Assembly: GCA_001189095.1 (NCBI GenBank)
Contig: LFCK01000001.1
Location: 84,485 to 148,484, forward strand
Source: Parcubacteria bacterium C7867-001
GTDB taxonomy: Bacteria > Patescibacteriota > Minisyncoccia > Phycocordibacterales > Phycocordibacteraceae
Length of the DNA: 64,000 bases
Direction of reading: 5' to 3'
Part shown: in pieces, positions 1-64,000 of the stretch
Layout: the number at the start of each line of letters is the position of its first letter
How positions within the stretch are numbered: position 1 is the first letter of the stretch
Program-made: the position numbers and the translations under genes
The notes under the pieces: model-generated
What the model was told of the DNA's origin: nothing
The model's database searches: none
The model's input: only the letters and a program-made list of their open reading frames with translations

Positions 1-1187
1 AAGCGGAGCGTCACGGCACCCGTATCGAAGACGCTCGTGCCGCCGCCGGTGCGGTCGGTCACTGAGACGTTATCGAGCGTGAGCGTGCCATTTCGATTAA
101 TGAGATGAAAGACGCGCACGCTCTGCGTGCCTGCGGGCACGGAGAAATTAGCGCTGGTGGTGGCCCAGGATGCCGTTGCCGGTGCGACGAGCAGATCCTG
201 ATATGCAAAGGTGCCGTCGGCGCGTTTCAGCTCAAGCGTGAGATACGTTGGGATAGTCGCTGTGTATTCGTCTGTATAGGTGTAATTGCCAGAAGGTAAG
301 GAGAGCGGAGTGAAGGCCCATTTCGCATCACCCGAGGTCCAGCCGTTTATCGTAATTTGTGCAGCGCGGTCTCCATTTGAGCCTGTCACTGGATAAGAAA
401 AGGTAGTGGTACTGGTTCCCCATCTGCCCTTCGTCCATGAGTCGGGTACTGCGCTGCCCGTTTCAAATCCTGAGTTTGCGACGTAGTTATCTCCGCCGCT
501 TGAATTCACCTCAGTAAGAGAATAGGTGTCAGTCGTAAGGGTGCCGTTGCTTTTAATGAGGTGGAAAATGGTGGCGGAGACCGCGCCGGTAGGCGCGGTG
601 AACTGGCCGGACGCAGTAGAGAAGCTGGAGTTTGCCGGAAGCGTCAGAAAATCTTTATACGCATACGTCCCATCCTGCATTTTAAATTCTGCGGTCACGA
701 TGCTCTGCGTACTTGCCTGATACTGGTCGGAAAACTGATAGGTCGTACCGCCTGAGACGGGCACATGCTCAAAGAACCATTTCGCATCCCCGTTCGTGTA
801 GTTTGATAGCTGTACGCGAATGCCATTTCCCGAGGAGCCCGGAGCTGGGTAGGTGAGTGTGCGTGTATTCGTGCCATATCCGCCTTTTCGCCAAGACGCT
901 GGAGCGTCCCCGCTCCCTGCGGTTTCAAGATCCGGATTCGGAATAAGGTTCGGGGGCGTGACCGCCGCGCTTGGCGCGGCGGTACGCGCCGCAGGCTGCG
1001 CCTGCGGCGCCATGAGGTCCTGCAAGAGCTCACTATTTGGTACGCGCAGACGTCCCGGTCCATGCTCGGGCGTCGACGAAGATTCGCTTTTCCCAAGAAG
1101 TTTGGTTAGTACCGGCGCCGCGAACGCCTGCGGACTCCCCGCGAAGAGCAGGCTCGCGGCCACTGTGAGTGCTATGAAAAGTCGCAT
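1..1187 (-). CDS. Secreted protein with tandem CBM4/9-like beta-sandwich repeats; partial, C-terminus runs off the left window edge. Start could be ATG at 1205 or 1187.
   Basis: Manual reverse-complement translation from 1187/1205 down to position 1 gives ~395 aa with no stop. N-terminus MRLFIALTVAASLLFAGSPQAFA is signal-peptide-like. Three ~120-aa repeats share GFE(T)G...W..G...GDAKW...F..P....Q..VF/IFHLI..NGTLT..D..S.TE/D. The ORF track shows only spurious antisense ORFs here. Confidence 0.55.
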   Translation of the reverse strand, partial: MRLFIALTVAASLLFAGSPQAFAAPVLTKLLGKSESSSTPEHGPGRLRVPNSELLQDLMAPQAQPAARTAAPSAAVTPPNLIPNPDLETAGSGDAPASWRKGGYGTNTRTLTYPAPGSSGNGIRVQLSNYTNGDAKWFFEHVPVSGGTTYQFSDQYQASTQSIVTAEFKMQDGTYAYKDFLTLPANSSFSTASGQFTAPTGAVSATIFHLIKSNGTLTTDTYSLTEVNSSGGDNYVANSGFETGSAVPDSWTKGRWGTSTTTFSYPVTGSNGDRAAQITINGWTSGDAKWAFTPLSLPSGNYTYTDEYTATIPTYLTLELKRADGTFAYQDLLVAPATASWATTSANFSVPAGTQSVRVFHLINRNGTLTLDNVSVTDRTGGGTSVFDTGAVTLR

Positions 1188-1288
1188 TAGTCCAGTGTCC
1201 CTCATGAACGCTTAACTAAGCATGAAGAAACGCTGTCACTAGCCAAACCGCTTGTCAACTTCCGCAAGCAGCTCGGAACGTACCGGTT

Positions 1289-1822
1289 TTGACGGGCTAT
1301 ACTTTTAATATGAATAACTCGCAAAAGACGGTCGCGATCGGTGCCGCAAGCGGAGTCGTACTGATGGCACTTTCAGTGTGGGGCCTCTCATCCCTCATTC
1401 AGCCGATAGCGGGAATGGAGGAACCGCTTGCGCGGATTATGTTCGCTCTCGGTCTCAATGTTGTCGCAGCGCTCCCGCTTTTTGTCATGATCGCGACCGT
1501 CGGTAATAGTCGCTTCCTGAGCGATGCCATCGATCCCTTGAAGCACAAAGAAAGTAAGGAAATGGAAGTTGATGGGCATGTCGTCGACAACACGCTCCAG
1601 CAAAATTTTGTCTTTTTCGTCGGCACGCTCGCGCTCGCCTCAGTTATTCCGCCTGCGTGCACAAAGGTGCTTATAGCCGTCACCATCGTCTTCGTGGTCG
1701 CTCGGCTCGCGTTCTGGCTCGGCTATCGCATAAACCCGCTCTACCGCGCGCCCGGTATGTCTGCGACCGCCTACATGAACCTTGGCATCCTCCTCACGAC
1801 GCTCTACCTTTTCCTTTTCTAA
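1289..1822 (+). CDS. MAPEG-family membrane protein
   Basis: Four hydrophobic segments; C-terminal motif APGMSATAYMNLGILL resembles the MAPEG (YecN-like) RSGMSATW region. Confidence 0.55.
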   Translation: MTGYTFNMNNSQKTVAIGAASGVVLMALSVWGLSSLIQPIAGMEEPLARIMFALGLNVVAALPLFVMIATVGNSRFLSDAIDPLKHKESKEMEVDGHVVDNTLQQNFVFFVGTLALASVIPPACTKVLIAVTIVFVVARLAFWLGYRINPLYRAPGMSATAYMNLGILLTTLYLFLF

Positions 1823-1824
1823 TC

Positions 1825-2118
1825 ATGGCTGAATACCGTGTTACGTCGAAGGTCGTGCAGTATCCCGGAATGGGCGGCTGGTATTTCGTAGGAGTCGACA
1901 AGAAAACGTCTGCGAAGATAAAGGCGAGCCAGAAAGGGAAGCCAAGGGTCGGCTGGGGTTCGATACGCGTGACCGCGACCATTGGAAAGACGAGCTGGAA
2001 GTCCTCGATTTTCCCCGATGCGAAGTCCGGCACCTACCTCCTTCCGCTTAAGGCAGAAATCCGAAAGAAGGAATCTATCGGCGTTCGGGATACCGTTCGC
2101 CTCGCCCTCGTCTTCTAG
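1825..2118 (+). CDS. DUF1905 domain protein
   Basis: MAEYRVTSKVVQYPGMGGWYFVGVD...LLPLKAEIRKKESIGVRDTVRLAL matches the DUF1905 pattern. ATG lies 2 nt after the upstream stop. The ORF track's longer start at 1657 is in a junk-like leader. Confidence 0.6.
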   Translation: MAEYRVTSKVVQYPGMGGWYFVGVDKKTSAKIKASQKGKPRVGWGSIRVTATIGKTSWKSSIFPDAKSGTYLLPLKAEIRKKESIGVRDTVRLALVF

Positions 2119-2137
2119 CCTGTTCTATACTGTAGGT

Positions 2138-2914
2138 ATGAGTATATTCGAGCGATTCAGTGGCAAGAAATCCAATACGTCAGAGCTCAGTGGCGGCAAA
2201 AAGAAAATGCTTAAGGAGGCTGAAAAAAGCCGCCGCAGCTTCGAACCATTTTTTATCTCTCCTAGCTCAGAGAAAGGGAAGGAAAACGCACTGTGGCGCG
2301 AGTTTGCGCGGGAAGTCGCAGCGCCTACCTCAAAATCGCTCGAGGAGTATGCGCAGAATCCCGCAACTTTTCCGAAGGAGCGGTATGCCCTGCGCGGATT
2401 AATTTCTGCAGACAAGCAGTCACACGATCCAAACGGTACCTACTCTTCACGTGGCTCCTACTCGCTTGAACCTGACTCCGATAATCGTCTCTTTATCGAT
2501 GCGCCGTTTGCGTACTCTCTTCAGTACCTGAGAGATGATGGCGCATGGGAAACGATCACGGTTGCATCTTTTGTACCGGATCTTGAAAAGAAAGTAATTC
2601 TCATCGACCAACTTCAAGGAGGGGACACTCAGCGTGGGCGCGTAACAAATGAGGCGCGCCGAGCACGCATGAAATTCAAGGAACAGCCTGAGCAGATATT
2701 GTTCGATGCTGTTGAAGATCTCGGTCAACGTACTAGCATGCGCGGCATCGGTTTACGCAAAAGCGAAACGATAAAATGGATGACTGTGCAGAACGCGCGC
2801 AAGGAGGGAAAAGTGACTGTCTACGATAAAGTCAGCGACGCGAACGACATGCGCGGGTTTGCTTCGAAAGAATACGACCTCATACCGATATCTCCCAAGC
2901 AGGAAGCAAAGTAA
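2138..2914 (+). CDS. Hypothetical protein
   Basis: ORF with internal start MSIFERFSGKK at 2138; the track's ORF from 1982 has a low-complexity N-terminus. No recognisable motif. Confidence 0.4.
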   Translation: MSIFERFSGKKSNTSELSGGKKKMLKEAEKSRRSFEPFFISPSSEKGKENALWREFAREVAAPTSKSLEEYAQNPATFPKERYALRGLISADKQSHDPNGTYSSRGSYSLEPDSDNRLFIDAPFAYSLQYLRDDGAWETITVASFVPDLEKKVILIDQLQGGDTQRGRVTNEARRARMKFKEQPEQILFDAVEDLGQRTSMRGIGLRKSETIKWMTVQNARKEGKVTVYDKVSDANDMRGFASKEYDLIPISPKQEAK

Positions 2915-2991
2915 TTTCAAAGCCAGTATTTGACAAATTTATACAGATAATTTATAATTAAAGCGTCCACTCAACAAAAGGGAGAACGGAC

Positions 2992-3369
2992 ATGTTCAAT
3001 ACGAAAGTTGCGCTGGCCGCTGCTGCGGCATTTGCTTTGTGCTTCGGTGTCGCCTCGCTTGCGCCGGCCCATGCGGCGTCCCCCGCGGACGTCCGCAAGG
3101 TCGCGCACATGGTCGAGAACCACGGGTCGTGCGTGAAGCCCGGCTCGACGAGCGACAGCGTGCTGGTCACGATTGACCAGCGCACGTATGCGATCACGTA
3201 CGTGAAGAAGTTCAACGTGATTTCGATATACAGCGCCGGCCTCACTTCGGTGAACGCGCCGATGGACAAAGGTCTGACCGGCATCGCCGACACGGACCAA
3301 GCTGCGTACGACGCGATGATCAAGACGCTCGTGACGAAGCAGCCCGCCTGCGCGGCGCCGAGCGCCTAA
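2992..3369 (+). CDS. Small secreted protein, hypothetical
   Basis: Signal peptide MFNTKVALAAAAAFALCFGVASLAPAHAAS; AGGAG-like GGGAGAA RBS upstream; terminator follows. Confidence 0.55.
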   Translation: MFNTKVALAAAAAFALCFGVASLAPAHAASPADVRKVAHMVENHGSCVKPGSTSDSVLVTIDQRTYAITYVKKFNVISIYSAGLTSVNAPMDKGLTGIADTDQAAYDAMIKTLVTKQPACAAPSA

Positions 3370-3390
3370 CACGCGACAGCTCGAAAGAGC

Positions 3391-3430
3391 AAAAAAGCGG
3401 GCCGACCCAGAGGGTCGGCCCGTATTTTTA
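3391..3430. terminator. Bidirectional intrinsic terminator
   Basis: A-run, then CGGGCCGACCC-AGAG-GGTCGGCCCG hairpin, then TATTTTTA; lies between convergent genes. Confidence 0.6.
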
Positions 3431-3440
3431 TACATAGAAT

Positions 3441-4079
3441 TTACACCTTCGCCCTCGTTTGCATGAGAGTCGCGGCGAACTTTCGTTCGGCGATCGTGAG
3501 ATAACCGAATTGCGAATGAAACGAGTCGCCAAACGCTTCTGCTAAGCGATTGTGAAGGCGGCCCGAAAGCAGGTGCTGAAGGTTCGGTGGGAGGCCGAGC
3601 GTTTTTTCGTACTCGTACTCCGTCGCGAAGAGGTTGCGGTAGCCGTTGTACATCGCCGTGAGATCCACGCACTCTTCAGTGGTCTTCAGAGGGTGGTGCA
3701 GCGAATTCAAGACAACATGCGAGCACTCGTGCGAAATCGCCATAGCGACCAAGCCGAAGGGCGCAGTCTCGAGGAAGTTCTTTCTGATAAACATAGAGAG
3801 TTCCATCGAGTTGAATCCAGCGGTGCCGTACATCGGCATCGGATTCGGCATGTTGATCCACGCGAGGCCGGTCGGCTTTCCGCCGGAATTCACGTAGCCA
3901 ATGCGCAGTCTCGGTCCTTGCAGCTTCATGCTGTCGCGGATGAGACCGATCATTTCGGTGTACCGCTTTTTCTTGAAGAGTTCTTCCATCTCGCGGGTGT
4001 CGACCGGTGGTTTCGGTTCCTTGAAGGTACCGCCCAACTGCTTCACCCACATCCGGATTTCATGCTGACGCATGTCCAC
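3441..4079 (-). CDS. Putative HExxH zinc metallopeptidase, hypothetical
   Basis: 212 aa with an HECSH (HExxH) motif in AISHECSHVVLNSLHH; no signal peptide seen. Confidence 0.4.
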   Translation of the reverse strand: MDMRQHEIRMWVKQLGGTFKEPKPPVDTREMEELFKKKRYTEMIGLIRDSMKLQGPRLRIGYVNSGGKPTGLAWINMPNPMPMYGTAGFNSMELSMFIRKNFLETAPFGLVAMAISHECSHVVLNSLHHPLKTTEECVDLTAMYNGYRNLFATEYEYEKTLGLPPNLQHLLSGRLHNRLAEAFGDSFHSQFGYLTIAERKFAATLMQTRAKV

Positions 4080-4130
4080 CTCCTTGTTTACTCTGGTATG
4101 AAAATAGCACTCGTAGGCGGATAGTCAAGA

Positions 4131-4158
4131 AAATGGCCGGCGCGAAGCGCCGGCCAAA
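4131..4158. terminator. Intrinsic terminator (GGCCGGCGC-GAAG-GCGCCGGCC)
   Basis: Perfect 9-bp GC stem with tetraloop, preceded by AAAA on the + strand (U-run for the minus-strand gene 4161..4598). Confidence 0.55.
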
Positions 4159-4160
4159 TA

Positions 4161-4598
4161 TCACGAGACCCAGAAGAACTGGAAGAGATTCTCAGGCTCT
4201 TCTTTGCCAATCGGCAGTCTCCGTTCCTCGTCTGTCATGTCGGTGGGAAGGTCTTTGGCTTGCGCCAAGAGAATCCGCTTCATGAGCAGAATTTCGTTTC
4301 GAGAAAAGGACTCCTCGTAAAAGTTGTCCAAATACTCGCTGATGAATTCCTGCGACTGGATGGCTGCAGGCAGGACTCCGCGGCCGTCTTCGGACAGACC
4401 GATGATGTGCACGTGCGGGCCGAAAGTGCTGCAGGGTAGCAGTTCTTTCCGGTGTCCCGGTAGGTGCTTGTAGGGGCAGTCTTTCGAAAGTCCGATCATC
4501 AGCGAATCATCGACGTTCTCCTGTTCGGCAGCGGTTTCCGCCGCGGAGGAGATGTAGAGGAGCAACGGAAGCCCCTCGAGTTCTGGTATTCCGGCCAT
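4161..4598 (-). CDS. Hypothetical protein
   Basis: 145-aa ORF with its own terminator; no recognisable domain. Confidence 0.4.
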   Translation of the reverse strand: MAGIPELEGLPLLLYISSAAETAAEQENVDDSLMIGLSKDCPYKHLPGHRKELLPCSTFGPHVHIIGLSEDGRGVLPAAIQSQEFISEYLDNFYEESFSRNEILLMKRILLAQAKDLPTDMTDEERRLPIGKEEPENLFQFFWVS

Positions 4599-4658
4599 AG
4601 GATTCCTTTCCTTGCTAAGCCGTTTCTAGGGGGACACTACCATGTGGGGTGAGAAAGG

Positions 4659-4700
4659 GAAACGGCCGGCGCAAAGCGCCGGCCGTTGGTTGTATTTAGA
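4659..4700. terminator. Intrinsic terminator (ACGGCCGGCGC-AAAG-GCGCCGGCCGT)
   Basis: Same stem as the 4135 hairpin, followed by TTGGTTGTATTT. Confidence 0.5.
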
Positions 4701-5157
4701 ACGCGTACTGCTCTTTCACGATCTTGCGCGCGTTGCGCTGCGCAAGACAGGAAAGCATCAGATTGCATCCTTTCACTGCGGGGTAAACCGTAAATTCCGA
4801 TTTGAACACCCCCTCGTTCCTGTAGCCGGTAACCAAGCATTCCAAGGTGAACGAGTCGAGCCGAAAGTCTCGAAACTGCTCCTCGAGGCTCGTGAGGATG
4901 CCGTTTGCCACATTCGAGCTGTTCAGGCCATCAGGCAGCTTTGCTCTGACCACTGCGCCCCAGCCGTCGCCCCAGCTGACTTTAGCCCACCATACAGTGA
5001 TGGCAGGAAAGAAATCGTCCACGAGTACCTCAACGAGTTCTTCGTGTGAGGCACGACAGACATGAATAGGACTTATCGGAGTCCAGATGTTGGAGACCTG
5101 CCAGAGCCACGGATACTCCCTGAGGAGCTTCGTTGTGTTGCTTTGTTTCTTGAACAT
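4696..5157 (-). CDS. Hypothetical protein
   Basis: 153-aa ORF; no motif recognised. Confidence 0.4.
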   Translation of the reverse strand: MFKKQSNTTKLLREYPWLWQVSNIWTPISPIHVCRASHEELVEVLVDDFFPAITVWWAKVSWGDGWGAVVRAKLPDGLNSSNVANGILTSLEEQFRDFRLDSFTLECLVTGYRNEGVFKSEFTVYPAVKGCNLMLSCLAQRNARKIVKEQYAF

Positions 5158-5285
5158 TTCTTACCTTCCTAGGACATCCGTCCTTTTCAGCCCTCCGGGC
5201 TTCGTAAGGCAGGCCGAGATTGGCCCGTCTAAGGCTCATATAATCCCCACCAGAGGTTCATGTCAACGCAGGTATACTTTCCCTT

Positions 5286-5774
5286 ATGTCTATTCCAAAA
5301 GTAGGGCGCGTAGCGCCCGCATTCAAACTCCTCGATCAGGATGGTCGTCCGCAAGAGCTGAAGAAATTCCTCGGCTCGTGGGTTCTCCTTTATTTCTATC
5401 CAAAAGACGATACGCCAGGATGCACCATCGAGGCGTGCACCATCCGTGATCAGTTCAAAGATTTTAAAAAGATAAAAGCGAGCGTGATCGGCGTTTCGAC
5501 CGACAGCGTTGAGAGTCACCGCAAATTTGCGGACGCGTACGAGCTCCCGTTCACCCTCATTGCAGATACGGAAAAGAAACTCGTGAATAAATACGGCGTT
5601 TGGGGCGAGAAGAATATGATGGGTCGGAAATATATGGGCACGAAGCGCACCTCCTTCCTCATCGACCCGAAAGGGAAGATTGCAAAGGTGTACGAAAGCG
5701 TGAAGCCTCCTGTGCACGCAGCGCAGGTACTTGCTGACCTTAAAGAACTCACCAGTAAGTCAAAAAAGAAATAA
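5286..5774 (+). CDS. bcp: Thiol peroxidase Bcp (peroxiredoxin, thioredoxin-dependent)
   Basis: FYPKDDTPGCTIEAC is the peroxiredoxin active-site motif; length and overall pattern fit Bcp/PrxQ. Confidence 0.85.
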   Translation: MSIPKVGRVAPAFKLLDQDGRPQELKKFLGSWVLLYFYPKDDTPGCTIEACTIRDQFKDFKKIKASVIGVSTDSVESHRKFADAYELPFTLIADTEKKLVNKYGVWGEKNMMGRKYMGTKRTSFLIDPKGKIAKVYESVKPPVHAAQVLADLKELTSKSKKK

Positions 5775-5823
5775 AAAAAGCGCCGCCCCGACAGGGACGG
5801 CGCTCTGAATTTCGGCCGAAGGC

Positions 5824-6384
5824 CTACTCGTTGTTTTTGTTCTTGTTCACGAGCATCATCTCCGGGAGGAGACGCTGGATCGTGTTCGTGTTCTTGCCGT
5901 TGATGTAGATATCGCGCCAGGCGATCCCGATCAGCATCGCGCCGAGCAGCATGAGCCAGATATCGATCGGCTGCTGCTTGGCGATCAGCCAAAGGACCGT
6001 TCCGCCCACCGCGGCGATCGGTGCCCAAGAAATGGTCGAGTCGACGATCGGATTTTCATCCATGCCGACGCGCAGTTTCTCGAACAGTTCAGCGACCACA
6101 AGCGACTGCGCCCACTCGAAGCCTTCCCGAATGATCAGGACGACCGTCATGAACGTAATCGCTTCAGGCACCGTTTGCGGGCGCCAGTCGATGACCAGAG
6201 CGAAGAACACGTACAGCGCCGCAAGCACGAGCGCGGAGCCGCTCCGGCAGAGGAAAGGAAGGACCTTTTTAAGCGAGAAATCGCTCAGGGCCTTCCGGAC
6301 TCCGTGCCAGAACTTCCCGCGCGGCTTAGCCGGCGGAGCTGCAGTTTGAGAAGCGGCCACAGCCGCACCCGGATCGTCAGCCAT
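5824..6384 (-). CDS. Membrane protein, hypothetical
   Basis: Start MADDPG at 6384 preceded by AAAAGGAGGT SD; 3-4 TM helices; Lys/Asn-rich C-terminal tail. Confidence 0.5.
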   Translation of the reverse strand: MADDPGAAVAASQTAAPPAKPRGKFWHGVRKALSDFSLKKVLPFLCRSGSALVLAALYVFFALVIDWRPQTVPEAITFMTVVLIIREGFEWAQSLVVAELFEKLRVGMDENPIVDSTISWAPIAAVGGTVLWLIAKQQPIDIWLMLLGAMLIGIAWRDIYINGKNTNTIQRLLPEMMLVNKNKNNE

Positions 6385-6454
6385 TGCTGACCTCCTTTTC
6401 AACCCTCCCACCAAAGCGGGGAGTTCTACCATTATACTATAAGTGGCCTATAAA

Positions 6455-6492
6455 GTCAAACGGGCTGGCGCAAGGCGCCAGCCCGTTATTTC
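6455..6492. terminator. Bidirectional intrinsic terminator
   Basis: AACGGGCTGGCGC-AAGG-GCGCCAGCCCGTT followed by ATTTC. Confidence 0.55.
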
Positions 6493-7006
6493 AGGCTCCC
6501 TCAGGGACCGTCTGCTCGACGACCTTTGGCCGAGGAGGTTTGGGTGTGCAGGAGATGAAATAGGCGAAGAAGATCATGCCGATACTTCCGATCAGGTCGA
6601 AATATCCGCTAAGCGTCCCGCGCCCAATCTCATGTGGAATAAAAAAGGACGAAAGGACGAGAACGAGGTAGCGAATCACTCGCGTAAGCACCAGCTCGCG
6701 GAGCGGGTTCGCCGAGACAGCTGACGCCGATTGAAGATTTTGATCGGCCTTCTCGAGCTTGTTGATGTTGTCTAAAAAGATCCAACCAATGAGCAGGAGG
6801 AAGGCGACTTCCGAGAGCAAAACGAGCATTGTCTTGTGCAGAGAGTACTGAAGGATAGCCCCAGCCGTGTGGCTGAGAATGACCATCCAGCACCCAATTT
6901 TTGCGAGCCAGAAACAGGACTTGTTTGTCCACGTCCAGAACCAGTCGGCGAATCGTTGGAATATCGAGTCGATAATCCAGTTGTCGATGAGAACGAAAAT
7001 GTTCAT
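6491..7006 (-). CDS. Membrane protein, hypothetical
   Basis: Multiple TM segments; GGAGA RBS 9 nt upstream of the ATG. Confidence 0.5.
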   Translation of the reverse strand: MNIFVLIDNWIIDSIFQRFADWFWTWTNKSCFWLAKIGCWMVILSHTAGAILQYSLHKTMLVLLSEVAFLLLIGWIFLDNINKLEKADQNLQSASAVSANPLRELVLTRVIRYLVLVLSSFFIPHEIGRGTLSGYFDLIGSIGMIFFAYFISCTPKPPRPKVVEQTVPEGA

Positions 7007-7103
7007 CTGCTGTCTCCAAAGAGTTCTGCCGAAACACTACACTTTTTGCACCTATTGTCAAAAAAACGGGACCGGACGAAAGTCCGGCCCCGTGGGCGGC
7101 GCG

Positions 7104-7391
7104 CTAGCGCCGACGTCTCTTCTTCCTGTCCTTGAACGACTGCCCGCTCTGAGTGCTTTTAGGCGCTTCAGGAGCCAGCTGCACGGCGGCAGGAATCTTC
7201 GGAATCTCCGGCGCCTTTGGCGCCGGTTTCGCCTCCGAAACCTTCACCGCGGGCATCGCATCGATCGGAAGACCGAGGCGCGCAAGGCGTGCCACAGCCC
7301 CAATGACCGAACCGTCGTCGACCATCAGCACTGCAGAGCTGTCCGGATCCAGAAAGGATTTGGTGGATCTAAGCATTCGCTTTTCTCCCAA
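7104..7391 (-). CDS. Hypothetical protein; start may be at 7376
   Basis: 95 aa with a Pro/Ala/Lys-rich linker and basic tail; terminator-like hairpin at 7066-7096. Confidence 0.35.
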   Translation of the reverse strand: MGEKRMLRSTKSFLDPDSSAVLMVDDGSVIGAVARLARLGLPIDAMPAVKVSEAKPAPKAPEIPKIPAAVQLAPEAPKSTQSGQSFKDRKKRRRR

Positions 7392-7475
7392 AAAGAAACA
7401 AGGATGGCGGCTAAGCCATCACCGCAACAATATAAAATAAAGTAAATAGGGAGTCAAGCGTGTTACCCTTAGGAT

Positions 7476-7715
7476 ATGACCTATTTCGTCTACATCCTCG
7501 AATGCGCGGACGGCACGCTCTACACGGGCTCAACCACGGACCTTGAGCGCCGTCTCGAAGAGCACAACTCATCCGACAAAGGCGCCCGCTACACCCGTAC
7601 TCGCCGCCCTGTGAAGTTTAAATATTCCGAATCCTTCGGCTCTCAGAGCGACGCGCAGCGTCGCGAGTATCAGATAAAACAGCTCACCCGTCCCCAAAAA
7701 CTCGCCCTATTTTGA
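7476..7715 (+). CDS. GIY-YIG nuclease domain protein
   Basis: YFVYILECADGTLYTGSTTDLERRLEEH is the GIY-YIG motif with R and E. Confidence 0.8.
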   Translation: MTYFVYILECADGTLYTGSTTDLERRLEEHNSSDKGARYTRTRRPVKFKYSESFGSQSDAQRREYQIKQLTRPQKLALF

Positions 7716-8111
7716 AGCGCGAATAATTATTACAAGGCTGATAGCAAGATAAACGCCAGCAATCCATTGAGCCGCTATTCCCAGTGAAGGGGTCAAAAAG
7801 TCCATTGATTGATTGGTTGGATAGAAGATGAATATAAGTGCGGCAATCGGGACATACCACTTTGCAAACTTTTTCCACGCCGGTATCGCCTTAGGTACTG
7901 CAAGGAGAAGGGCAAATACAATAGCGAGTGCCCCAAATCCGTAGAATGCCGGAACCCCAATTCGGTCATAAAAATTCAAACAAGCAGGATCTCTTTTCAG
8001 CCCTTCATATATACAAATTCCATACTGGATAGTATGAGTAAAAAGATACCCAATCCCTGCACCGATGAGGGAACCTGTAAGGGCAAACGGAAGATACTTC
8101 TTTAGATTCAT
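7707..8111 (-). CDS. Membrane protein, hypothetical
   Basis: 134 aa with four hydrophobic helices. Confidence 0.45.
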   Translation of the reverse strand: MNLKKYLPFALTGSLIGAGIGYLFTHTIQYGICIYEGLKRDPACLNFYDRIGVPAFYGFGALAIVFALLLAVPKAIPAWKKFAKWYVPIAALIFIFYPTNQSMDFLTPSLGIAAQWIAGVYLAISLVIIIRASK

Positions 8112-8119
8112 CTGTTTTA

Positions 8120-11017
8120 TTATATCGCCCCCTGAAGCTGGTCGAGAAGGTTAAGCAGGTTCTGGGTTTCAGCTTCAACAAGGGCTCCTTTTGCTGACTT
8201 TGCCCTGACTGCTTTTGCCATGGTATCGATAGATTTGCCTATTCCGGCAACGCTCTCCAGCTTTCCAAGCTTTGCCAGAAGAGACGATTTTAGAGATAGG
8301 CTAATATTTGCAGAATTTATTTGGCCCTTTAATTCTAGAATAAGCGCGGGATCGAAGGGGACGATTGAGCTTTGGGCCAGTAGCTCATCAAGAAGAGCGA
8401 TGAGTGTGTTTGCTGTAGACGCGTCGATTCTTCCTTTCTCAGCCTTCTTTTCAAGTTGCATCTTAATTTTCGATAAGGAGTTAGTCTGTTTCTGTTTTTG
8501 CTTTGCGATTTTCGTTTCTACGTTAGCAATCTTATTTTGCAGCTGTGTCTTTACCTTCGCAGAAGCGTTTAAGTTTTGGACGGCGTTCTTGAGATTGCTC
8601 AAGACGTGTTCGATTGAGAGGTTCGAGCCATCGGATGGGATATACGTATCTACTTGACCGTCCCCGTTCTGATCAACTTCAAGCTCTGTGTTTACGAGTG
8701 TGGTTCCGTCAATCGAGAAAGTTGCAGAAACGGATGGCGTCACAGGCATGTCCGTAAAGCCGGAAAAGGGGTGAATTTCATCGTTCACAAAAGTTGCTGT
8801 CTCAATACTTGCCTGTCCAGTGTCAGTGCCTTTGAATTTAAGCGTGTAGTTCACACCTTTAGGAAGGAAAAGATATTGGTTTTCGCCCGAAACGAGGAAA
8901 TTGCTTCCCGGAATGTTCTTAGAAATGAAAAGAATTTCCGACGTCAAATCTTGATTTTGATCGATACCTGTAAAATTTCCCTCAGAATCGTAAGCGCCGA
9001 TTAATATTGGTGAACGAGTAATGATAAGTAACTGTTCATCTATTTCAGAGACGTCTGGACGCTGGTCGAGAATATAAGTTGTAGTTGTTACTGACTCGCG
9101 CTTTAAAACAGAGCCTATAACTTCTTGGACGGGACCCGTGTTTAACAGATCTTTATGATCAAAATCGTGCCCCGCTTGATTCCCATTAAAAAGAGAGAGG
9201 TCGAAGAAGTACTTTTCCCCAGTAGAAGAAAGGGCGCTTGGATATACAACGGTCTGGTCGCCCTCAACGGTTGGCACTATTTTATAGCTTCGTATCGGCG
9301 TCGGAATTCCAAAAACGTGGGCATTCCAGTACGTTATCGCTTTTGTTGTAGTCAACCCCCACCCAGCGACCTGTACAACGCGTATATGCGAGGGAATTGA
9401 ATAGGAGTCCAGACCTTCATGGAGTTGGGTGCTCCTTGCGAGTAGAACTGGATCAAGCACCTCTGGAGTGCCGAGATCAGTGGGCTGTGGTGGTGTGCGG
9501 GTTACACCGGTCCCTGTGAGAAACTCGGTAAATTCATCGTAGGCATCAATAGAAACCCAAAGATCACGCCATGCTTGCGTATAGGATGCATTTTCGTCAA
9601 ACGAAATAGGAGGCGACTGTACCGAATCAAAGTACATCTTGCTGGGCAAGAGATCATAAGTGCTCTGCATATTCTGTGCAACAGAACGCGTTGCTGGAGA
9701 GCGTACAAAGAACTCGAGCGCGAGCGGTTGTTCTCCATGGAGCAATGAGGGTATTGCTTGCGGCGTTCCGAGCTGGGGTGTTCCAATCATGACGAACGAA
9801 CCGATCAAGCCGTCTTTCCCTTCTCCCTGCAGTTTCTTGATTAGTGTTTTGCCTAGCAGGCCTCCCATCGAGTGAGCAACAATGGTCACTTTGCCGGTTT
9901 TGGAATTTGCCGCTAGTGCCTCGAAGGTTGCTACAGGATCAACTATTCCGTTCTGAGTCTTTATTCCATCAGAGAGAATTCTCTCAGGAGAGAAACGCCA
10001 GTCATACGCAAGAGGTTTCCATTCGCGTATCACGCTGGTCGTGGCGAGGTCGTCCATAAAGGAAGCGAATCCACCGTAGAGATTAGCTCCGTAGAAATCA
10101 CTTAAAGCACCCGCGACCGTAATGTCGTTTACGCTGTTTCCGTTCTCATCAAGTGCGAGACGACTAACGTCATGGCTCCAAATGCTCGGCGGCCAAAGAG
10201 AATCGTTTCCTTCTTTTAAGGCACTACCCTCAATACCCGGAAGGAAAAGAACATTGTCGTTGCAGTTTTCCGTACAAACGGGAATTGGTGGCGCATCGGT
10301 TGAAAGGCGGAGATACACCGCACCGGTATTTACGTTCGGAGCATCCTGAATGCCGTCATTGCCGAACGGATACTGCGATACGCTCGCTCCCACCATCGAA
10401 AGTCCCGGATAGTAATACGTTTCGCCATGCAGATCTGTTTCGCTCACAATGCCGTTGCCATTAATTTCAAAGACATAGTGCTGTCCGGCAGCAAGAACGG
10501 TGCCGGAGGGGAACGAAAATGAGGCGATGCAGGGAGCTGAGAACGGACTTGCGGCTGAGCCGTCACCATTACAGAAATCCCCATTTTGAGCTTCAAACAA
10601 CGTTGAGGCGGGAATCGGTGCTGACGCGGCAACCAACTCACCCGTAACCCATGACTCATCAGCCGCATATATTTTCACCGCAACGGTGCCGGCAGTAAGC
10701 GGGTGCGCAGAAATATTTGGGAACCCTCCGACGGTCAGATATACCTCGAAAGTATCGAAAGTGTAGGAATGATCCGCGTCATACCAGTGGTCGAAATCCT
10801 TGGCGACATCCATCCAGATACCACCCGGCGTCGTGCTCGAGATTTCTGAGTAGAGCAAACCACCACCAACAAAAGCGCCGTTTGGGGAGCCCCAAACGGC
10901 GTGCGGAAATTCATAGACGACCGTGCTCGACGCAGTGTCAGCGAAAACAGGAAAGGGAAGCGCGCCAAGCGCAAGGAGTAAAAGCCCTATGTGGCCCGCG
11001 ACCTGGAAACGCGGCAT
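8120..11017 (-). CDS. Secreted alpha/beta-hydrolase lipase/esterase (965 aa) with C-terminal coiled-coil
   Basis: Signal peptide MPRFQVAGHIGLLLLALGALPFPVFA; GxSxG nucleophile elbow VTIVAHSMGGLLGKTL (PGAP1/LCAT-like lipase signature); last ~250 aa are an AT-richer heptad-like coiled coil (LQNKIANVETKIAKQKQKQ...). Confidence 0.65.
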   Translation of the reverse strand: MPRFQVAGHIGLLLLALGALPFPVFADTASSTVVYEFPHAVWGSPNGAFVGGGLLYSEISSTTPGGIWMDVAKDFDHWYDADHSYTFDTFEVYLTVGGFPNISAHPLTAGTVAVKIYAADESWVTGELVAASAPIPASTLFEAQNGDFCNGDGSAASPFSAPCIASFSFPSGTVLAAGQHYVFEINGNGIVSETDLHGETYYYPGLSMVGASVSQYPFGNDGIQDAPNVNTGAVYLRLSTDAPPIPVCTENCNDNVLFLPGIEGSALKEGNDSLWPPSIWSHDVSRLALDENGNSVNDITVAGALSDFYGANLYGGFASFMDDLATTSVIREWKPLAYDWRFSPERILSDGIKTQNGIVDPVATFEALAANSKTGKVTIVAHSMGGLLGKTLIKKLQGEGKDGLIGSFVMIGTPQLGTPQAIPSLLHGEQPLALEFFVRSPATRSVAQNMQSTYDLLPSKMYFDSVQSPPISFDENASYTQAWRDLWVSIDAYDEFTEFLTGTGVTRTPPQPTDLGTPEVLDPVLLARSTQLHEGLDSYSIPSHIRVVQVAGWGLTTTKAITYWNAHVFGIPTPIRSYKIVPTVEGDQTVVYPSALSSTGEKYFFDLSLFNGNQAGHDFDHKDLLNTGPVQEVIGSVLKRESVTTTTYILDQRPDVSEIDEQLLIITRSPILIGAYDSEGNFTGIDQNQDLTSEILFISKNIPGSNFLVSGENQYLFLPKGVNYTLKFKGTDTGQASIETATFVNDEIHPFSGFTDMPVTPSVSATFSIDGTTLVNTELEVDQNGDGQVDTYIPSDGSNLSIEHVLSNLKNAVQNLNASAKVKTQLQNKIANVETKIAKQKQKQTNSLSKIKMQLEKKAEKGRIDASTANTLIALLDELLAQSSIVPFDPALILELKGQINSANISLSLKSSLLAKLGKLESVAGIGKSIDTMAKAVRAKSAKGALVEAETQNLLNLLDQLQGAI

Positions 11018-11073
11018 GCCGCCACCCTACCAAATCCGTCACCCATTTACCAGCCCCCATCCTCTCTAGAGGA

Positions 11074-11111
11074 GGTAACTATAACTCTGGATATCCAGAG
11101 TTATAGTTACC
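11074..11111. repeat. Perfect 38-bp palindrome GGTAACTATAACTCTGGATATCCAGAGTTATAGTTACC; candidate operator or RNA hairpin
   Basis: Read directly from the sequence. It overlaps the stop codon of the PaaX-like gene and lies ~57 bp upstream of the lipase start codon. Confidence 0.9.
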
Positions 11112-11686
11112 TAGGTTTTTCTAATTTTGGCAAAGAGAAGTGGGCGCGAAGGGCGGCTTCATTTTCAATATGATCAACAATCATATACAAAAGATTCTTT
11201 CCTATCCGTAACTCAGCTTTCAAGAGCGTCACAAGATCTTCGGCATTGTGTGGAGAAATCCAGACACTATTTTGCAATCGTACAAAGCCGAACGCAGTAA
11301 GCAGTTCTTTTATACGTTGTCGGAGAACTGGGGCTCGGCCCTGAATATCATAAATAACCAGACGCCATTTCTGATCCCACTTTTTTCTTCTCCCATCCCT
11401 ACCACACGAAGCAAGGAAAAACTTACCTTTGTCTGTAATGCGTATGCGGGATGTGCCGCTCTCCCTCTGAATTTCGAGGTATCCAAGTCGAGCAAGTCGG
11501 TCAATGCTTTTTCGAATCTGAAGCCTTCTCTGAACCACGTGTTTTATCTGGCCTAACGCAACGAGAACGTTGGGAGCGACTATTGCGACAGAAATTAATC
11601 CAGATGTCGCTACAGTAGCCAATATGGCTTTATTGATTTTGGTTCGTCGGATGGACTTGTGGTTCGCTGCTTCTAGTTTACCCATG
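11107..11686 (-). CDS. PaaX-like transcriptional regulator (wHTH plus PaaX C-terminal-like domain)
   Basis: WDQKWRLVIYDIQGRAPVLRQRIKELLTAFGFVRLQNSVWISPHN fits the PaaX C-domain. Start MGKLEAANHK at 11686, taken instead of the track's 11739, because that upstream extension is encoded by the palindrome itself. Confidence 0.55.
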
Positions 11687-11688
11687 AA

Positions 11689-11724
11689 GTAATTATAACT
11701 CTGGATATCCAGAGTTATAATTAC
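11689..11724. repeat. Perfect 36-bp palindrome GTAATTATAACTCTGGATATCCAGAGTTATAATTAC; second copy
   Basis: Read directly from the sequence. Sits 2 nt upstream of the PaaX-like start codon. Core TATAACTCTGGATATCCAGAGTTATA is identical to copy 1, and the outer-arm difference (AGTTAC vs AATTAC) is compensated so each copy stays a perfect palindrome. Confidence 0.9.
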
Positions 11725-11735
11725 TTGTGTATATA

Positions 11736-11778
11736 GCATTAACGCATTAACGCGTTGAGGCTTTGAGGCACTGAGGCA
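11736..11778. repeat. Short tandem direct repeats (GCATTAAC x2; TGAGGC x3)
   Basis: GCATTAACGCATTAACG and TTGAGGCTTTGAGGCACTGAGGC, just upstream of the PaaX-like gene. Confidence 0.6.
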
Positions 11779-11835
11779 TTAAGACATGGACGTATACGTA
11801 TATATGTGTACGGCTTGCATAAAAGTTTTGAAAAA

Positions 11836-11872
11836 GAGAAAGTCCGGCGCAGAGCGCCGGACTTGTTTTGTT
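11836..11872. terminator. Intrinsic terminator (GTCCGGCGC-AGAG-GCGCCGGAC then TTGTTTTGTT)
   Basis: Hairpin plus T-run 22 nt after the stop of the small membrane ORF. Confidence 0.6.
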
Positions 11873-11884
11873 GAATGCGAGAGA

Positions 11885-12079
11885 TCAGTGCTCAGCGCGA
11901 CGTTCGCTCTGCAGAATGGTCGAGACGAGGCACATGCCGCCGATGAGGGCGCACAGCAGCCCGCCGAACTGTGAGGTGCTGCTCGCTTCGAACGAGAGCC
12001 ACGTGGGCAGAAGCGCTGCGCAGCCGCCTGAGGCAATCGCGAGAAGCGAAAGGAACGCGCGGACGAATGAAGGGCGCAT
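11885..12079 (-). CDS. Small two-TM membrane protein, hypothetical
   Basis: 64 aa, hydrophobic, followed by a terminator. The overlapping 131-aa ORF in another frame looks like a GC-frame artefact. Confidence 0.4.
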   Translation of the reverse strand: MRPSFVRAFLSLLAIASGGCAALLPTWLSFEASSTSQFGGLLCALIGGMCLVSTILQSERRAEH

Positions 12080-12246
12080 GACCGCGACAAAAATGCCGTA
12101 ATCACAGCTACCCCAAACAGAGCCTGTTCGATGAGTACGAGCTCAAGGGTATTCGACATTGGACTCCTCCACAAAGGTGCAGGAAAACGGCCTGCACTCC
12201 AGCCTTCGTTTATACGCCCCCTTCAAAAAAAAGGCAATACGGTACA

Positions 12247-13089
12247 ATGAGGCCCATGAAGCGGGCGACCAAAAAAAAGACGAAGAAACTGCCGATCGAC
12301 TATTGGAGCCATTCCTCCCTTATGGCGTTCTTGCGTAACCCGCTCACGTGGCACAAGCGGTACGTTGAGAAGATATACGATCTTCCGCGCACGCCAGCCT
12401 CGGTGATTGGCAGTGCGGGGCACTATGCGCTCGAGCTCTTCTATAACGGTGCACTCAAGGAAGAGGCTATTAAGGAAGGACTTGATTACATCCGTCGAAT
12501 CTCAGACTTCGAACTTAACTTCGGGGTGGCGAAATCAAAGAAGGAGAAGCGCGCGAAGCGCGCCTCCATGGAACGCGATTATGTCCAAGCGATCAACTTT
12601 TATCTCGCGCGGCCGCCGCGTCACAAAGTGATTGGGGTCGAAGTGAAATCGATGGCGAGCGTTCCCGGTCTTCCGCTTCCGGTGAAGGCAATCTCCGACC
12701 TTGTCGTTGAATCAAAGGGGAATCCGGGGATGGTCGATATCGTCGACCATAAGTTCGTTGATTCTTTTAGTAAGGGAAGTGATAAGCCTGCGTTCGCACT
12801 CCAAGCGCTTTTCAATTACTACACCGTGACCGAGCTGTATGGGAAGCCAGTCTGTCGCTTCATCGTGTATGAATGCAAGAAGCGTAAAAATGCTGACGGA
12901 CGGCCGCAGCTACGTAAATACGTGCTTGTCTATTCGGAAATAGAAGACATGTTCCTGTTCTTCCATCGACTTCTTCAAGATGCAACGGACGAGCTTGCAC
13001 GCGAACGTGCGTATCTTCCGAATCCTTCAGATATGTTTGAGGGCGATCACTCAGTCGATCTCTATCGACTCGGACTTGTGAATCAGTGA
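12247..13089 (+). CDS. PD-(D/E)xK superfamily nuclease (RecB/Cas4-like fold, no Cys cluster)
   Basis: WSHSSL...GSAGHYALE N-terminal motif and D...VDIVDHK core (D / D-x-K). Confidence 0.45.
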   Translation: MRPMKRATKKKTKKLPIDYWSHSSLMAFLRNPLTWHKRYVEKIYDLPRTPASVIGSAGHYALELFYNGALKEEAIKEGLDYIRRISDFELNFGVAKSKKEKRAKRASMERDYVQAINFYLARPPRHKVIGVEVKSMASVPGLPLPVKAISDLVVESKGNPGMVDIVDHKFVDSFSKGSDKPAFALQALFNYYTVTELYGKPVCRFIVYECKKRKNADGRPQLRKYVLVYSEIEDMFLFFHRLLQDATDELARERAYLPNPSDMFEGDHSVDLYRLGLVNQ

Positions 13090-13781
13090 GCTGCTTCTGC
13101 GAGCGATTTCTCGATGATTTTCTTCATTGAGGTGTAGTTCACCGCACCTGAGATGGTGACTGGATTCTTTCCTTTCACAAGGAGGATGGTGTAGGGGGCG
13201 CCACTCGCGCCGGCCTCAAGACCGTTCGTGTAGTCCGCAATGACACGCTTGCCGACGCTTTCGTCTGCAAGACAGGTGTCGAAGAGTTTTGCGTCGATGC
13301 CAAGACCCGGAAGGAGTTTGCCATAGTCAGCTGGATCGAATTCTTGATCGGCAGGGGCGGTTGAGTGCATGGCATTCAAGAAGCTCCAAAACGCGTTCTC
13401 GCCTTTAATGCGGGAGGCGCATTCAGCTGCAGCAGCATTCTTCGCTGCGTTCGGGTGTTCTTCAACGACAGGGAAATGGCGGTACACCCATGCGATCTTT
13501 CCATCGTTGCCATATTCAGTCATGAGCTGCGCGAGCGTTGCCTCAAATTGTTTGCAGTACTCGCAGTCGGTATCCGAGTATTCGATGAGCATGACGGGCG
13601 CTGAAGGATTCCCAACGATGTGGTCGTTTGCGGGGTCAACAGGACGAACGGCTGAAGGGGAACCGAGTTGTGCATTGGAAGGATCCGAGGTGCGCACGAC
13701 GTACACAGCTATAGAAATAACGATACCGGCGAGGAGGATAGCGCCCGGAATGAGAATGGAACTGCGAATTTCAGGGTTCAT
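13083..13781 (-). CDS. DsbA-family thiol-disulfide oxidoreductase, membrane-anchored
   Basis: N-terminal TM helix; C-x-x-C active site in YSDTDCEYCKQF; thioredoxin-fold pattern. Confidence 0.8.
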   Translation of the reverse strand: MNPEIRSSILIPGAILLAGIVISIAVYVVRTSDPSNAQLGSPSAVRPVDPANDHIVGNPSAPVMLIEYSDTDCEYCKQFEATLAQLMTEYGNDGKIAWVYRHFPVVEEHPNAAKNAAAAECASRIKGENAFWSFLNAMHSTAPADQEFDPADYGKLLPGLGIDAKLFDTCLADESVGKRVIADYTNGLEAGASGAPYTILLVKGKNPVTISGAVNYTSMKKIIEKSLAEAAH

Positions 13782-13857
13782 GAAAAAAGTATAGCATCGG
13801 CGCTCGCGCTGAATATGCAGTGTGGGTAAAAGAGAAAGGTCCCGTGCATCACGGGAC

Positions 13858-14226
13858 CTAACGTTTCCGATTCGATCGGGGGATATTGGCGAGCGCGCGG
13901 CGCTCGTACTCGGGGCCGGTTCTCCCGGCTTGTGCTACGCGTACGGAATATTTACCGCCGTAGAATTCGTAGATGATATCAGCGATATCAGCATAGAGTT
14001 CGTCTGGCAGATAGCTTTTCACAATAACGCGTATCTTGTGTTGATTGTCTGTCGAAGGGTCACCTGGCCCGATTTGACTGCTTTCAACAACAGAGCAGAA
14101 TTCCTCCCTGCTCACAAAGCGCCCGTGGTACTGGGCGTCCAAGTACTCGCTGACCTTTCGGCACAAACGAGCTTTTCCCTCCTGATCGTATATATCCGAT
14201 AGGAAGTGTATTCGAATCATCGACAC
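13858..14226 (-). CDS. Hypothetical protein
   Basis: 122-aa ORF; hairpin at 13838-13858 immediately downstream. Confidence 0.4.
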   Translation of the reverse strand: MSMIRIHFLSDIYDQEGKARLCRKVSEYLDAQYHGRFVSREEFCSVVESSQIGPGDPSTDNQHKIRVIVKSYLPDELYADIADIIYEFYGGKYSVRVAQAGRTGPEYERRALANIPRSNRKR

Positions 14227-14288
14227 CTCCCTTTCCGGATTTATTGTCTGCCGGCAGAATACGACGAATCCTTCTATTTGTAAATAGG

Positions 14289-14867
14289 CTAGAGACCGAG
14301 GGTGTGGGTGAGGGAGGAGCCTTCGCCGCCAGTCTCCCAGTTGCGTGTGTCGAGCTTCAGTTCCTTCACTTCCCGCAAATCCTTGTATTTTATGTGTCCG
14401 TTCGCGAGCGCGTAGTCATAGAGATCGCGGGTGAGACGGACATCTTCAATGCAGTATTTCTTCACCTTGTCATAGAGGCCCTCTTCCCACCATTTTTGCG
14501 CTTCAAGCCCGTCGCCCGTCTTTCCGCGCTTCAAGGTCGCTTCACCAAGCGCTTGGAGGCGAATGCGTCGACCGAGTGCTTTATAAACTTCCGCAAGAAG
14601 GTCGAGTGATTTTATTTTCGTGAGGTCGCCCGGATAGTAGCGATTCAAGATAGGGATGTCGAAGGTGTCGGAATTAAAGCCGATGAGCATGTCTGCACGC
14701 TCGAAAATCGGCCAGAGCTTCGGAAGCTCTTCCTGCGTATATGCGGTGTACTCGCCGGTCTCCGTGTCATGAACGCCGACGACGGTGAGTTCTTGTGTCG
14801 CGATATCGACCTTCCCGCGAGAAAAGGAATCACTACGCGTCTCGATATCGAACGTAATAGCCCGCAT
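14289..14867 (-). CDS. DEDD-family 3'-5' exonuclease
   Basis: Exo motifs FDIET, GFNSDTFDIPIL and YCIEDVRLTRDLY; 2 nt downstream of hisS, so likely the same operon. Confidence 0.7.
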   Translation of the reverse strand: MRAITFDIETRSDSFSRGKVDIATQELTVVGVHDTETGEYTAYTQEELPKLWPIFERADMLIGFNSDTFDIPILNRYYPGDLTKIKSLDLLAEVYKALGRRIRLQALGEATLKRGKTGDGLEAQKWWEEGLYDKVKKYCIEDVRLTRDLYDYALANGHIKYKDLREVKELKLDTRNWETGGEGSSLTHTLGL

Positions 14868-14868
14868 A

Positions 14869-16122
14869 TTACTTCGCTAGGTGAGCTGCAACGCCGCTTA
14901 TAGGAAGAGTAGTTTCTTCGCCGCTCTCGAGCTCTTTGAGGCGAACTTCGCCAGAGGACTGTTCGTCTTTACCGTAGGCAATGAAGTACGTGTTGCCGCG
15001 CTTGTCTGCTTCGCGGATCTGGTCGCCAAGGGATTTGCCGCCGACGTGCACAATAACGGAAACACCTCCATCGCGCAGGGTGTCGGCGAGTGTTTGCGCA
15101 GGAGCGATATCTTCTTCGCTTGGTGTACCTATATATATGGTTGCCGCGCTTTTTGCTACAGGTGCGATACCGTGAGTCGTGAGGAAGTCCATGAGGGTTA
15201 CGTCGCCCATGCCAAAGCCGATAGCAGGAATCGCGTCGCCACCGAACATTCCAACGAGGTTGTCGTAGCGACCGCCGCCGAAGAGTGAGCGGGAATTCTC
15301 CGGATTGGTGTCGAAGACTTCAAACACGAGGCCGGTGTAGTAATCAAATCCGCGGACGATTTCTGGATCGAAAACGACGTTTGTCATGCTGCGTGCGTTG
15401 AATGCCTCGATGAGTGAGAGGAGCGCGTCCTTTTCTTTTGCGATCTCTGCGTCGTCTGCTGACTCGATGAGTGAGAGCGGGTCGGGGCGTCCTTCAAGTG
15501 CAGCTTCGAATTCTTCTTTCGGCATCTTCGCCTTGCGATCAAGAAGACGGCGATATGAATCCTTTTCTTCGCTGCTTCTAAAACCGGCTGCGTTGCATGC
15601 TGCATCGAGAAGTGAGCGGGAACTTATGCGGATGGAGAAATCCTTATCCTGCGCGCCGAAGGCGCGCAGGAGTTTCGAAGCGATGACGATGATTTCACCA
15701 TCCGCCTTCGCGTCCTTCATGCCGAGCAGGTCGACATTGAGCTGGTAGTGCTCGCGCAAGCGTCCGCGCTGCGGGCGCTCATAACGGAAAACGTTTGGAA
15801 TCGAGAACCAGCGGACAGGGAAGGCGAGTTCGCGGCGCTTTGCTGCCACCATGCGCGCCAAGGTCGGCGTCATCTCCGGACGAAGTGTGACTTTGCGATC
15901 ACCGCGGTCGGTAAAGGTGTAGGTCTGCTCGTTCACGATTTCCTCCGAGGTCTTGCTTTCGTAGAGCGAAGCCGGCTCGAGCGGTGAGGCGTTGTATTCC
16001 TCGTAGCCGTAGGACTTCAGAACGCGGCGCAGGGTCTCGAAGGCGGACGAAAGCGCCGCCCAGTCCTCAGGGTAGAAATCACGCACTCCTTTATATGGTT
16101 CGGTTGAAAGCTCGCCCTTCAT
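14869..16122 (-). CDS. hisS: Histidine--tRNA ligase
   Basis: TLRPEMT, GGGRYDNLVGMFGG...PAIGFGMG and C-terminal anticodon-binding domain; 417 aa. Confidence 0.9.
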   Translation of the reverse strand: MKGELSTEPYKGVRDFYPEDWAALSSAFETLRRVLKSYGYEEYNASPLEPASLYESKTSEEIVNEQTYTFTDRGDRKVTLRPEMTPTLARMVAAKRRELAFPVRWFSIPNVFRYERPQRGRLREHYQLNVDLLGMKDAKADGEIIVIASKLLRAFGAQDKDFSIRISSRSLLDAACNAAGFRSSEEKDSYRRLLDRKAKMPKEEFEAALEGRPDPLSLIESADDAEIAKEKDALLSLIEAFNARSMTNVVFDPEIVRGFDYYTGLVFEVFDTNPENSRSLFGGGRYDNLVGMFGGDAIPAIGFGMGDVTLMDFLTTHGIAPVAKSAATIYIGTPSEEDIAPAQTLADTLRDGGVSVIVHVGGKSLGDQIREADKRGNTYFIAYGKDEQSSGEVRLKELESGEETTLPISGVAAHLAK

Positions 16123-16159
16123 AGGAAAGAGTGTAGCAGATAGGGGGCCGGTATGAAAA

Positions 16160-16220
16160 ATAAAACGGGCGGGACCAAAGGTCCCGCCCGCATGGACGCC
16201 CGTGGCGTCCGTTTTTACTT
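16160..16220. terminator. Tandem terminator hairpins
   Basis: CGGGCGGGACC-AAAG-GTCCCGCCCG and GGACGCCCGTGGCGTCC followed by GTTTTTAC. Confidence 0.55.
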
Positions 16221-17978
16221 CGTGAGTTCAAGCTCGAGGTCGTCGAACTTCTTCACTCGCGGGAGCAGTTTTCCCGCACCCGGCTCATACTCGAGCCGGA
16301 CGCGGTCCTTCGCTTCCGCATACTTCACTTCGGGCGAGAGCGCCGACAGGATTGAATACTCCTGACTCGCTTTCCCGACTGTGAGCAGCATCCAGCGGCT
16401 CTTGCCGTCTGGATTTTCCGCGATGCGCACGATGACGCCTTCCGCGGTAGCTGTCGTGACCGTTTTCTGCTCGAACGCAGCGCCCGGCTTTTCTTGCAGC
16501 GCATCTTGGTAGAGGCGCAGCGCATCATCGATCGACTCGGACGCAGCAACGATTTGGTAATCGCGCACACTCGCAAAGGCATACATCCGCGGGATGCTGT
16601 CGTTGCCCGAGAGGGTCATGAAGTAGGTCGGGACGCCACCCATGTTGTAGAGGATGGCTTCTCCCGCCCCATACCGAGCTTTTTTGACTTCCGGATAATT
16701 CTCCACGGAACTCCGTGAAGCATCCTCGATCGCGCCGGGGATTTTATACCGCCGGACTTCCTTGGTCTTCGTATCGATGAGGATGAACCCCGTCGTCGAT
16801 TGATCGTTGCCGACCGAGGTGATGCCGGTGTACCAGTACGTGCGGCCATTAACTCCCTCCACGAGGTGGAGGAAATCGGTCGACGTCTGATACATACCGA
16901 ACTTGCTCGTCCAGCTGTTCATCCAGCCGCCGACGAATCGGCCCTGGTTGTCGAACTGTTCGATTGCCATTCCTTCCGGAACGACGCGGTCAACCCATGC
17001 TGGCACGTTTTTCATGTTGTACCAGTTGGTCGCACCGGTCGAGGGGTCAACGACCACCACGCCCGTTGCGTCGTCACCGCTGAAGCCGACGCGTTTCTGG
17101 TAGGTCGTCACGACCCACCATGGCTTGCCGGCGTCATCGAGCTCGAAGGTCGGTTCGGTAAGACCGAACCCTGCGTATCCGTGCCCCCGAAGGTGCCGGA
17201 TGAGGTAGTCGTTCCAGTGCGCGCCTTCCGCCATATAGCGAAGGTCGACCGGATTGCCGTTTACCGCGGTCACCAAGAGCTTGCGCTCCGGATCACTTGC
17301 CGACACGAGCACGTAGCCGTGCGTCGCATGGTTCGTGAACCAACGGAAGAATCCGCTGTGGACGAGCGGCGCCACCCAGACGAGCTCGTGCTCGAAGCAG
17401 ACTTTCTGCGGCGCCAAAGCGCCGAGCGTCGTCGCTTCGAAGCATCCGTTCATCTGCGAGATGTGCATCCGGCCGAGGTCCACTTGGGAACCAAGGCCTT
17501 GCTGCTCACCGAGCAATTTGTCGGCGATGCGAACGGCATACACGCCGTTCACGACACGCAATTTCTTCGTGTCGATCGGCGCCACGTCCTTGTCGAACGT
17601 CTGTGCTTCTTTCACAGGACCCATGAGGTCACGGTAGCCCTCCCAGCGGAAGAGCGGATCCGTGGTCATGAAGCCGACGATCCAGAAGCCAATGATGACG
17701 CTGACGAGGGCGCCGAAGCCAGTGATGTTTGGAGCTTCGTAGTCCGAACGAATGCACCCGAAGGCGCAGCCGATGGCGAACGCGAAGAAGCAGAGGTACC
17801 AGCACATGCTGAACCAACCGTTCACTGCCGGCACGAAGCTCCAACCGGCGAGGCCGATCAGGAGCCCAGCGACGACCGCCGAAGCGATATAGGCGCTTCG
17901 GTATTTCGAGAACGAGACCAAGCAGCCGAGCACGGCCAAGGCCGCACCGAGGGCTGCGTATATGAGGAATATTTCCAA
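16215..17978 (-). CDS. Membrane-anchored protein with large extracytoplasmic domain, hypothetical; TTG start
   Basis: Four N-terminal TM helices then ~450 aa with no recognised domain. TTG start with GGGGG RBS and a consensus promoter upstream. Confidence 0.55.
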   Translation of the reverse strand: MEIFLIYAALGAALAVLGCLVSFSKYRSAYIASAVVAGLLIGLAGWSFVPAVNGWFSMCWYLCFFAFAIGCAFGCIRSDYEAPNITGFGALVSVIIGFWIVGFMTTDPLFRWEGYRDLMGPVKEAQTFDKDVAPIDTKKLRVVNGVYAVRIADKLLGEQQGLGSQVDLGRMHISQMNGCFEATTLGALAPQKVCFEHELVWVAPLVHSGFFRWFTNHATHGYVLVSASDPERKLLVTAVNGNPVDLRYMAEGAHWNDYLIRHLRGHGYAGFGLTEPTFELDDAGKPWWVVTTYQKRVGFSGDDATGVVVVDPSTGATNWYNMKNVPAWVDRVVPEGMAIEQFDNQGRFVGGWMNSWTSKFGMYQTSTDFLHLVEGVNGRTYWYTGITSVGNDQSTTGFILIDTKTKEVRRYKIPGAIEDASRSSVENYPEVKKARYGAGEAILYNMGGVPTYFMTLSGNDSIPRMYAFASVRDYQIVAASESIDDALRLYQDALQEKPGAAFEQKTVTTATAEGVIVRIAENPDGKSRWMLLTVGKASQEYSILSALSPEVKYAEAKDRVRLEYEPGAGKLLPRVKKFDDLELELTK

Positions 17979-18020
17979 GGGAAACCCCCTAACTCAAAAG
18001 GACGAAAGTGTCCTAATGTG

Positions 18021-18049
18021 ATTATACTATAATATAGTTAAAAGGTCAA
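18021..18049 (-). promoter_or_regulatory. Sigma70-like promoter TTGACC-17-TATAAT for the 16215..17978 gene
   Basis: Minus-strand reading TTGACCttttaactatattatagTATAAT; spacer is exactly 17 nt. Confidence 0.5.
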
Positions 18050-18604
18050 TTAGTGCGGATGAGCCTTATTGTACTCGGCGATTTCGCGCATGATGGTGTC
18101 GCGGATGTGGGTGGGGCGCTCAAGTCCGGTCATGACGAACTTCTCTTCGGCGCCAGCACTCTGCACCTCAACGGTGCCGAAGCCGAAAATGGTATGGAAG
18201 AAACCGGTGATGTTGGTGGTCACGTCCTGCACACGCGCGAGCGGAACACTCGAGACTTCGCGGCGGAAGTAGCCGGTCTGCTCAATATCAACGATACGAG
18301 TCGAGGTGATGACCCATTGATTCAGGAAGAAGCGCGTGAATGCGCTGAAGAATTTAAACCATGTGAAGAGCCACCACGTGCCAAGGATGAAGCGCACCCA
18401 TTTATTGTCGAGAGCGAGGTATTTGGTGAAATCGTAAGTTGCGCCAAAGGTGCCGCCCGCGATGTAATCGAGAAGAAGAATCGGCAGCCATGCGATGAAG
18501 GCGTAGGCGATGGCATACCCAATGAGAATGAGCCAATGCTTCCTCACCACAAGGATGACTTTCTCGCCCGGTTCAAGCTCAAATTCTGGAGTGGGATTAA
18601 ACAT
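18050..18604 (-). CDS. Membrane protein with bacterial PH (bPH_2/YdbS-like) domain
   Basis: EPGEKVILVVRKHWLILIGYAIAYAFIAWLPILLL pattern followed by a cytoplasmic beta-rich part. Confidence 0.5.
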   Translation of the reverse strand: MFNPTPEFELEPGEKVILVVRKHWLILIGYAIAYAFIAWLPILLLDYIAGGTFGATYDFTKYLALDNKWVRFILGTWWLFTWFKFFSAFTRFFLNQWVITSTRIVDIEQTGYFRREVSSVPLARVQDVTTNITGFFHTIFGFGTVEVQSAGAEEKFVMTGLERPTHIRDTIMREIAEYNKAHPH

Positions 18605-18607
18605 AGG

Positions 18608-18871
18608 TTAGTGGAGACCGCTCGTTATGAAAAAAAGGAGGTTCACGGTCACAAAAAGGTGCGCCACTATCGCCGGAAGCGCAATCCATGAGTGCCGACC
18701 GAAACGGAACCAGTGATACACCGCGATGAGCGTATACACGGCCCACCAGATGAAAATGATGGCTAAGATGACGGCGATGACGTCCGCGCCGTTAATGATG
18801 TTGTTCGACCATGGCGAAGGAGGAACGACGAACGACGGAACAACGACGTTCGAGGTGGATGATGCGTCCAT
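18608..18871 (-). CDS. Small membrane protein, hypothetical
   Basis: 87 aa, two TM helices; 3-nt gap to the PH-domain gene. Confidence 0.4.
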   Translation of the reverse strand: MDASSTSNVVVPSFVVPPSPWSNNIINGADVIAVILAIIFIWWAVYTLIAVYHWFRFGRHSWIALPAIVAHLFVTVNLLFFITSGLH

Positions 18872-19611
18872 TACGGATAGTATCCCACGACCAGTCGTGG
18901 GCGACCATATGGGTCATTGTGCAGTTCGGCTCGCTCTGCGCCGCCTGCGAGGAGAAGTTCTTGCGCTCGTTCGATGTTGTCGATATCGCACTCTATCCAG
19001 ATGCTTCCGAGCGGCGCGAGGTATTCACGTGCTTCCGCTACGACGCGTTCGATAATGGCGAGGCCATCGGGCCCCGCAAAGAGTGCTTCAGGTGGCTCAA
19101 ACTCGGTGACTTCCTCGCCGAGCTCGCGTGTATCAGGAATATACGGCGGGTTCGTCGCGATGATATCGAACTGCTCTCCGGCAAATGCTTCGAAAAGATC
19201 TCCCGCGCGTATGCTTGCGCGGGACGCATCGAGCTGGTTTTCAACAAGATTCTTTTCGACGAGTGCTGCGTGCTCAGGGATGAGTTCACCAAAAGAGACG
19301 CGCGCGTTCGGGCAGTACTTAAGAACGGACAGACCGATGGCGCCCGAGCCGGCGCAGAGGTCGAGAACGCGGAGCGGCTCGTTACCGATTCGCTCGATGA
19401 GCGCTTCCGTCCACCACTCGGTTTCTGGTCGTGGAATAAGCGGGCGCGAGTCGAGATTTATTTTGAGTTCGAGAAAGGGAAGCCAGCCGATGACGTAGGC
19501 AAGCGGCTCGCCTGCGGCGAGTCGCGCAACGTCGTCCGCAATATCCGCGTTTTGATCGCCGTCATATTTATCTTGAATAAGCGCCTGAATATCCTCCTGA
19601 GCGACCTCCAT
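18871..19611 (-). CDS. prmC: Release-factor glutamine N5-methyltransferase PrmC/HemK
   Basis: IIATNPPYIP (NPPY) motif and SAM-binding LDLCAGSGAIG. Confidence 0.85.
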   Translation of the reverse strand: MEVAQEDIQALIQDKYDGDQNADIADDVARLAAGEPLAYVIGWLPFLELKINLDSRPLIPRPETEWWTEALIERIGNEPLRVLDLCAGSGAIGLSVLKYCPNARVSFGELIPEHAALVEKNLVENQLDASRASIRAGDLFEAFAGEQFDIIATNPPYIPDTRELGEEVTEFEPPEALFAGPDGLAIIERVVAEAREYLAPLGSIWIECDIDNIERAQELLLAGGAERAELHNDPYGRPRLVVGYYP

Positions 19612-19613
19612 AT

Positions 19614-20093
19614 ATGGGCTATACTACAACGTATATGAAAGGAATGTTCTGGAATATCTTTTTCCTCGTGTTCTTCGCCGTGCTCGTGCTCTTCGGCTAC
19701 GGCTGGCTGTATGACAATGCACGGACACCGGACTGGATCTCGCTGGGCGATTTCTTCCTCATCGTACTCGCCATTTTCCGCCTCGTGCGCCTTGTTTCGT
19801 ATGACCTCATCCTCCACTTCTTCCGCGATTGGCTCGCAAAGGCTCCTGCAGATTCTTTTCTCGGAACGCTCTCGGCGTTGGTGCATTGTCCGTGGTGCAC
19901 CGGCCTTTGGTTCTCTGGCTTCGTTCTCTTCTTCTACTACGCAACGCCGTTTGCGTGGCCGATCATCCTCATGCTCGCACTCGCGGCCCTCGCTTCAATC
20001 CTTCAAATTCTCGCGAATCTGATTGGCTGGACTGCGGAATCAAAAAAACGTTCGGTTGTTGGGCAACAAAACTCAACCTCTACCTGCGGATAA
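19614..20093 (+). CDS. DUF1360 membrane protein; start may be at 19635
   Basis: FRLVRLVSYDLI and HCPWCTGLWFS motifs typical of DUF1360. Confidence 0.6.
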   Translation: MGYTTTYMKGMFWNIFFLVFFAVLVLFGYGWLYDNARTPDWISLGDFFLIVLAIFRLVRLVSYDLILHFFRDWLAKAPADSFLGTLSALVHCPWCTGLWFSGFVLFFYYATPFAWPIILMLALAALASILQILANLIGWTAESKKRSVVGQQNSTSTCG

Positions 20094-20145
20094 AAGAAAA
20101 ACTCCCGTCGAAACGGGAGTTTTTCTTTCGGGGAACTAGAGGGGT

Positions 20146-20496
20146 TTAATAACCGCCTCCGTAACCACCGCGGTCGTTGCCGCCGCCGTAGCCACCACGT
20201 CCGCCGCCGAAACCACCTCCGCCTTCGCGGCGAGGAGGACGGTCACCTTGCGGGCGAGCCTGAGAAACCGAGAGCGTGCGCCCATCGAATTCTTTGCCGT
20301 CCCAGCGGTCGATAGCTGCCTGTCCGGCTGCTTCATCCGCCATTTCGACGAAACCGAATCCGCGTGAGCGGCCGGTCATACGATCCATGATAATACTGAC
20401 GGACGCTACCTGACCTGCTTCTTCAAAAGCGGTGCGGAGCTGATCGTCTGTCGTGCTGTACGGAATACCGCCGACGTAGAGCTTGCTTGTTGCCAT
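20146..20496 (-). CDS. Glycine-rich RNA-binding protein (RRM)
   Basis: RNP-2 LYVGGI and RNP-1 RGFGFVEM; C-terminal GGYGGG repeats. Confidence 0.85.
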   Translation of the reverse strand: MATSKLYVGGIPYSTTDDQLRTAFEEAGQVASVSIIMDRMTGRSRGFGFVEMADEAAGQAAIDRWDGKEFDGRTLSVSQARPQGDRPPRREGGGGFGGGRGGYGGGNDRGGYGGGY

Positions 20497-20658
20497 GTGG
20501 CTAGATTGAATTTTCGAATAACCTCGCCGAACTCATATGCTGTGGAGCGGCGTTTGGCCGCGCAAAAGCTCCGGATACTGCGAGTTAACCCCATTATGCT
20601 ACAGAGTTCATAAAATCGCAAGTTTTCAAGCGTGGCCTGTGGATTACGAATTCATGAC

Positions 20659-20687
20659 TTGACATAAGTATATATTCATGATAATAT
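20659..20687 (+). promoter_or_regulatory. Sigma70-like promoter TTGACA-17-TAATAT
   Basis: Near-consensus -35 and -10 with 17-nt spacer, ~30 nt upstream of the ORF starting at 20719. Confidence 0.5.
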
Positions 20688-20718
20688 ATAGTTTGGTCAA
20701 GGAACAGAAAGGAAACTC

Positions 20719-20919
20719 ATGTTCTTACGTGCTTGTGGGTCCATGCTCGCGACGTTCGCCCTGGTCACTGTTGTGGCCTCGGGAATCATCGTGGGAGGCA
20801 ACCACCTCGTAATCGCCACCTCGCCCTTCGACTACCAGCTCCCGCTCGTGGATGCATTCAAGATCGCCGGAGTCATTGGCTTCATCGCGGCTTGGTTCAC
20901 CCCGACGCAGATTCGGTAA
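20719..20919 (+). CDS. Small hydrophobic protein (66 aa), hypothetical
   Basis: Has its own near-consensus promoter, an AGGAAAC RBS, and a terminator at 20938-20980. Confidence 0.45.
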   Translation: MFLRACGSMLATFALVTVVASGIIVGGNHLVIATSPFDYQLPLVDAFKIAGVIGFIAAWFTPTQIR

Positions 20920-20937
20920 GTCCGACGTGCGCAGGAA

Positions 20938-20980
20938 AAGAGCGCCCGCTACTACAGCGGGCGCTCAATCGTTTTCTTTT
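20938..20980. terminator. Bidirectional intrinsic terminator
   Basis: GAGCGCCCGCT-ACTAC-AGCGGGCGCTC then AATCGTTTTCTTTT; convergent with the purN 3' end. Confidence 0.6.
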
Positions 20981-21614
20981 ATATCGCCATCTCTCCTGTG
21001 AGAGACACTTCGTTTTCACCGTCCCATCTGATGTGACCTTGCACCACAAGGTTCGTGATGCGCGGTTGCCAGAAGTGCTCGGCGTCTTTTACGCGTTTAC
21101 CGAGCGTTTCCGGTGTGTCGTCGGGATCGATGCGAACTGCATGTTCGAAGAACACTGGTCCGCGGTCGTATTCCGGTGTAACGAAGTGCATCGTCACCGC
21201 GCTTACGCTCACGCGTCCTTCTCGGAAGGCTACAAGCACTGCTTCGTGCACGTATTGGCCGTAGAGACCTTTGCCGCCAAACGCAGGAAGCGGCGCCGGA
21301 TGGATGTTGAACGTCGTTCGTGGATTGAGCCCGCGAACGGGTTTCAGCCATCCTGAGAGCGCCACAAAATCCGGTTTGTATTCTTCGACGAGTTTCCAAT
21401 ATCCTTCAGCACTCCACGACATATCGTAGAAGTGCGAAAAGGGAACGTGGAGTCGTTCCGCGCGTTCGCGGACGCCGCCGTTTGCGTGGTTCGAAACGAC
21501 GCCGACGATGTCGGCTTTGAGCGCGCCCTTTGCTGCGTGCTCAACGAGATTCTCGAACCCCGAGCCGCCGCCCGTAAGCGAGCCTGATGCGAACACCAAA
21601 AGCCGTGGTTTCAT
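20979..21614 (-). CDS. purN: Phosphoribosylglycinamide formyltransferase
   Basis: NIHPAPLPAFGG and HFVTPEYDRGPV motifs. Start MKPRLLVFASG at 21614; the track's longer 365-aa ORF would overlap cydA. Confidence 0.8.
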   Translation of the reverse strand: MKPRLLVFASGSLTGGGSGFENLVEHAAKGALKADIVGVVSNHANGGVRERAERLHVPFSHFYDMSWSAEGYWKLVEEYKPDFVALSGWLKPVRGLNPRTTFNIHPAPLPAFGGKGLYGQYVHEAVLVAFREGRVSVSAVTMHFVTPEYDRGPVFFEHAVRIDPDDTPETLGKRVKDAEHFWQPRITNLVVQGHIRWDGENEVSLTGEMAI

Positions 21615-21685
21615 TTCTAAAGTTCCTTTCCATGGAAGAGGATGGATTCCCATTCGGCGATTGTCAAACTGATACCCCATCCATG

Positions 21686-23060
21686 CGATAGAATGAAGGG
21701 AATGGACGTGCTCACGCTCTCCCGCATCCAGTTCGCCGATACGGCGATTTTCCATATTATCTGGCCGCTTCTTTCCATCGGCCTCGCGTTCTACCTCGTG
21801 CTGATGGAGGGCATGTGGCTCCGCACGAAGGATGCAAAGTTCTATCACCAAGCGCGTTTCTGGACGAAAATCTTTGTGCTCACGTTTGCGATAGGCGTCT
21901 CGAGTGGTTTTCCTCTTTCCTTCCAGTTCGGTACCAACTGGGCGGAATTCAGCAAGGCGGCTGGCAGTTTCTTCGGCAATATCCTTGGATTCGAAACGAC
22001 GATTGCCTTTACACTCGAAACCGCATCGCTCGGCATTTTCCTCTTCGGCTGGAAGCGCGTTCCGAAAATCATCCACTTCCTTTCCGGTGTCGGCGTGTTC
22101 GTCGGCGCTTCGCTCTCGGGCTTCTGGATCGTCGTTGCTAATTCATGGATGCAGGTGCCGCGCGGCATTCACATGGAGGACGGGAAAATCATCGTCGACA
22201 ATTATATGGAGGCTATCTTCAATCCATCGTCCCTCGTTTCCTACGGGCATATGTGGCTTGCCTGCATCGAGACGACCCTCTTCTTTATGGCCGGTCTCTG
22301 TGCGCTTGCGCTTCTCAACAAAGCGAAGGAGAGCGCGTTTTTTCTCACCGCATTTAAATACGTGCTCGGGCTCATGCTCATCGTGACCCCGCTTCAAATT
22401 GGCTTTGGACACCTCATTGGTTTGGTTGTTGCTGAACATCAGCCAGCCAAGCTTGCAGCAAGCGAGCTGCACTGGGACGTGAACAAGCCGGGGGATGGGG
22501 CTGCATGGAACATCATTGCGTGGCCGAATGAGGAAGGAACAGGGAACGCGTTTGAGCTCGGCATTCCCGCAGGCCTCTCGCTTATCGTGACGGATTCGCT
22601 CACGGGCACCGTGCAAGGACTCAATGAGTTCCCGAAAGATGAGCGTCCGAATGCTATCGAAAGCACGATAACCTTCTACGCATTCCGTGTAATGGTTGCT
22701 ATCGGCGTCATTTTGCTTCTCCTTTCATTCCTTGGTGCGTGGTACTGGTGGAAGAAACGTCTCACGGTCGAAGGCGTACAGAAAGATCGTTTGTTCTGGT
22801 GGCTCTTCGTGGGGGCGTTGCCGCTCGGATTCATCGCAACCGAGGCGGGCTGGGTCGTGCGCGAAGTCGGCCGGCAGCCATGGGTCATGTATCACCTCCT
22901 TAAAACCTCAGACGCTGTCTCTGCGCATCTGGAGTCTTCAGTCATAAGTCTCTTCATCATTGGGCTCACAACCATTTTCGCCATCATGTTTATTTTGTTC
23001 GTCTTCTTCACGTATCGCATCGTTCGTGCGGGCCCTGATCTTTCCGCGCCTGTACCATGA
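21686..23060 (+). CDS. cydA: Cytochrome bd ubiquinol oxidase subunit I
   Basis: N-terminus MDVLTLSRIQFADTAIFHIIWP and Q-loop region GWKRVP...WMQVP fit CydA. Start could alternatively be 21677 or 21642. Confidence 0.8.
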
Positions 23061-24055
23061 CCGAATCTATCCTTCCAATCATCTGGTACTTCATCATCTG
23101 CGGCGAACTCGGTCTCTACATCCTGCTTGATGGCGCAAATCTCGGCATCGGCATCCTTTCTCTTTTTCCGCAGAAGGAAGAGGAGCGGGGAATCATGATG
23201 CGACTCTTGGGTCCGATTTGGAATGCGAATGAAACGTGGCTGCTGGTGGCAGCCGGCTCGCTCTTCGGCGCATTCCCTCTTGTATATGCAGTCGGCCTCA
23301 ATGCTCTCTACATACCGGCTGGTGTCATTCTCATCGGTCTTGCACTCCGCGCTGTGTCGTTTGAGTTCCATGCCTACGCGAACAATAAACGCTTCTGGAG
23401 CGGCATGTTCGGTGTTGCGAGCGCCATTCTCGTTGCGGGGCAAGGACTTGCGCTCGGAGGCTTACTGAGCGGCGTGAAAGTGGTTGATGGGAAGTTTGCA
23501 GGAAGCTTGTTCGACTTTGCGACGCCCGTTACGTTCCTCATAACCATCGGCATTTTCTTTAGTTACCTCGTACTGGGCTACGCCTACCTCATTCGGAATT
23601 CCTCGTATCAAAATTCAAATGAGACCTTTCCGCGCATTCTGATTGCGGCGGGAGGAACATTCATTGCACTGCTCGGCGCCACATTCCTCCTCCCAGAAAC
23701 GAACTACGTGTTTTTCGATCGTTGGACCATGTCGCCGACGATGTACTACCTCTTTGCGCTCGCGGGTGTTATTGGGTTTGTATCGGTTACGCTTGCGTAC
23801 TACGTCATCAAGAAAATACATCTCGAGCGCGTGTACTACTTGTGTCTCGGTATTTTCGTTTTAGGCGCACTTGGGATGCTTATCGGCACCTATCCGTATC
23901 TCCTCCCCGGTTCGATAACCATTTTCGAAGCGGCGTCTCCAGACTCGACGCTCTCCTTCATGCTCTGGGGTATCGGCCCGATTCTCCCCATCATCCTCCT
24001 CTACAACTTCTATCTCCATAAGATTTTTGCGAGAAAAACAGAGGGTGGGTACTAG
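23057..24055 (+). CDS. cydB: Cytochrome bd oxidase subunit II
   Basis: Overlapping start ATGA; polytopic 332-aa protein with CydB-like N-terminus IIWYFIICGELGLYILLDG. Confidence 0.7.
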   Translation: MTESILPIIWYFIICGELGLYILLDGANLGIGILSLFPQKEEERGIMMRLLGPIWNANETWLLVAAGSLFGAFPLVYAVGLNALYIPAGVILIGLALRAVSFEFHAYANNKRFWSGMFGVASAILVAGQGLALGGLLSGVKVVDGKFAGSLFDFATPVTFLITIGIFFSYLVLGYAYLIRNSSYQNSNETFPRILIAAGGTFIALLGATFLLPETNYVFFDRWTMSPTMYYLFALAGVIGFVSVTLAYYVIKKIHLERVYYLCLGIFVLGALGMLIGTYPYLLPGSITIFEAASPDSTLSFMLWGIGPILPIILLYNFYLHKIFARKTEGGY

Positions 24056-24071
24056 CGCGGCTCGGGGTTAA

Positions 24072-24100
24072 TTGACTAATGGCATAAAGTATGATATATT
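24072..24100 (+). promoter_or_regulatory. Sigma70-like promoter TTGACT-17-TATATT inside a GGGGTTAA...TTAACCCC inverted repeat
   Basis: Read directly from the sequence; precedes the membrane-protein ORF. Confidence 0.45.
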
Positions 24101-24143
24101 AAGGTTAACCCCATGTGGGGCAAACCAAGGAAAGGGTCCTTAC

Positions 24144-24743
24144 GTGCAACAACCTAATCCTGCAAAATGGACGCTTGGTCCGATTGATCTCTCGTTCTTC
24201 CAGAACGTCAGTCAGTCGTTCATGCGATTCCATGACCGGCACATCTTTGTGCGTGCCGTGTCGCAACTCGTCGTCGTTCTTTCAATCATCGCTGGCGGCC
24301 TCGCGGCCTGCTACGGCCTCATCGCCATGATGTTTGGCGTTGCCAACCTCGTCATGAAGATGCTGTCTATCGGCGACGCAACGTCGCCGTACTGGGCGTA
24401 CGCCCTCTTCGGCATTGGCGGTCTCGCGTTCGCATACGCGTGCTGCGCGTTCGTCGTCTTCGTCGGGCAGGCTGTTACGCAACGGACGCTCCAAGTGCTG
24501 ATTTCGGGGTTCTGCATCCCGGGCGGCTTACTCTTGGCGTATGCCGGATTCGGGATGGCGCAGGTCCTCGACCTGCTTCACCTGAACTTCTGGCATATGT
24601 TCGGCTACGTCGACGCTGTGGGCGTCTTCTTCGGCTGGGCGCTCGGGCTGGGCGGTTTATGCATGGTAGTTTTGGGGGCACTCGTTGCCTTCATGTCGCC
24701 AGCTGAATTCGTCGAGTATCGCGCTCGCCAAGCGACGGTCTAA
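24144..24743 (+). CDS. Membrane protein, hypothetical; start uncertain (GTG at 24144 after AAGGAAAGG, or 24072)
   Basis: Five hydrophobic helices; downstream of cydAB with its own promoter. Confidence 0.4.
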   Translation: MQQPNPAKWTLGPIDLSFFQNVSQSFMRFHDRHIFVRAVSQLVVVLSIIAGGLAACYGLIAMMFGVANLVMKMLSIGDATSPYWAYALFGIGGLAFAYACCAFVVFVGQAVTQRTLQVLISGFCIPGGLLLAYAGFGMAQVLDLLHLNFWHMFGYVDAVGVFFGWALGLGGLCMVVLGALVAFMSPAEFVEYRARQATV

Positions 24744-24801
24744 CCATACGGTCGCACGGACCTTTAACTCGTGCACAGGGTCACCGCAAGGTGGCCCTGA
24801 A

Positions 24802-27210
24802 TTATTTCATGCTGGTGATCATGTCCCGCTCGATATCCGCGAAGGTACCACCAATTTTCTTGCCCGGATTGAAGATACTGAGTGGATCAAAAATGGTTTT
24901 GGTCTCGCGGAAGAGCTCCATCATCTTGGGGCCATATTGCTGTTCGAGATACGGTGTGCGAATGATGCCGTCGTTATGCTCGCCGGTCGTTGTACCGCCA
25001 TATTTGAGGACGAGGTCATACACTTTTGGTGCGAGCTCAAGAATGATTTTTCGTTGCTCGGGCTTCGTTACGTCCATGAGCGGAATGATATGGAAATTGC
25101 CGTTGCCGATGTGTCCAGCGGTCGTTTCAATGAGGTCGTATTTCCCGAGAAGTTCGTAGAGTTCCGGCAGGAATTTTGGATAGGTGTCGATAGGTACAAC
25201 GAAGTCGTCGATGAACGGCGAGGCGTAAAGGCCGGAAAGGTTTTTGCGTAGGAGCGCGAAACTTTCGCGTCGTACAATCCAGTATTTTTCTGCTGCCTGT
25301 TCGTTTTTTGCGATACGGGTCGGGAGCTTCATATCCTCAAGCTCCATCTGCGCGTCTTTTGCGCGACGGAATGCTGCGTCGGCGGAATCGTCCGAAAATT
25401 CCGCCATAAGGACGAGCTTCGGCACACCACCGCGCAGGACGAGCGAGACTTCAGGAAGGAAAGAAAGTCCGAGACGCACCGCTCGAGCAAGGCCCATCTG
25501 GGAAAGCATTTGCGGAAGGAAACGGATCGCGAGATTAAAGGTGTGATCGTCGTAGGACTCAAACGACTCAGGATTGTGCTTTATGACGCGATGCACTATT
25601 TCCGGAAGATGCGCGATATCTGAAAGGAAAACGATGAGCATCGCGCGGTGTTCCTTTGGCTTTACCAACGAGAGGGTCATCGAGGTTGTGAGTGCGAGCG
25701 TACCCTGCGCACCACAAATGAGCTTTGCGAGATTCATCGTGCCATTTTGGAAATCCATAACGTCCCAGAGCGCGTAGCCGGCGGAATTCTTCGAGATGTG
25801 TGGCTCGGCTGTTTGGATAACGCCGCGATTCTCGATGAGAAGCTTCGTCATTCTTCGGTAAATTTCGCCTTCCAGATTATCCTGTTTCTTTTTTTCTAGG
25901 AGTTCGTCGGGGCCAAGCTCTTTGAAGGTGGCTTGTGAGCCATCGGAAAGAACGACATCGACCGCTTCGATGTAGCGGCGGGTTTTTCCATATTCGAGCG
26001 TGCGCTCTCCTCCTGAGTCGTTGTTCACAATGCCGCCCATGCCCGCGATGGAGCGCGAAGCGGGGTAGGAAGGAAGAATAGCGTGATGCTTAAGCGTTTC
26101 CTTTTCGAAGTCGCGGTAGTAGGCCCCCGGCTCGGTTGTTGCTTCCTTTTCGGAGACAGGTCCGATGCGGTTCATATATTTGGTGAATACGGCGACGACG
26201 GAATTCGTGAGAGGACCTCCCGACATGTCGGTGCCTGCTGCGCGAGCGGTGACAGACACTTGTTCTCCGTGCTGCTTTGCTTCGCCGACGACACGAACAA
26301 GGGTGGACACGTCGTCTGCGTCTTTCGGGTACGCCACAAGGGAAGGTGTGCGGGTGAAGAGACTGGTGTCGCGGGAATATTTCTTGCGCTCTACAGCGTC
26401 GACTGAAAGGTCTCCTTTGAAGGATTCACGCAGCGTTTCCATGAGCGAGGTTTCGCTCCCTTCAGATCCGAGAATCTCGTCGATAGCACTCGCTGTTTCA
26501 AGAGGGCCGCTTACCTGTCGTGTTTTTATTCCAGTCTCTTTAACTACCTCGTCATTACCTCCCGCGAAAAGTGCGTCGCCCACGTAGAGCATTTCTGAAA
26601 CGGGCGTGCTAATCATTTGGGAAAACTTCCGAATGCCGTATGCCTTAGAAATGCCTTCTTTGGTGATGTCGATTGAGGTCGCGGCATTCATGCGGATGAA
26701 GTAGTGCGGCAGTCGCTTCACGAGTTCGTCAAAAAGCGGTTGGCGCTTTTTCCGATCAGGATCCCAGGCTTTCTTTTCAGCGGGAGGAGCTTCTTGTCCA
26801 AGTGCGGAGAAGGTGACTTCAGCGCCGCGGTCTTCGATGCGCTCGCCCCATGTTCGCTCGGGCGGGTTGGAAAATCCGGTTTTTGCCATAGCATCGTCGA
26901 GCGCGCGGAGTACTTCGCGACGCTCCGCGTCCGAGAAAGAATTGTCGTAGATGAGCGACCATCCGCCGTTCGTGAATTGGTAGCAATAACCAGCGGATAC
27001 GGGGAACAGAGAGAGATTTTTGAAATTCGCATTCTTCGGGAATGCTGGCAGAAGCTGGCGTTCGAACTGGTGCCATGCGCCGCCGCTCATGACGGCGACT
27101 GGATGCGTTGTGAGGAGTTTTGCGAGCACGGCACCCATCGCTGGCGTTACGGCTGACTTGCTTTCTGAAAGCGTTCCGTCGAGATCAAAGATAATCGCCT
27201 TGGTGCTCAT
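24802..27210 (-). CDS. Fusion protein: N-terminal HAD-IIB phosphatase/mutase-like domain plus C-terminal FAD-linked oxidase (FAD_binding_4 + FAD-oxidase_C)
   Basis: FDLDGTL HAD motif I at the N-terminus. Residues ~270-802 carry a PCMH-type FAD-binding domain (DADDVSTLVRVVGEAKQHGEQVSVTARAAGTDMSGG) and C-terminal GGTTTGEHNDGIIRTPY. Confidence 0.65.
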   Translation of the reverse strand: MSTKAIIFDLDGTLSESKSAVTPAMGAVLAKLLTTHPVAVMSGGAWHQFERQLLPAFPKNANFKNLSLFPVSAGYCYQFTNGGWSLIYDNSFSDAERREVLRALDDAMAKTGFSNPPERTWGERIEDRGAEVTFSALGQEAPPAEKKAWDPDRKKRQPLFDELVKRLPHYFIRMNAATSIDITKEGISKAYGIRKFSQMISTPVSEMLYVGDALFAGGNDEVVKETGIKTRQVSGPLETASAIDEILGSEGSETSLMETLRESFKGDLSVDAVERKKYSRDTSLFTRTPSLVAYPKDADDVSTLVRVVGEAKQHGEQVSVTARAAGTDMSGGPLTNSVVAVFTKYMNRIGPVSEKEATTEPGAYYRDFEKETLKHHAILPSYPASRSIAGMGGIVNNDSGGERTLEYGKTRRYIEAVDVVLSDGSQATFKELGPDELLEKKKQDNLEGEIYRRMTKLLIENRGVIQTAEPHISKNSAGYALWDVMDFQNGTMNLAKLICGAQGTLALTTSMTLSLVKPKEHRAMLIVFLSDIAHLPEIVHRVIKHNPESFESYDDHTFNLAIRFLPQMLSQMGLARAVRLGLSFLPEVSLVLRGGVPKLVLMAEFSDDSADAAFRRAKDAQMELEDMKLPTRIAKNEQAAEKYWIVRRESFALLRKNLSGLYASPFIDDFVVPIDTYPKFLPELYELLGKYDLIETTAGHIGNGNFHIIPLMDVTKPEQRKIILELAPKVYDLVLKYGGTTTGEHNDGIIRTPYLEQQYGPKMMELFRETKTIFDPLSIFNPGKKIGGTFADIERDMITSMK

Positions 27211-29135
27211 ATGTTTGGAAGAAGTTTCTTCATAAGCGCGCTTTTTGAAACCGTTGCTACTGCAAGCGCAGAATCTCCGCCGCCGTAATACACGAAGAGT
27301 GTATCTTCACGCAGGATGGAACCGCAGGAGAAGACCACGTTTGGGATTTCACCGATACGCTCCCAATCCAGTAGTGGCTCGAGTATAGGAACCGCGCTGC
27401 GTGCGAGTACCGAGACCCCGTCGGCTCCAAGGAGTGCCGCTCCAAGACGGTAGGCGTGATCGTGCCCAACGCCATGGTAGATGAAGAGCCAGCCCTCAGG
27501 AACTTTTATAGGTGGCCCGGCAGCGCCTATCTTTATTCCGTCCCACATTCCCGGACGCGGACCCATGACCTCGATACAACGGTTCGCGACGCGTTCAAAC
27601 TCAGTTGATTCAAACTGGTCGGCGCAGATGGTCGGGTCGAGTCGGTGGAGGAGCATCACTTTTCCATTCACGAGCTCGGGAAAAAGAGCGAGATCTTTGT
27701 CCGCAACGTCTTCCGGCGTCACCAGTTTTGGCGTCGCCCACTCCGTGAATTTCTTTGCGCGGAATGCGTCGACGGAAATAGAGCTTATCGTGCCGCGCGG
27801 CGGATGCACGCCGTCGTACGACGTATAGCAAAGGTAGATGGTGTCGCCGATGCGTGTGAGACGCGGATCTTCGCAGCCTGAATTGCCGTGCGCGTCACCA
27901 AGTTTTTGTTCGAATGGTTCGCGTGGGAGATATACGGGCGCGTCGAGTTTCTCATCGATATGCAGTCCGTCTTTGAGTCGTGCATAGCCAAGCACCGAAG
28001 TGTTTTCGAGACCCATGGCTCGATAGAGAAGATGTATCGAACCATCAAGATCGATTGCGGCAGCGTTCATCACATTCTTTGACTCCCATGAGTGTTCAGG
28101 ATTCGGTTCGAGAATGGGATTGTGCTGCACGCGGGTAAGGAACATCGAGCGCTTGGTTTCGCTCATCGTGTCGTAGAGGTCGGCAAACGAAAGTGCTGCC
28201 GTTGCGCACGAAGTGTCGGCGGCTCCGTAGTAAATCTCAAGGCGGTCGCCATTGAGGAGCGCGCCCGAGGGGAAGACGACGTTCGCAACGAGTCCGTAGC
28301 GTTCGTAAAACTCTTCTGGGACCATGAAGGGATAGGCGGTCTTTGCGAGCACTTTGCGCGGATCAGAAGCGTCGAGGATGAGTGCTTCTACCCCGAAAAT
28401 GCGTGCGTGCTCGTCGTAATAATTCTGTATGTGCGAATAGACGAGCAACCATCCATGCTCGGTCTTGATGGGTGTTGCTGCGACCTCCATGTGTTCGCTA
28501 TCGGCGCGACGAACGTCTGGAAGGGCGTGTTCGCCCAGATTCTGGTGCCACGCTTCCCAGTATGTTGGATTGAAAAAATCAGAAACTTCTTTTGCGCGCG
28601 CAATGCCGATGGTCGGGCGCGGATGCTCGGGGGTAAAGTCAGTATGTGCGGTAAGGAGAAGACAGACTTCACCGTCGACGCGCTCAGGGAAGAGTGTCAT
28701 CGCTTTTGCGTTAAAGGGCGTGATGAGGTGCTTTTCGGTGAGGGCGTCCGGCGTGGTGCCCATCGCGACTGCGCATTTAATGTTGTCTGGGCCAAACGGG
28801 TAGCCGCCAAGTGCGGTATAGAAGACGTACCACTTTCCTTCAAAAAAAGTTGCGCGTGGATCCTCGCAGCCATACGCGTCCCACGATTCAGACGGCGCGA
28901 TGACGCGTGTACGCTCGCTGGTAAGTCCGCCATTTGCAAAGAGTGCGTGGCCGATAGTTGAGAAGCTGCGATCCGGCGTCCGCAGTTTGTCCGGTTCCGC
29001 TCCAGCGCGATAGAAGATATGCGTATCGCCGTTCGTTCGAACGGCCGAAGGATTATATGCAGCGACATTTTCCCAGCCGTGCTCGCGCATCGGCGTAATG
29101 AGGGGGTTCTTGCTTGAGCGTTGTATGGCAAGCAT
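27207..29135 (-). CDS. Tandem glycoside hydrolase family 130 (GH130) protein, mannoside phosphorylase-like
   Basis: Two GH130/DUF377-like units, each with NP(L/I)(I/L)(T/E)P...W...NP.A...G...YRA...G.A...DG.H...P...GCEDPR. Confidence 0.65.
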   Translation of the reverse strand: MLAIQRSSKNPLITPMREHGWENVAAYNPSAVRTNGDTHIFYRAGAEPDKLRTPDRSFSTIGHALFANGGLTSERTRVIAPSESWDAYGCEDPRATFFEGKWYVFYTALGGYPFGPDNIKCAVAMGTTPDALTEKHLITPFNAKAMTLFPERVDGEVCLLLTAHTDFTPEHPRPTIGIARAKEVSDFFNPTYWEAWHQNLGEHALPDVRRADSEHMEVAATPIKTEHGWLLVYSHIQNYYDEHARIFGVEALILDASDPRKVLAKTAYPFMVPEEFYERYGLVANVVFPSGALLNGDRLEIYYGAADTSCATAALSFADLYDTMSETKRSMFLTRVQHNPILEPNPEHSWESKNVMNAAAIDLDGSIHLLYRAMGLENTSVLGYARLKDGLHIDEKLDAPVYLPREPFEQKLGDAHGNSGCEDPRLTRIGDTIYLCYTSYDGVHPPRGTISSISVDAFRAKKFTEWATPKLVTPEDVADKDLALFPELVNGKVMLLHRLDPTICADQFESTEFERVANRCIEVMGPRPGMWDGIKIGAAGPPIKVPEGWLFIYHGVGHDHAYRLGAALLGADGVSVLARSAVPILEPLLDWERIGEIPNVVFSCGSILREDTLFVYYGGGDSALAVATVSKSALMKKLLPNI

Positions 29136-29137
29136 AG

Positions 29138-30301
29138 CTAGGTGAAAGCGAGTGCGGGAGCGACGGGATGAATCGGCTTCGGTGCCTTGAGACGCTTGAG
29201 AAAACCTCCGAGTTCAATTTTTGCGGAGCAAACCACTGTATCTGCAGCGCCATAGTACACACGCAAAAATCCATCTTGTATCAGCGCACCGCATGCGTAC
29301 ACAATGCCTGATTTCGCGCCTTCGTTTTCGTAGTGCGCGTCGGGCACCAGTGCCGGAACTGAGGAGCGCGCGATGACTTTGCGTGGGTCTGCAAGATCGA
29401 GGAGTGCTGCGCCAAGCTTGTATCGATGTGATTCGTGGTCGGTCGCGTGATAGAGCACGAGCCATCCTTCGGGGGTCCGTATCGGCGGCGGTCCTGCACT
29501 ACGCATGCGCTTGTGCCACGATATCGGGTTGTCGGGCAGTGCGTTTGGATCGGGACTCTCTGTCTTCAGCTGGCTTGGCGTAAACGAGGCGATATCTTCA
29601 ACGTAATCGACGCGAACCGATGAAGGGTCTCCCGTGTGAAGATTGTGGAGTACGGCAAAATTCCCCTGTATCTTTCCGGGAAAGAGCACCCAGTTCTTGT
29701 GCCGCTCTCCCTGAGGCGATAGAAATACGGGTTTCGTCCAGCGCCACCGTTTGTGGGTGAGATCGTCAAGGGAGATGGAGGTAATCGCAACGCGCATCGA
29801 ATCCCAGCCATTGAACAAATTGTAGGTAAGGTACATGCGATCATCGATGACGACCGCGCGCGGGTCTTCAACACCGCTCCAACTTCCTCCTGAGCCGTAG
29901 AGTCCTGGATCGTACTTCGCATTTTTCGGATCGTATGGCTGAACGTTTTGGTGCGCGAACACCGGATAGGGAAGTCGTTCATCAAAATGCACCCCATCCT
30001 TACTCGATGCATACCCAATGCGCGAAACGCCGTCGGCGCCTATCGCTCGATAAAAAAGATGCACCTTACCATCCGCTTCAACGACGCCGGGATTCATAAC
30101 GGCGTTCTGCTCCCAGTCATACGTGGTTGCCTTAAGAATTGGATTAGCCTCTTCGCGGGAGAGCCCAAGCGAGCGGGTAAACGCAATGAGACGCTCGTGG
30201 AATTCTATCCACCGGGCAAGTTTCCAGAACGCGTAAAGCATCAATCCGGTCGTACCGAGCGCGAAGAGGAGTGCGGCGAGAAGCGCAAGAAGCTCCAGCA
30301 T
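29138..30301 (-). CDS. Membrane-anchored GH130-family protein
   Basis: N-terminal TM helix, then NPILKATTYDWEQNAVMNPGVVEADGKVHLFYRAIG...GVEDPR. Confidence 0.65.
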   Translation of the reverse strand: MLELLALLAALLFALGTTGLMLYAFWKLARWIEFHERLIAFTRSLGLSREEANPILKATTYDWEQNAVMNPGVVEADGKVHLFYRAIGADGVSRIGYASSKDGVHFDERLPYPVFAHQNVQPYDPKNAKYDPGLYGSGGSWSGVEDPRAVVIDDRMYLTYNLFNGWDSMRVAITSISLDDLTHKRWRWTKPVFLSPQGERHKNWVLFPGKIQGNFAVLHNLHTGDPSSVRVDYVEDIASFTPSQLKTESPDPNALPDNPISWHKRMRSAGPPPIRTPEGWLVLYHATDHESHRYKLGAALLDLADPRKVIARSSVPALVPDAHYENEGAKSGIVYACGALIQDGFLRVYYGAADTVVCSAKIELGGFLKRLKAPKPIHPVAPALAFT

Positions 30302-30304
30302 AGA

Positions 30305-30658
30305 TTAGGTGCGTCCGAAATCGTCTTCCATGCGCTCGATATCGTTTTCGTCGTATTCACCAAAAGAAATTTCAAGAACTGAAATTCCTTCATCGCTACC
30401 GGACAGACGATGTAGTGTTCCTGCAGGAATTTCTATGACATCTCCCTTTGAAACCGCGCGCTCCTCAGTTCCTACGGTCGCCGTGCCGCTTCCCTCTATG
30501 ACGCGCCAGTATTCGGAGCGCTTGCTGTGCTTTTGCAGGGAAAAGCGCTTATTTGGCAGGACGTGAAGTATTTTTACGGTCGTCGCTTCATTGCTCGTGA
30601 AGCGCTCGGGGGTGCCCCAAGGCCTTGATTCGTCGGAATAGTAGGAAAGCAGGGACAT
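30305..30658 (-). CDS. Cupin-domain protein, mannose-6-phosphate isomerase (type II, ManC C-terminal) like
   Basis: RPWG...VKILHVLPNKRFSLQKHSKRSEYWRVIEGSG...IPAGTLHRL...EISFGEYDENDIERMEDDFGR matches the PMI cupin motif. Confidence 0.65.
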   Translation of the reverse strand: MSLLSYYSDESRPWGTPERFTSNEATTVKILHVLPNKRFSLQKHSKRSEYWRVIEGSGTATVGTEERAVSKGDVIEIPAGTLHRLSGSDEGISVLEISFGEYDENDIERMEDDFGRT

Positions 30659-30706
30659 GGCAGTCTCTTTTCCTTAAGTATAGCGTGCGTACGTGCCGCT
30701 TATGTA

Positions 30707-30735
30707 CCTATATATGGTGCATAACGCGTATACAA
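30707..30735 (-). promoter_or_regulatory. Candidate promoter TTGTAT-16-ATATAG for the cupin/GH130/HAD-FAD operon
   Basis: Read on the minus strand; the 5' UTR has an AAGGAAAAG RBS. Confidence 0.3.
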
Positions 30736-30768
30736 AAAGGCGCGCCCTAGGGGCGCGCCTTTGCTTTA
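30733..30768. terminator. Intrinsic terminator
   Basis: AGGCGCGCCC-TAG(G)-GGGCGCGCCT then TTGCTTT; serves the minus-strand gene 30766..31200. Confidence 0.55.
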
Positions 30769-31200
30769 CGAATCGACTTGAAACGACTTCGACTCCCAAT
30801 CAAAGAACATGGGAAGCGAGGCCAGGAACAAGCTGGCGTAGAACCATGTGATAGGTCCTGTTAAAGGACGCATGTTCACGTAGCCGGGCTCCAAGAGTCC
30901 GAGCGAGACGAACAGTTCGTGGCCGAATGTGGTCGCGAATCCGACGAGCATGAGCCCGAGGATAAGCACGATCATGTCGACGAAGAAAATAATGAACGCC
31001 GAGAGCGGGCGACCTTTAAAGAGGTGGTGCCCAATCTGGATGAGGCCGCCAACGCCGGCAGCGAACATCAGAACTGCGACGATTTCGTATTCATTGAAAT
31101 CGCCAATCACCGGAACGTAGATGAGCCAGTGGGCGAAGAGTGACGCGAGTACGCCCGCGACGCATATCGCCATCATCAGCTGGCGGAACAATCGGTACAT
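30766..31200 (-). CDS. Membrane protein, hypothetical
   Basis: Four TM helices; 144 aa. Confidence 0.45.
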   Translation of the reverse strand: MYRLFRQLMMAICVAGVLASLFAHWLIYVPVIGDFNEYEIVAVLMFAAGVGGLIQIGHHLFKGRPLSAFIIFFVDMIVLILGLMLVGFATTFGHELFVSLGLLEPGYVNMRPLTGPITWFYASLFLASLPMFFDWESKSFQVDS

Positions 31201-31301
31201 AGGGAACCTCCTGTCGTTGTTCTAAAATTATATTTACATATAAAATAAAGAGTGTCAATTTTCGTGCCTCACGACCAGTGCGGTATACTGCTCAATAACG
31301 C

Positions 31302-32255
31302 ATGGCCGAATCTGAAAAGAAAGCGCCCGCACTCCATGTCGCGGGCCTCAAAAAGACGTATCAAAAGAAGGGGTCGCCCGTAACCGAAGCGCTTAAAGGC
31401 GTTGATCTTACGATTGAGAGTGGCGAGTTTTTTGCGCTCCTCGGACCTAATGGTGCTGGTAAGACGTCGCTCATCGGCATCCTCGCCGGTCTTGTTGCAA
31501 AAAGTGCAGGGACGGTCGAGGTGAACGGAATTTCTATAGACACGGATCCTGACACCGCAAAGAGCTTTATCGGACTTGTGCCGCAGGAATTTAATTTCAG
31601 TATCTTCGAAAAGGTAGAGGATATCGTCATGGATCAGGCCGGTTACTACGGCATCTCTCGTGCAGAAGCGCGTCCGGTATGCGACCAGCTCCTCAAGGAT
31701 CTCGGGCTCTGGGAAAAGCGTCAGGCAAAGGCCCAATCGCTTTCGGGTGGCATGAAGCGTCGCCTGCTCATTGCCCGCGCGCTCATTCATAAGCCATCCA
31801 TCCTCCTTCTTGATGAACCGACGGCCGGCGTCGATGTTGAACTGCGTCGCGGCATGTGGGAATTCCTCCAGAAGCTTTCAGGCTCGGGAGTGACCATCAT
31901 TCTTACCACGCACTATCTCGAAGAGGCGGAACAGCTTGCGAAGCGCGTGGCGATCATCACGAAAGGTCAGATCATCGAACAGGGAACGGTGAAGGAACTC
32001 CTCTCGAAGCTCAATTACGTAACCCTTATTCTCGATACGAAGGAGCCGGTGAAGGACGCCGCGCTCCATCTCCTTGAAGATATGGGAGTGAAGCGTATTG
32101 ATGAAATGACGCTCGAATTCAACCTCTCGCCGGGGCAGACGGTCAACGATGCGATCCGTCGCTTTGCGTCGACCGGTATCGACATCATGAATGTCCGTAA
32201 CGCAGGCTCGCGACTCGAAGAGATTTTCATGAACGTTATCGAGAAACACAAATAA
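31302..32255 (+). CDS. ABC transporter ATP-binding protein (ABC-2/DrrA-like)
   Basis: Walker A GPNGAGKT, signature LSGGMKRRL, Walker B ILLLDEP. Confidence 0.9.
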   Translation: MAESEKKAPALHVAGLKKTYQKKGSPVTEALKGVDLTIESGEFFALLGPNGAGKTSLIGILAGLVAKSAGTVEVNGISIDTDPDTAKSFIGLVPQEFNFSIFEKVEDIVMDQAGYYGISRAEARPVCDQLLKDLGLWEKRQAKAQSLSGGMKRRLLIARALIHKPSILLLDEPTAGVDVELRRGMWEFLQKLSGSGVTIILTTHYLEEAEQLAKRVAIITKGQIIEQGTVKELLSKLNYVTLILDTKEPVKDAALHLLEDMGVKRIDEMTLEFNLSPGQTVNDAIRRFASTGIDIMNVRNAGSRLEEIFMNVIEKHK

Positions 32256-32259
32256 TCCT

Positions 32260-33030
32260 ATGCACTCTCCCGCACTCATCGGCTACTACACCATGGTTAG
32301 GAAGGACGTCTTCCGGATTTTCCGTATCTGGACGCAAACGCTGCTTCCGCCGGTCATCACGAACGTCCTCTACTTCACGATTTTCGGAACGTTCATCGGC
32401 AGCCAGCTGCAGGAAATCAACGGCCACTCCTACATGCAGTTCATCGTGCCCGGCCTCGTCATGATGACCATCATTACGAGCGCGTACATGAACACCGTTT
32501 CGACCTTCTACTTCGCAAAATTCATCAAGAACATCGAGGAACTGCTCGTTTCTCCGATGCCGAGCTGGGTTATTGTCGCTGGATTCGTGACGGGTGGTGT
32601 CGTGCGTTCGTTCCTTGTGGGAACGCTCGTCATCCTCACCTCACTTTTCTTCACGCACATAGTAGTTGCGAATGTCCTTATCATTTTCGCTGCGGCGTTC
32701 CTCACCTCGTTCCTTTTCTCGCTTGCTGGTCTCGTGAATGGCTTCTTCGCCAACTCGTTCGACGCGATTTCCATCATCCCGACCTTCGTGCTGACCCCGC
32801 TTACCTATCTCGGCGGCGTCTTCTACTCGATTGAGGCACTCCCGCCTTTCTTCAAGACCCTTTCGCTCCTGAATCCGATCCTCTACATGGTGAACGCCTT
32901 CCGCTACGGCTTCCTCGGATTCTCCGACGTGCCCATTGACGTCTGCTTCTATGTGCTCGGCGGCCTTACGGTGCTTTTCTTCGGTATCACGCTCGCGCTC
33001 TTCATCAAGGGAACTGGGTTCAAGAATTAA
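32260..33030 (+). CDS. ABC-2 type transporter permease
   Basis: Six TM helices immediately after the ATPase gene. Confidence 0.8.
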   Translation: MHSPALIGYYTMVRKDVFRIFRIWTQTLLPPVITNVLYFTIFGTFIGSQLQEINGHSYMQFIVPGLVMMTIITSAYMNTVSTFYFAKFIKNIEELLVSPMPSWVIVAGFVTGGVVRSFLVGTLVILTSLFFTHIVVANVLIIFAAAFLTSFLFSLAGLVNGFFANSFDAISIIPTFVLTPLTYLGGVFYSIEALPPFFKTLSLLNPILYMVNAFRYGFLGFSDVPIDVCFYVLGGLTVLFFGITLALFIKGTGFKN

Positions 33031-33039
33031 GGGCGCTCG

Positions 33040-33198
33040 GGAATTAAAAACCAAGCGAAGAGTCGCTCTCGACGCTGAAAAGGACGGGGCTCGTTACGAA
33101 AAATCGAAGAACTCGCTATGCTCAAACAGCTTCAATTTTTCTACTCGCCAACCGTCCTTTTCAGCGTCTCCACTCCAAGGCTTGGTTTTTAATTCCCT
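33040..33198. repeat. Bipartite long-range inverted repeat (outer 18-bp arms GGGAATTAAAAACCAAGC / GCTTGGTTTTTAATTCCC; inner 17-bp arms GACGCTGAAAAGGACGG / CCGTCCTTTTCAGCGTC)
   Basis: Both arm pairs are perfect reverse complements. Layout is a 14-nt bulge, the inner stem, a ~64-nt loop, then an 11-nt bulge. It sits in the convergent spacer after the ABC permease stop. Confidence 0.85.
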
Positions 33199-33217
33199 CG
33201 CTGATTGAGGGATAAGG

Positions 33218-33252
33218 AAACGGCCGCCCTTTGGGCGGCCGTTGTTGTTTTT
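33218..33252. terminator. Bidirectional intrinsic terminator
   Basis: AAACGGCCGCCC-TTTG-GGCGGCCGTTGTTGTTTTT. Confidence 0.6.
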
Positions 33253-33655
33253 ATGCGGCGACTTTCGCGTCTCTGCTGTTTGCGTACGCCGTGAGCATCT
33301 GTCCGCTCTCGATGAGCATTGCTGCATGTACGCGTGCGCAGGGCCACGTCGACGCGAGCAGCTCCTTGTAGAAATGCTCGAACGATCCGCCCCTTACCGA
33401 CACGGAGAAGGTGCCAGCCCCCGCAGGACCGTATATTTCGACGGTCGCATCCACTCGAGGTGCTTCTTGTTTGAAACGAAACACTCGGACTTGAATGTTG
33501 CGAACAGAAATGATCTGGGTGTTGCCGATCTCCTTGAGATAGGCAAGACATCCTTCGTAGACCTGCCGTGCATGGTCCGGATGGAGCGGTTCGTCCCTTC
33601 CGTGGGGCGCCAGATGTAGGCTGGAATCGATTGATATGTTCGGCCCAAGACTCAT
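33251..33655 (-). CDS. Hypothetical protein
   Basis: 134-aa ORF; no recognised motif. Confidence 0.4.
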   Translation of the reverse strand: MSLGPNISIDSSLHLAPHGRDEPLHPDHARQVYEGCLAYLKEIGNTQIISVRNIQVRVFRFKQEAPRVDATVEIYGPAGAGTFSVSVRGGSFEHFYKELLASTWPCARVHAAMLIESGQMLTAYANSRDAKVAA

Positions 33656-33746
33656 GAGAACCTCCTTGTTCTATGGCGCACTCTAGGCTGCGGCGTCCAC
33701 GGAGTCAAATCGTTTCCGGTGCAGCTTTCGTATATACTGATCCGAT

Positions 33747-34601
33747 ATGTTGAACTGGTTTGACGCGCTTTTCCTCGGAGGTCTTCAAGGTCTCACGGAA
33801 CTCTTCCCGATTTCTTCGCTTGGCCACTCGGTTCTTCTTCCATCGCTGCTCGGTCTTTCGGTCGACCAGCACGATGAGTCCTTCATCATCCTTCTGGTCG
33901 CTACGCATCTTGCGACGGCGATTGTGCTCGTCGGTTTCTTTTGGAAAGAGTACTGGAGCATGTTTCTGGGCTTCATCCGCTCAGTGAAGATGCGTCGCAT
34001 TCCGGAAGGTGACCGCTATGCGAAAATTGCGTGGCTTCTTATCGTCGCAACGGTTCCTGCAGGCTTCCTCGGCCTCCTTTTTCAGCATGACCTGAAAGAA
34101 TTCTTTGCGAGCCCAGTAGCGGTCGCACTTTTCCTTTTTGGTAACGGTATTTTGCTCTACGGCGCCGAACTTTTGCGCAAACGACACACCGATAAGGCTG
34201 AATATGGCGACGCTGATCAAGAAATTGCTCGTCTCTCCTTCCTCAAAGCCCTCGGTATCGGCTTTATGCAGGCTCTCGCGCTCTTTCCCGGCTTCTCGCG
34301 CACAGGAGCTTCGCTTGCCGGCGGCTTGCTTTCGGGTTTGACTCATTCGGCAGCGACCCGCTTCGCCTTTTTCCTCGCAACGCCGATTATTTTTGCGGCC
34401 GCCGCGCTTAAACTGCCGCAGCTTATCACCGAAGACGGGTATCCCGTTGAGGAAATTCTCGCCGCGTCCGTCATCTCTGGCTTCACTGCATATATCGCCG
34501 TTAAATTTCTTACGAAATATTTCAAAACAAATACACTCATTCCGTTTTCTATTTACTGCATTTTCGCCGGCCTTCTTTCGTTTATTGTGCTCTCCCTTTA
34601 G
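33747..34601 (+). CDS. uppP: Undecaprenyl-diphosphatase
   Basis: LTELFPISSLGHS and FSRTGASL motifs; eight TM helices. Confidence 0.85.
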   Translation: MLNWFDALFLGGLQGLTELFPISSLGHSVLLPSLLGLSVDQHDESFIILLVATHLATAIVLVGFFWKEYWSMFLGFIRSVKMRRIPEGDRYAKIAWLLIVATVPAGFLGLLFQHDLKEFFASPVAVALFLFGNGILLYGAELLRKRHTDKAEYGDADQEIARLSFLKALGIGFMQALALFPGFSRTGASLAGGLLSGLTHSAATRFAFFLATPIIFAAAALKLPQLITEDGYPVEEILAASVISGFTAYIAVKFLTKYFKTNTLIPFSIYCIFAGLLSFIVLSL

Positions 34602-34935
34602 CCGAATTTTCGTTTTTCGATCTGGCGTAACGCTTGCCTTTCACCCCTCGGATGTCGTTATTTTTTGGCGTCCGTAGAGCCTGTAGATACGCCCTCTTCT
34701 TGTCCACACCTTAGTTTGAGAAAGGCGGGTTTATCATTACCTTGTTCCCCCAGCTTTAGGCAGACAGGGAGGTGGCGACAGTCGACGATTGCGGATCCTA
34801 CGCGGCATCCGAAAAACCAAGCGACGATTGATTTGAGCGACTCCTTTCTCTGCTCGCTACGCGCGAGAGAGGTTCTTTTAGCGACTCCTTTTTTCGCGCG
34901 CAGCGGCTGACTTATAAGCCGTTATTTTTTTCAGT

Positions 34936-37899
34936 ATGAAGCAAGTCAAGAAGCGCAATGGTTCCGTCGTCGATTTCGAAGTAGTGAAGATTACCGATGC
35001 AATGCGTAAGGCGTTCAACGCCATGAGTACGCCAGTGTCCGAAGAACGTTTGTCGGACATGACACGCAATATTTTGATACATATCGAGGAACGGTTCGTT
35101 GACACCGTTCCTTCGGTGGAGCACGTGCAGGACATCGTGGAGTTGACCATCATGCAGGAAGGCTTCCACGCAGTCGCGAAGCACTACATCGTTTATCGCT
35201 ACGAGCACGCGAAGATCCGCGAAGCGAAAAAGGAGGAAGAAGTCGCAAAAATCGAGGAAGAAGGCCTCATGATCACCACGCGTGGGGGGAACAAGGTGCG
35301 CTTTGACGAGAGTCGCGTGAAAGAGACTCTGCTCCGCTTCTTGAAGGGCTATGAGGATGTGATCGACGTGAATCTGGTCATGAATCAGCTCCGTTACGAG
35401 CTCTACGAAGGCATCACGACGGACGAAATCCATCGCGGTCTCACGATGGTGGTGCGCTCGATGATCGAGCGCGATCCGGCATACTCGAAAGTTGCTGCTC
35501 GTCTCTTGCTTCACAAGATGTATGGCGATGTGTTTGGCTCCTTTGACTCAGCGAACATTAAGCAGGAGCATGTCGGTGTCTTCGAGCGCAACATCAAGGA
35601 TATGGTGGCGCGCGAGCTCCTCGACACGCGCATGCTCGAGTTCAATCTCGCCAAGCTTGCAAGCATGATGGAGCCAGATCGTGACCACCACTTCGAGTAC
35701 ATGGGCCTTGAAATCATGAGTACTCGCTACTGCCTCGAGGACCCAGAGACCAAGAAGGTGCTTGAGACTCCGCAGATGCTCTGGATGCGCATCGCCATGG
35801 GTACGGCGCTTAACGAGAAGCCGGAAGATCGCGAACGCGTTGCACTCGACTTCTATGATGTGCTCAGCAATTTCTATTACACGCCGGGCGGACGCACGCT
35901 CTTCCAAGCGGGCGCAAAGAAAGCGCAGCTTTCTAACTGCTTCCTCAACACGGTGCCGGACTCGCTTGATTCGATCTTCAAGGCAATTTCCGACAACGCG
36001 CAATACCTCAAGTGGTCAGGCGGTACCGGAACGGACTGGACTCCACTACGCGCTACAGGTGCCTTCATCAAGGGCACTGGTGTGCCGAGCCAGGGCATCG
36101 TGCCGTTCCTCAAGATTGCGAACGATGTGAACCTCGCCATAAACCGCTCAGGTAAGCGCCGTGGCGCCGGCTGCGTGTACCTTGAGACGTGGCACATGGA
36201 CATCGAGGACTTCCTCGAACTCCGTAAGAACACGGGCGACGAGCGCCGTCGCACGCACGACATCAATACCGCGAACTGGATTCCGGACCTCTTCATGAAG
36301 CGCGTTCGCGACAATAAGGAGTGGACGCTCTTCTCGCCAGACGAAGTGCCCGATCTCCATGAAATTTATGGTCGCGCATTCGAAGAGAAATACGTGCAGT
36401 ACGAAAAAATGGCAGAAGAGGGCAAGATTAAGCTCTACAAGAAAATTCCAGCAATTGACCTCTGGAAGAAAATGCTCGCGATGCTTTTCGAAACCGGTCA
36501 CCCGTGGATCACGTGGAAGGATCCTTCGAACGTTCGTTCGCCGCAGGATCACGCAGGCGTCGTGCACAACTCAAACCTCTGCACAGAAATCACCCTCAAC
36601 ACGAACGCAGAAGAGACTGCCGTCTGCACCATCGGTTCGCTTAACTTCGCGAAGTTCGTAGTGAATGGAAAGTTCGATGAGCAGCTCGTTGCCCGCGTGA
36701 CCCGCTCAGCTATTCGCATGCTCGACAACATCATCGACCTCAACTACTACCCAACGGAAGATGCGCGTCGCGGCAACATGCGCCATCGCCCAGTCGGTCT
36801 CGGCGTACGCGGTTATCATGATGCGCTCTACACCCTCGGCATCGACTTCGACTCGCAGGAGGCGGTCGCCTTCGCGAACGAAAGCATGGAAGTCATGGCG
36901 TACTACGCTATTCTCGCGTCGTCCGAGCTCGCAAAGGAGCGCGGTACGTATGAGACGTATAAGGGAAGTAAGTGGGACCGCGGCATCATGCCGCAGGACA
37001 CCATTGCGCTTCTTGCTGCTGAGCGCGGCGAAGAAATCCGCGTACACCTTGGCGGCAAGCTCGACTGGGCTCCGGTAAGGAATCACGTGAAGGAATACGG
37101 CATGCGCAACTCCAACACGATGGCTATCGCGCCAACCGCCTCGACTGCAAACCTCGTGGGCTGCATCCCGTGCGTTGAGCCTATCTACAAGAACATCTAC
37201 GTGAAATCGAACAAGGAAGGTGAGTTCATCGTCGTGAACAAATACCTCATCGAAGACCTCAAGAAGCTGGGTCTCTGGACGGAAGACATGCTCAACAAAA
37301 TTAAGCATGCCGACGGTTCGGTGCAGAGCATTGCGGAGATTCCGGAACACATTCGCCGTAAGTACAAGGAAGTCTTCGAAATTGACTCGCGCTGGCTCAT
37401 CGAAGCAGCTGCAGAACGCGGCAAGTGGATCGACCAGTCACAGTCTTTGAACATCTTCTTCAACGGCACGAGCGGGAAGGAGCTCTCTGACATCTACTTC
37501 TTCGCATGGCAGAAGGGTCTCAAGACGACCTATTACCTACGTACGCTCGGAGCCTCGCAGGTGGAGAAGGCAACGGTTTCGACAGCGGAATACGGTTCGA
37601 GCCACACTCGCGGTCAGGAGAGCTCGGTCATCGCGATGGCAGCAATCGCTGAGATAAAGGAATCCATCGCCCAGCCAGACGCGGTAGCAATTCCAGCAAT
37701 GGCCATGGCTACTTCTCCGGTCACCATGTCACCAAATCCGACTCCCGTAGTCTCAGCACCCGTTACGGCCTCGGCGTCGCCCATGATGATGGCTTCAGGT
37801 GCTCCGGTGCCGTCCATGACGACCGCTGAGCTCGCTGCAAAGCTTGCACGCGTGGCGGCAGGAGAAGAGGCAGGTATCTGCGAAAGCTGCGAAGCCTAA
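34936..37899 (+). CDS. nrdA: Ribonucleoside-diphosphate reductase alpha subunit (class I) with N-terminal ATP-cone and ~100-aa Ala/Pro/Met-rich C-terminal extension ending CESCEA
   Basis: ATP-cone VKKRNGSVVDFEVVKI; catalytic NLCTEI; C-terminal redox Cys pair. Confidence 0.9.
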   Translation: MKQVKKRNGSVVDFEVVKITDAMRKAFNAMSTPVSEERLSDMTRNILIHIEERFVDTVPSVEHVQDIVELTIMQEGFHAVAKHYIVYRYEHAKIREAKKEEEVAKIEEEGLMITTRGGNKVRFDESRVKETLLRFLKGYEDVIDVNLVMNQLRYELYEGITTDEIHRGLTMVVRSMIERDPAYSKVAARLLLHKMYGDVFGSFDSANIKQEHVGVFERNIKDMVARELLDTRMLEFNLAKLASMMEPDRDHHFEYMGLEIMSTRYCLEDPETKKVLETPQMLWMRIAMGTALNEKPEDRERVALDFYDVLSNFYYTPGGRTLFQAGAKKAQLSNCFLNTVPDSLDSIFKAISDNAQYLKWSGGTGTDWTPLRATGAFIKGTGVPSQGIVPFLKIANDVNLAINRSGKRRGAGCVYLETWHMDIEDFLELRKNTGDERRRTHDINTANWIPDLFMKRVRDNKEWTLFSPDEVPDLHEIYGRAFEEKYVQYEKMAEEGKIKLYKKIPAIDLWKKMLAMLFETGHPWITWKDPSNVRSPQDHAGVVHNSNLCTEITLNTNAEETAVCTIGSLNFAKFVVNGKFDEQLVARVTRSAIRMLDNIIDLNYYPTEDARRGNMRHRPVGLGVRGYHDALYTLGIDFDSQEAVAFANESMEVMAYYAILASSELAKERGTYETYKGSKWDRGIMPQDTIALLAAERGEEIRVHLGGKLDWAPVRNHVKEYGMRNSNTMAIAPTASTANLVGCIPCVEPIYKNIYVKSNKEGEFIVVNKYLIEDLKKLGLWTEDMLNKIKHADGSVQSIAEIPEHIRRKYKEVFEIDSRWLIEAAAERGKWIDQSQSLNIFFNGTSGKELSDIYFFAWQKGLKTTYYLRTLGASQVEKATVSTAEYGSSHTRGQESSVIAMAAIAEIKESIAQPDAVAIPAMAMATSPVTMSPNPTPVVSAPVTASASPMMMASGAPVPSMTTAELAAKLARVAAGEEAGICESCEA

Positions 37900-37911
37900 T
37901 TCGCTAAAAAG

Positions 37912-37945
37912 TAAAAAGGCCTCACGCTTGTGAGGCCTTTTTACT
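37912..37945. terminator. Intrinsic terminator after nrdA
   Basis: AAAAAGGCCTCAC-GCTT-GTGAGGCCTTTTTAC. Confidence 0.65.
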
Positions 37946-37994
37946 TCGCTTGAAGTTGTGTAGTAGGGGAAAGTTATACACAGGTTATGCACAA

Positions 37995-38024
37995 TTGTGT
38001 GGTATATACACAACTTTGTATACT
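37995..38024 (+). promoter_or_regulatory. Candidate lexA promoter TTGTGT-18-TATACT, probably leaderless, overlapped by palindromes (CACAATTGTG, GTATATAC) and a TATACACA direct repeat
   Basis: The -10 element ends 6 nt before the ATG at 38031. Palindromes and repeats lie in 37975-38024. Confidence 0.3.
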
Positions 38025-38030
38025 TTTCAC

Positions 38031-38720
38031 ATGATAGGGAATCAACTTCTGACACCGGCACAGAGTGAGACTCTTTTATACATAAAGCAGTATGTGAAAA
38101 AGAATGCGCAGCCACCAACCATGACGGAGTTGCGTACGGGATTGAAACTTCGCTCGTTGCGCAGTGTGATGCAGCGCATCGAGGCTCTTGAAAGGAAAGC
38201 GTTTCTCAAGCGCAACAAATTTCAGCACCGAAGCATCATGCTTCTTGAAAATGCGGACTACCTTTCTGACTCAGGATTCATCGAGGTACCCGTCATCGCG
38301 AGTGCTGGTTGCGACGCCATGGATGTGTATGCGCAGGACGAATTCGGTGAATTCATCACGATTGATAAGAAGCTCGTCGGCGACAAGAGCAATATTGCCG
38401 CGATTCGTGCGGTCGGTGACAGCATGGAGGACGCAGGTATCAGAAGCGGGGATTATGTAGTGGTCGAAGTAACCGAAAGCGTTACAGGTGGCGATCGGGT
38501 GGTCGCAATCGTCGGGAATATGGCCGTCATTAAGCGCTACAGCAATCAAGACGGAATCGTGGTGCTCCATCCAGAAAACAAGGATGCAGGCTATAACCCA
38601 ATCGTCGTTCGACAGGAGGATTCAAGGATTTTTGGGAAGGTGCTTTCCATTATTCCCGGCCGCGAGTGGGTGGATGATATTAAAATCGAGTACTATGACG
38701 GCTTCGCACCCACACGCTAA
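38031..38720 (+). CDS. lexA: LexA repressor (wHTH plus S24 peptidase)
   Basis: AVGDSMEDAGIRSGDYVVVE (catalytic Ser) and VIKRY (Lys). Start MIGNQLLTPAQ; the track's longer start at 37950 lies in the promoter region. Confidence 0.8.
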   Translation: MIGNQLLTPAQSETLLYIKQYVKKNAQPPTMTELRTGLKLRSLRSVMQRIEALERKAFLKRNKFQHRSIMLLENADYLSDSGFIEVPVIASAGCDAMDVYAQDEFGEFITIDKKLVGDKSNIAAIRAVGDSMEDAGIRSGDYVVVEVTESVTGGDRVVAIVGNMAVIKRYSNQDGIVVLHPENKDAGYNPIVVRQEDSRIFGKVLSIIPGREWVDDIKIEYYDGFAPTR

Positions 38721-38732
38721 CGTTCGTTAAGA

Positions 38733-38765
38733 AAAAGGCCGGCGCTTTGCGCCGGCCTTTTGGGA
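38733..38765. terminator. Bidirectional intrinsic terminator (GGCCGGCGC-TTTG-GCGCCGGCC)
   Basis: Same stem as the terminators at 4135 and 4661, in inverted orientation, flanked by A-run and T-run. Confidence 0.65.
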
Positions 38766-38767
38766 AC

Positions 38768-39127
38768 CTAGTAGGTCCAATGCTTGCCGTAGTTTTTGTC
38801 GCGTTCCCGCAGTTCGTTCGTAAGCCCATTGAAGAGCTCGAATCTGCGTTGCGGGCCGGTGACGCGCGTGCCGGAAAGGCAGACGGCGCCGGAAACGCGA
38901 TGCTTTTTCTTCGGCGCATCGGCGTCTTGGTCCTTGTCGCGAGAATGGTCGCCATAGAAGCTTTTGGGCTCCCCGACCGAACTTGTCTGTCCGAAGACTT
39001 CGCACGTTTGTCCATCGGGCGAAGCCCAAATGGGGAATTCGACGGTCTTTGCGGAGGCTTGTGCACTTGCGCACACAAGGCCAGCTGCGCATATCGCGAG
39101 CATTCCCGCGAGTCGTTTCAGATGCAT
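38768..39127 (-). CDS. Small secreted protein, hypothetical
   Basis: Signal peptide MHLKRLAGMLAICAAGLVCASAQASA. Confidence 0.5.
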   Translation of the reverse strand: MHLKRLAGMLAICAAGLVCASAQASAKTVEFPIWASPDGQTCEVFGQTSSVGEPKSFYGDHSRDKDQDADAPKKKHRVSGAVCLSGTRVTGPQRRFELFNGLTNELRERDKNYGKHWTY

Positions 39128-39320
39128 GATTTACTCCTGTACTGAAGACTTTTTGCACCATACTAGGAAAATAGGTCTCAGTCAATTAGAGGCTCTCAGA
39201 GCGAGCAAATAAGCCATCGTTTGGTGGGAAATGGATGATTATGACACGGAAAGTTATGCACTTGCTTCATGGGGACGCAGCCGTGAAAATGTAAGTCCAT
39301 TAGCACTAACAGGAGAGTAT

Positions 39321-40355
39321 ATGCCGATTACCAAAGGGGCCTCATTCGTGGATATCAATAAGCGTCGCATCATCAACGGCGCGGACGCAGACGTGATGCA
39401 GCTCTATCCGATGCGTCACAAATTTGCATGGGACGCGTATCTCGCAAGTAACGCGAACCACTGGCTTCCGACCGAAATCTCGATGCAGCGCGACATCGAG
39501 CAGTGGAAGAGTCCGACGGCACTTACCGACGATGAGCACAAAGCGTTTGAGACCGTGCTCGGCTTCTTCACGACCGCAGACTCCATTGCGGCGAACAATG
39601 TGGTACTCGCGTTCTATCGGCATATCACGAGTCCTGAAGTTCGCATGTATCTCCTTCGTCAGGGATACGAAGAGGCAATTCACACGCACGCCTACCAGTA
39701 CATCGTCGAGTCGCTCGGCATGGACGAAAGCCGCATCTTCAACATGTATCGCGAAGTCGAGGCGATCTACAACAAGGACAGTATGATTCTTTCCTTGAAC
39801 GAAGGCGTCTTCGACCCGAATTTCAAGACGGGCACCTTTGAGAACGATCAGAAGTTCCTCGAGAACATGATTGTCTTCTCGCTCATCATGGAAGGTATCT
39901 TCTTCTACTCCTCGTTCGCCGTCATGTTCGGCTTCCAGCGCCAGAACAAGCTCACGGGTTCGGCAGAGCAAATCCAGTACATCATGCGCGACGAGTCCAT
40001 GCATCTCAACATGGGCATCAACATGATCAACGCCATTAAGGAAGAGCAGCCAGAACTCTGGACGCCGGCCTTCCAGCAGCATGTGATTGATCTCGTGAAG
40101 CGTGCCGTGGTGCTTGAGTACACCTTTGCGCAGACGGTCTTCCCGAAGGGCATCTTCGGTATGAACGCCGACGGCTTCAAGCAGTACATCGAGTACATCG
40201 CGGACCGCCGCCTCGAACGCGTCGGGCTTCCTCCGCAGTACAATGTCGAAAATCCGTTCACATGGATGAGTGAAGCAGTGGACCTCAATAAAGAAAAGAA
40301 CTTCTTCGAGACCCGCGTTACGGAATACAAGACGGGCGGTACGCTTAATTGGTAG
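39321..40355 (+). CDS. nrdB: Ribonucleoside-diphosphate reductase beta subunit
   Basis: Di-iron ligand helices EAIHTHAYQY and ESMHLN...; AGGAGAG RBS before the ATG at 39321. Confidence 0.85.
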   Translation: MPITKGASFVDINKRRIINGADADVMQLYPMRHKFAWDAYLASNANHWLPTEISMQRDIEQWKSPTALTDDEHKAFETVLGFFTTADSIAANNVVLAFYRHITSPEVRMYLLRQGYEEAIHTHAYQYIVESLGMDESRIFNMYREVEAIYNKDSMILSLNEGVFDPNFKTGTFENDQKFLENMIVFSLIMEGIFFYSSFAVMFGFQRQNKLTGSAEQIQYIMRDESMHLNMGINMINAIKEEQPELWTPAFQQHVIDLVKRAVVLEYTFAQTVFPKGIFGMNADGFKQYIEYIADRRLERVGLPPQYNVENPFTWMSEAVDLNKEKNFFETRVTEYKTGGTLNW

Positions 40356-40423
40356 CAATCCGTTAAAACGAGGATTGAAGATTAGAAAAAAGGAAAGCGC
40401 CGACCAAAGGTTGGCGCATTTTC

Positions 40424-40633
40424 TTAATCTTTGTTGCCATAGAACGCTTCGTCGGAACGTGCTGCAGCTTCATAGCGAGCCTTAGCGACGTCTGGATCGA
40501 CAGGGAAGCAGTACTTTACGGCGCCCATGAATACGAGACCGAGAAGGCACCAAGGGTTGTGAAAGAGGTAGAGGGCGTAGCCGACAGTTCCCGCAACACC
40601 CAAGGCCACCGTAGTGGCAGGAAGGTACTTCAT
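40424..40633 (-). CDS. Small membrane protein, hypothetical
   Basis: Start MKYLPATT; two TM helices. Confidence 0.35.
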   Translation of the reverse strand: MKYLPATTVALGVAGTVGYALYLFHNPWCLLGLVFMGAVKYCFPVDPDVAKARYEAAARSDEAFYGNKD

Positions 40634-40738
40634 GTGAGCGTTCCTTTCGTTGGATTCGCTCGCCTGCACAGTAGCATGTGAATAGTAGTGTTTCAATAAA
40701 ACAAAAAACCGGCTCCCCGAAGGGGAGCCGGTTTGGCG

Positions 40739-41479
40739 TTAGGCGTCCGCTTTCGCGAGTTCCGCCTCACTGTTTGCCGCTTCGCTTGTGCGGAGTGCGT
40801 GAAGAGCTTCTTCGAGCTTTGCTTTTCGCTCGCTCGAACCAAGCATGTCTTTTGCGTGTTTCGGGCAATACGCGAGCAGGGACTTTCCGAAGGACAGATG
40901 ACTTGTTTGCGTTTTTTTCTCCTTGCCCACAAGTTCGTTAATCGAGTCTGCGTTACAGAAGAAGTCCTTTGCCGGATTCTTCGGGTTCGGATACATGAAT
41001 GGACACTTACCATCGATGTGATCGATACCTTCCTTCGAAGTGTCGTCACCCGGCGAAAGGACGATCGGCGCTGGTTCGGATCGAACCAGCGGTTTTTTTA
41101 CCTCCGCGGGAGGTACTTTTTTCGGGTTCGTGAAGTCGAACCGAGTTTGCGCCTTTGGCGGTGGCTTGTCTGGTTTCTTCGGCTTTTTCGGTTTACCGTA
41201 GCTCGGATTATTCTTCCGAATCTCGATATTGTTCTGAATGATTCGTTCCTGCGCCGGCGAGCACACCTTCTGAATGATTCCGCGGTTCCAGAGTCCGGAG
41301 ACGGCCGAATTGGTCATTGGTATGCCACGCCTGGTCATTTCCTTCCCGACCTTGCTGAAGGCCATGCTGGGAATCAGCAACAAGTCACGTATGTCTTCCA
41401 GATTTTTTTGAGAGTATTCATTCGGGGCAGACATTGCAATCCCTTTCAGAGAACACCGCACGAGGCGGTCCTGCGGCAA
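40739..41479 (-). CDS. GcrA-like regulator (N-terminal HTH, conserved C-terminal Cys motif)
   Basis: N-terminus ...GIPMTNSAVSGLWNRGII resembles the GcrA HTH. C-terminus GKCPFMYPNPKNPAKDFFCNADS resembles the GcrA C.WP.GDP...F.FCG signature. Central Lys/Pro-rich linker. Confidence 0.45.
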   Translation of the reverse strand: MPQDRLVRCSLKGIAMSAPNEYSQKNLEDIRDLLLIPSMAFSKVGKEMTRRGIPMTNSAVSGLWNRGIIQKVCSPAQERIIQNNIEIRKNNPSYGKPKKPKKPDKPPPKAQTRFDFTNPKKVPPAEVKKPLVRSEPAPIVLSPGDDTSKEGIDHIDGKCPFMYPNPKNPAKDFFCNADSINELVGKEKKTQTSHLSFGKSLLAYCPKHAKDMLGSSERKAKLEEALHALRTSEAANSEAELAKADA

Positions 41480-41516
41480 TCCTAGCGCAGGCGATACGGG
41501 CTGTCTATAAACGGGC

Positions 41517-41551
41517 GGGGAGGTCGTGGCAGGCTATGCCACGACCTCCCC
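41517..41551. terminator. Strong hairpin (14-bp perfect stem GGGGAGGTCGTGGC/GCCACGACCTCCCC); probable terminator of the HK/RR operon
   Basis: Lies ~130 bp downstream of the histidine kinase stop; weak U-tract on the minus strand. Confidence 0.4.
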
Positions 41552-41679
41552 GAATCAAAAGCTTAATTCCTGCAGATGCGTTTTCCGCCCTCTCGACGGG
41601 TCCCCGCGCGTCCGTGTTACGACTTTTGTACTCATGCCGCCCAAGCTTACGCTCGGGTCCGTGAAGGTCGGATGAACTA

Positions 41680-42867
41680 CTAGGACGGGAGGGTGCCGCT
41701 ATAGTCCATCCGTATTTCAGGGCGCTCCGGCTCGAGCTTGGTGCGGGTTTCCTCCGTATCGACCGAGCGTCCGCAGGGAAGCGAAATGCTTACGGTCGTC
41801 CCGTCGTTCTTTGCGCTCTTTATCACGATATGGCCGTGGTGGAGTTTTACGAGCTCGCTCACGATGGCGAGTCCGAGCCCGCTGCCGCCGCTCTTCCTCG
41901 CGCGAGACTGGTCCGCACGGTAGAACGGTTCGAAGATGTGGGCAAGGTCTTTTTCCGCGATGCCGATGCCTTTGTCCTCGATGGATAGCATGATGTGTCC
42001 ACGATAATCGGGTTCGATGGTAACGCGGATGATGCTGCCGTTTGCGCTGTAGGTGGCGGCGTTGCGGATGACGTTCATGACTATTTGCTCGAGTGCCGTT
42101 GCATTGCCCCAGACTTCTTTGTAGCCGTTTGCCTGCACCGAGACCGTGAGGTTCTTGCGGTCGATCAAATGCGTTAGGTGGCGCAACATTCGGTCGACGA
42201 CGTGGCCGAGGTCGACATTGGTGAACGGGATCTTCTCAGGCCGCACCAGCACATTGAGCGAGAGCAAGTTGTTGATGATGTCCGAAATGCGGTCCAGCTC
42301 TTCGAGGTTGTCGTTGTGCATTTCGCGGGCAGCTTTCGTTACGTCCGCGTCGAGAAGGCGTACCTCGGTGTTCGTTTTGATTATTGAAAGCGGAGTACGG
42401 AGCTCGTGGGCAATGTTCCCGATGAACTGTTTCTGCGCTTCAAGCGCATTTTTCGTCGGTGCGAGCGCGAGCCGCGTCATGAGATAGCCGAAGATTGCCG
42501 TGATAGCGGCGATACCCGCTGAGATAAGCACGAGTCCGCGAGTCTTCAGGTCTTCGACGTTCGCCGCGATGAGCACGCTCGAGCTTGTGCTCTGCGGATC
42601 GGGGTTCGGTGAAACAAGGTTGTTGGCGATGCCGGTAATGATTTCCGAGGAGACGTTCGCGTAGAGGATGTCGAAGCCTTCGCCGACGAGCGCGAGAATG
42701 ATGATGGTATAGAGGATCTGGAGCAGAACGACGTTCAGCTCCGTCCGAAAGAAAGGATCGTATCGGTATTTACGTACGAAGCCGATACCCGATGCCCCGA
42801 ACTGTTTCGAGTATCCCCGGAGCGCCTGCGTCAGCGAGTTTTCGTCTGAGGTTTTTGACATGGACAT
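41680..42867 (-). CDS. Sensor histidine kinase (HisKA + HATPase_c); start uncertain, as the ORF overlaps the response regulator by ~98 nt
   Basis: H-box IGNIAHELRTPLS, N-box and G-boxes; two TM helices. Confidence 0.8.
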   Translation of the reverse strand: MSMSKTSDENSLTQALRGYSKQFGASGIGFVRKYRYDPFFRTELNVVLLQILYTIIILALVGEGFDILYANVSSEIITGIANNLVSPNPDPQSTSSSVLIAANVEDLKTRGLVLISAGIAAITAIFGYLMTRLALAPTKNALEAQKQFIGNIAHELRTPLSIIKTNTEVRLLDADVTKAAREMHNDNLEELDRISDIINNLLSLNVLVRPEKIPFTNVDLGHVVDRMLRHLTHLIDRKNLTVSVQANGYKEVWGNATALEQIVMNVIRNAATYSANGSIIRVTIEPDYRGHIMLSIEDKGIGIAEKDLAHIFEPFYRADQSRARKSGGSGLGLAIVSELVKLHHGHIVIKSAKNDGTTVSISLPCGRSVDTEETRTKLEPERPEIRMDYSGTLPS

Positions 42868-43444
42868 CTATGACATTACTGAATGATTCATAATTGAAAT
42901 CCCACAAGTGCGTGAGCAGGTCCTCGCGGTTGATGACCTCGTTCGGATGCCGCATGAAGTGCTCAAGCAGCATGAACTCTTTAAGGGTCAGCGAGATTTC
43001 CGTGCCACCCTTGGTTACTTCGTGGGTGGTCGGATTAAGCTCCATGTCGTCCACGGTCAGTATATCAACGAGTACGCCTGTTGGGCGGCGCAGAAGCGCT
43101 TGGATACGGGCGACAAGTTCGTCGAAGGAGAACGGCTTCACCATATAGTCGTCGGCGCCGCTGCGTAGCAACCTCACCTTGTTTTCGGTTTCGTTGCGCG
43201 CGGTCAGTACGAGCACGGGGGTCATGATGCCGCGCTTTCGCATCTCCTCGCATATTTCGAATCCGGAAAGCGTAGGGAGCATAAGATCGAGCAAGATGAG
43301 ATCGTAATCCTTCCGATGGACCGACACACGCGTAAGGGCTTTTTCGCCGTCATCGATCGTGTCGACGGCGTACCCGTGCTTCTCGAGGCCCTTTTTTATG
43401 CCCTCAGCGAGCTTCTGTTCGTCTTCGACAACAAGTAGTCTCAT
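42770..43444 (-). CDS. OmpR-family response regulator
   Basis: REC domain (DLILLDLMLP) plus winged-helix trans_reg_C. Confidence 0.85.
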   Translation of the reverse strand: MRLLVVEDEQKLAEGIKKGLEKHGYAVDTIDDGEKALTRVSVHRKDYDLILLDLMLPTLSGFEICEEMRKRGIMTPVLVLTARNETENKVRLLRSGADDYMVKPFSFDELVARIQALLRRPTGVLVDILTVDDMELNPTTHEVTKGGTEISLTLKEFMLLEHFMRHPNEVINREDLLTHLWDFNYESFSNVIDVHVKNLRRKLADAGAPGILETVRGIGYRLRT

Positions 43445-43639
43445 GTCAGGGTGTTTAGGTTCATAAGGTGCAGGAATGGCGTATTTCCTGCACGATTCAG
43501 TAAATCATGTCCTCGGTGAAGCCTTCATGAAGGTATATATGAAGACGTTCGGCAGAGCTTCGTCTTGCAGGCCACAAACCGCAACGGCCGTCCTCACGAA
43601 GGATGGCCGCTGCGGTACGAGTGTCCTGTGCACTATAGA

Positions 43640-43819
43640 CTACTCCTCTGTTGGATAAGAGGTCGTCACACGGTCTTCCATGGGGTCGAATTCGTCCACC
43701 ATGTCCCCCTCCGTTCCGTCTGACTCCTTCTTCTCGTCGTCCTTGTCCTCCTTAGGTGCCTCACGGGGTTCGTCGTCGAGAAGCTCGTCTTCCGGCGCGC
43801 GGCGTGTGCGTTTATTCAT
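43640..43819 (-). CDS. Small acidic protein (59 aa), hypothetical
   Basis: Unlisted ORF MNKRTRRAPEDELLDDEPREAPKEDKDDEKKESDGTEGDMVDEFDPMEDRVTTSYPTEE; sits at the 3' end of the pilus operon. Confidence 0.25.
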   Translation of the reverse strand: MNKRTRRAPEDELLDDEPREAPKEDKDDEKKESDGTEGDMVDEFDPMEDRVTTSYPTEE

Positions 43820-43931
43820 AGACGTGCGCGGTTAGTGGTAATGAGAATAGGAAACCATCTAGCGCGCGAAGTTTTGGTGAAGGAAAAGTAAAACGGCCCG
43901 CGAAGCGGGCCGTTTTACGAAGGATACGCGT

Positions 43932-44381
43932 TTAGCGAGTGACCGAAATGATTGCTGTTGCTGGGGGAAGCTGAGTGTCTGGAGCTGCTACCGTAACGCG
44001 GCCGTTGCTTTCAAGCAAGACGGTGTATTGCGTATCAGCTGCCGAGCCGGTTGTTGGGTCGGTCGGGATAGCTGTTACGTACGTTGGTGTAAGGCAGGAG
44101 AGATTGATGTTCGAGCCGCCGGTACCAATGTTGGTTGCAGACGACGGAAGAGTGACCAAGCCGCAAGTGAAGACACCCTTGTTGTCCGCCATGTTCTGGC
44201 CGATAGCATTAAGGATGGTGTTTACATGCGAAGTACGGGTCGTGTTGTTTGCCTGAGCGAACTGACGAGCCGGATTAATCGCCACGATGACGATCGTCGC
44301 GAGAATCGCGATAATACCGATAACGACGAGGATCTCGATGAGCGTGAAGCCGCGTGTTCCGGTTGAAGCGGAAGTTGACAT
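43932..44381 (-). CDS. Type IV pilin-like protein (prepilin)
   Basis: MSTSASTGTRG/FTLIEILVVIGIIAILA class III signal peptide and hydrophobic helix. Confidence 0.8.
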   Translation of the reverse strand: MSTSASTGTRGFTLIEILVVIGIIAILATIVIVAINPARQFAQANNTTRTSHVNTILNAIGQNMADNKGVFTCGLVTLPSSATNIGTGGSNINLSCLTPTYVTAIPTDPTTGSAADTQYTVLLESNGRVTVAAPDTQLPPATAIISVTR

Positions 44382-44485
44382 ATTAAGTAAGTATTTTGAA
44401 GTGGGAACGATTGCTAAGGTATCCTTCCAGGGATAGGTTGCCGGTATTGTGGACTTTTTCTCCGAAGAGTCAAGGTCGTCGTGGA

Positions 44486-47133
44486 CTACGGGACTTCGGT
44501 CCACGAACCAATCGAGATTGAAGGAGGAGGGGGCGGAGGAGGCGGCGCAGGAGGGGTGGCTGGTGTGCTCCACTCGTCGTTATCGCTTGAGCTGTAGGAA
44601 GCGCCGTTACTTGCATCGCCATCGGTGTGGCAGCCGGCGTCTTCGGCGTCGATGAGGCCATCGCCATCGTCATCAACCGTGTTTGCGCAGGCTGCTGCAG
44701 CGGCTGGGCAGATTTGTGTACCAATTGATTGGAAGATACCGCTCATAGCGCTTGAAGCTGGTGCGATGAAGAGGTTGGTGTGGGTCACGCTACCTCCTCC
44801 TGAGCTGCCGTTTGAGCCGCTCTGGGAATAGGTGAAGGTGACGGGTGTCGGTGTCGAGACGACACGGAAGGTTCCGTTGTAAGCGGCGTTCGTGACGCCA
44901 CTTATGACGATACGCTCATTCACTACGACGCGATGCGGAATGCTGGTCGTTACCGTCACGGTATTGCTTGCACGCGAGATTGAGGTGATGGATATTGCAG
45001 GGAGCGTACTCGGGCTCGAAAGCGATTGCAGGAAGTTTTGGCCGCTCGCATCGCCGAAGTGGATGCTGAAGATGTTGACGCCGTTCGCTCGTGCGTTTGT
45101 TGCAGCGGTTGAGGCAAAGGTCGAAGGGTCGGTCGGGACTGTGTAGGAAACGCGGGCGTTCACGTTGTCGAGTGCGCAGGTCGGTCCTGACGTAAGTTCG
45201 TGCACGCGGACGCGGAAGTTCGCATCGGTAAAGTCGGACGGAGTGAAAGTACGCCCGCTCCATGGGTTGTCGAAGGTGGTCGAAGCCATCGAGGTCGAAA
45301 GTGTAGCGGTTTGTTCGCTCGTCCAGCTGCTGCCGCCATTCCACGAAACTGCAGTACCGAGCTGGCAGGAGCCGCTTTGCTGATACGTCACGCGGACGCG
45401 GATATGATCGAGGCTTACCGTGCTTCCGCTGCAGTTTCCTCCCGAAGCATCATCGAAGGAAACCTTCGCGACGAAGTTAGTATTCGTGAATTCGCTCGCG
45501 GACCATGTGTGTCCCCACGTGTCGCTTGCGGAACCGAGGGTATAGGTCGTATCGGATCCTGAGAGGTTAGTGGTCTTAGTGCTGGTGTTACTCGAGCCGT
45601 TATTCCACGAGAGGCGGGTTTGGAGCTGGCAACCGTTTGTATCGGATGATTTCGCACGCGCTTCGACCTCGATGCCGAGAATGGTCGCACCGCTTGGAAT
45701 GGTCGGTAGATTGAAGGACCCGTAGCCCTGTTCGTCGTTTTCGTTCGTTTCGGTTGCGTAGCTACCATTTTGGAACGTGAACGCATTCGTTGCGTTCGAC
45801 CAGTTGTTTGGTGATTTTGTCGCAGACGGGAGAAGGAATCCGGTGTTCGCTACGATTGCAGGCGAGGAAGAGGCACGCGTTTGCACTTCGACGTTTGTGA
45901 TAGTCGCGTTCGATGGAATGCTACCGAAGCCGAAGGTAAAGTATTGGTGCGTATGAGCTCCGCTATCGCTGACGACTCCTGCGCCATAGGCGCCGGCAGG
46001 ATTCGTCCACGCGTTCCCTGAGCTTCCTGCTGCGTTTGCCGACGGAGCTCGCCAACCGCTGTTGAGTGGACTCGAGCCTGACGGTTCGTTCGGGAGACCG
46101 TCCGACACAAAGATGAGCACCTTGCTCTTCGCGCTGTCATGGCGCGCGCTCGCGAGTTCCGTATCAGCGACGTTAACTGCGGCACCAAGATTACTTCCCA
46201 CGCTGCTGTTGCTACCGGTTATAGAGGTGAGGGTTGAAGAAAGGGTGCTGTAGAAGTTCGAAAGCTGCCCATTCGTCGGGATGGAGGCGGGGCTACCGTC
46301 AAGACCGCCGAAGCTTCCGACTGCAATCTTCGGGAGTGCAGCGACACCTGCGTAGAGATTGATGAGGGCGTTACCAGCTGAGCGTTCATTATTAAGATCC
46401 GTGCCTGACATACTGCCGGTTCGGTCGAAGACCATTGCGGTATCCGCGCAGGAGGGTGCGGGCGGCGGCGCGGTAACGGTGACTGTTGCGCTGCAGGTGT
46501 TTGAACCGCCGGCATTAGTGGCGGTCATAGTAAAGGTTACGGTGCCGGGGCTTACGCCCGGATTAAAGGTGTAGGAACCGCTCGAAAGCGGAGAAATTGA
46601 GCCCACGCCATGGTCGATGCTTGCGCTCGTTGCGCCGCCGGAAGTGCTCCAGAGGAGGGTGAGGTTCTGGCCAAAAGGTAGGGAGGTTGGGGAAGCGATG
46701 AGTGCGCAGTTTGGTGGTGGGGTAACGGCTGCCACTGCAGGGTCCTGGGCAGTCGCAGAGACGGAAAGCGTGCTCCATGCGCCGCGGAATCCAGCCTTGG
46801 TTGTGATGGTGTAGGTTCGTTTGCCGTTTACTGCCATTGGGGTCACGGTCGGGCCCAGAATGGCGCAGGACGTCGCTGAGCCGTATGCGGTGCCGAGCGT
46901 AACGGTCTCGCCGCCTACGGGTGCCACGTAGTTGTAATCGACGCCTATTTTCGAGAGCGCAGAATGCACGCACGCTTCTGCAAGCCCGAGCGAGATGCGT
47001 TTGTACTCGCTGTTGAGCACATCGAAGCGCGAGAAGAAGGTGGTGTTCGCAAGCGTAGTCGCAAGACCGAGCAGAATCGTCGAAATGACGACAGCTGAGA
47101 TGAGTGCGATAAATCCTCGGGGTTTAGTAGTCA
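44486..47133 (-). CDS. Giant pilin-like protein (882 aa) with vWA/MIDAS domain, reiterated ~100-aa module and C-terminal Ca-binding-like plus polyproline tail
   Basis: N-terminus MTTKPRG/FIALISAVVISTILL; MIDAS motif DRTGSMSG...LIFVSDGLPN; repeated IPSGATILGIEVEARAKSS...W...VTY module; DDDGDGLIDAEDAGC; PPAPPPPPPPP. Confidence 0.65.
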
Positions 47134-47135
47134 TA

Positions 47136-47633
47136 TTATTTTCGTAGATAGACGGTGGTGGTCGCCTGACGCATGACAAGCGAACCGGTTGGCGTGCGTG
47201 CGGAAAGCGTTACCGATGCCTCGACCGACTCAGGTGTGATGCCGTCTCCTGATCCTTCCGTATGCGTGACGGTGAAGGCCGTCACAAAAACGTTCGTATT
47301 GTTAAGCACAGCAGGCGATCCGCCACCCTTCGAGAGGGTAAGGTTCGTGCCGTTCTGGGCGACGACGACGGGATTTCCGATGCTCGTATCCCACTTGGCG
47401 ACCGTGAGCGCGCTGCCGGTCGTACCGACGCCGGGTGCCGTTACTGCCTGCGCGCCCGAAAGGGCCCAGTTCACTTTCGCGATGAGGAAATCAGTTTCTT
47501 CTTGCAGCATGACGCGCGTGCCACCGCGTTCCGCCGCCTCAAAAAGGTTGTATGCACCAACAACCGCTCCTCCAATAAGGATGGTGAAGAGTGCGATATA
47601 GACGAGCGTTTCAAGAAGAGTGAAGCCTTTCAT
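47136..47633 (-). CDS. Pseudopilin / type IV pilin-like protein
   Basis: MKG/FTLLETLVYIALFTILIG prepilin motif. Confidence 0.8.
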   Translation of the reverse strand: MKGFTLLETLVYIALFTILIGGAVVGAYNLFEAAERGGTRVMLQEETDFLIAKVNWALSGAQAVTAPGVGTTGSALTVAKWDTSIGNPVVVAQNGTNLTLSKGGGSPAVLNNTNVFVTAFTVTHTEGSGDGITPESVEASVTLSARTPTGSLVMRQATTTVYLRK

Positions 47634-47634
47634 A

Positions 47635-49623
47635 CTATGGTGCGGTGATGATGGAAATCGAACCCTTGTTCGCATTCCCGCCTGTGGTAGGAACAGAAGC
47701 AGCAAAGAGATAGTTATCCTCGCAATCAAGTGCGGTACCAGCGGCAGATGATGGAAGGGTGACAGCGGCACCTGGATTCATTGACCCGTTTGCCGCGATG
47801 CTTGCAATCTGCACTTTTCCACTTGCGCCCGTTGTGTTGCCGGTGAGAAGAAACGCGAGGGATCCACGAATAATCGTGTCGTACACACCGATGGTGTTCC
47901 CGCTCGTGCCGATGTCATAGCTGCTTGTAAGTGTTGGGGTGGCGTTCGTTACGTCGAGTGTGAGTGACTCGGCGGCGTTGTTGAGACTGTAATAGCGACC
48001 GAGATAGAGCGTATTGCCGACCGTGTAGAGACTTTTTCCTTGGCCGCCCGTTGAACCTGCTGCGTCATACACACCACGAAGCGTGGGGTGGGCAAGATCC
48101 TCAAGATCAAGAGCGATGAGTTCGCGATTCGTGTCGTCGGTTGCAAGATAGGCACGTGCGCTGCGCACGTAGATTGCGTTTATGCCCGCGCCAACCTCGT
48201 AGGTGCCAAGAGGAGTTGCAGGAATAGAGAGCGGGTTATGGACGTCGATGACGTAAAATTCCGGTCCAGAAGGATTATTTGCGAGTCCAAGGAAGACATA
48301 GCCATCTTTATAGAAAATAGAGCGCGCGACCACGCTTCCGCTCGGAACGCTCCACGTGCTCGTTGCAAGCGGGATGGTCGGCGTGACGTCTATGGCTTGG
48401 AGCTGTTTTGTCGTCGAGTTGGTCGCGACGAAAGCGAAATTGCCTGAGTTCGTCGTGGTCGCCACCGCGACCGCGTTAATGCCGGCATTTACGGAGTTGT
48501 TTGCAAGGCCTCCTCGCAGAGTTGGCACGCTGTGGTTGCTGACATTCAGCACATAGAATTGGTTGATGTAGGTCACCGTAATTTTCACATTGTCGACCGA
48601 TGCCGTGCGGCTTCCAAAACCCGACCCTGAGGTAGCCGAAAGCACGACGCCGAAGGCTGAATTGTTTATGTCACTCGCGGAGAGATAGTTTTCGCCCCAC
48701 AGATCACTCGTGTTGCCGTAGTTTGCGGTTCCGTCCGAAGTGGGCCAGCTGCTGCTCGTATTTGCTCGGTTTGCGCTGCTCAAGCTTCCGTCTGGCTTCA
48801 CGAGACGAACAACCGAATCGCGCACGGTATTCGTGCTACTCGAGCCCTTGCGTTCAATGTCCACCTGCACGCCGAGAATGGTAGCTCCCTGCGGTATCGA
48901 AAAGCCGAAGTTGGTCGCTTTAAGATAGCGAGTGGTTTGGCTCGATGAGAGAGAAGCGGTTGTGTAGTTGTTGTCGCTTGAAAGCGCGTTGCTTGGATTG
49001 TTCCATGATACGGTGCCGCCCGCGCTGTCGGACACACTGGTTCCTGTGTTGCGCGCTGCTGGTGTGACAGATGGCGTATTCACTGCAACATAGAGACGTT
49101 GCTGGTGTGCATCGACGTCGGTGATCGGATACAGTCCCGAACTGTCGCCGAGGATGTCGGCACCAAGAAGCGCTTTGGTCGGGTTCACAACGAACGGGAA
49201 TGACCAGTTGCCGGTGACGATGGAATCGCAGGTATCGCCGCCGATGATGTTTGAGAAGTTACTCACCACGGTCTGAAGCTCGACTTTCTGGCCGCGTCCG
49301 TACATGCCGCCCCACGCGACCAGTGCGGTCACGTGCTTGGTATAAAAATTCACCGAATCTACCGTGATGGTTTTCGTGTAGAGTGTGCCACCGATGGTTT
49401 CCGTGCTGGTGGTCGCAAGCACGAGACGAAAGTCTTTGCGCGAGAGCGCTTGTTCGTTTTCGATCATCTTGCCGGCGACGCCGAGCGCTTCCGCATTCAT
49501 CTCGGTGTCGACCGCGCCCGATTGGATGCCGGGGAAGAGCATGAGCACTGCCGAAAGTGAGAGGATGAGCACGGTCATCGCAATGAGCATTTCGAGCGTT
49601 GAGAATCCGCGGAGGTTTTTCAT
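47635..49623 (-). CDS. Giant pilin-like protein (662 aa) with one copy of the repeat module and a C-terminal LVIVD-like beta-propeller region
   Basis: MKNLRG/FSTLEMLIAMTVLIL; module SIPQGATILGVQVDIERKGSS...VDNVKITVTY; repeated G..Y/L...A/L..D patterns in the last ~300 aa. Confidence 0.65.
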   Translation of the reverse strand: MKNLRGFSTLEMLIAMTVLILSLSAVLMLFPGIQSGAVDTEMNAEALGVAGKMIENEQALSRKDFRLVLATTSTETIGGTLYTKTITVDSVNFYTKHVTALVAWGGMYGRGQKVELQTVVSNFSNIIGGDTCDSIVTGNWSFPFVVNPTKALLGADILGDSSGLYPITDVDAHQQRLYVAVNTPSVTPAARNTGTSVSDSAGGTVSWNNPSNALSSDNNYTTASLSSSQTTRYLKATNFGFSIPQGATILGVQVDIERKGSSSTNTVRDSVVRLVKPDGSLSSANRANTSSSWPTSDGTANYGNTSDLWGENYLSASDINNSAFGVVLSATSGSGFGSRTASVDNVKITVTYINQFYVLNVSNHSVPTLRGGLANNSVNAGINAVAVATTTNSGNFAFVATNSTTKQLQAIDVTPTIPLATSTWSVPSGSVVARSIFYKDGYVFLGLANNPSGPEFYVIDVHNPLSIPATPLGTYEVGAGINAIYVRSARAYLATDDTNRELIALDLEDLAHPTLRGVYDAAGSTGGQGKSLYTVGNTLYLGRYYSLNNAAESLTLDVTNATPTLTSSYDIGTSGNTIGVYDTIIRGSLAFLLTGNTTGASGKVQIASIAANGSMNPGAAVTLPSSAAGTALDCEDNYLFAASVPTTGGNANKGSISIITAP

Positions 49624-49624
49624 A

Positions 49625-50128
49625 TTAGTTGGTCCACCAGATGCGGCCTTCCGACTCGACCGTAATCACTGAGGTGTGTCCGCCTTGATCGATGACGGTA
49701 AGCGTCGTCGCTCCTGCTGGATTTGGAACCGTATTCCCCGAAAGTTCGAAGAACGTCATGCTTGAGAATCCGCTCACCGAAGCGGCTGCGTTTTTTGCCT
49801 CGATGATTTCATCGACGGCAGTGTCGCGTGTGGCGTAGGTCGCGCCCTGATAGATTACGTACTTGCCGGTGAGGCCGAAATAGACGCCGTGCGGCTTTCC
49901 GTCGGTGCAACCGGTGCCGAAGCACATATTGTTGATGGCTTGGCTGCGTGCTTTCTGGAGTGTGCTCACGATAATGTCGCGTTCGTTGCGAAAGGTGAAT
50001 CCGCGGAAATCATCGAAATTAACAAACAGGCCGAATGCGCCCACGATCGTGACGAGGCCAAGTACGACGATTATTTCGAGCAGGGAGAACCCGCGCGGAC
50101 TATGGATGGAGATTCTGGGTGATTCCAT
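49625..50128 (-). CDS. Pseudopilin / type IV pilin-like protein
   Basis: MESPRISIHSPRG/FSLLEIIVVLGLV. Confidence 0.75.
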   Translation of the reverse strand: MESPRISIHSPRGFSLLEIIVVLGLVTIVGAFGLFVNFDDFRGFTFRNERDIIVSTLQKARSQAINNMCFGTGCTDGKPHGVYFGLTGKYVIYQGATYATRDTAVDEIIEAKNAAASVSGFSSMTFFELSGNTVPNPAGATTLTVIDQGGHTSVITVESEGRIWWTN

Positions 50129-51236
50129 AAATTGGAGTGATGATGGCGACCGCAATGAAGCCAACGACAAGGCCCATCATCACCATGAGTGCTGGCTCGA
50201 TGAGGCTCGAGAGATTCTTCGAGAATTCCTCGACTTCGGACTCGTACAGCTCCGAAAGATAGATGAGTGTGTTGGAGAGACTGCCCGAACGTTCACCGAC
50301 TGAAATCATCTGGGAGAGCACCGGCGGGAAGAGGAATGAGTTCAAGAAGAACGATTTGGAGAGCTGTTCGCCGCGTATGATGGCTTCGCCTGCTTTACGG
50401 TATTCCGCCTTATACACCAGGTTTTGCGTCGTGTCCGCAGTAAGTGGAAGTGCTTCAGCAAGCGTCATACCGCTTTTTATAAGGAGGCCGAGGGTACGCG
50501 TTGCGTTTGCAAGGTTGTAGGAACGAAGCATTTCGCCGAAGAGCGGCATACCGAGCATCCAACCGTCGAGCAGGTAGCGGAAGCGCTGGCTCTTGCTGCG
50601 CACCACGATGATAGTGATGAGTATCGCGATGAGCGCGAGCATCGTCCAAAGACCCCACGCCTGGAGGAAGGTCGAAACCGCAATCACAATTTTTGTTGTG
50701 AGCGGGAGTTCCATATGGAGCGACGCGAAGATCGGCATGATCTTCGGGAAGAGGTAGAGCATGAGGAAGCCCGTGATGCCGATGGTCGCAAGCGTAATAA
50801 CGATTGGATAGACGAGCGCGCCGATTATTTTCTGTTTGAGCGAATGGCGCTTCTTCAGTTCGTCGGCAAGATAGTTGAGGTTTTCCGAAAGGGTTCCTGA
50901 GGACTCACCTATGCGAACAATATTCACCGCATAGTCGCCGAACACCGAATCGAACTTGCTGAAGCTGCGCGCGAGCGAGGAACCGTTCGAGATGTCCGCG
51001 ATAACGCTCGTGAGCACACGCGCGTGGCGACGCGAGAGTGTTTGCTCGGCAATCATGGAAAGACTCTCAAGGAGTGGAACACCGGCACTTGCGAGGAAGG
51101 AGAGGCGCTTCATGAGGAACATCTGTTCCTTTACGGAAAGGCGTGGTGTGGTCTGTCGCTCGTACGTTGCATACCACGTTCCCATGCGCGTCTGCGCATT
51201 CTGGGTGAAGCGAGAAATGTGGCGCATGCTATTCAT
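50100..51236 (-). CDS. pilC: Type IV pilus / T2SS platform protein PilC/GspF
   Basis: Two T2SSF repeats, three TM helices; start ATGAATAG overlaps the pilB stop. Confidence 0.8.
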   Translation of the reverse strand: MNSMRHISRFTQNAQTRMGTWYATYERQTTPRLSVKEQMFLMKRLSFLASAGVPLLESLSMIAEQTLSRRHARVLTSVIADISNGSSLARSFSKFDSVFGDYAVNIVRIGESSGTLSENLNYLADELKKRHSLKQKIIGALVYPIVITLATIGITGFLMLYLFPKIMPIFASLHMELPLTTKIVIAVSTFLQAWGLWTMLALIAILITIIVVRSKSQRFRYLLDGWMLGMPLFGEMLRSYNLANATRTLGLLIKSGMTLAEALPLTADTTQNLVYKAEYRKAGEAIIRGEQLSKSFFLNSFLFPPVLSQMISVGERSGSLSNTLIYLSELYESEVEEFSKNLSSLIEPALMVMMGLVVGFIAVAIITPIYGITQNLHP

Positions 51237-52485
51237 GGACAACGCGAAGGACTTCTTCGATGGTCGTATCGCCGGCGCGGACCTTTTCCATACCGTCCTC
51301 AAGCATGGTGGTCATACCTTCTTTGATAGCGGTCTGGCGTATCGCTTCAGCAGAAGCTTTGGTAAGAATGAGCTCGCGCAGCGCCGGGGTTGCCACGAGC
51401 ACTTCGTTAATGGAAAGACGTCCGCGATAACCAGATTCATTGCAGTTCGCGCACCCTTTGCCGCGATAGATGGTTTCGCCTTTCGCAAAGGGTTTTTCGA
51501 CCGAGAGCTGTGAAAGACGCGCAAACTCTGCGTCGGTAAGCGTGTGCTTTTCCTTGCACATGTCACAGATCTTGCGCACGAGACGTTGGCCAATGGCGAT
51601 ATTCATCGTTGACGCGACGAGATACGGATCAATGCCCATGTCGGAAAGGCGTGGAAGGGTCGTTGTTGCGTCGTTGGTGTGAAGCGTTGAGAAGAGTAGG
51701 TGGCCAGTGAGTGCAGCGTTCACCGCGATGGTGGCTGTTTCGCCGTCACGGATTTCGCCAACCATGATGATGTCTGGATCCTGACGGAGAATGGAGCGGA
51801 GTCCGGTCGCAAACGTAAGGCCGCTGCGGGTATTCACCTGAATCTGCTCGATCGAATCGACGGAATATTCGATCGGGTCTTCAATGGTAACAATGGCGAC
51901 CTCCGGCGCACTCAGCATCTTGATGAGCGTATAGAGCGTGGTGGTTTTTCCTGAGCCAGTAGGGCCCGTCGAAAGAATCATGCCGCTCGTCTTGTGGATG
52001 GCCGTTTCGATCTTCTTACAGTCGCTTTCACTAAAACCAAGCATGGCAAGGGAATAGTTTTCGCTGTGATCTGCGAGGATACGGAGCACACAGTTTTCGC
52101 CGTGGTAGGTCGGCGCGATAGAGACACGTATGTCGATAAAGCGTCCGTCGGAGAGTGCTTGGCGGAAGCGTCCGTCTTGTGGCGTGTGGTGTTCGTCGGT
52201 GCGCAGCTGAGAGACAACCTTGATGCGGGAAATGACCTCCTGATGGATGCTTTTCGGGAACGACTCGATGTCCTGTAAGACGCCGTCGACGCGGAAGCGG
52301 ATACGGACGGATTCGCGGGCCGGATCGATATGGATATCGGACGCATTCATCAGATGCGCTCGTTCGAGGAGCGTTTCGAGGACGCGGATGATGGAGATAT
52401 CGTTACCCTTCGCAAGCTCGCTGGCGAGGCTTGCTTTGAGTTCGGAACCTACCACCCCACCTGGAACTGGGGACGGTGATTGCAT
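51229..52485 (-). CDS. pilB: Type IV pilus assembly ATPase PilB/GspE
   Basis: Walker A GPTGSGKTTT, Asp box, His box, and tetracysteine CDMCKEKH...CANC. Start chosen at MQSPSPV; the track's longer N-terminus looks spurious. Confidence 0.85.
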   Translation of the reverse strand: MQSPSPVPGGVVGSELKASLASELAKGNDISIIRVLETLLERAHLMNASDIHIDPARESVRIRFRVDGVLQDIESFPKSIHQEVISRIKVVSQLRTDEHHTPQDGRFRQALSDGRFIDIRVSIAPTYHGENCVLRILADHSENYSLAMLGFSESDCKKIETAIHKTSGMILSTGPTGSGKTTTLYTLIKMLSAPEVAIVTIEDPIEYSVDSIEQIQVNTRSGLTFATGLRSILRQDPDIIMVGEIRDGETATIAVNAALTGHLLFSTLHTNDATTTLPRLSDMGIDPYLVASTMNIAIGQRLVRKICDMCKEKHTLTDAEFARLSQLSVEKPFAKGETIYRGKGCANCNESGYRGRLSINEVLVATPALRELILTKASAEAIRQTAIKEGMTTMLEDGMEKVRAGDTTIEEVLRVVHE

Positions 52486-52591
52486 ATAAGGACGCTCGTA
52501 GTATACGAATCGGCGGACTTTTGTCGAGTGATTTGACAAAGCGTCAATATGTCCGTGATTTCCCAATGTATGAGCTGCTAAACTATGAACC

Positions 52592-53800
52592 ATGAATGAA
52601 TCGACGGCGCGTCCGTACTGCGTAGAGTGCGGCGGTGAGGCGGTGATGCATCGCCTCACCTATATATCGGTATTCATGGATGGGATACTCATGCCGCGCG
52701 TGAAGCCGAATGGTTTTACGCGTTGGTTCGCCTCGCTGGTGCAAAGCATCGAGTGCCGCGTCACGCCGTTCCTCCTCAAAGGATTCGTACTTCTTGGACT
52801 CGCCCGTAAAGTGGACGTGCCGGACGAAAAGACCGTACTGCTCGCAAAGATGCTCTGGGAAGACGCGACGCGACGCTCGATTCCGATGTGGGAATTCCGC
52901 CTCTTTAATCTCGCGCGCAACGTATATGTCGCTGAGTTGCCGGATGGCCGCTCGATTGCGTTCGAGGGAATTCCGGTGACGAAAGCGGACCTCAAGCGCG
53001 CTCCGTGGATGGATGATAAGGCGGAACTCAAGAAGCGATTCCGTGCGCTCGGACTTCCTATCGCTGCCGGCGGTGACGCGCTTACGACTGACGGCGCCCT
53101 GAAGCTTTTCCGGTCGCTCAGCGCACCGGTCATTGTGAAGCCTTTTACTGGTTCAGCTTCGCGCCATACGACGCTCCATATTCGGAACGACCTCGAGCTT
53201 CTGCGTGCGTTTGATATTGCGACGCAGCTCGCGCCTCGCGCAGTAATAGAAGAAGAGCTTGTGGGGCCGGTGTATCGCGCGACCGTAGTCGACGGCAAGC
53301 TTGCTGCTACTCTGCGTCGGGACCAGCCGCACGTTATTGGCGACGGGCATCGCACCGTGAAGTCGCTTGTCGCAAAAGCCAATGAGCACCCTGCTCGTTC
53401 GGGTCCGTACTTCCATCCGATGCAGATCGACAAGGCGGCGGAACGGGAACTCGCCTATCAAGGCCTTACGCCCGATTCCATTCTAAAGAAAGGTCAGCGG
53501 GCGACGCTCCATCAAAAGATAAACTGGGGTCTCGGCGGAACGACGGCGGATGTGACCGACGAAGTGCATCCTGAGACGAAAGAGCTTTTCGAGGAGGTTG
53601 CGCGCGTCACGAGTGCACCGGTTGTGGGCATTGATTTCATCATCGGCGACATAACGCGCTCTTATAAGGAACAGGAACGCTGCGGCATCATCGAGTGCAA
53701 TTCCATGCCGTTTTTTGATAATCACCACTTGCCATTTGAGGGGCAGCCGCGGAATGTCGCGGGCGCTATTTGGGACATGATTCTCGCTGAAGGGCGGTAA
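52592..53800 (+). CDS. ATP-grasp ligase, cyanophycin synthetase N-domain-like (stand-alone, no Mur-ligase domain)
   Basis: VIVKPFTGSASRHTTLHI, ViGDGhrTv, INWGLGGTTADVTDEVHPE and VVGIDFIIGDI closely follow the CphA ATP-grasp pattern. Confidence 0.5.
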   Translation: MNESTARPYCVECGGEAVMHRLTYISVFMDGILMPRVKPNGFTRWFASLVQSIECRVTPFLLKGFVLLGLARKVDVPDEKTVLLAKMLWEDATRRSIPMWEFRLFNLARNVYVAELPDGRSIAFEGIPVTKADLKRAPWMDDKAELKKRFRALGLPIAAGGDALTTDGALKLFRSLSAPVIVKPFTGSASRHTTLHIRNDLELLRAFDIATQLAPRAVIEEELVGPVYRATVVDGKLAATLRRDQPHVIGDGHRTVKSLVAKANEHPARSGPYFHPMQIDKAAERELAYQGLTPDSILKKGQRATLHQKINWGLGGTTADVTDEVHPETKELFEEVARVTSAPVVGIDFIIGDITRSYKEQERCGIIECNSMPFFDNHHLPFEGQPRNVAGAIWDMILAEGR

Positions 53801-53885
53801 GCAGCTTATTTTTGACGGGGTACTCCATAAGGAGTACTTTGAGTGCAGAACCACGTGTTCTTTTTTCAACCAGAAGGTGACACCA

Positions 53886-55208
53886 ATGTGCGGAATTTTC
53901 GCGGTATTCGATATGCCGAAAGCAGCGGAATTGACGGTGATGGGTCTTCATGGACTCCAGCATCGTGCGCAAGACTTCGCCGGCATCGTCTCAACCGACG
54001 GCGTCAATTTCTATCGAGAGCGCGGTGCGGGTGTTACTCGCAACGTGTTTTCGGACCCAGCGGTTCTCGATCGGCTTCACGGCCATACGGCAGTGGGGCA
54101 CATCCGGTATTCGACACGCGACGATAAAGACGATCATCGGCGCGACAACACGCAACCCGTGATTGGCATTTATGCCGATGCACCTATCGCCATAGCTCAT
54201 AACGGAAACCTCACGAATATTCCGGAGCTCGAAGGGAAATTCCCCGAGGTGAAATGTGCGACGTCTATGGATACCGAATGGATCCTGCAGCTTTTGCGCG
54301 TTTTTGCGACGGGAGACTTGTGCAAGGACCTGGCGAGTGTCTTCCCGCACCTGCGTGGAAGTTATTCGCTCGTCATTCTCTACAAAGATCGGCTCATTGC
54401 GGTTCGGGACCCTTCGGGGAACCGCCCGCTCTGGATTGGTCGCATCAACGGCGGATACGTCGTTGCCTCGGAAACGTGTGCGTTCGCGAATGTGGACGCA
54501 CTAACGCTTCAAAGAGTGAAACCGGGGAGTATGGTTTCCATCGGATCGGAAGGTCTCGAGGAAATCTTGTTCTCCGAACCAAGACTCCGGCACTGCTGCT
54601 TCGAGGACATTTACTTCTCGAATCCGGCAAGCAAAGGTGTCATGGAATTCCGGAAGCGGCTCGGCGCAGCGCTCGAAGCGTCTGCTCCAGCGTCTGCTGA
54701 CGTGGTCGTACCCATTCCCGACAGTGCGAATTTCATAGCCGAAGGCTATGCGAAGAGCGGTCGGTCAGGCACCTATTCGCAGCTCATCCTGCGAAATCAC
54801 TATGTGGGCCGAACGTTTACGGCTGCGACACAGGCTCGGCGCGATGAAGAAGTCGCGCGGAAGTTTTTGTTCGCGGGTGATGAGATCAGAGGCAAGCGCC
54901 TCGTGCTTATCGACGATTCTATCGTTCGTGGCACGACGCTTCCGAAAATCGTCTCGAAGCTTCGCATGTTCGGAGCACTTGAGGTCCATGTGCGTATCGG
55001 CAGTCCGCCGATAACGCATGCCTGCTGGTACGGTATGGATTTCCCTGATGAAGGGAAGCTCATAGCAACGCATCACAACCCGAACACGCTTGCGTCGTTC
55101 GTCGGCGCTGACTCGCTCGAGTATCTTCCGCTCGCGGAGCTTAAGAAGCTCTACGAGGAGCCGGAGCATCGTTGCTTTGCCTGCATGGACGGACAGTACT
55201 GGTCATAA
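53886..55208 (+). CDS. purF: Amidophosphoribosyltransferase
   Basis: N-terminal MCGIF Ntn-hydrolase Cys plus PRTase domain VLIDDSIVRGTT. GAAGGTGA RBS before the ATG at 53886. Confidence 0.85.
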   Translation: MCGIFAVFDMPKAAELTVMGLHGLQHRAQDFAGIVSTDGVNFYRERGAGVTRNVFSDPAVLDRLHGHTAVGHIRYSTRDDKDDHRRDNTQPVIGIYADAPIAIAHNGNLTNIPELEGKFPEVKCATSMDTEWILQLLRVFATGDLCKDLASVFPHLRGSYSLVILYKDRLIAVRDPSGNRPLWIGRINGGYVVASETCAFANVDALTLQRVKPGSMVSIGSEGLEEILFSEPRLRHCCFEDIYFSNPASKGVMEFRKRLGAALEASAPASADVVVPIPDSANFIAEGYAKSGRSGTYSQLILRNHYVGRTFTAATQARRDEEVARKFLFAGDEIRGKRLVLIDDSIVRGTTLPKIVSKLRMFGALEVHVRIGSPPITHACWYGMDFPDEGKLIATHHNPNTLASFVGADSLEYLPLAELKKLYEEPEHRCFACMDGQYWS

Positions 55209-55212
55209 CATC

Positions 55213-55287
55213 AAACAGCCCGCGCTTTGCGCGGGCTGTTTTCTATAGAAAAACCGCCGAGCCAAGGGCTCGGCGGTTATGTTTTCA
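55213..55287. terminator. Two tandem terminator hairpins between convergent genes
   Basis: CAGCCCGCGC-TTTG-CGCGGGCTGTTTTC and ACCGCCGAGCC-AAGG-GCTCGGCGGTTATGTTTTC. Confidence 0.6.
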
Positions 55288-57051
55288 TTCAGGCCGCTTT
55301 GCGGTCGTCTCGACTCGAGTGCGGAACTCTGCAAGGAGTTCCTTGATCTCAAACAAGATGCCGCTGCGTGCTTCTTCATGGTCGCCCCGCTCTTCTGCAC
55401 GCTTGACGCGACCAGCTTCATCGAAGGCGTAGCTCATGAGTTCGTTAAGTCCCTGAAGGAATAGAGGTTCGTCCTCTACGCCAATTTGTTGGTACGTTTC
55501 TGCCGTCCATCGCCAGTCGATATCAAGAATTTGCTCGAGCTGATGTTGAACACAGAGTTCAGTCACGCGCTCGATAAACTCAAGGCCGAGCTTCTGCCAA
55601 TAGCCATCAGATGATTGCGCATGAACGAGAAGCGAAGCTGCGAGGTTTACGTTGCGGATGTCCTGCTCGCTGGTGCATGCAAGAACATCAGAGCGTGACT
55701 TGAACTGAAACGGGAGATTACTGCATACCCGCGTCTGTTCCCACCACTCGAAGTTTGCGTCGAGAACTCCGCCGCCCGGAATAATGGGCCGCTGAGTGCC
55801 AAGCTGGTTGGTCTGGAAGGCGCTAAGCTCGTAACGACGCAGCACATCCGAGCCAAGATACGAAACTATTCCGAGGATCGCGGCGTTCTTGGCCGATACC
55901 ACTCCTGGAGTACACACTTGGATTTGGATGGCAGGGTTATGGAAGATGGAAAGACCGTTATGTCGTTCGATCATCCGTACGAGCTCGACTGCCGCTGTCG
56001 CATTTCCGACCGGTGGGAGTACTGCGCAGTATTCTGCCGAATCGATTTTGAACCCGCCTAGCTTGGGGCCGTTGAGGTTCTCATCGGTCAGGCTGTGTAA
56101 TTTAAGGCCGACCGACAAGAGTCCGTCGTGAGTCTCAAGGAAGAGATGCGACTGCAGTCTCGAATGACAACGAGTCGACAGTGATTCTTCGTCAAACTCA
56201 CACCGAATCACGGAAGCCTTCTTTATGCGAGCTTTCGATTCTAGTCGGATGCTGTGGAAGATCGGCCACACATTCTTTTTCATCACTGAGGTCAGACGGA
56301 AGGAGAACGAAGTAAGCGGCCGGACCCCTTTTTCTGGCACCACGTATTCTAGGTCGCCGATATCGGCGTAGAGCAAATATTCGTCAACCAGTTCCTCGAT
56401 TGCCGGAATACTTCCCGTTATCCGTTGGAGAAGTTCTTCCACCGGAGCTCGGGAGTAGAGCCGCTGCAGTTTCTCAAGCATGCTTCGCCTGAGAGCTTCA
56501 TCGACCGCCTTCTCAAAAGAAGGGAAATCGAACGCGACGCTTTCGACGAGAGAGATCGAAACCGAACCCTCGGTTTTGTGCGTTCGCAGCCCGTGGAATT
56601 CTCCTCCGTGCCGCTCAATAAGTTCGGTATATTTCGCAACAAGGTCGGTCTTGTACACTGCGCTGCTGGTCACCTCACGCAGCTTCTTCTTCCGGTGCCG
56701 CCCCGTATTCGAGAACGACGACTGAGAAAGCAGCTTGAGGTACTCGCAGAACGCGCTCCAGACAGTCTCGTCTTTGAGGAATTCCTCGAAGATTTGAGGT
56801 GTCGGATGAGAGAAAAACGCGAGTCCTATCGGATCTGCATTTTGGACTCGACCGAACAACTGTAGGCGCTCGTTCGCGCGCTCCCAGAGCCGCGCGCGTT
56901 CTTTTTCGGTGCAGCAAAGCAGAAACTCCCTGAACTCAGAGAACTGAGCATCAAGATTTCCGAACTTCGCCCGTCGGTACTCGTGCGAGTATTCAGAGAA
57001 CAGTCTTCCGCGAGGAAGCCGTAGCAAGGCTTCTTCGAGCAGGTCTTCCAT
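55285..57051 (-). CDS. Large hypothetical protein (588 aa)
   Basis: Long ORF with no recognisable motif; cytoplasmic-looking. Confidence 0.45.
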   Translation of the reverse strand: MEDLLEEALLRLPRGRLFSEYSHEYRRAKFGNLDAQFSEFREFLLCCTEKERARLWERANERLQLFGRVQNADPIGLAFFSHPTPQIFEEFLKDETVWSAFCEYLKLLSQSSFSNTGRHRKKKLREVTSSAVYKTDLVAKYTELIERHGGEFHGLRTHKTEGSVSISLVESVAFDFPSFEKAVDEALRRSMLEKLQRLYSRAPVEELLQRITGSIPAIEELVDEYLLYADIGDLEYVVPEKGVRPLTSFSFRLTSVMKKNVWPIFHSIRLESKARIKKASVIRCEFDEESLSTRCHSRLQSHLFLETHDGLLSVGLKLHSLTDENLNGPKLGGFKIDSAEYCAVLPPVGNATAAVELVRMIERHNGLSIFHNPAIQIQVCTPGVVSAKNAAILGIVSYLGSDVLRRYELSAFQTNQLGTQRPIIPGGGVLDANFEWWEQTRVCSNLPFQFKSRSDVLACTSEQDIRNVNLAASLLVHAQSSDGYWQKLGLEFIERVTELCVQHQLEQILDIDWRWTAETYQQIGVEDEPLFLQGLNELMSYAFDEAGRVKRAEERGDHEEARSGILFEIKELLAEFRTRVETTAKRPE

Positions 57052-57093
57052 GACACTCTCCTTTTCAAGTTACATCTGGGCGAATATATAACA

Positions 57094-57134
57094 CAAAACG
57101 CCGCGACGAGCGAAGCTCGTCGCGGCGTTTTGCA
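57094..57134. terminator. Intrinsic terminator of trxB
   Basis: AAAACGCCGCGACGAGC-GAAG-CTCGTCGCGGCGTTTTGC. Confidence 0.65.
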
Positions 57135-57141
57135 TGAGTCG

Positions 57142-58065
57142 CTAGCGCGTCTTCAAATGCATGTAGATATCTTCGAGTGCTTTCACGCCATCGCCCGCAG
57201 CGATGTTGTTCTGGTGGTAGAGCTCGTCGGTGCAGTCGCCTGCGGCCCAGACGCCTTCCATACTGGTGCGTTGGCTCCTTGGATCGGTCTTCACGCGCTT
57301 TACCTCATCGAGTTCGACAAGGTCCTTGGCGAAGTCGGTATTCGGCATGACACCGATTTCGACGAAGACGCCGGTGACCGGAAGTTCCGTCTTCTCTCCT
57401 GTTTTACAATTTTCGACGACGAGTCCTGAAACGAATTTGTCGCCTTTCACTTCGACGGGCGTCGAATCAAGGAGCGCTTTCATATTCGGGTGCGAGAGCA
57501 CATTCTTTACGGTAATAGGATCCGCCTTGAAATCTGAATACTTATGAATGAGCGTAACTGAAGGGCAGTAGGCGAGAAGTTGTGCAGCAGTCTCAAAGCC
57601 CGCATTACCGCCACCGATAACGGCGACATTCTGTCCGGCGAACAATGGCCCGTCGCAGGAGGCGCAATAGACAACGCCTTTATTTTCGAATGCCTCAGCA
57701 CCAGTAACGGTGAGTTTGCGGCGCGCAGCACCTGAAGCGATGAGCACCGTCTTTCCGGAGAAAGACTTACCGCCGTCGGTTGTTGCGGAAAAGAGATCAC
57801 CCTTTTTCTCGAGAGCTGTAACGCGCTCGCCCTCAGCGACCTCCACGACGTCTCCTTTATATGCTTCAAGATGCGCTTTGAGTGCATGGGCAAGGTCAAC
57901 ACCCGCAATCTTTACCGTACCGATCCAGTTCTCGATGCCGAGCGAGTCGGTCGATTGGCCGCCGAAGGTTTCGGTAATAAGCACCGTTTTTAATTGTTTG
58001 CGGGCGGCATAGACGCCCGCGGCGACGCCTGCTGGGCCGCCGCCGATGATGATGAGATCGTACAT
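57142..58065 (-). CDS. trxB: Thioredoxin-disulfide reductase
   Basis: IIIGGGPAG FAD motif and redox CASCDG. Confidence 0.9.
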   Translation of the reverse strand: MYDLIIIGGGPAGVAAGVYAARKQLKTVLITETFGGQSTDSLGIENWIGTVKIAGVDLAHALKAHLEAYKGDVVEVAEGERVTALEKKGDLFSATTDGGKSFSGKTVLIASGAARRKLTVTGAEAFENKGVVYCASCDGPLFAGQNVAVIGGGNAGFETAAQLLAYCPSVTLIHKYSDFKADPITVKNVLSHPNMKALLDSTPVEVKGDKFVSGLVVENCKTGEKTELPVTGVFVEIGVMPNTDFAKDLVELDEVKRVKTDPRSQRTSMEGVWAAGDCTDELYHQNNIAAGDGVKALEDIYMHLKTR

Positions 58066-58160
58066 GAGGCAGAGTATAGCAGAGTGTCAAAGATCACGAT
58101 TGGTGATAATCTGCGACCGGATTACCGAGAGATACCTTCTCGGAACTAAGGAGAAAAAGG

Positions 58161-58727
58161 ATGTTTTTACTCTTTCCGAAGATGAAGATCTCGCCTGCGA
58201 GCGACTTGAATCATCCGCTGTTCTACGTCGCCGGGCCCATCAGGGGCGGCGGCAGTTGGCAGGAACGGGCGTACGAGCTTTTCGCGAAAGAAGAGCCGGA
58301 TTGCATCGTGGCCACGCCGTGCCGCTACGCACTGGATCACTCGGTGCGTGTCTGGACCCACCCCCACGCGGTTCCTGACGCGTTCGAGCGCCAGACGGAC
58401 TGGGAAGATGAATACATGAACGAAGCCGTCTACGGAGCCAGGGGCTGCCTCATGTTCTGGCTTCCGGTCGAAAGCGTTACCGACCCGCGTCCGAGGGAGG
58501 ATGGTCCGTATGCGCAGGACAGCTACGGCGAGCTCGGCTATTGGCGCGCGCTTATCGAAGGTTCTTTCGATCCCTCGCAGCTCGCCATCGTCATCGGCGC
58601 AGAGCCTGGCTTCCACGGCCTGCGCAAACTGCAGCGCGACCTCGATCGCGCGGTCGACGGAACGTTCGTTATCCATCCGACGCTGGAAGCGACAGTGAAA
58701 GCCGCTGTCGACAAAGCTCGGATGTAG
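58161..58727 (+). CDS. Nucleoside 2-deoxyribosyltransferase-like (Rossmann-like) protein; assignment tentative
   Basis: PLFYVAGPIRGGGSWQERAYELF resembles the NDT-family YLAGP motif. Confidence 0.3.
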   Translation: MFLLFPKMKISPASDLNHPLFYVAGPIRGGGSWQERAYELFAKEEPDCIVATPCRYALDHSVRVWTHPHAVPDAFERQTDWEDEYMNEAVYGARGCLMFWLPVESVTDPRPREDGPYAQDSYGELGYWRALIEGSFDPSQLAIVIGAEPGFHGLRKLQRDLDRAVDGTFVIHPTLEATVKAAVDKARM

Positions 58728-58740
58728 GGCTACTACAAAG

Positions 58741-58780
58741 AAAACCGCCCGCGCGTAGCGCGGGCGGTTATTCCTTTTCT
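58741..58780. terminator. Bidirectional intrinsic terminator
   Basis: AAAACCGCCCGCGC-GTAG-CGCGGGCGGTTATTCCTTTTCT. Confidence 0.6.
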
Positions 58781-58782
58781 CG

Positions 58783-60042
58783 TTATTTCTTGTGGCGGCG
58801 CAAGAAGCTCGGGATTGCGCCCCATGCCTCGTCCTCTTCTTCAGCGGGTGGGACTATTGGCTTAACTTCAGCGCGCTGCATTGGCTGTGCAGTGACGATA
58901 GGTTCCTCCTTTTCCTTTTTGGGAGCTGGGACTTCCTCCATCGGAGCCTCATCGCGGACTTCAAGCGGCTTGCCTGCCGGCTTCATGAAATCGTTGTAAA
59001 TCTTTCCGCGGGTTTCCTGCTGCGCCTCTTTTGGCATAGAGAAGAGCGAGCGCTCGAACGCGTTAGAGCTTGCGCTCTCAGCGCCCTCAGGGAAGCCAGT
59101 CGCGATGACGATGATGCGGATTTGGCCCTTCTTGAGCTTCTCGTCGCGCATGATACCGAAGATGACCTTCGCGCTCTTGTCGACGGACTCGCTGATGACC
59201 TTTGCTGCTTCCTGCACTTCGAGGATGCCGAGGTCTTCGTTGCCAGCGACCACGAAGAGGATACCCTTGGCGCCATTGATCGAAACATCGAGGAGTGGGG
59301 AATTGACCGCGAGCGCTGCAGCTTCTTGTGCGCGGCGATCGCCCTCAGCGACGCCGATGCCCATGAGGGCTGGTCCTGCGCCTTCCATGATGGCCTTGAT
59401 GTCGTTGAAGTCGGTGTTGATTTCGCCCGGGGTCGTGATGATGTCGGAGACACCCTCCACAGCCTGACGGAGGATTTCATCGCAAAGAGCAAAGGCGTTC
59501 TTTGCAGAGGTGTTCGCCTCGACGATGGAGAGGAGCTTGTCGTTCGGGATGACGATGAAGGCGTCTACCTCCTTCTTAAGGGCGGCAAGGCCGCGCTCGG
59601 CTATTTCCTTGCGCTGAGCACCCTCGAACGCGAATGGTTTCGTGACGACCGCGACCGTGAGTGCGCCCAATTCCTTCGACATCTTCGCAACGACGGCTGC
59701 AGAGCCGGTTCCGGTTCCGCCACCCATACCGCAGGTGATGAAGACCATATCGGAACCTTGGAGCGATTCCTGAATTTCCTGACGAGTTTCTTCAGCGGCA
59801 CGCTGACCAACTTCCGGATTCATGCCGGCACCGAGGCCGCGCGTGAGATTCTTGCCGATGTGGATCTTTCGTTTCGCAAGGCTGCGATGCAAATCCTGCG
59901 CATCGGTGTTAATGGCGACGAACTCGACGCCTTTCACCTTGGAATTGATCATGTGATTGATCGCATTCCCTCCGGAACCGCCGACGCCGACAACGCGGAT
60001 GCGTGCGAACGTTTCGATCTCGGGCATTATTTTTTTAGACAT
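58783..60042 (-). CDS. ftsZ: Cell division protein FtsZ
   Basis: GVGGSGGNA, tubulin signature GGGTGTG, and C-terminal conserved peptide IPSFLRR; start [10 protein letters not shown] (alternative MPEIE). Confidence 0.9.
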
Positions 60043-60150
60043 ATAAATTTGTGTGCCGCTGGTAAGTGACCCTAATGATATACGTGTCGTCAAGGAGTGC
60101 AAATATTGACCGGCCACTAGAACGCGTGTCTTCGTTTTTGTGTCCTAATT

Positions 60151-60186
60151 AAAAAGAAGGCCGCCGCGGAGGACCGCGGCGGCAAT
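60151..60186. terminator. Intrinsic terminator
   Basis: AAAAAGAAG then GCCGCCGCGG-AGGA-CCGCGGCGGC. Confidence 0.5.
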
Positions 60187-60206
60187 TCTATCGTTACGAC
60201 TTACTT

Positions 60207-60485
60207 TTACTCGCCTCTGTCTAAGGGAACATATCCTAATCCATACACGAATTCTGGAATCCTCGGAGGAATTCCAGCCGCCCGCTGCAAGCGCAGCAGA
60301 CGGGATTCGAGCACGAATACATCGCTCCGTTCGATCTCGCACTCATCCTGAAGATATTGCCGGGCTTTCAGGCCGGTACGATCTTCAAGGATTTCAGCGA
60401 GCACAAACAAACGATACTTAGAAACAGCGAGCTCTTGAGCGGTCTCTTCGATCTCACTCAAAAGACTCTTTGTAACTCTGGCCAT
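60207..60485 (-). CDS. Hypothetical protein between ftsA and ftsZ
   Basis: 92-aa ORF, helical/acidic; no motif recognised. Confidence 0.4.
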   Translation of the reverse strand: MARVTKSLLSEIEETAQELAVSKYRLFVLAEILEDRTGLKARQYLQDECEIERSDVFVLESRLLRLQRAAGIPPRIPEFVYGLGYVPLDRGE

Positions 60486-60606
60486 GTCAGCCTCCGTTGC
60501 GAGTCAGGATGACTCGCTTCTGAGTCTGATAGGTCTATGGATCGGAGCAGTTGGTGTGCATCGCGACCTCCTTCTAATATTTCTATATTCTATAAATAGC
60601 CTTGTG

Positions 60607-61773
60607 TCAAGGCATGAACTGCTTGAGGAATTTGCCGAAGGAGCCAGTAATTTTAAAGAAGGTGTGGCGACGAGGAGTTTCAGTGTCGCCAGTGAGGCCC
60701 CAGAGCGCGAGGCCGTAGGCTACCGACCATGTTGCGTCGCGAATCTTCGCGTCTGGCGCGAGCTTCATGTCGGCAATCTTTGCTGGAAGGGAAAGCGAGC
60801 CTTTTGCGATATCGCTCACCGAGCCCTGTCCTGAGCCGCCACCTGAAAGAATGATGCCAGCAGGGAGCGCGCGATGTCGTCCGAGAGAGCGTAGATGCTT
60901 GTCGATGAGATCGAACATGCTTTTGAAACGAGAAGAAACGATTTCATCGACGCGCTTCTTCGAGTACATCTGCCCGCCAAGGCGCCCGAGCTTGATGCGC
61001 TCTGCGTCTTCAAGCGAGACTTTGAATCCGAGCGCGAGGTCGTCGGTGATATGAGTCGAGCCGGTCGCGAAGACCTTCACGGATACTGGCATGCCTTCGT
61101 CATAGACCACGATGGAAACGGTTTCAGCGCCGATGTTCGCAAGCACGCAACCTTTCATCTTCTGGTCTTTGGAAAGCGTGACGTAGGAACCTGCAAGCGG
61201 GGAAGCCATGCAGTCGACGACTTCAATATCGGCCGATTCGACCACGTTCGTGAGCGTGTCTGCGTGTTGCGCAAGGCAGGTAACGAAAAGGAAATCGCCG
61301 GTGAGGCGGGTACCCTTCATTCCGACGGGATCACCAAGGGCTTTCGCTCCGTCGATGGTCCACGCGAGCGGGATCTCGTGAAGGATCTTCCTATTAAGGA
61401 AGCTGGGAGAAGCGGCGAGTCGAGCGGCATCGCGCACCTTATCTATATCAAGGTCAGTGATTTCCTGATCGGCGCGCGAGATGATAGTCTCGCCGGTCGC
61501 GCGCGCCTCTTCTATTGAAATGCCGCCGATGGCGACGAAGCCATTGCGAATGGGAACTTGTGCGGTCGCTTCTGCCTGCTTCTTCGCAAGCCTTAGGCTT
61601 TCAGCTGCGTCCTCTGTATCGACGATGTAGCCGTGGCGTACCCCGAGGGTGTCAGCGAGGCCGGTTCCTATTATGCGCAGCGCGGGGCCGTTTGGTCCTT
61701 TGAGTTCCTCGACCACGACGATTTTCGTCTGATGAGTTCCGATATCTATGCCGGTCGCTATTCTGCGTGTCAT
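60607..61773 (-). CDS. ftsA: Cell division protein FtsA
   Basis: Actin-like ATPase motifs GIDIGT and LSGGGS; start MTRRIATGIDIGT. Confidence 0.85.
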   Translation of the reverse strand: MTRRIATGIDIGTHQTKIVVVEELKGPNGPALRIIGTGLADTLGVRHGYIVDTEDAAESLRLAKKQAEATAQVPIRNGFVAIGGISIEEARATGETIISRADQEITDLDIDKVRDAARLAASPSFLNRKILHEIPLAWTIDGAKALGDPVGMKGTRLTGDFLFVTCLAQHADTLTNVVESADIEVVDCMASPLAGSYVTLSKDQKMKGCVLANIGAETVSIVVYDEGMPVSVKVFATGSTHITDDLALGFKVSLEDAERIKLGRLGGQMYSKKRVDEIVSSRFKSMFDLIDKHLRSLGRHRALPAGIILSGGGSGQGSVSDIAKGSLSLPAKIADMKLAPDAKIRDATWSVAYGLALWGLTGDTETPRRHTFFKITGSFGKFLKQFMP

Positions 61774-62161
61774 GGGTAGGAAAAGGTACGCGAACAAAGC
61801 GGACAAAGGCTGCCCGTTCGAGTCTTTCCATTGTAGCCCCGTGAGGGTGCCCCTTCAAATGGATAAGCGCGTGGATAAACAAGAATGCGACGAATTGCGG
61901 ATAGGTCATTCCATACTCAGGCGCTTGTTCTTTTGCGACGGCAAGACAGATCAAAACCTCCGCAGAGTTCTTTCCAATGTCATAGGCGAGTACATTCGGC
62001 GTGTAGGATTTCTTTCGAAGCTGCATATTCACCTTTTGCGCCTCTCGTTCCGTAACGAACACTAGCGAAAGTTCGTGTTTTGGAAGGAGGCCTTTTGCTA
62101 TGGACGCGAACGGCGCGCCAGGGATGGCGCGCCGTGTCGTGTTTTTAATGTCGAGTGACAT
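61652..62161 (-). CDS. ybeY: Endoribonuclease YbeY with unusual basic C-terminal tail overlapping the ftsA start by ~120 nt
   Basis: Zinc motif IHALIHLKGHPHG (H..H...H) present. Confidence 0.6.
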   Translation of the reverse strand: MSLDIKNTTRRAIPGAPFASIAKGLLPKHELSLVFVTEREAQKVNMQLRKKSYTPNVLAYDIGKNSAEVLICLAVAKEQAPEYGMTYPQFVAFLFIHALIHLKGHPHGATMERLERAAFVRFVRVPFPTHDTQNSDRHRYRNSSDENRRGRGTQRTKRPRAAHNRNRPR

Positions 62162-62169
62162 TCGAGAGA

Positions 62170-62427
62170 TTAACGCTTCTTCCCGCGAGCTGCAGCAGGA
62201 TCAATCTTACCCAACTTCACATCCTCGTTGTATTTCATCTTGCGAGCTCCCTTGATGAGGGCGCGCATGTGGTCGACGTTCTTCGACTTCTGGCGCTCGT
62301 AGTAGCGCTTCTTACGCATCATGCGCACGAGATTAAGCCCCTGCGCGCGGCGGGAAAAGCGACGGATAAGCGAGGCAGAACTCTCGTTCTTACCGCGACG
62401 TACCTCAACGCGTGTTGCGTTTACCAT
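62170..62427 (-). CDS. rpsU: 30S ribosomal protein S21
   Basis: ASLIRRFSRRAQ...RKKRYYERQKS matches the S21 consensus (RRFKR...R..F.EKP). Confidence 0.75.
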   Translation of the reverse strand: MVNATRVEVRRGKNESSASLIRRFSRRAQGLNLVRMMRKKRYYERQKSKNVDHMRALIKGARKMKYNEDVKLGKIDPAAARGKKR

Positions 62428-62473
62428 AGTAGGAAGAATTTAGCACAGGGGGCGGGGTACTGTCTAGGTATGG

Positions 62474-62506
62474 AAAAAGGGCGCGGAGCAAAGCTCCGCG
62501 CCCGTA
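62474..62506. terminator. Intrinsic terminator
   Basis: GGGCGCGGAGC-AAAG-CTCCGCGCCC. Confidence 0.5.
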
Positions 62507-62532
62507 TCTCGTCGCTCTCATGTTCTGGGCTG

Positions 62533-62820
62533 CTAGTGCAGCAGGCCCGAAACAAACTCCGGGAAGAACATGACAGCTCCCGCGCTAAGCGCGCCAAGGC
62601 AAGACAGCACGGCTAAGGCCCAGAAAACCGGGGTTAGCGACTTCTTGCTCTCCACGAAGTCGGCCAGCAGCGCCGAGCCGGAGCAGAGGAGGAATGACCA
62701 ATACTTGATGTATTGGAGCTCCGTGTGGCCTTTGGTAGCGATCGAAATCGCTGCGAGGATTAGAACGATCCAGAGAAGAGCTGCTGAGATCGTGTACTTA
62801 TTTTTAACTGTTTCTGACAT
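62533..62820 (-). CDS. Small membrane protein, hypothetical
   Basis: 95 aa, three TM helices. Confidence 0.4.
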   Translation of the reverse strand: MSETVKNKYTISAALLWIVLILAAISIATKGHTELQYIKYWSFLLCSGSALLADFVESKKSLTPVFWALAVLSCLGALSAGAVMFFPEFVSGLLH

Positions 62821-62874
62821 GGTGTCACCTCTGAATGTATTTTATCCATATTTATCATATATGTCAATAGATAC

Positions 62875-62908
62875 AGGAAAACGCCGCCCCTCTGGGGCGG
62901 CGTTAGTT
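62875..62908. terminator. Intrinsic terminator
   Basis: AACGCCGCCCC-TCTG-GGGCGGCGTTAGTT. Confidence 0.5.
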
Positions 62909-63443
62909 AGCTTGCGCGAGCGACGCGCTCGAGCTTCGTGCGCTTGGTGATGCCGAGGAATGCCATAGGAACCCCCAGCTGGCTGATCAGCGTTTCCGGC
63001 GGAGTCCATTGCATGGACAGGCGGTATTGCCGAGGGCCGTTAGGCGCAGCGTACGGCATGAAGGGCGCTCCCTTGAAGGAGAGGAGCGTCCCCGGCGCCG
63101 CGATACGCAGCGGCCACGCAGGGAAGCCGAACGCCTTCCGAAAAGCGAGCAGTTCATACAGGTTCGCCGGCTCGATTTTGTAGCGAGTATGGGCGAACGC
63201 CCAATGCACATCGGCGATCTTGGGTGGCGAATGAAACTGCAGCAAGCGGAATTTGCATTCGTGAACGCCGATATGCGGCGTTTCGAACAGCCGCCAATTT
63301 TCGCTATAGGCGAGCTCAATTTTCGGGTCGAGCAGGCTCACAGAAGCGTTTGGGAATTCACGTCGAATTTGGAACATAACAGGTTCGCCGTAGTTAACGG
63401 TCAGAACCCGCCTTTTCTTCAGCAGGAATTTGGAACTATGCAT
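62907..63443 (-). CDS. Hypothetical protein
   Basis: 178-aa ORF; no recognised motif. Confidence 0.4.
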   Translation of the reverse strand: MHSSKFLLKKRRVLTVNYGEPVMFQIRREFPNASVSLLDPKIELAYSENWRLFETPHIGVHECKFRLLQFHSPPKIADVHWAFAHTRYKIEPANLYELLAFRKAFGFPAWPLRIAAPGTLLSFKGAPFMPYAAPNGPRQYRLSMQWTPPETLISQLGVPMAFLGITKRTKLERVARAS

Positions 63444-63485
63444 TTGTTCCTCCTTTTCTTCTATTTTTCTAACACAAAAACTCTT

Positions 63486-64000
63486 TTACGCAACTTCTTT
63501 CAAGTGATCGATGAGTGAATCAAACGGAATGAATGTTTCGGTGTGGGAAGAACGCTCGCGGAGAATGACGGAGCGTTCGAGCGCTTCTTTGCGGCCCATG
63601 ATGATGAGATACGGCGGGTTCGCGACTTCCGCGAGACGCATCTGCTCAGTGAGGGACTCAATGCCGATCGATTGCATCATCGGAATGCGCGCATGGCGCA
63701 GGGAATCGGCCATCTTGATGCTTTCGCGCTTGGCTTCGTCGCCAATGTGCACAAAGGCAAACCGTGGCGTCTTGTGCTCCTTCATCGGAGGAATTACCGA
63801 GCGGCTTTCGGTGGTAATACGGATAACCGCGCCTATAGATGGAATCGCGGACTTAAAGAAAGGACGCGTTAGTTCGCTGTAGCGCGAGCCCCATGCGCGC
63901 ATATCGTCGCTGCCATGGACCTCGAAGCAGGTTTCCGTCCATGACGATCCGCGTGAGAATATTTCCGGCGCAAGCTCGTATGGCGTTTCGGTTTCCTCGA
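63486..64000 (-). CDS. Class II aminoacyl-tRNA synthetase C-terminal fragment (HisRS-like motif 3 plus anticodon-binding domain); partial, N-terminus beyond the window
   Basis: Manual extension above the track's M at 63902 continues with no stop to 64000. WGSRYSELTRPFFKSAIPSIGAVIRI resembles the HisRS GGRYD.L...P.VGF motif-3 region. C-terminus PYLIIMGRKEALERSVILRERSS resembles an anticodon-binding domain. Confidence 0.4.
   Translation of the reverse strand, partial: EETETPYELAPEIFSRGSSWTETCFEVHGSDDMRAWGSRYSELTRPFFKSAIPSIGAVIRITTESRSVIPPMKEHKTPRFAFVHIGDEAKRESIKMADSLRHARIPMMQSIGIESLTEQMRLAEVANPPYLIIMGRKEALERSVILRERSSHTETFIPFDSLIDHLKEVA

Follow-up and report, generated by a model that had tools for sequence, protein, structure and literature searches.

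The window analyzed here, a 64-kb stretch of DNA from Parcubacteria bacterium C7867-001 (an ultra-small groundwater bacterium of the CPR/Patescibacteria), carries a seven-gene type IV pilus operon on its minus strand between positions 52485 and 43932. The operon consists of pilB, pilC, and five prepilin genes whose products, in operon order, are 167, 662, 165, 882, and 149 amino acids (aa) long. Its features are as follows:

52500..52527, minus strand: promoter-like site, TCGACA-16-TATACT (10 of 12 consensus positions), with the pilB ATG 15 nt downstream
51229..52485, minus strand: pilB, pilus extension ATPase, 418 aa (Pfam T2SSE 5.5e-123)
50100..51302, minus strand: pilC, platform protein, 400 aa from TTG at 51302 (Pfam T2SSF 9.5e-50, two stretches)
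49625..50128, minus strand: minor pilin 1, 167 aa, GspH/FimU-like, leader MESPRISIHSPRG/FSLLE, 29-nt overlap with pilC
47635..49623, minus strand: giant modular pilin 2, 662 aa, leader MKNLRG/FSTLE, pilin module plus LVIVD-type propeller
47136..47633, minus strand: minor pilin 3, 165 aa, in the GspJ/PilW position, leader MKG/FTLLE (Pfam N_methyl 4.2e-6)
44486..47134, minus strand: giant modular pilin 4, 882 aa, Glu5-less, GspK/PilX-like, leader MTTKPRG/FIALIS
44446..44473, minus strand: promoter-like site in the 104-nt gap before the last pilin gene, weak (9 of 12 positions)
43932..44381, minus strand: pilin 5, 149 aa, candidate major pilin, leader MSTSASTGTRG/FTLIE (Pfam N_methyl 2.3e-6)
43888..43918, minus strand: intrinsic terminator closing the operon, 14 nt after the last stop codon

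The gene order and strand agree with those given in the initial annotation, and the start codons chosen there yield products of 418, 167, 662, 165, 882, and 59 aa that match GenBank KND51765-72 exactly, with PilB being identical to KND51772.1. The last pilin, previously listed as 150 aa, has 149. The start of pilC is uncertain, since it could also be an ATG at 51236 or 51227 instead of the TTG. A 59-aa acidic ORF had also been counted as part of the operon. However, this ORF lies beyond the terminator, a strong T-tailed element whose 14-bp stem has 9 G-C pairs and a loop of 3 nt, and it was not found in related loci. Therefore, we exclude it from the operon. The promoter-like site upstream of pilB is weak evidence because the number of such sites across the region is not above shuffle expectation. 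A gap of ~90-120 nt before the last pilin gene recurs at the equivalent place in five related loci.

The seven-gene order is kept in 26 of 35 species-level Patescibacteria loci, seven further ones being interrupted by contig ends, and the synteny is also seen in related loci L001-L007. None of the 48 ORFs scanned within the window corresponds to PilD, PilT, PilM, PilN, PilO, or PilQ, and the sole PilM_2 match is FtsA, adjoining FtsZ. The description of a compact type IV pilus operon with no PilM, PilN, PilO, or PilQ genes nearby, and with two giant modular pilins among its five prepilins, is upheld.

Four of the five pilins carry the G-1/F+1/E+5 signature. Matches to N_methyl or TIGR02532 back three of these, and a ComGE-like N-terminus backs the 662-aa pilin. 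Minor pilin 1 scores 20.1 against TIGR02532 (cutoff 16.3), and G13, F14, and E18 are invariant among its six orthologues. The GspH globular domain is matched weakly by two of these six orthologues, namely the window protein (Pfam GspH 0.0038 over positions 5-105 of 108; XpsH 6.5e-5) and its counterpart in L001 (0.0093). For minor pilin 3, the residues G3, F4, and E8 are likewise invariant in six orthologues, and a GspJ match of just 0.01 covers the N-terminus alone. Pilin 5 matches TIGR02532 (2.9e-7) and a GspG-like model (1.1e-6), and its ~60 N-terminal residues are nearly invariant. A profile of six pilin 5 orthologues retrieves the major pilins Geobacter PilA (2.3e-8), Thermus PilA4, and Thermus PilA5 from the PDB, the last of these over its full length.

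It is unlikely that, instead of a long adhesive pilus, the machine is a short pseudopilus, similar to type II secretion or Com DNA-uptake systems, with the giants capping a piston or capturing DNA or substrates. This reading draws on the NCBIfam matches of PilB (GspE 505.7 bits, PilB 471.2 bits) and PilC (GspF 4.3e-87, PilC 3.1e-69), which fit the GspE/GspF models slightly better than the PilB/PilC models and count against our preferred explanation. In addition, ComGA (2.6e-78), ComGB (4.3e-43), and ComGE-like N-termini are also matched, no retraction ATPase is nearby, CPR cells need imported nucleotides, and the vWA pilin of one relative adjoins recA. However, the GspE and PilB scores, like the GspF and Com matches, all fall below equivalog cutoffs, and there is neither a secretin nor an outer-membrane context. 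Moreover, pilin 5 resembles the major pilins of true pili, and in every characterized pilin with a vWA-MIDAS or propeller head, that head is an adhesin module (PMC8179133, PMC11623550).

Both giants had been credited with class III signals of the xLE type. This is the case for the 662-aa protein (G/FSTLE), but the 882-aa protein (RG/FIALIS) is not of that type because it lacks Glu at +5. Neither N-terminus is an ordinary Sec signal; both are class III, with that of the 882-aa protein being a Glu5-less, GspK-like variant. In 38 relatives of the latter, position +5 is occupied by I, M, T, V, or L, and in none by E. Lack of Glu5 is a trait of GspK.

In the 662-aa protein, aa 1-125 form a pilin module and aa ~131-660 a seven-bladed propeller of the LVIVD type. 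Its AF2 model (pLDDT 92.6, pTM 0.88) has a helix at 9-63 and four strands followed by 28 propeller strands, and Foldseek matches it to WD40 and BamB propellers at ~1e-6. The LVIVD-like repeats originally noted in this protein are sub-threshold in the window sequence (6.7e-4), yet 64 of 69 relatives match LVIVD and the model is a propeller. Some of the 133 homologues found carry the JGI names PilV or PulG. One additional domain lies within the propeller:

48553..49035, minus strand: beta-sandwich module copy, aa 197-357 (module HMM 190.8 bits, positions 2-156)

This copy is inserted between strands 2 and 3 of blade 1, flanked by propeller strands 167-181 and 356-372 (DSSP). Within the family the insert is present at 11 loci and absent from 21; relatives of ~500-520 aa are without it.

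The 882-aa protein, for which 48 homologues of 817-1476 aa were found, has a more elaborate architecture:

46745..47134, minus strand: pilin module, aa 1-130, with a long alpha-1 helix (7-65) and a four-stranded sheet (76-130; DSSP)
46472..46711, minus strand: Ig-like (PKD-like) domain, aa 142-221 (Pfam PKD 0.0032, below threshold; all-beta by DSSP)
46061..46444, minus strand: first part of the vWA domain, aa 231-358 (Pfam VWA 1.2e-6, profile positions 3-117 of 174)
45860..46036, minus strand: outer module, N-terminal half, aa 367-425 (module HMM positions 2-66)
45371..45826, minus strand: inner module, complete, aa 437-588 (HMM positions 3-156, 137.6 bits), located within the outer module's beta4-beta5 loop
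45131..45367, minus strand: outer module, C-terminal half, aa 590-668 (module HMM positions 71-156)
44711..45127, minus strand: remainder of the vWA domain, aa 670-808, with helix 670-683, strand 686-693, and helices 699-705 and 794-808 (DSSP)
44489..44710, minus strand: C-terminal tail, aa 809-882, with C-P-A, an acidic Cys-bracketed DxDxDG-type loop, poly-Pro, and an I-x-I-G-S-W-x-E-x-P end

Residues C55 and C90 of the pilin module are nearly invariant. The proposed vWA domain with its MIDAS is confirmed by the Pfam match and by the residues D237-x-T239-x-S241, S314, and D345, all held in the first part: D237, T/S239, S/T314, and D345 are kept in 38 of 38 relatives and S241 in 37. The remainder of the vWA domain is itself broken by a small beta domain (aa ~714-791). 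Removing both inserts from the vWA profile improves the best E-value from 0.0066 to 9.4e-7, with the profile then covering positions 3-198 of 209 against collagen VI vWA and 4-172 against vWF A3. Excision of the inserts restores a contiguous vWA domain.

The acidic loop of the tail, initially described as a calcium-binding-like motif, matches NCBIfam acid_disulf_rpt at 9.5e-7, below the family cutoff. The supposed run of 11 prolines reads PPAPPPPPPPP. In the C-terminal end, termed invariant, W878 is kept in 38 of 38 relatives, E880 in 37, and the prolines in 30-37. The AF2 model of the whole protein has a pLDDT of 82.6, dropping below 50 in the tail, and its pTM of 0.49 gives no confident relative placement of the domains. 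No Pfam PilX, T2SSK, or PilY1 domain was detected.

This protein also holds a pair of ~150-aa modules, one of them set into a hairpin loop of its partner, and the pair as a whole lies within the vWA domain; the third copy is the one inside blade 1 of the 662-aa propeller. The initial annotation had correctly perceived a reiterated module shared by both giants, but it counted three copies of ~100 aa in the 882-aa protein rather than two of ~150 aa. The nested topology was not noticed there. The copies align far above chance, with a blastp value of 3.7e-15 between the 662-aa and 882-aa proteins and shuffle z-scores of 8-24. The module has no match among Pfam, NCBIfam, PHROG, or PDB sequences, but it matches 21,076 protein clusters. 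It often nests "Russian-doll" style, as many as four deep. It is a previously unnamed protein domain, here with one copy inserted inside another.

Could the module be only a compositional bias of Ser/Thr/Asn/Gly-rich beta sequence, and its nesting an alignment artefact? S, T, N, and G abound in the giant proteins, which are of low complexity, and the two halves of the outer module are matched weakly when taken singly (17.7 and 24.1 bits). However, when spliced, these halves form a single-domain HMM match (positions 8-153, 59 bits) and can be aligned over their whole length to the inner copy at z = 23.8, a score that no shuffle equals. An HMM that excludes the 882-aa family still gives the spliced halves one full-length match of 22.7 bits, whereas none of 200 shuffles exceeds 5.3 bits. 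Secondary-structure elements follow one another in the same order in the spliced outer copy and the single copy, and AF2 pLDDT is 82-95 over most of the module region. In addition, the split is always at HMM position 68-70 (130 N-halves, 113 C-halves), and palindromic N..C patterns occur in 74 of 315 proteins. The bias explanation is refuted at the level of sequence, and we regard it as exceedingly improbable.

The top Foldseek hit in the PDB for the 882-aa model, birnavirus VP2 (E 5e-5), is also a beta-sandwich placed in a loop of another. However, this likeness is topological only, with no sequence similarity and low scores (TMq 0.08-0.09, TMt 0.15-0.18), and VP2 is a jelly roll within a jelly roll whose two domains are not homologous copies of one module.

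We consider it likely that this locus is a core type IV pilus operon with a four-pilin tip complex, in which two modular adhesin pilins serve host or surface attachment. PilB and PilC would build a thin filament with the 149-aa pilin as its main component, and the four pilin genes before it apparently encode a priming or tip complex. These minor pilins occupy the positions of GspH-I-J-K of type II secretion and FimU-PilV-PilW-PilX of type IVa pili. For GspI and GspJ, the suggested equivalence is one of gene position alone; PDB profile searches matched the N-terminal helix only. These points speak against the reading, as do the missing Pfam PilX, T2SSK, and PilY1 domains and the absence of a prepilin peptidase, PilT, and PilM/N/O from the 64-kb window. 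The second minor pilin would display the seven-bladed LVIVD propeller, and the fourth, Glu5-less and GspK-like, would cap the filament and display its Ig domain together with a vWA adhesin domain that is metal-dependent (MIDAS). The nested beta-sandwich modules form a two-level stalk that projects from the loop after D345, the last MIDAS residue. Nested-module content differs by species, being empty, one to three tandem copies, deeper nests, or a foreign domain. Thus, the nested module is likely a specificity determinant.

An improbable alternative is that the giants are cell-surface adhesins rather than filament subunits, with the class III signal and hydrophobic helix acting as a membrane anchor only, as in the archaeal bindosome, and the small pilins forming a pilus separately. 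Public annotation of the giants as "autotransporter adhesin" or "hemagglutinin-related" is in keeping with this idea, as is the absence from the 882-aa protein of Glu5, which is needed in normal subunit packing. Yet GspK and other subunits without Glu5 sit at the filament tip (PMC8179133), and the 662-aa protein has the full canonical G/FSTLE signal. Furthermore, the giants are strictly interleaved with small minor pilins in a fixed order in at least 26 species, and their pilin modules are predicted to adopt normal lollipop folds.

Returning to the tip complex, the proposed adhesin function rests on analogy with S. sanguinis PilB, PilY1, and TM7x PilX2. As in PilY1, the tip would combine a vWA domain and a propeller, here fused directly to pilins, and might attach the host-dependent cell to a partner cell or surface. 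The 882-aa head is likely a tool for grabbing a host cell. The source genome paper had already proposed the OD1 T4P operon as an attachment device (PMC4508563), and a published census includes pilin-vWA and pilin-LVIVD (IPR013211) architectures, many in CPR phyla (PMC8179133).

GspK, a tip-located modular pilin of the type II secretion pseudopilus (PMC8179133), resembles the 882-aa pilin in lacking Glu5, in being the largest minor (pseudo)pilin and the product of the fourth minor pilin gene, and in carrying grafted domains. However, its extra part is an alpha-domain in the pilin beta-sheet, whereas the 882-aa pilin carries ~750 aa of adhesin-type domains and has no T2SSK match.

S. sanguinis PilB (vWA) and PilC (lectin) are likewise small pilins with class III signals that carry a bulky fused adhesin module (PMC8179133, PMC9934059), in a monoderm-type T4P without secretin and with proposed tip placement. 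PilB acts as a tip adhesin (PMC8179133), and its vWA has a canonical MIDAS as in the 882-aa pilin. In contrast, PilB retains Glu5, and the 882-aa pilin has an extra Ig domain, a vWA interrupted by two insertions (one being the nested pair of unnamed modules), and a conserved tail with poly-Pro and SWxExP. No sequence similarity to S. sanguinis PilB or PilC was found apart from the generic vWA fold.

Pseudomonas and Myxococcus PilY1 places a vWA domain and beta-propeller on a four-minor-pilin tip/priming complex (PMC9210963, PMC8179133), and the gene order here (H-like pilin, propeller carrier, third pilin, Glu5-less vWA carrier, small pilin) parallels fimU-pilV-pilW-pilX-pilY1-pilE. However, PilY1 is a single nonpilin protein with an IPR008707-type propeller, whereas here one pilin bears the vWA domain and another an LVIVD-type propeller, and Pfam PilY1 is not matched. 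Therefore, the giants would work like PilY1 and are not members of its family.

Among fellow Patescibacteria, the largest minor pilins of Nanosynbacter lyticus TM7x carry a jelly roll (PilX1) and a heptabladed propeller (PilX2), the latter required for host binding, and TM7x signal peptides are also noncanonical (PMC11623550). The PilX1 beta-jelly-roll is described as "absent from CD-Search" (PMC11623550). The TM7x propeller is made of RCC1 rather than LVIVD repeats, the TM7x modules belong to two different pili, and no vWA or nested module was reported. The tip-adhesin reading agrees with PilB, PilY1, and PilX2 as experimentally studied analogues.

The sortase-pilus tip adhesins RrgA, SpaC, and GBS104 also place a vWA/MIDAS domain with beta-rich insertions at a pilus tip, and SpaC appears at rank 47 in the Foldseek search with the 882-aa model. 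However, these pili are covalently polymerized by an unrelated assembly route, and their inserted arms are distinct from the nested module described here.

The minus strand of the window carries, from position 52485 to 43932, seven tightly packed genes whose products are as follows.

PilB, 418 aa, minus strand: extension ATPase of the PilB/GspE family (Pfam T2SSE, 5.5e-123)
PilC, minus strand: polytopic platform protein of the PilC/GspF family (Pfam T2SSF in two stretches, 9.5e-50)
Pilin 1, 167 aa: leader MESPRISIHSPRG followed by FSLLE
Pilin 2, 662 aa: leader MKNLRG followed by FSTLE
Pilin 3, 165 aa: leader MKG followed by FTLLE
Pilin 4, 882 aa: leader MTTKPRG followed by FIALIS
Pilin 5, 149 aa: leader MSTSASTGTRG followed by FTLIE

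Walker motifs and a CxxC...CxxC Zn motif are visible in the PilB sequence. A class III signal peptide comprises G at -1, a hydrophobic residue at +1, E at +5, and a hydrophobic helix of ~20 aa. The G followed by F..(L/I)E is present in four of the five pilins, and the motif is invariant among their orthologues; the 882-aa pilin has the G and F but lacks the Glu at +5. This prepilin signal is backed by N_methyl or TIGR02532 matches for three of the five pilins and, in the 662-aa pilin, by a ComGE-like N-terminus. The starts used here coincide exactly with GenBank gene calls KND51765-KND51772. The public annotations are misleading: one giant pilin is listed as “autotransporter adhesin,” the other as “hemagglutinin/hemolysin-related protein,” and each of the small pilins as “hypothetical.”

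Gene 3 is overlapped by pilC by 29 nt, and genes 3 to 6 are separated by single-nucleotide spacing. The last pilin gene is preceded by a 104-nt gap (window 44382-44485) containing a promoter-like site at 44473-44446, and a gap of ~90-120 nt is found at the same place in five related loci. The 149-aa pilin encoded by this gene is probably the major subunit, because major pilins, among them Thermus PilA5 over its full length, are matched by its profile, because it is the most conserved of the pilins, and because the conserved gap with its promoter-like site precedes its gene. The site might act as an internal promoter to boost major-pilin expression. Located 14 nt 3′ of the last pilin stop codon is a terminator with a 14-bp stem. 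The initial annotation had extended the operon to a highly acidic 59-aa ORF (window 43640-43819, GenBank gene call KND51765.1). We exclude this ORF from the operon, as it lies beyond the strong terminator, matches no family, clusters as a singleton, and is missing from the related loci. It is perhaps not a genuine gene.

Adjoining the operon are paired genes for a histidine kinase and an OmpR-type response regulator (window 41680-43444, minus strand), and such a pair is also present near the operon in one of the related loci compared (L001), there on the opposite strand relative to the operon. Divergent from pilB is a 402-aa gene with no Pfam match (window 52592-53800, plus strand); a gene of the same size occupies the same position in locus L005. 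Several relatives (L003, L004, and L007) carry, divergent from pilB, a surface protein of 901 to at least 1496 aa with SpaA-like and PG_binding domains. No giant surface protein of this SpaA-like/PG_binding type is found upstream of pilB in the window.

The order pilB, pilC, pilin, propeller pilin, pilin, vWA pilin, pilin is kept in five of the six metagenomic loci fetched. Of 35 species-level genome loci examined in Paceibacteria, Nomura-, Giovannoni-, Nealson-, Yanofsky-, and Doudnabacteria, 26 show this seven-gene order, seven others are cut by contig ends, and two are exceptions. On contig CAZQVT010000004.1, which loci L006 and L020 share, a 1320-aa vWA pilin of the 882-aa family adjoins recA, ftsK, and recG, with two short pilin-like ORFs nearby and neither pilB nor pilC. 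An essential pilin next to recA has been mentioned for Nanosynbacter lyticus TM7x, a member of the Saccharibacteria (PMC11623550).

The AF2 structure model of the 662-aa pilin, produced from an alignment of 68 relatives, has a pLDDT of 92.6 and a pTM of 0.88. In this model, a pilin module composed of an alpha-1 helix of 55 residues and a sheet of four strands is followed by 28 strands, which by strand count make seven four-stranded blades. Foldseek matched the model with WD40 and BamB propellers at ~1e-6. The LVIVD family (PF08309) is matched by 64 of 69 relatives (best 2.3e-20), and the window protein itself scores 19.4 bits, just under the 20.2 cutoff. A 160-aa beta-sandwich (aa 197-357) separates strand 2 from strand 3 in blade 1; 11 loci have this insert and 21 lack it, and relatives without it are ~500-520 aa long. 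We considered assigning this propeller to the PilY1 family and rejected the assignment, as the 662-aa pilin has no Pfam match to the PilY1-type propeller (PF05567/IPR008707) and its propeller is apparently of the LVIVD type and fused to a pilin.

The 882-aa pilin is a longer chain of domains, and its AF2 model (pLDDT 82.6, pTM 0.49) is as expected for beads on a string. Its parts include copies of an unnamed ~150-aa beta-sandwich, here called the module, whose profile was built from 31 module sequences.

aa 1-130: pilin module
aa 142-221: PKD-like Ig domain
from aa 231: start of the vWA domain, with D237-x-T239-x-S241, S314, and D345
aa 359-668: beta-rich insert of 300 aa
aa 367-425: N-half of the outer module (profile positions 2-66)
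aa 437-588: complete inner module (profile positions 3-156)
aa 590-668: C-half of the outer module (profile positions 71-156)
aa 670-808: remainder of the vWA domain, into which a small beta domain is inserted at aa 714-791
aa 809-882 (window 44489-44710): tail comprising C-P-A, an acidic loop of the DxDxDG type bracketed by Cys, PPAPPPPPPPP, and an invariant I-x-I-G-S-W-x-E-x-P end

A MIDAS is formed by the metal-coordinating residues DxSxS ... T ... D on a Rossmann-like fold. Among 38 relatives of the 882-aa pilin, D237, T/S239, S/T314, and D345 are conserved in all and S241 in 37. The vWA domain carries a conserved MIDAS, a predicted metal-binding site. A spliced vWA profile, made from 13 relatives with both inserts removed and searched against the PDB, aligns over positions 3-198 of 209 with collagen VI and over 4-172 with vWF A3, and the best E-value changed from 0.0066 to 9.4e-7 upon insert removal. 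Because splicing extends the match to nearly the whole domain, we conclude that the vWA domain is truly split. In the tail, which is disordered in the AF2 model, the acidic loop gives a sub-threshold match to acid_disulf_rpt (9.5e-7), and the W and E of the C-terminal motif are retained in 38 and 37 of the 38 relatives, respectively. This end might form a strand that folds back onto the pilin sheet or binds to a partner pilin.

In the 882-aa pilin, the initial annotation had recognized three copies of a ~100-aa module. Three such copies in tandem are rejected, as the HMM coordinates and spliced alignments instead resolve an N-half, a complete copy, and a C-half, which means that the 882-aa pilin has two ~150-aa copies, one located within the beta4-beta5 hairpin of the other. 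The spliced outer halves align end to end with the inner copy (z = 23.8 vs. shuffles) and match the profile once, over its full length, at 59 bits. With a profile from which the whole 882-aa pilin family was excluded, the spliced halves still score 22.7 bits, compared to at most 5.3 bits for 200 shuffles. These alignment, profile, and shuffle statistics refute the notion that the module is a compositional artefact. In addition, the predicted order of strands and short helices in the spliced outer copy equals that of the one copy carried by the 662-aa protein, and the top PDB fold match for the whole 882-aa model is birnavirus VP2, in which a jelly roll is inserted in a jelly roll. The nesting is deduced from sequence, DSSP order, and this topology-level match, rather than from inspected contacts. 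The number of copies in the operon, earlier counted as four, is three with the propeller-pilin copy included, and all three lie inside a loop of another domain.

Both giants have the architecture of modular type IV pilins (Raynaud et al. 2021): in their AF2 models, an alpha-1 helix and beta-sheet precede a propeller or Ig and vWA domains. Pfam VWA is matched, as is LVIVD, the latter just below its cutoff in the window protein. It could be argued that the giants are membrane-anchored adhesins and not filament subunits. However, their fixed interleaving with small minor pilins across many species disfavors this arrangement, which we consider quite improbable, and we continue to regard them as pilus subunits.

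Among 48 ORFs scanned in the 64-kb window, there is no prepilin peptidase (PilD, Peptidase_A24) and no PilT, PilM, PilN, PilO, or PilQ; the sole PilM_2 match (1.5e-6) is FtsA, adjoining FtsZ. The PilT retraction ATPase and the PilM/N/O alignment proteins are optional and typical of T4aP. Both giant pilins are 100% identical to proteins of Parcubacteria bacterium C7867-001, an 812-kb genome bin from Hanford groundwater/aquifer (PMC4508563), and the same report noted in the OD1 core genome a type IV pilus operon without PilQ, for which a role in attachment was proposed. A different possibility is that the genes build a secretion or DNA-uptake pseudopilus, given that GspE/F and ComG models are matched and that PilT is not nearby. 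However, those matches are all below cutoffs, a secretin is lacking in the window, and the heads are adhesin-type domains. A pseudopilus therefore seems improbable, and we favor an adhesive pilus.

The assembly ATPase, the platform protein, the five pilins, their domain content, and the conserved gene order are established here; the working of this adhesive pilus is proposed. The four pilins encoded upstream of the probable major subunit would form a priming or tip complex. Absence of Glu5 is a trait of GspK-type tip subunits, and Glu is found at mature position +5 in none of the 38 relatives of the 882-aa pilin; this fourth pilin would thus be placed as GspK is. No match to T2SSK, PilX, or PilX_N was obtained at E ≤ 0.1 for the 882-aa window protein or at E ≤ 0.01 for the 38 relatives. 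The second and third pilins would be placed by gene position only. A weak Pfam match to the GspH globular domain is present in two of six orthologues of pilin 1, and no GspJ/PilW-type Pfam match was found among the orthologues of pilin 3 that were checked. We did not assign pilins 1 and 3 to the GspH/J or PilW subtypes, as PDB profiles matched the generic N-terminal helix only.

The assembled tip would display a propeller and a MIDAS vWA domain, which are the two domains of PilY1, fused directly to pilins. In PilY1, a comparable system characterized by experiment (PMC9210963), the C-terminal propeller is carried by a non-pilin protein, whereas the LVIVD-like propeller of the window is fused to a pilin. 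Experiments have also established that Streptococcus sanguinis PilB is a vWA pilin with metal-dependent adhesion (PMC8179133) and that TM7x PilX2 is a propeller pilin needed for host binding (PMC11623550). In the 882-aa pilin, the nested modules exit the vWA fold 14 residues past the MIDAS aspartate, and they might extend outward from the ligand-binding face and, like a stalk, carry a variable distal domain.

Attempts to name the module were unsuccessful. The PDB sequence profile search gave no matches at E ≤ 10, Pfam-A gave single noise matches only among 31 members at E ≤ 1, NCBIfam contains nothing in the module region, and PHROGs yielded essentially none (one member at 0.0028). Nevertheless, a search of 1.84 billion representative proteins with the module profile gives 21,076 matches at E ≤ 0.001, of which 16,422 reach E ≤ 1e-10. 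The module is not specific to pilins, as a class III signal is present in only 3 of 146 top matches, and its partner domains include TSP3 repeats, He_PIG, and DUF6701.

Nesting is a recurrent property of this family. N-halves followed by C-halves are present in 74 of the 315 module proteins examined, in patterns (N, F, and C denoting an N-half, a complete copy, and a C-half) that include NFC, NFFC, NFFFC, NNFCC, and NNCCF. One protein from the profile search (P0172, 1541 aa) has four N-halves, a ~205-aa unrelated segment, and four C-halves, an architecture that can be read as four levels of nesting with a foreign cargo domain at the center. The break occurs at profile position 68-70, with a median N-half end of 68 and a median C-half start of 70. 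Identity between the nested copies of a protein is only 32-55%, and the arrangement is therefore old and maintained. Nearly all relatives in the vWA-pilin family have a split outer copy, and what it encloses varies: an unmatched ~160-aa region, between one and three complete copies, or another level of nesting.

We tentatively propose a joint reading of these observations, to which we give somewhat less than an even chance. The module would be an undescribed family of at least 21,000 clusters (50% identity) that inserts recursively into itself at one hairpin loop. Its arrays, nested like Russian dolls, would be two-stranded stalks that keep a variable binding domain at a distance from the carrier, and in Parcubacteria pili the interchangeable innermost cargo would determine the host range of the episymbiont. 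Because such a stalk would start and end at the same point, it could be inserted in any surface loop, as in the vWA domain and the propeller blade.

The Patescibacteria (CPR) account for a large share of bacterial diversity. To our knowledge, all cultivated members live attached to host cells, and we know of experiments on their host recognition in Saccharibacteria only. A fixed plan of seven genes characterizes the “core” pilus operon of Parcubacteria, with adhesin domains on two putative tip subunits, and the strong variation of the nested-module interior between species makes it a concrete, testable candidate for a host-specificity determinant. As a huge unannotated family with unusual self-nesting, the module also bears on domain classification and protein evolution, and it may be of interest in the engineering of display scaffolds in which both ends come together.

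A 2021 catalogue of modular pilins covers pilin-vWA and pilin-LVIVD proteins in CPR phyla (PMC8179133), and propeller and jelly-roll pilins have been described in Saccharibacteria (PMC11623550). As far as we found, no description exists of the fixed seven-gene plan that distributes PilY1-like domains between two core minor pilins, of the unnamed module family, or of the way in which its members nest recursively around variable cargo. Our literature search on self-nested domains returned nothing relevant, which is not proof of novelty.

Several other genes in the window merit mention. Cytochrome bd oxidase subunits I and II are encoded in this CPR genome at 21642-24055 (plus strand), as previously reported for this bin (Nelson & Stegen 2015). 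An 802-aa HAD-like hydrolase/FAD-linked oxidase fusion, followed by two mannoside phosphorylase-like GH130 genes (642 and 387 aa), occupies 24802-30301 (minus strand). Finally, a 965-aa protein encoded at 8120-11017 (minus strand) has as its sole match a mid-protein LCAT-like lipase/acyltransferase domain, and the G+C content of this stretch is 0.46, compared to ~0.54.
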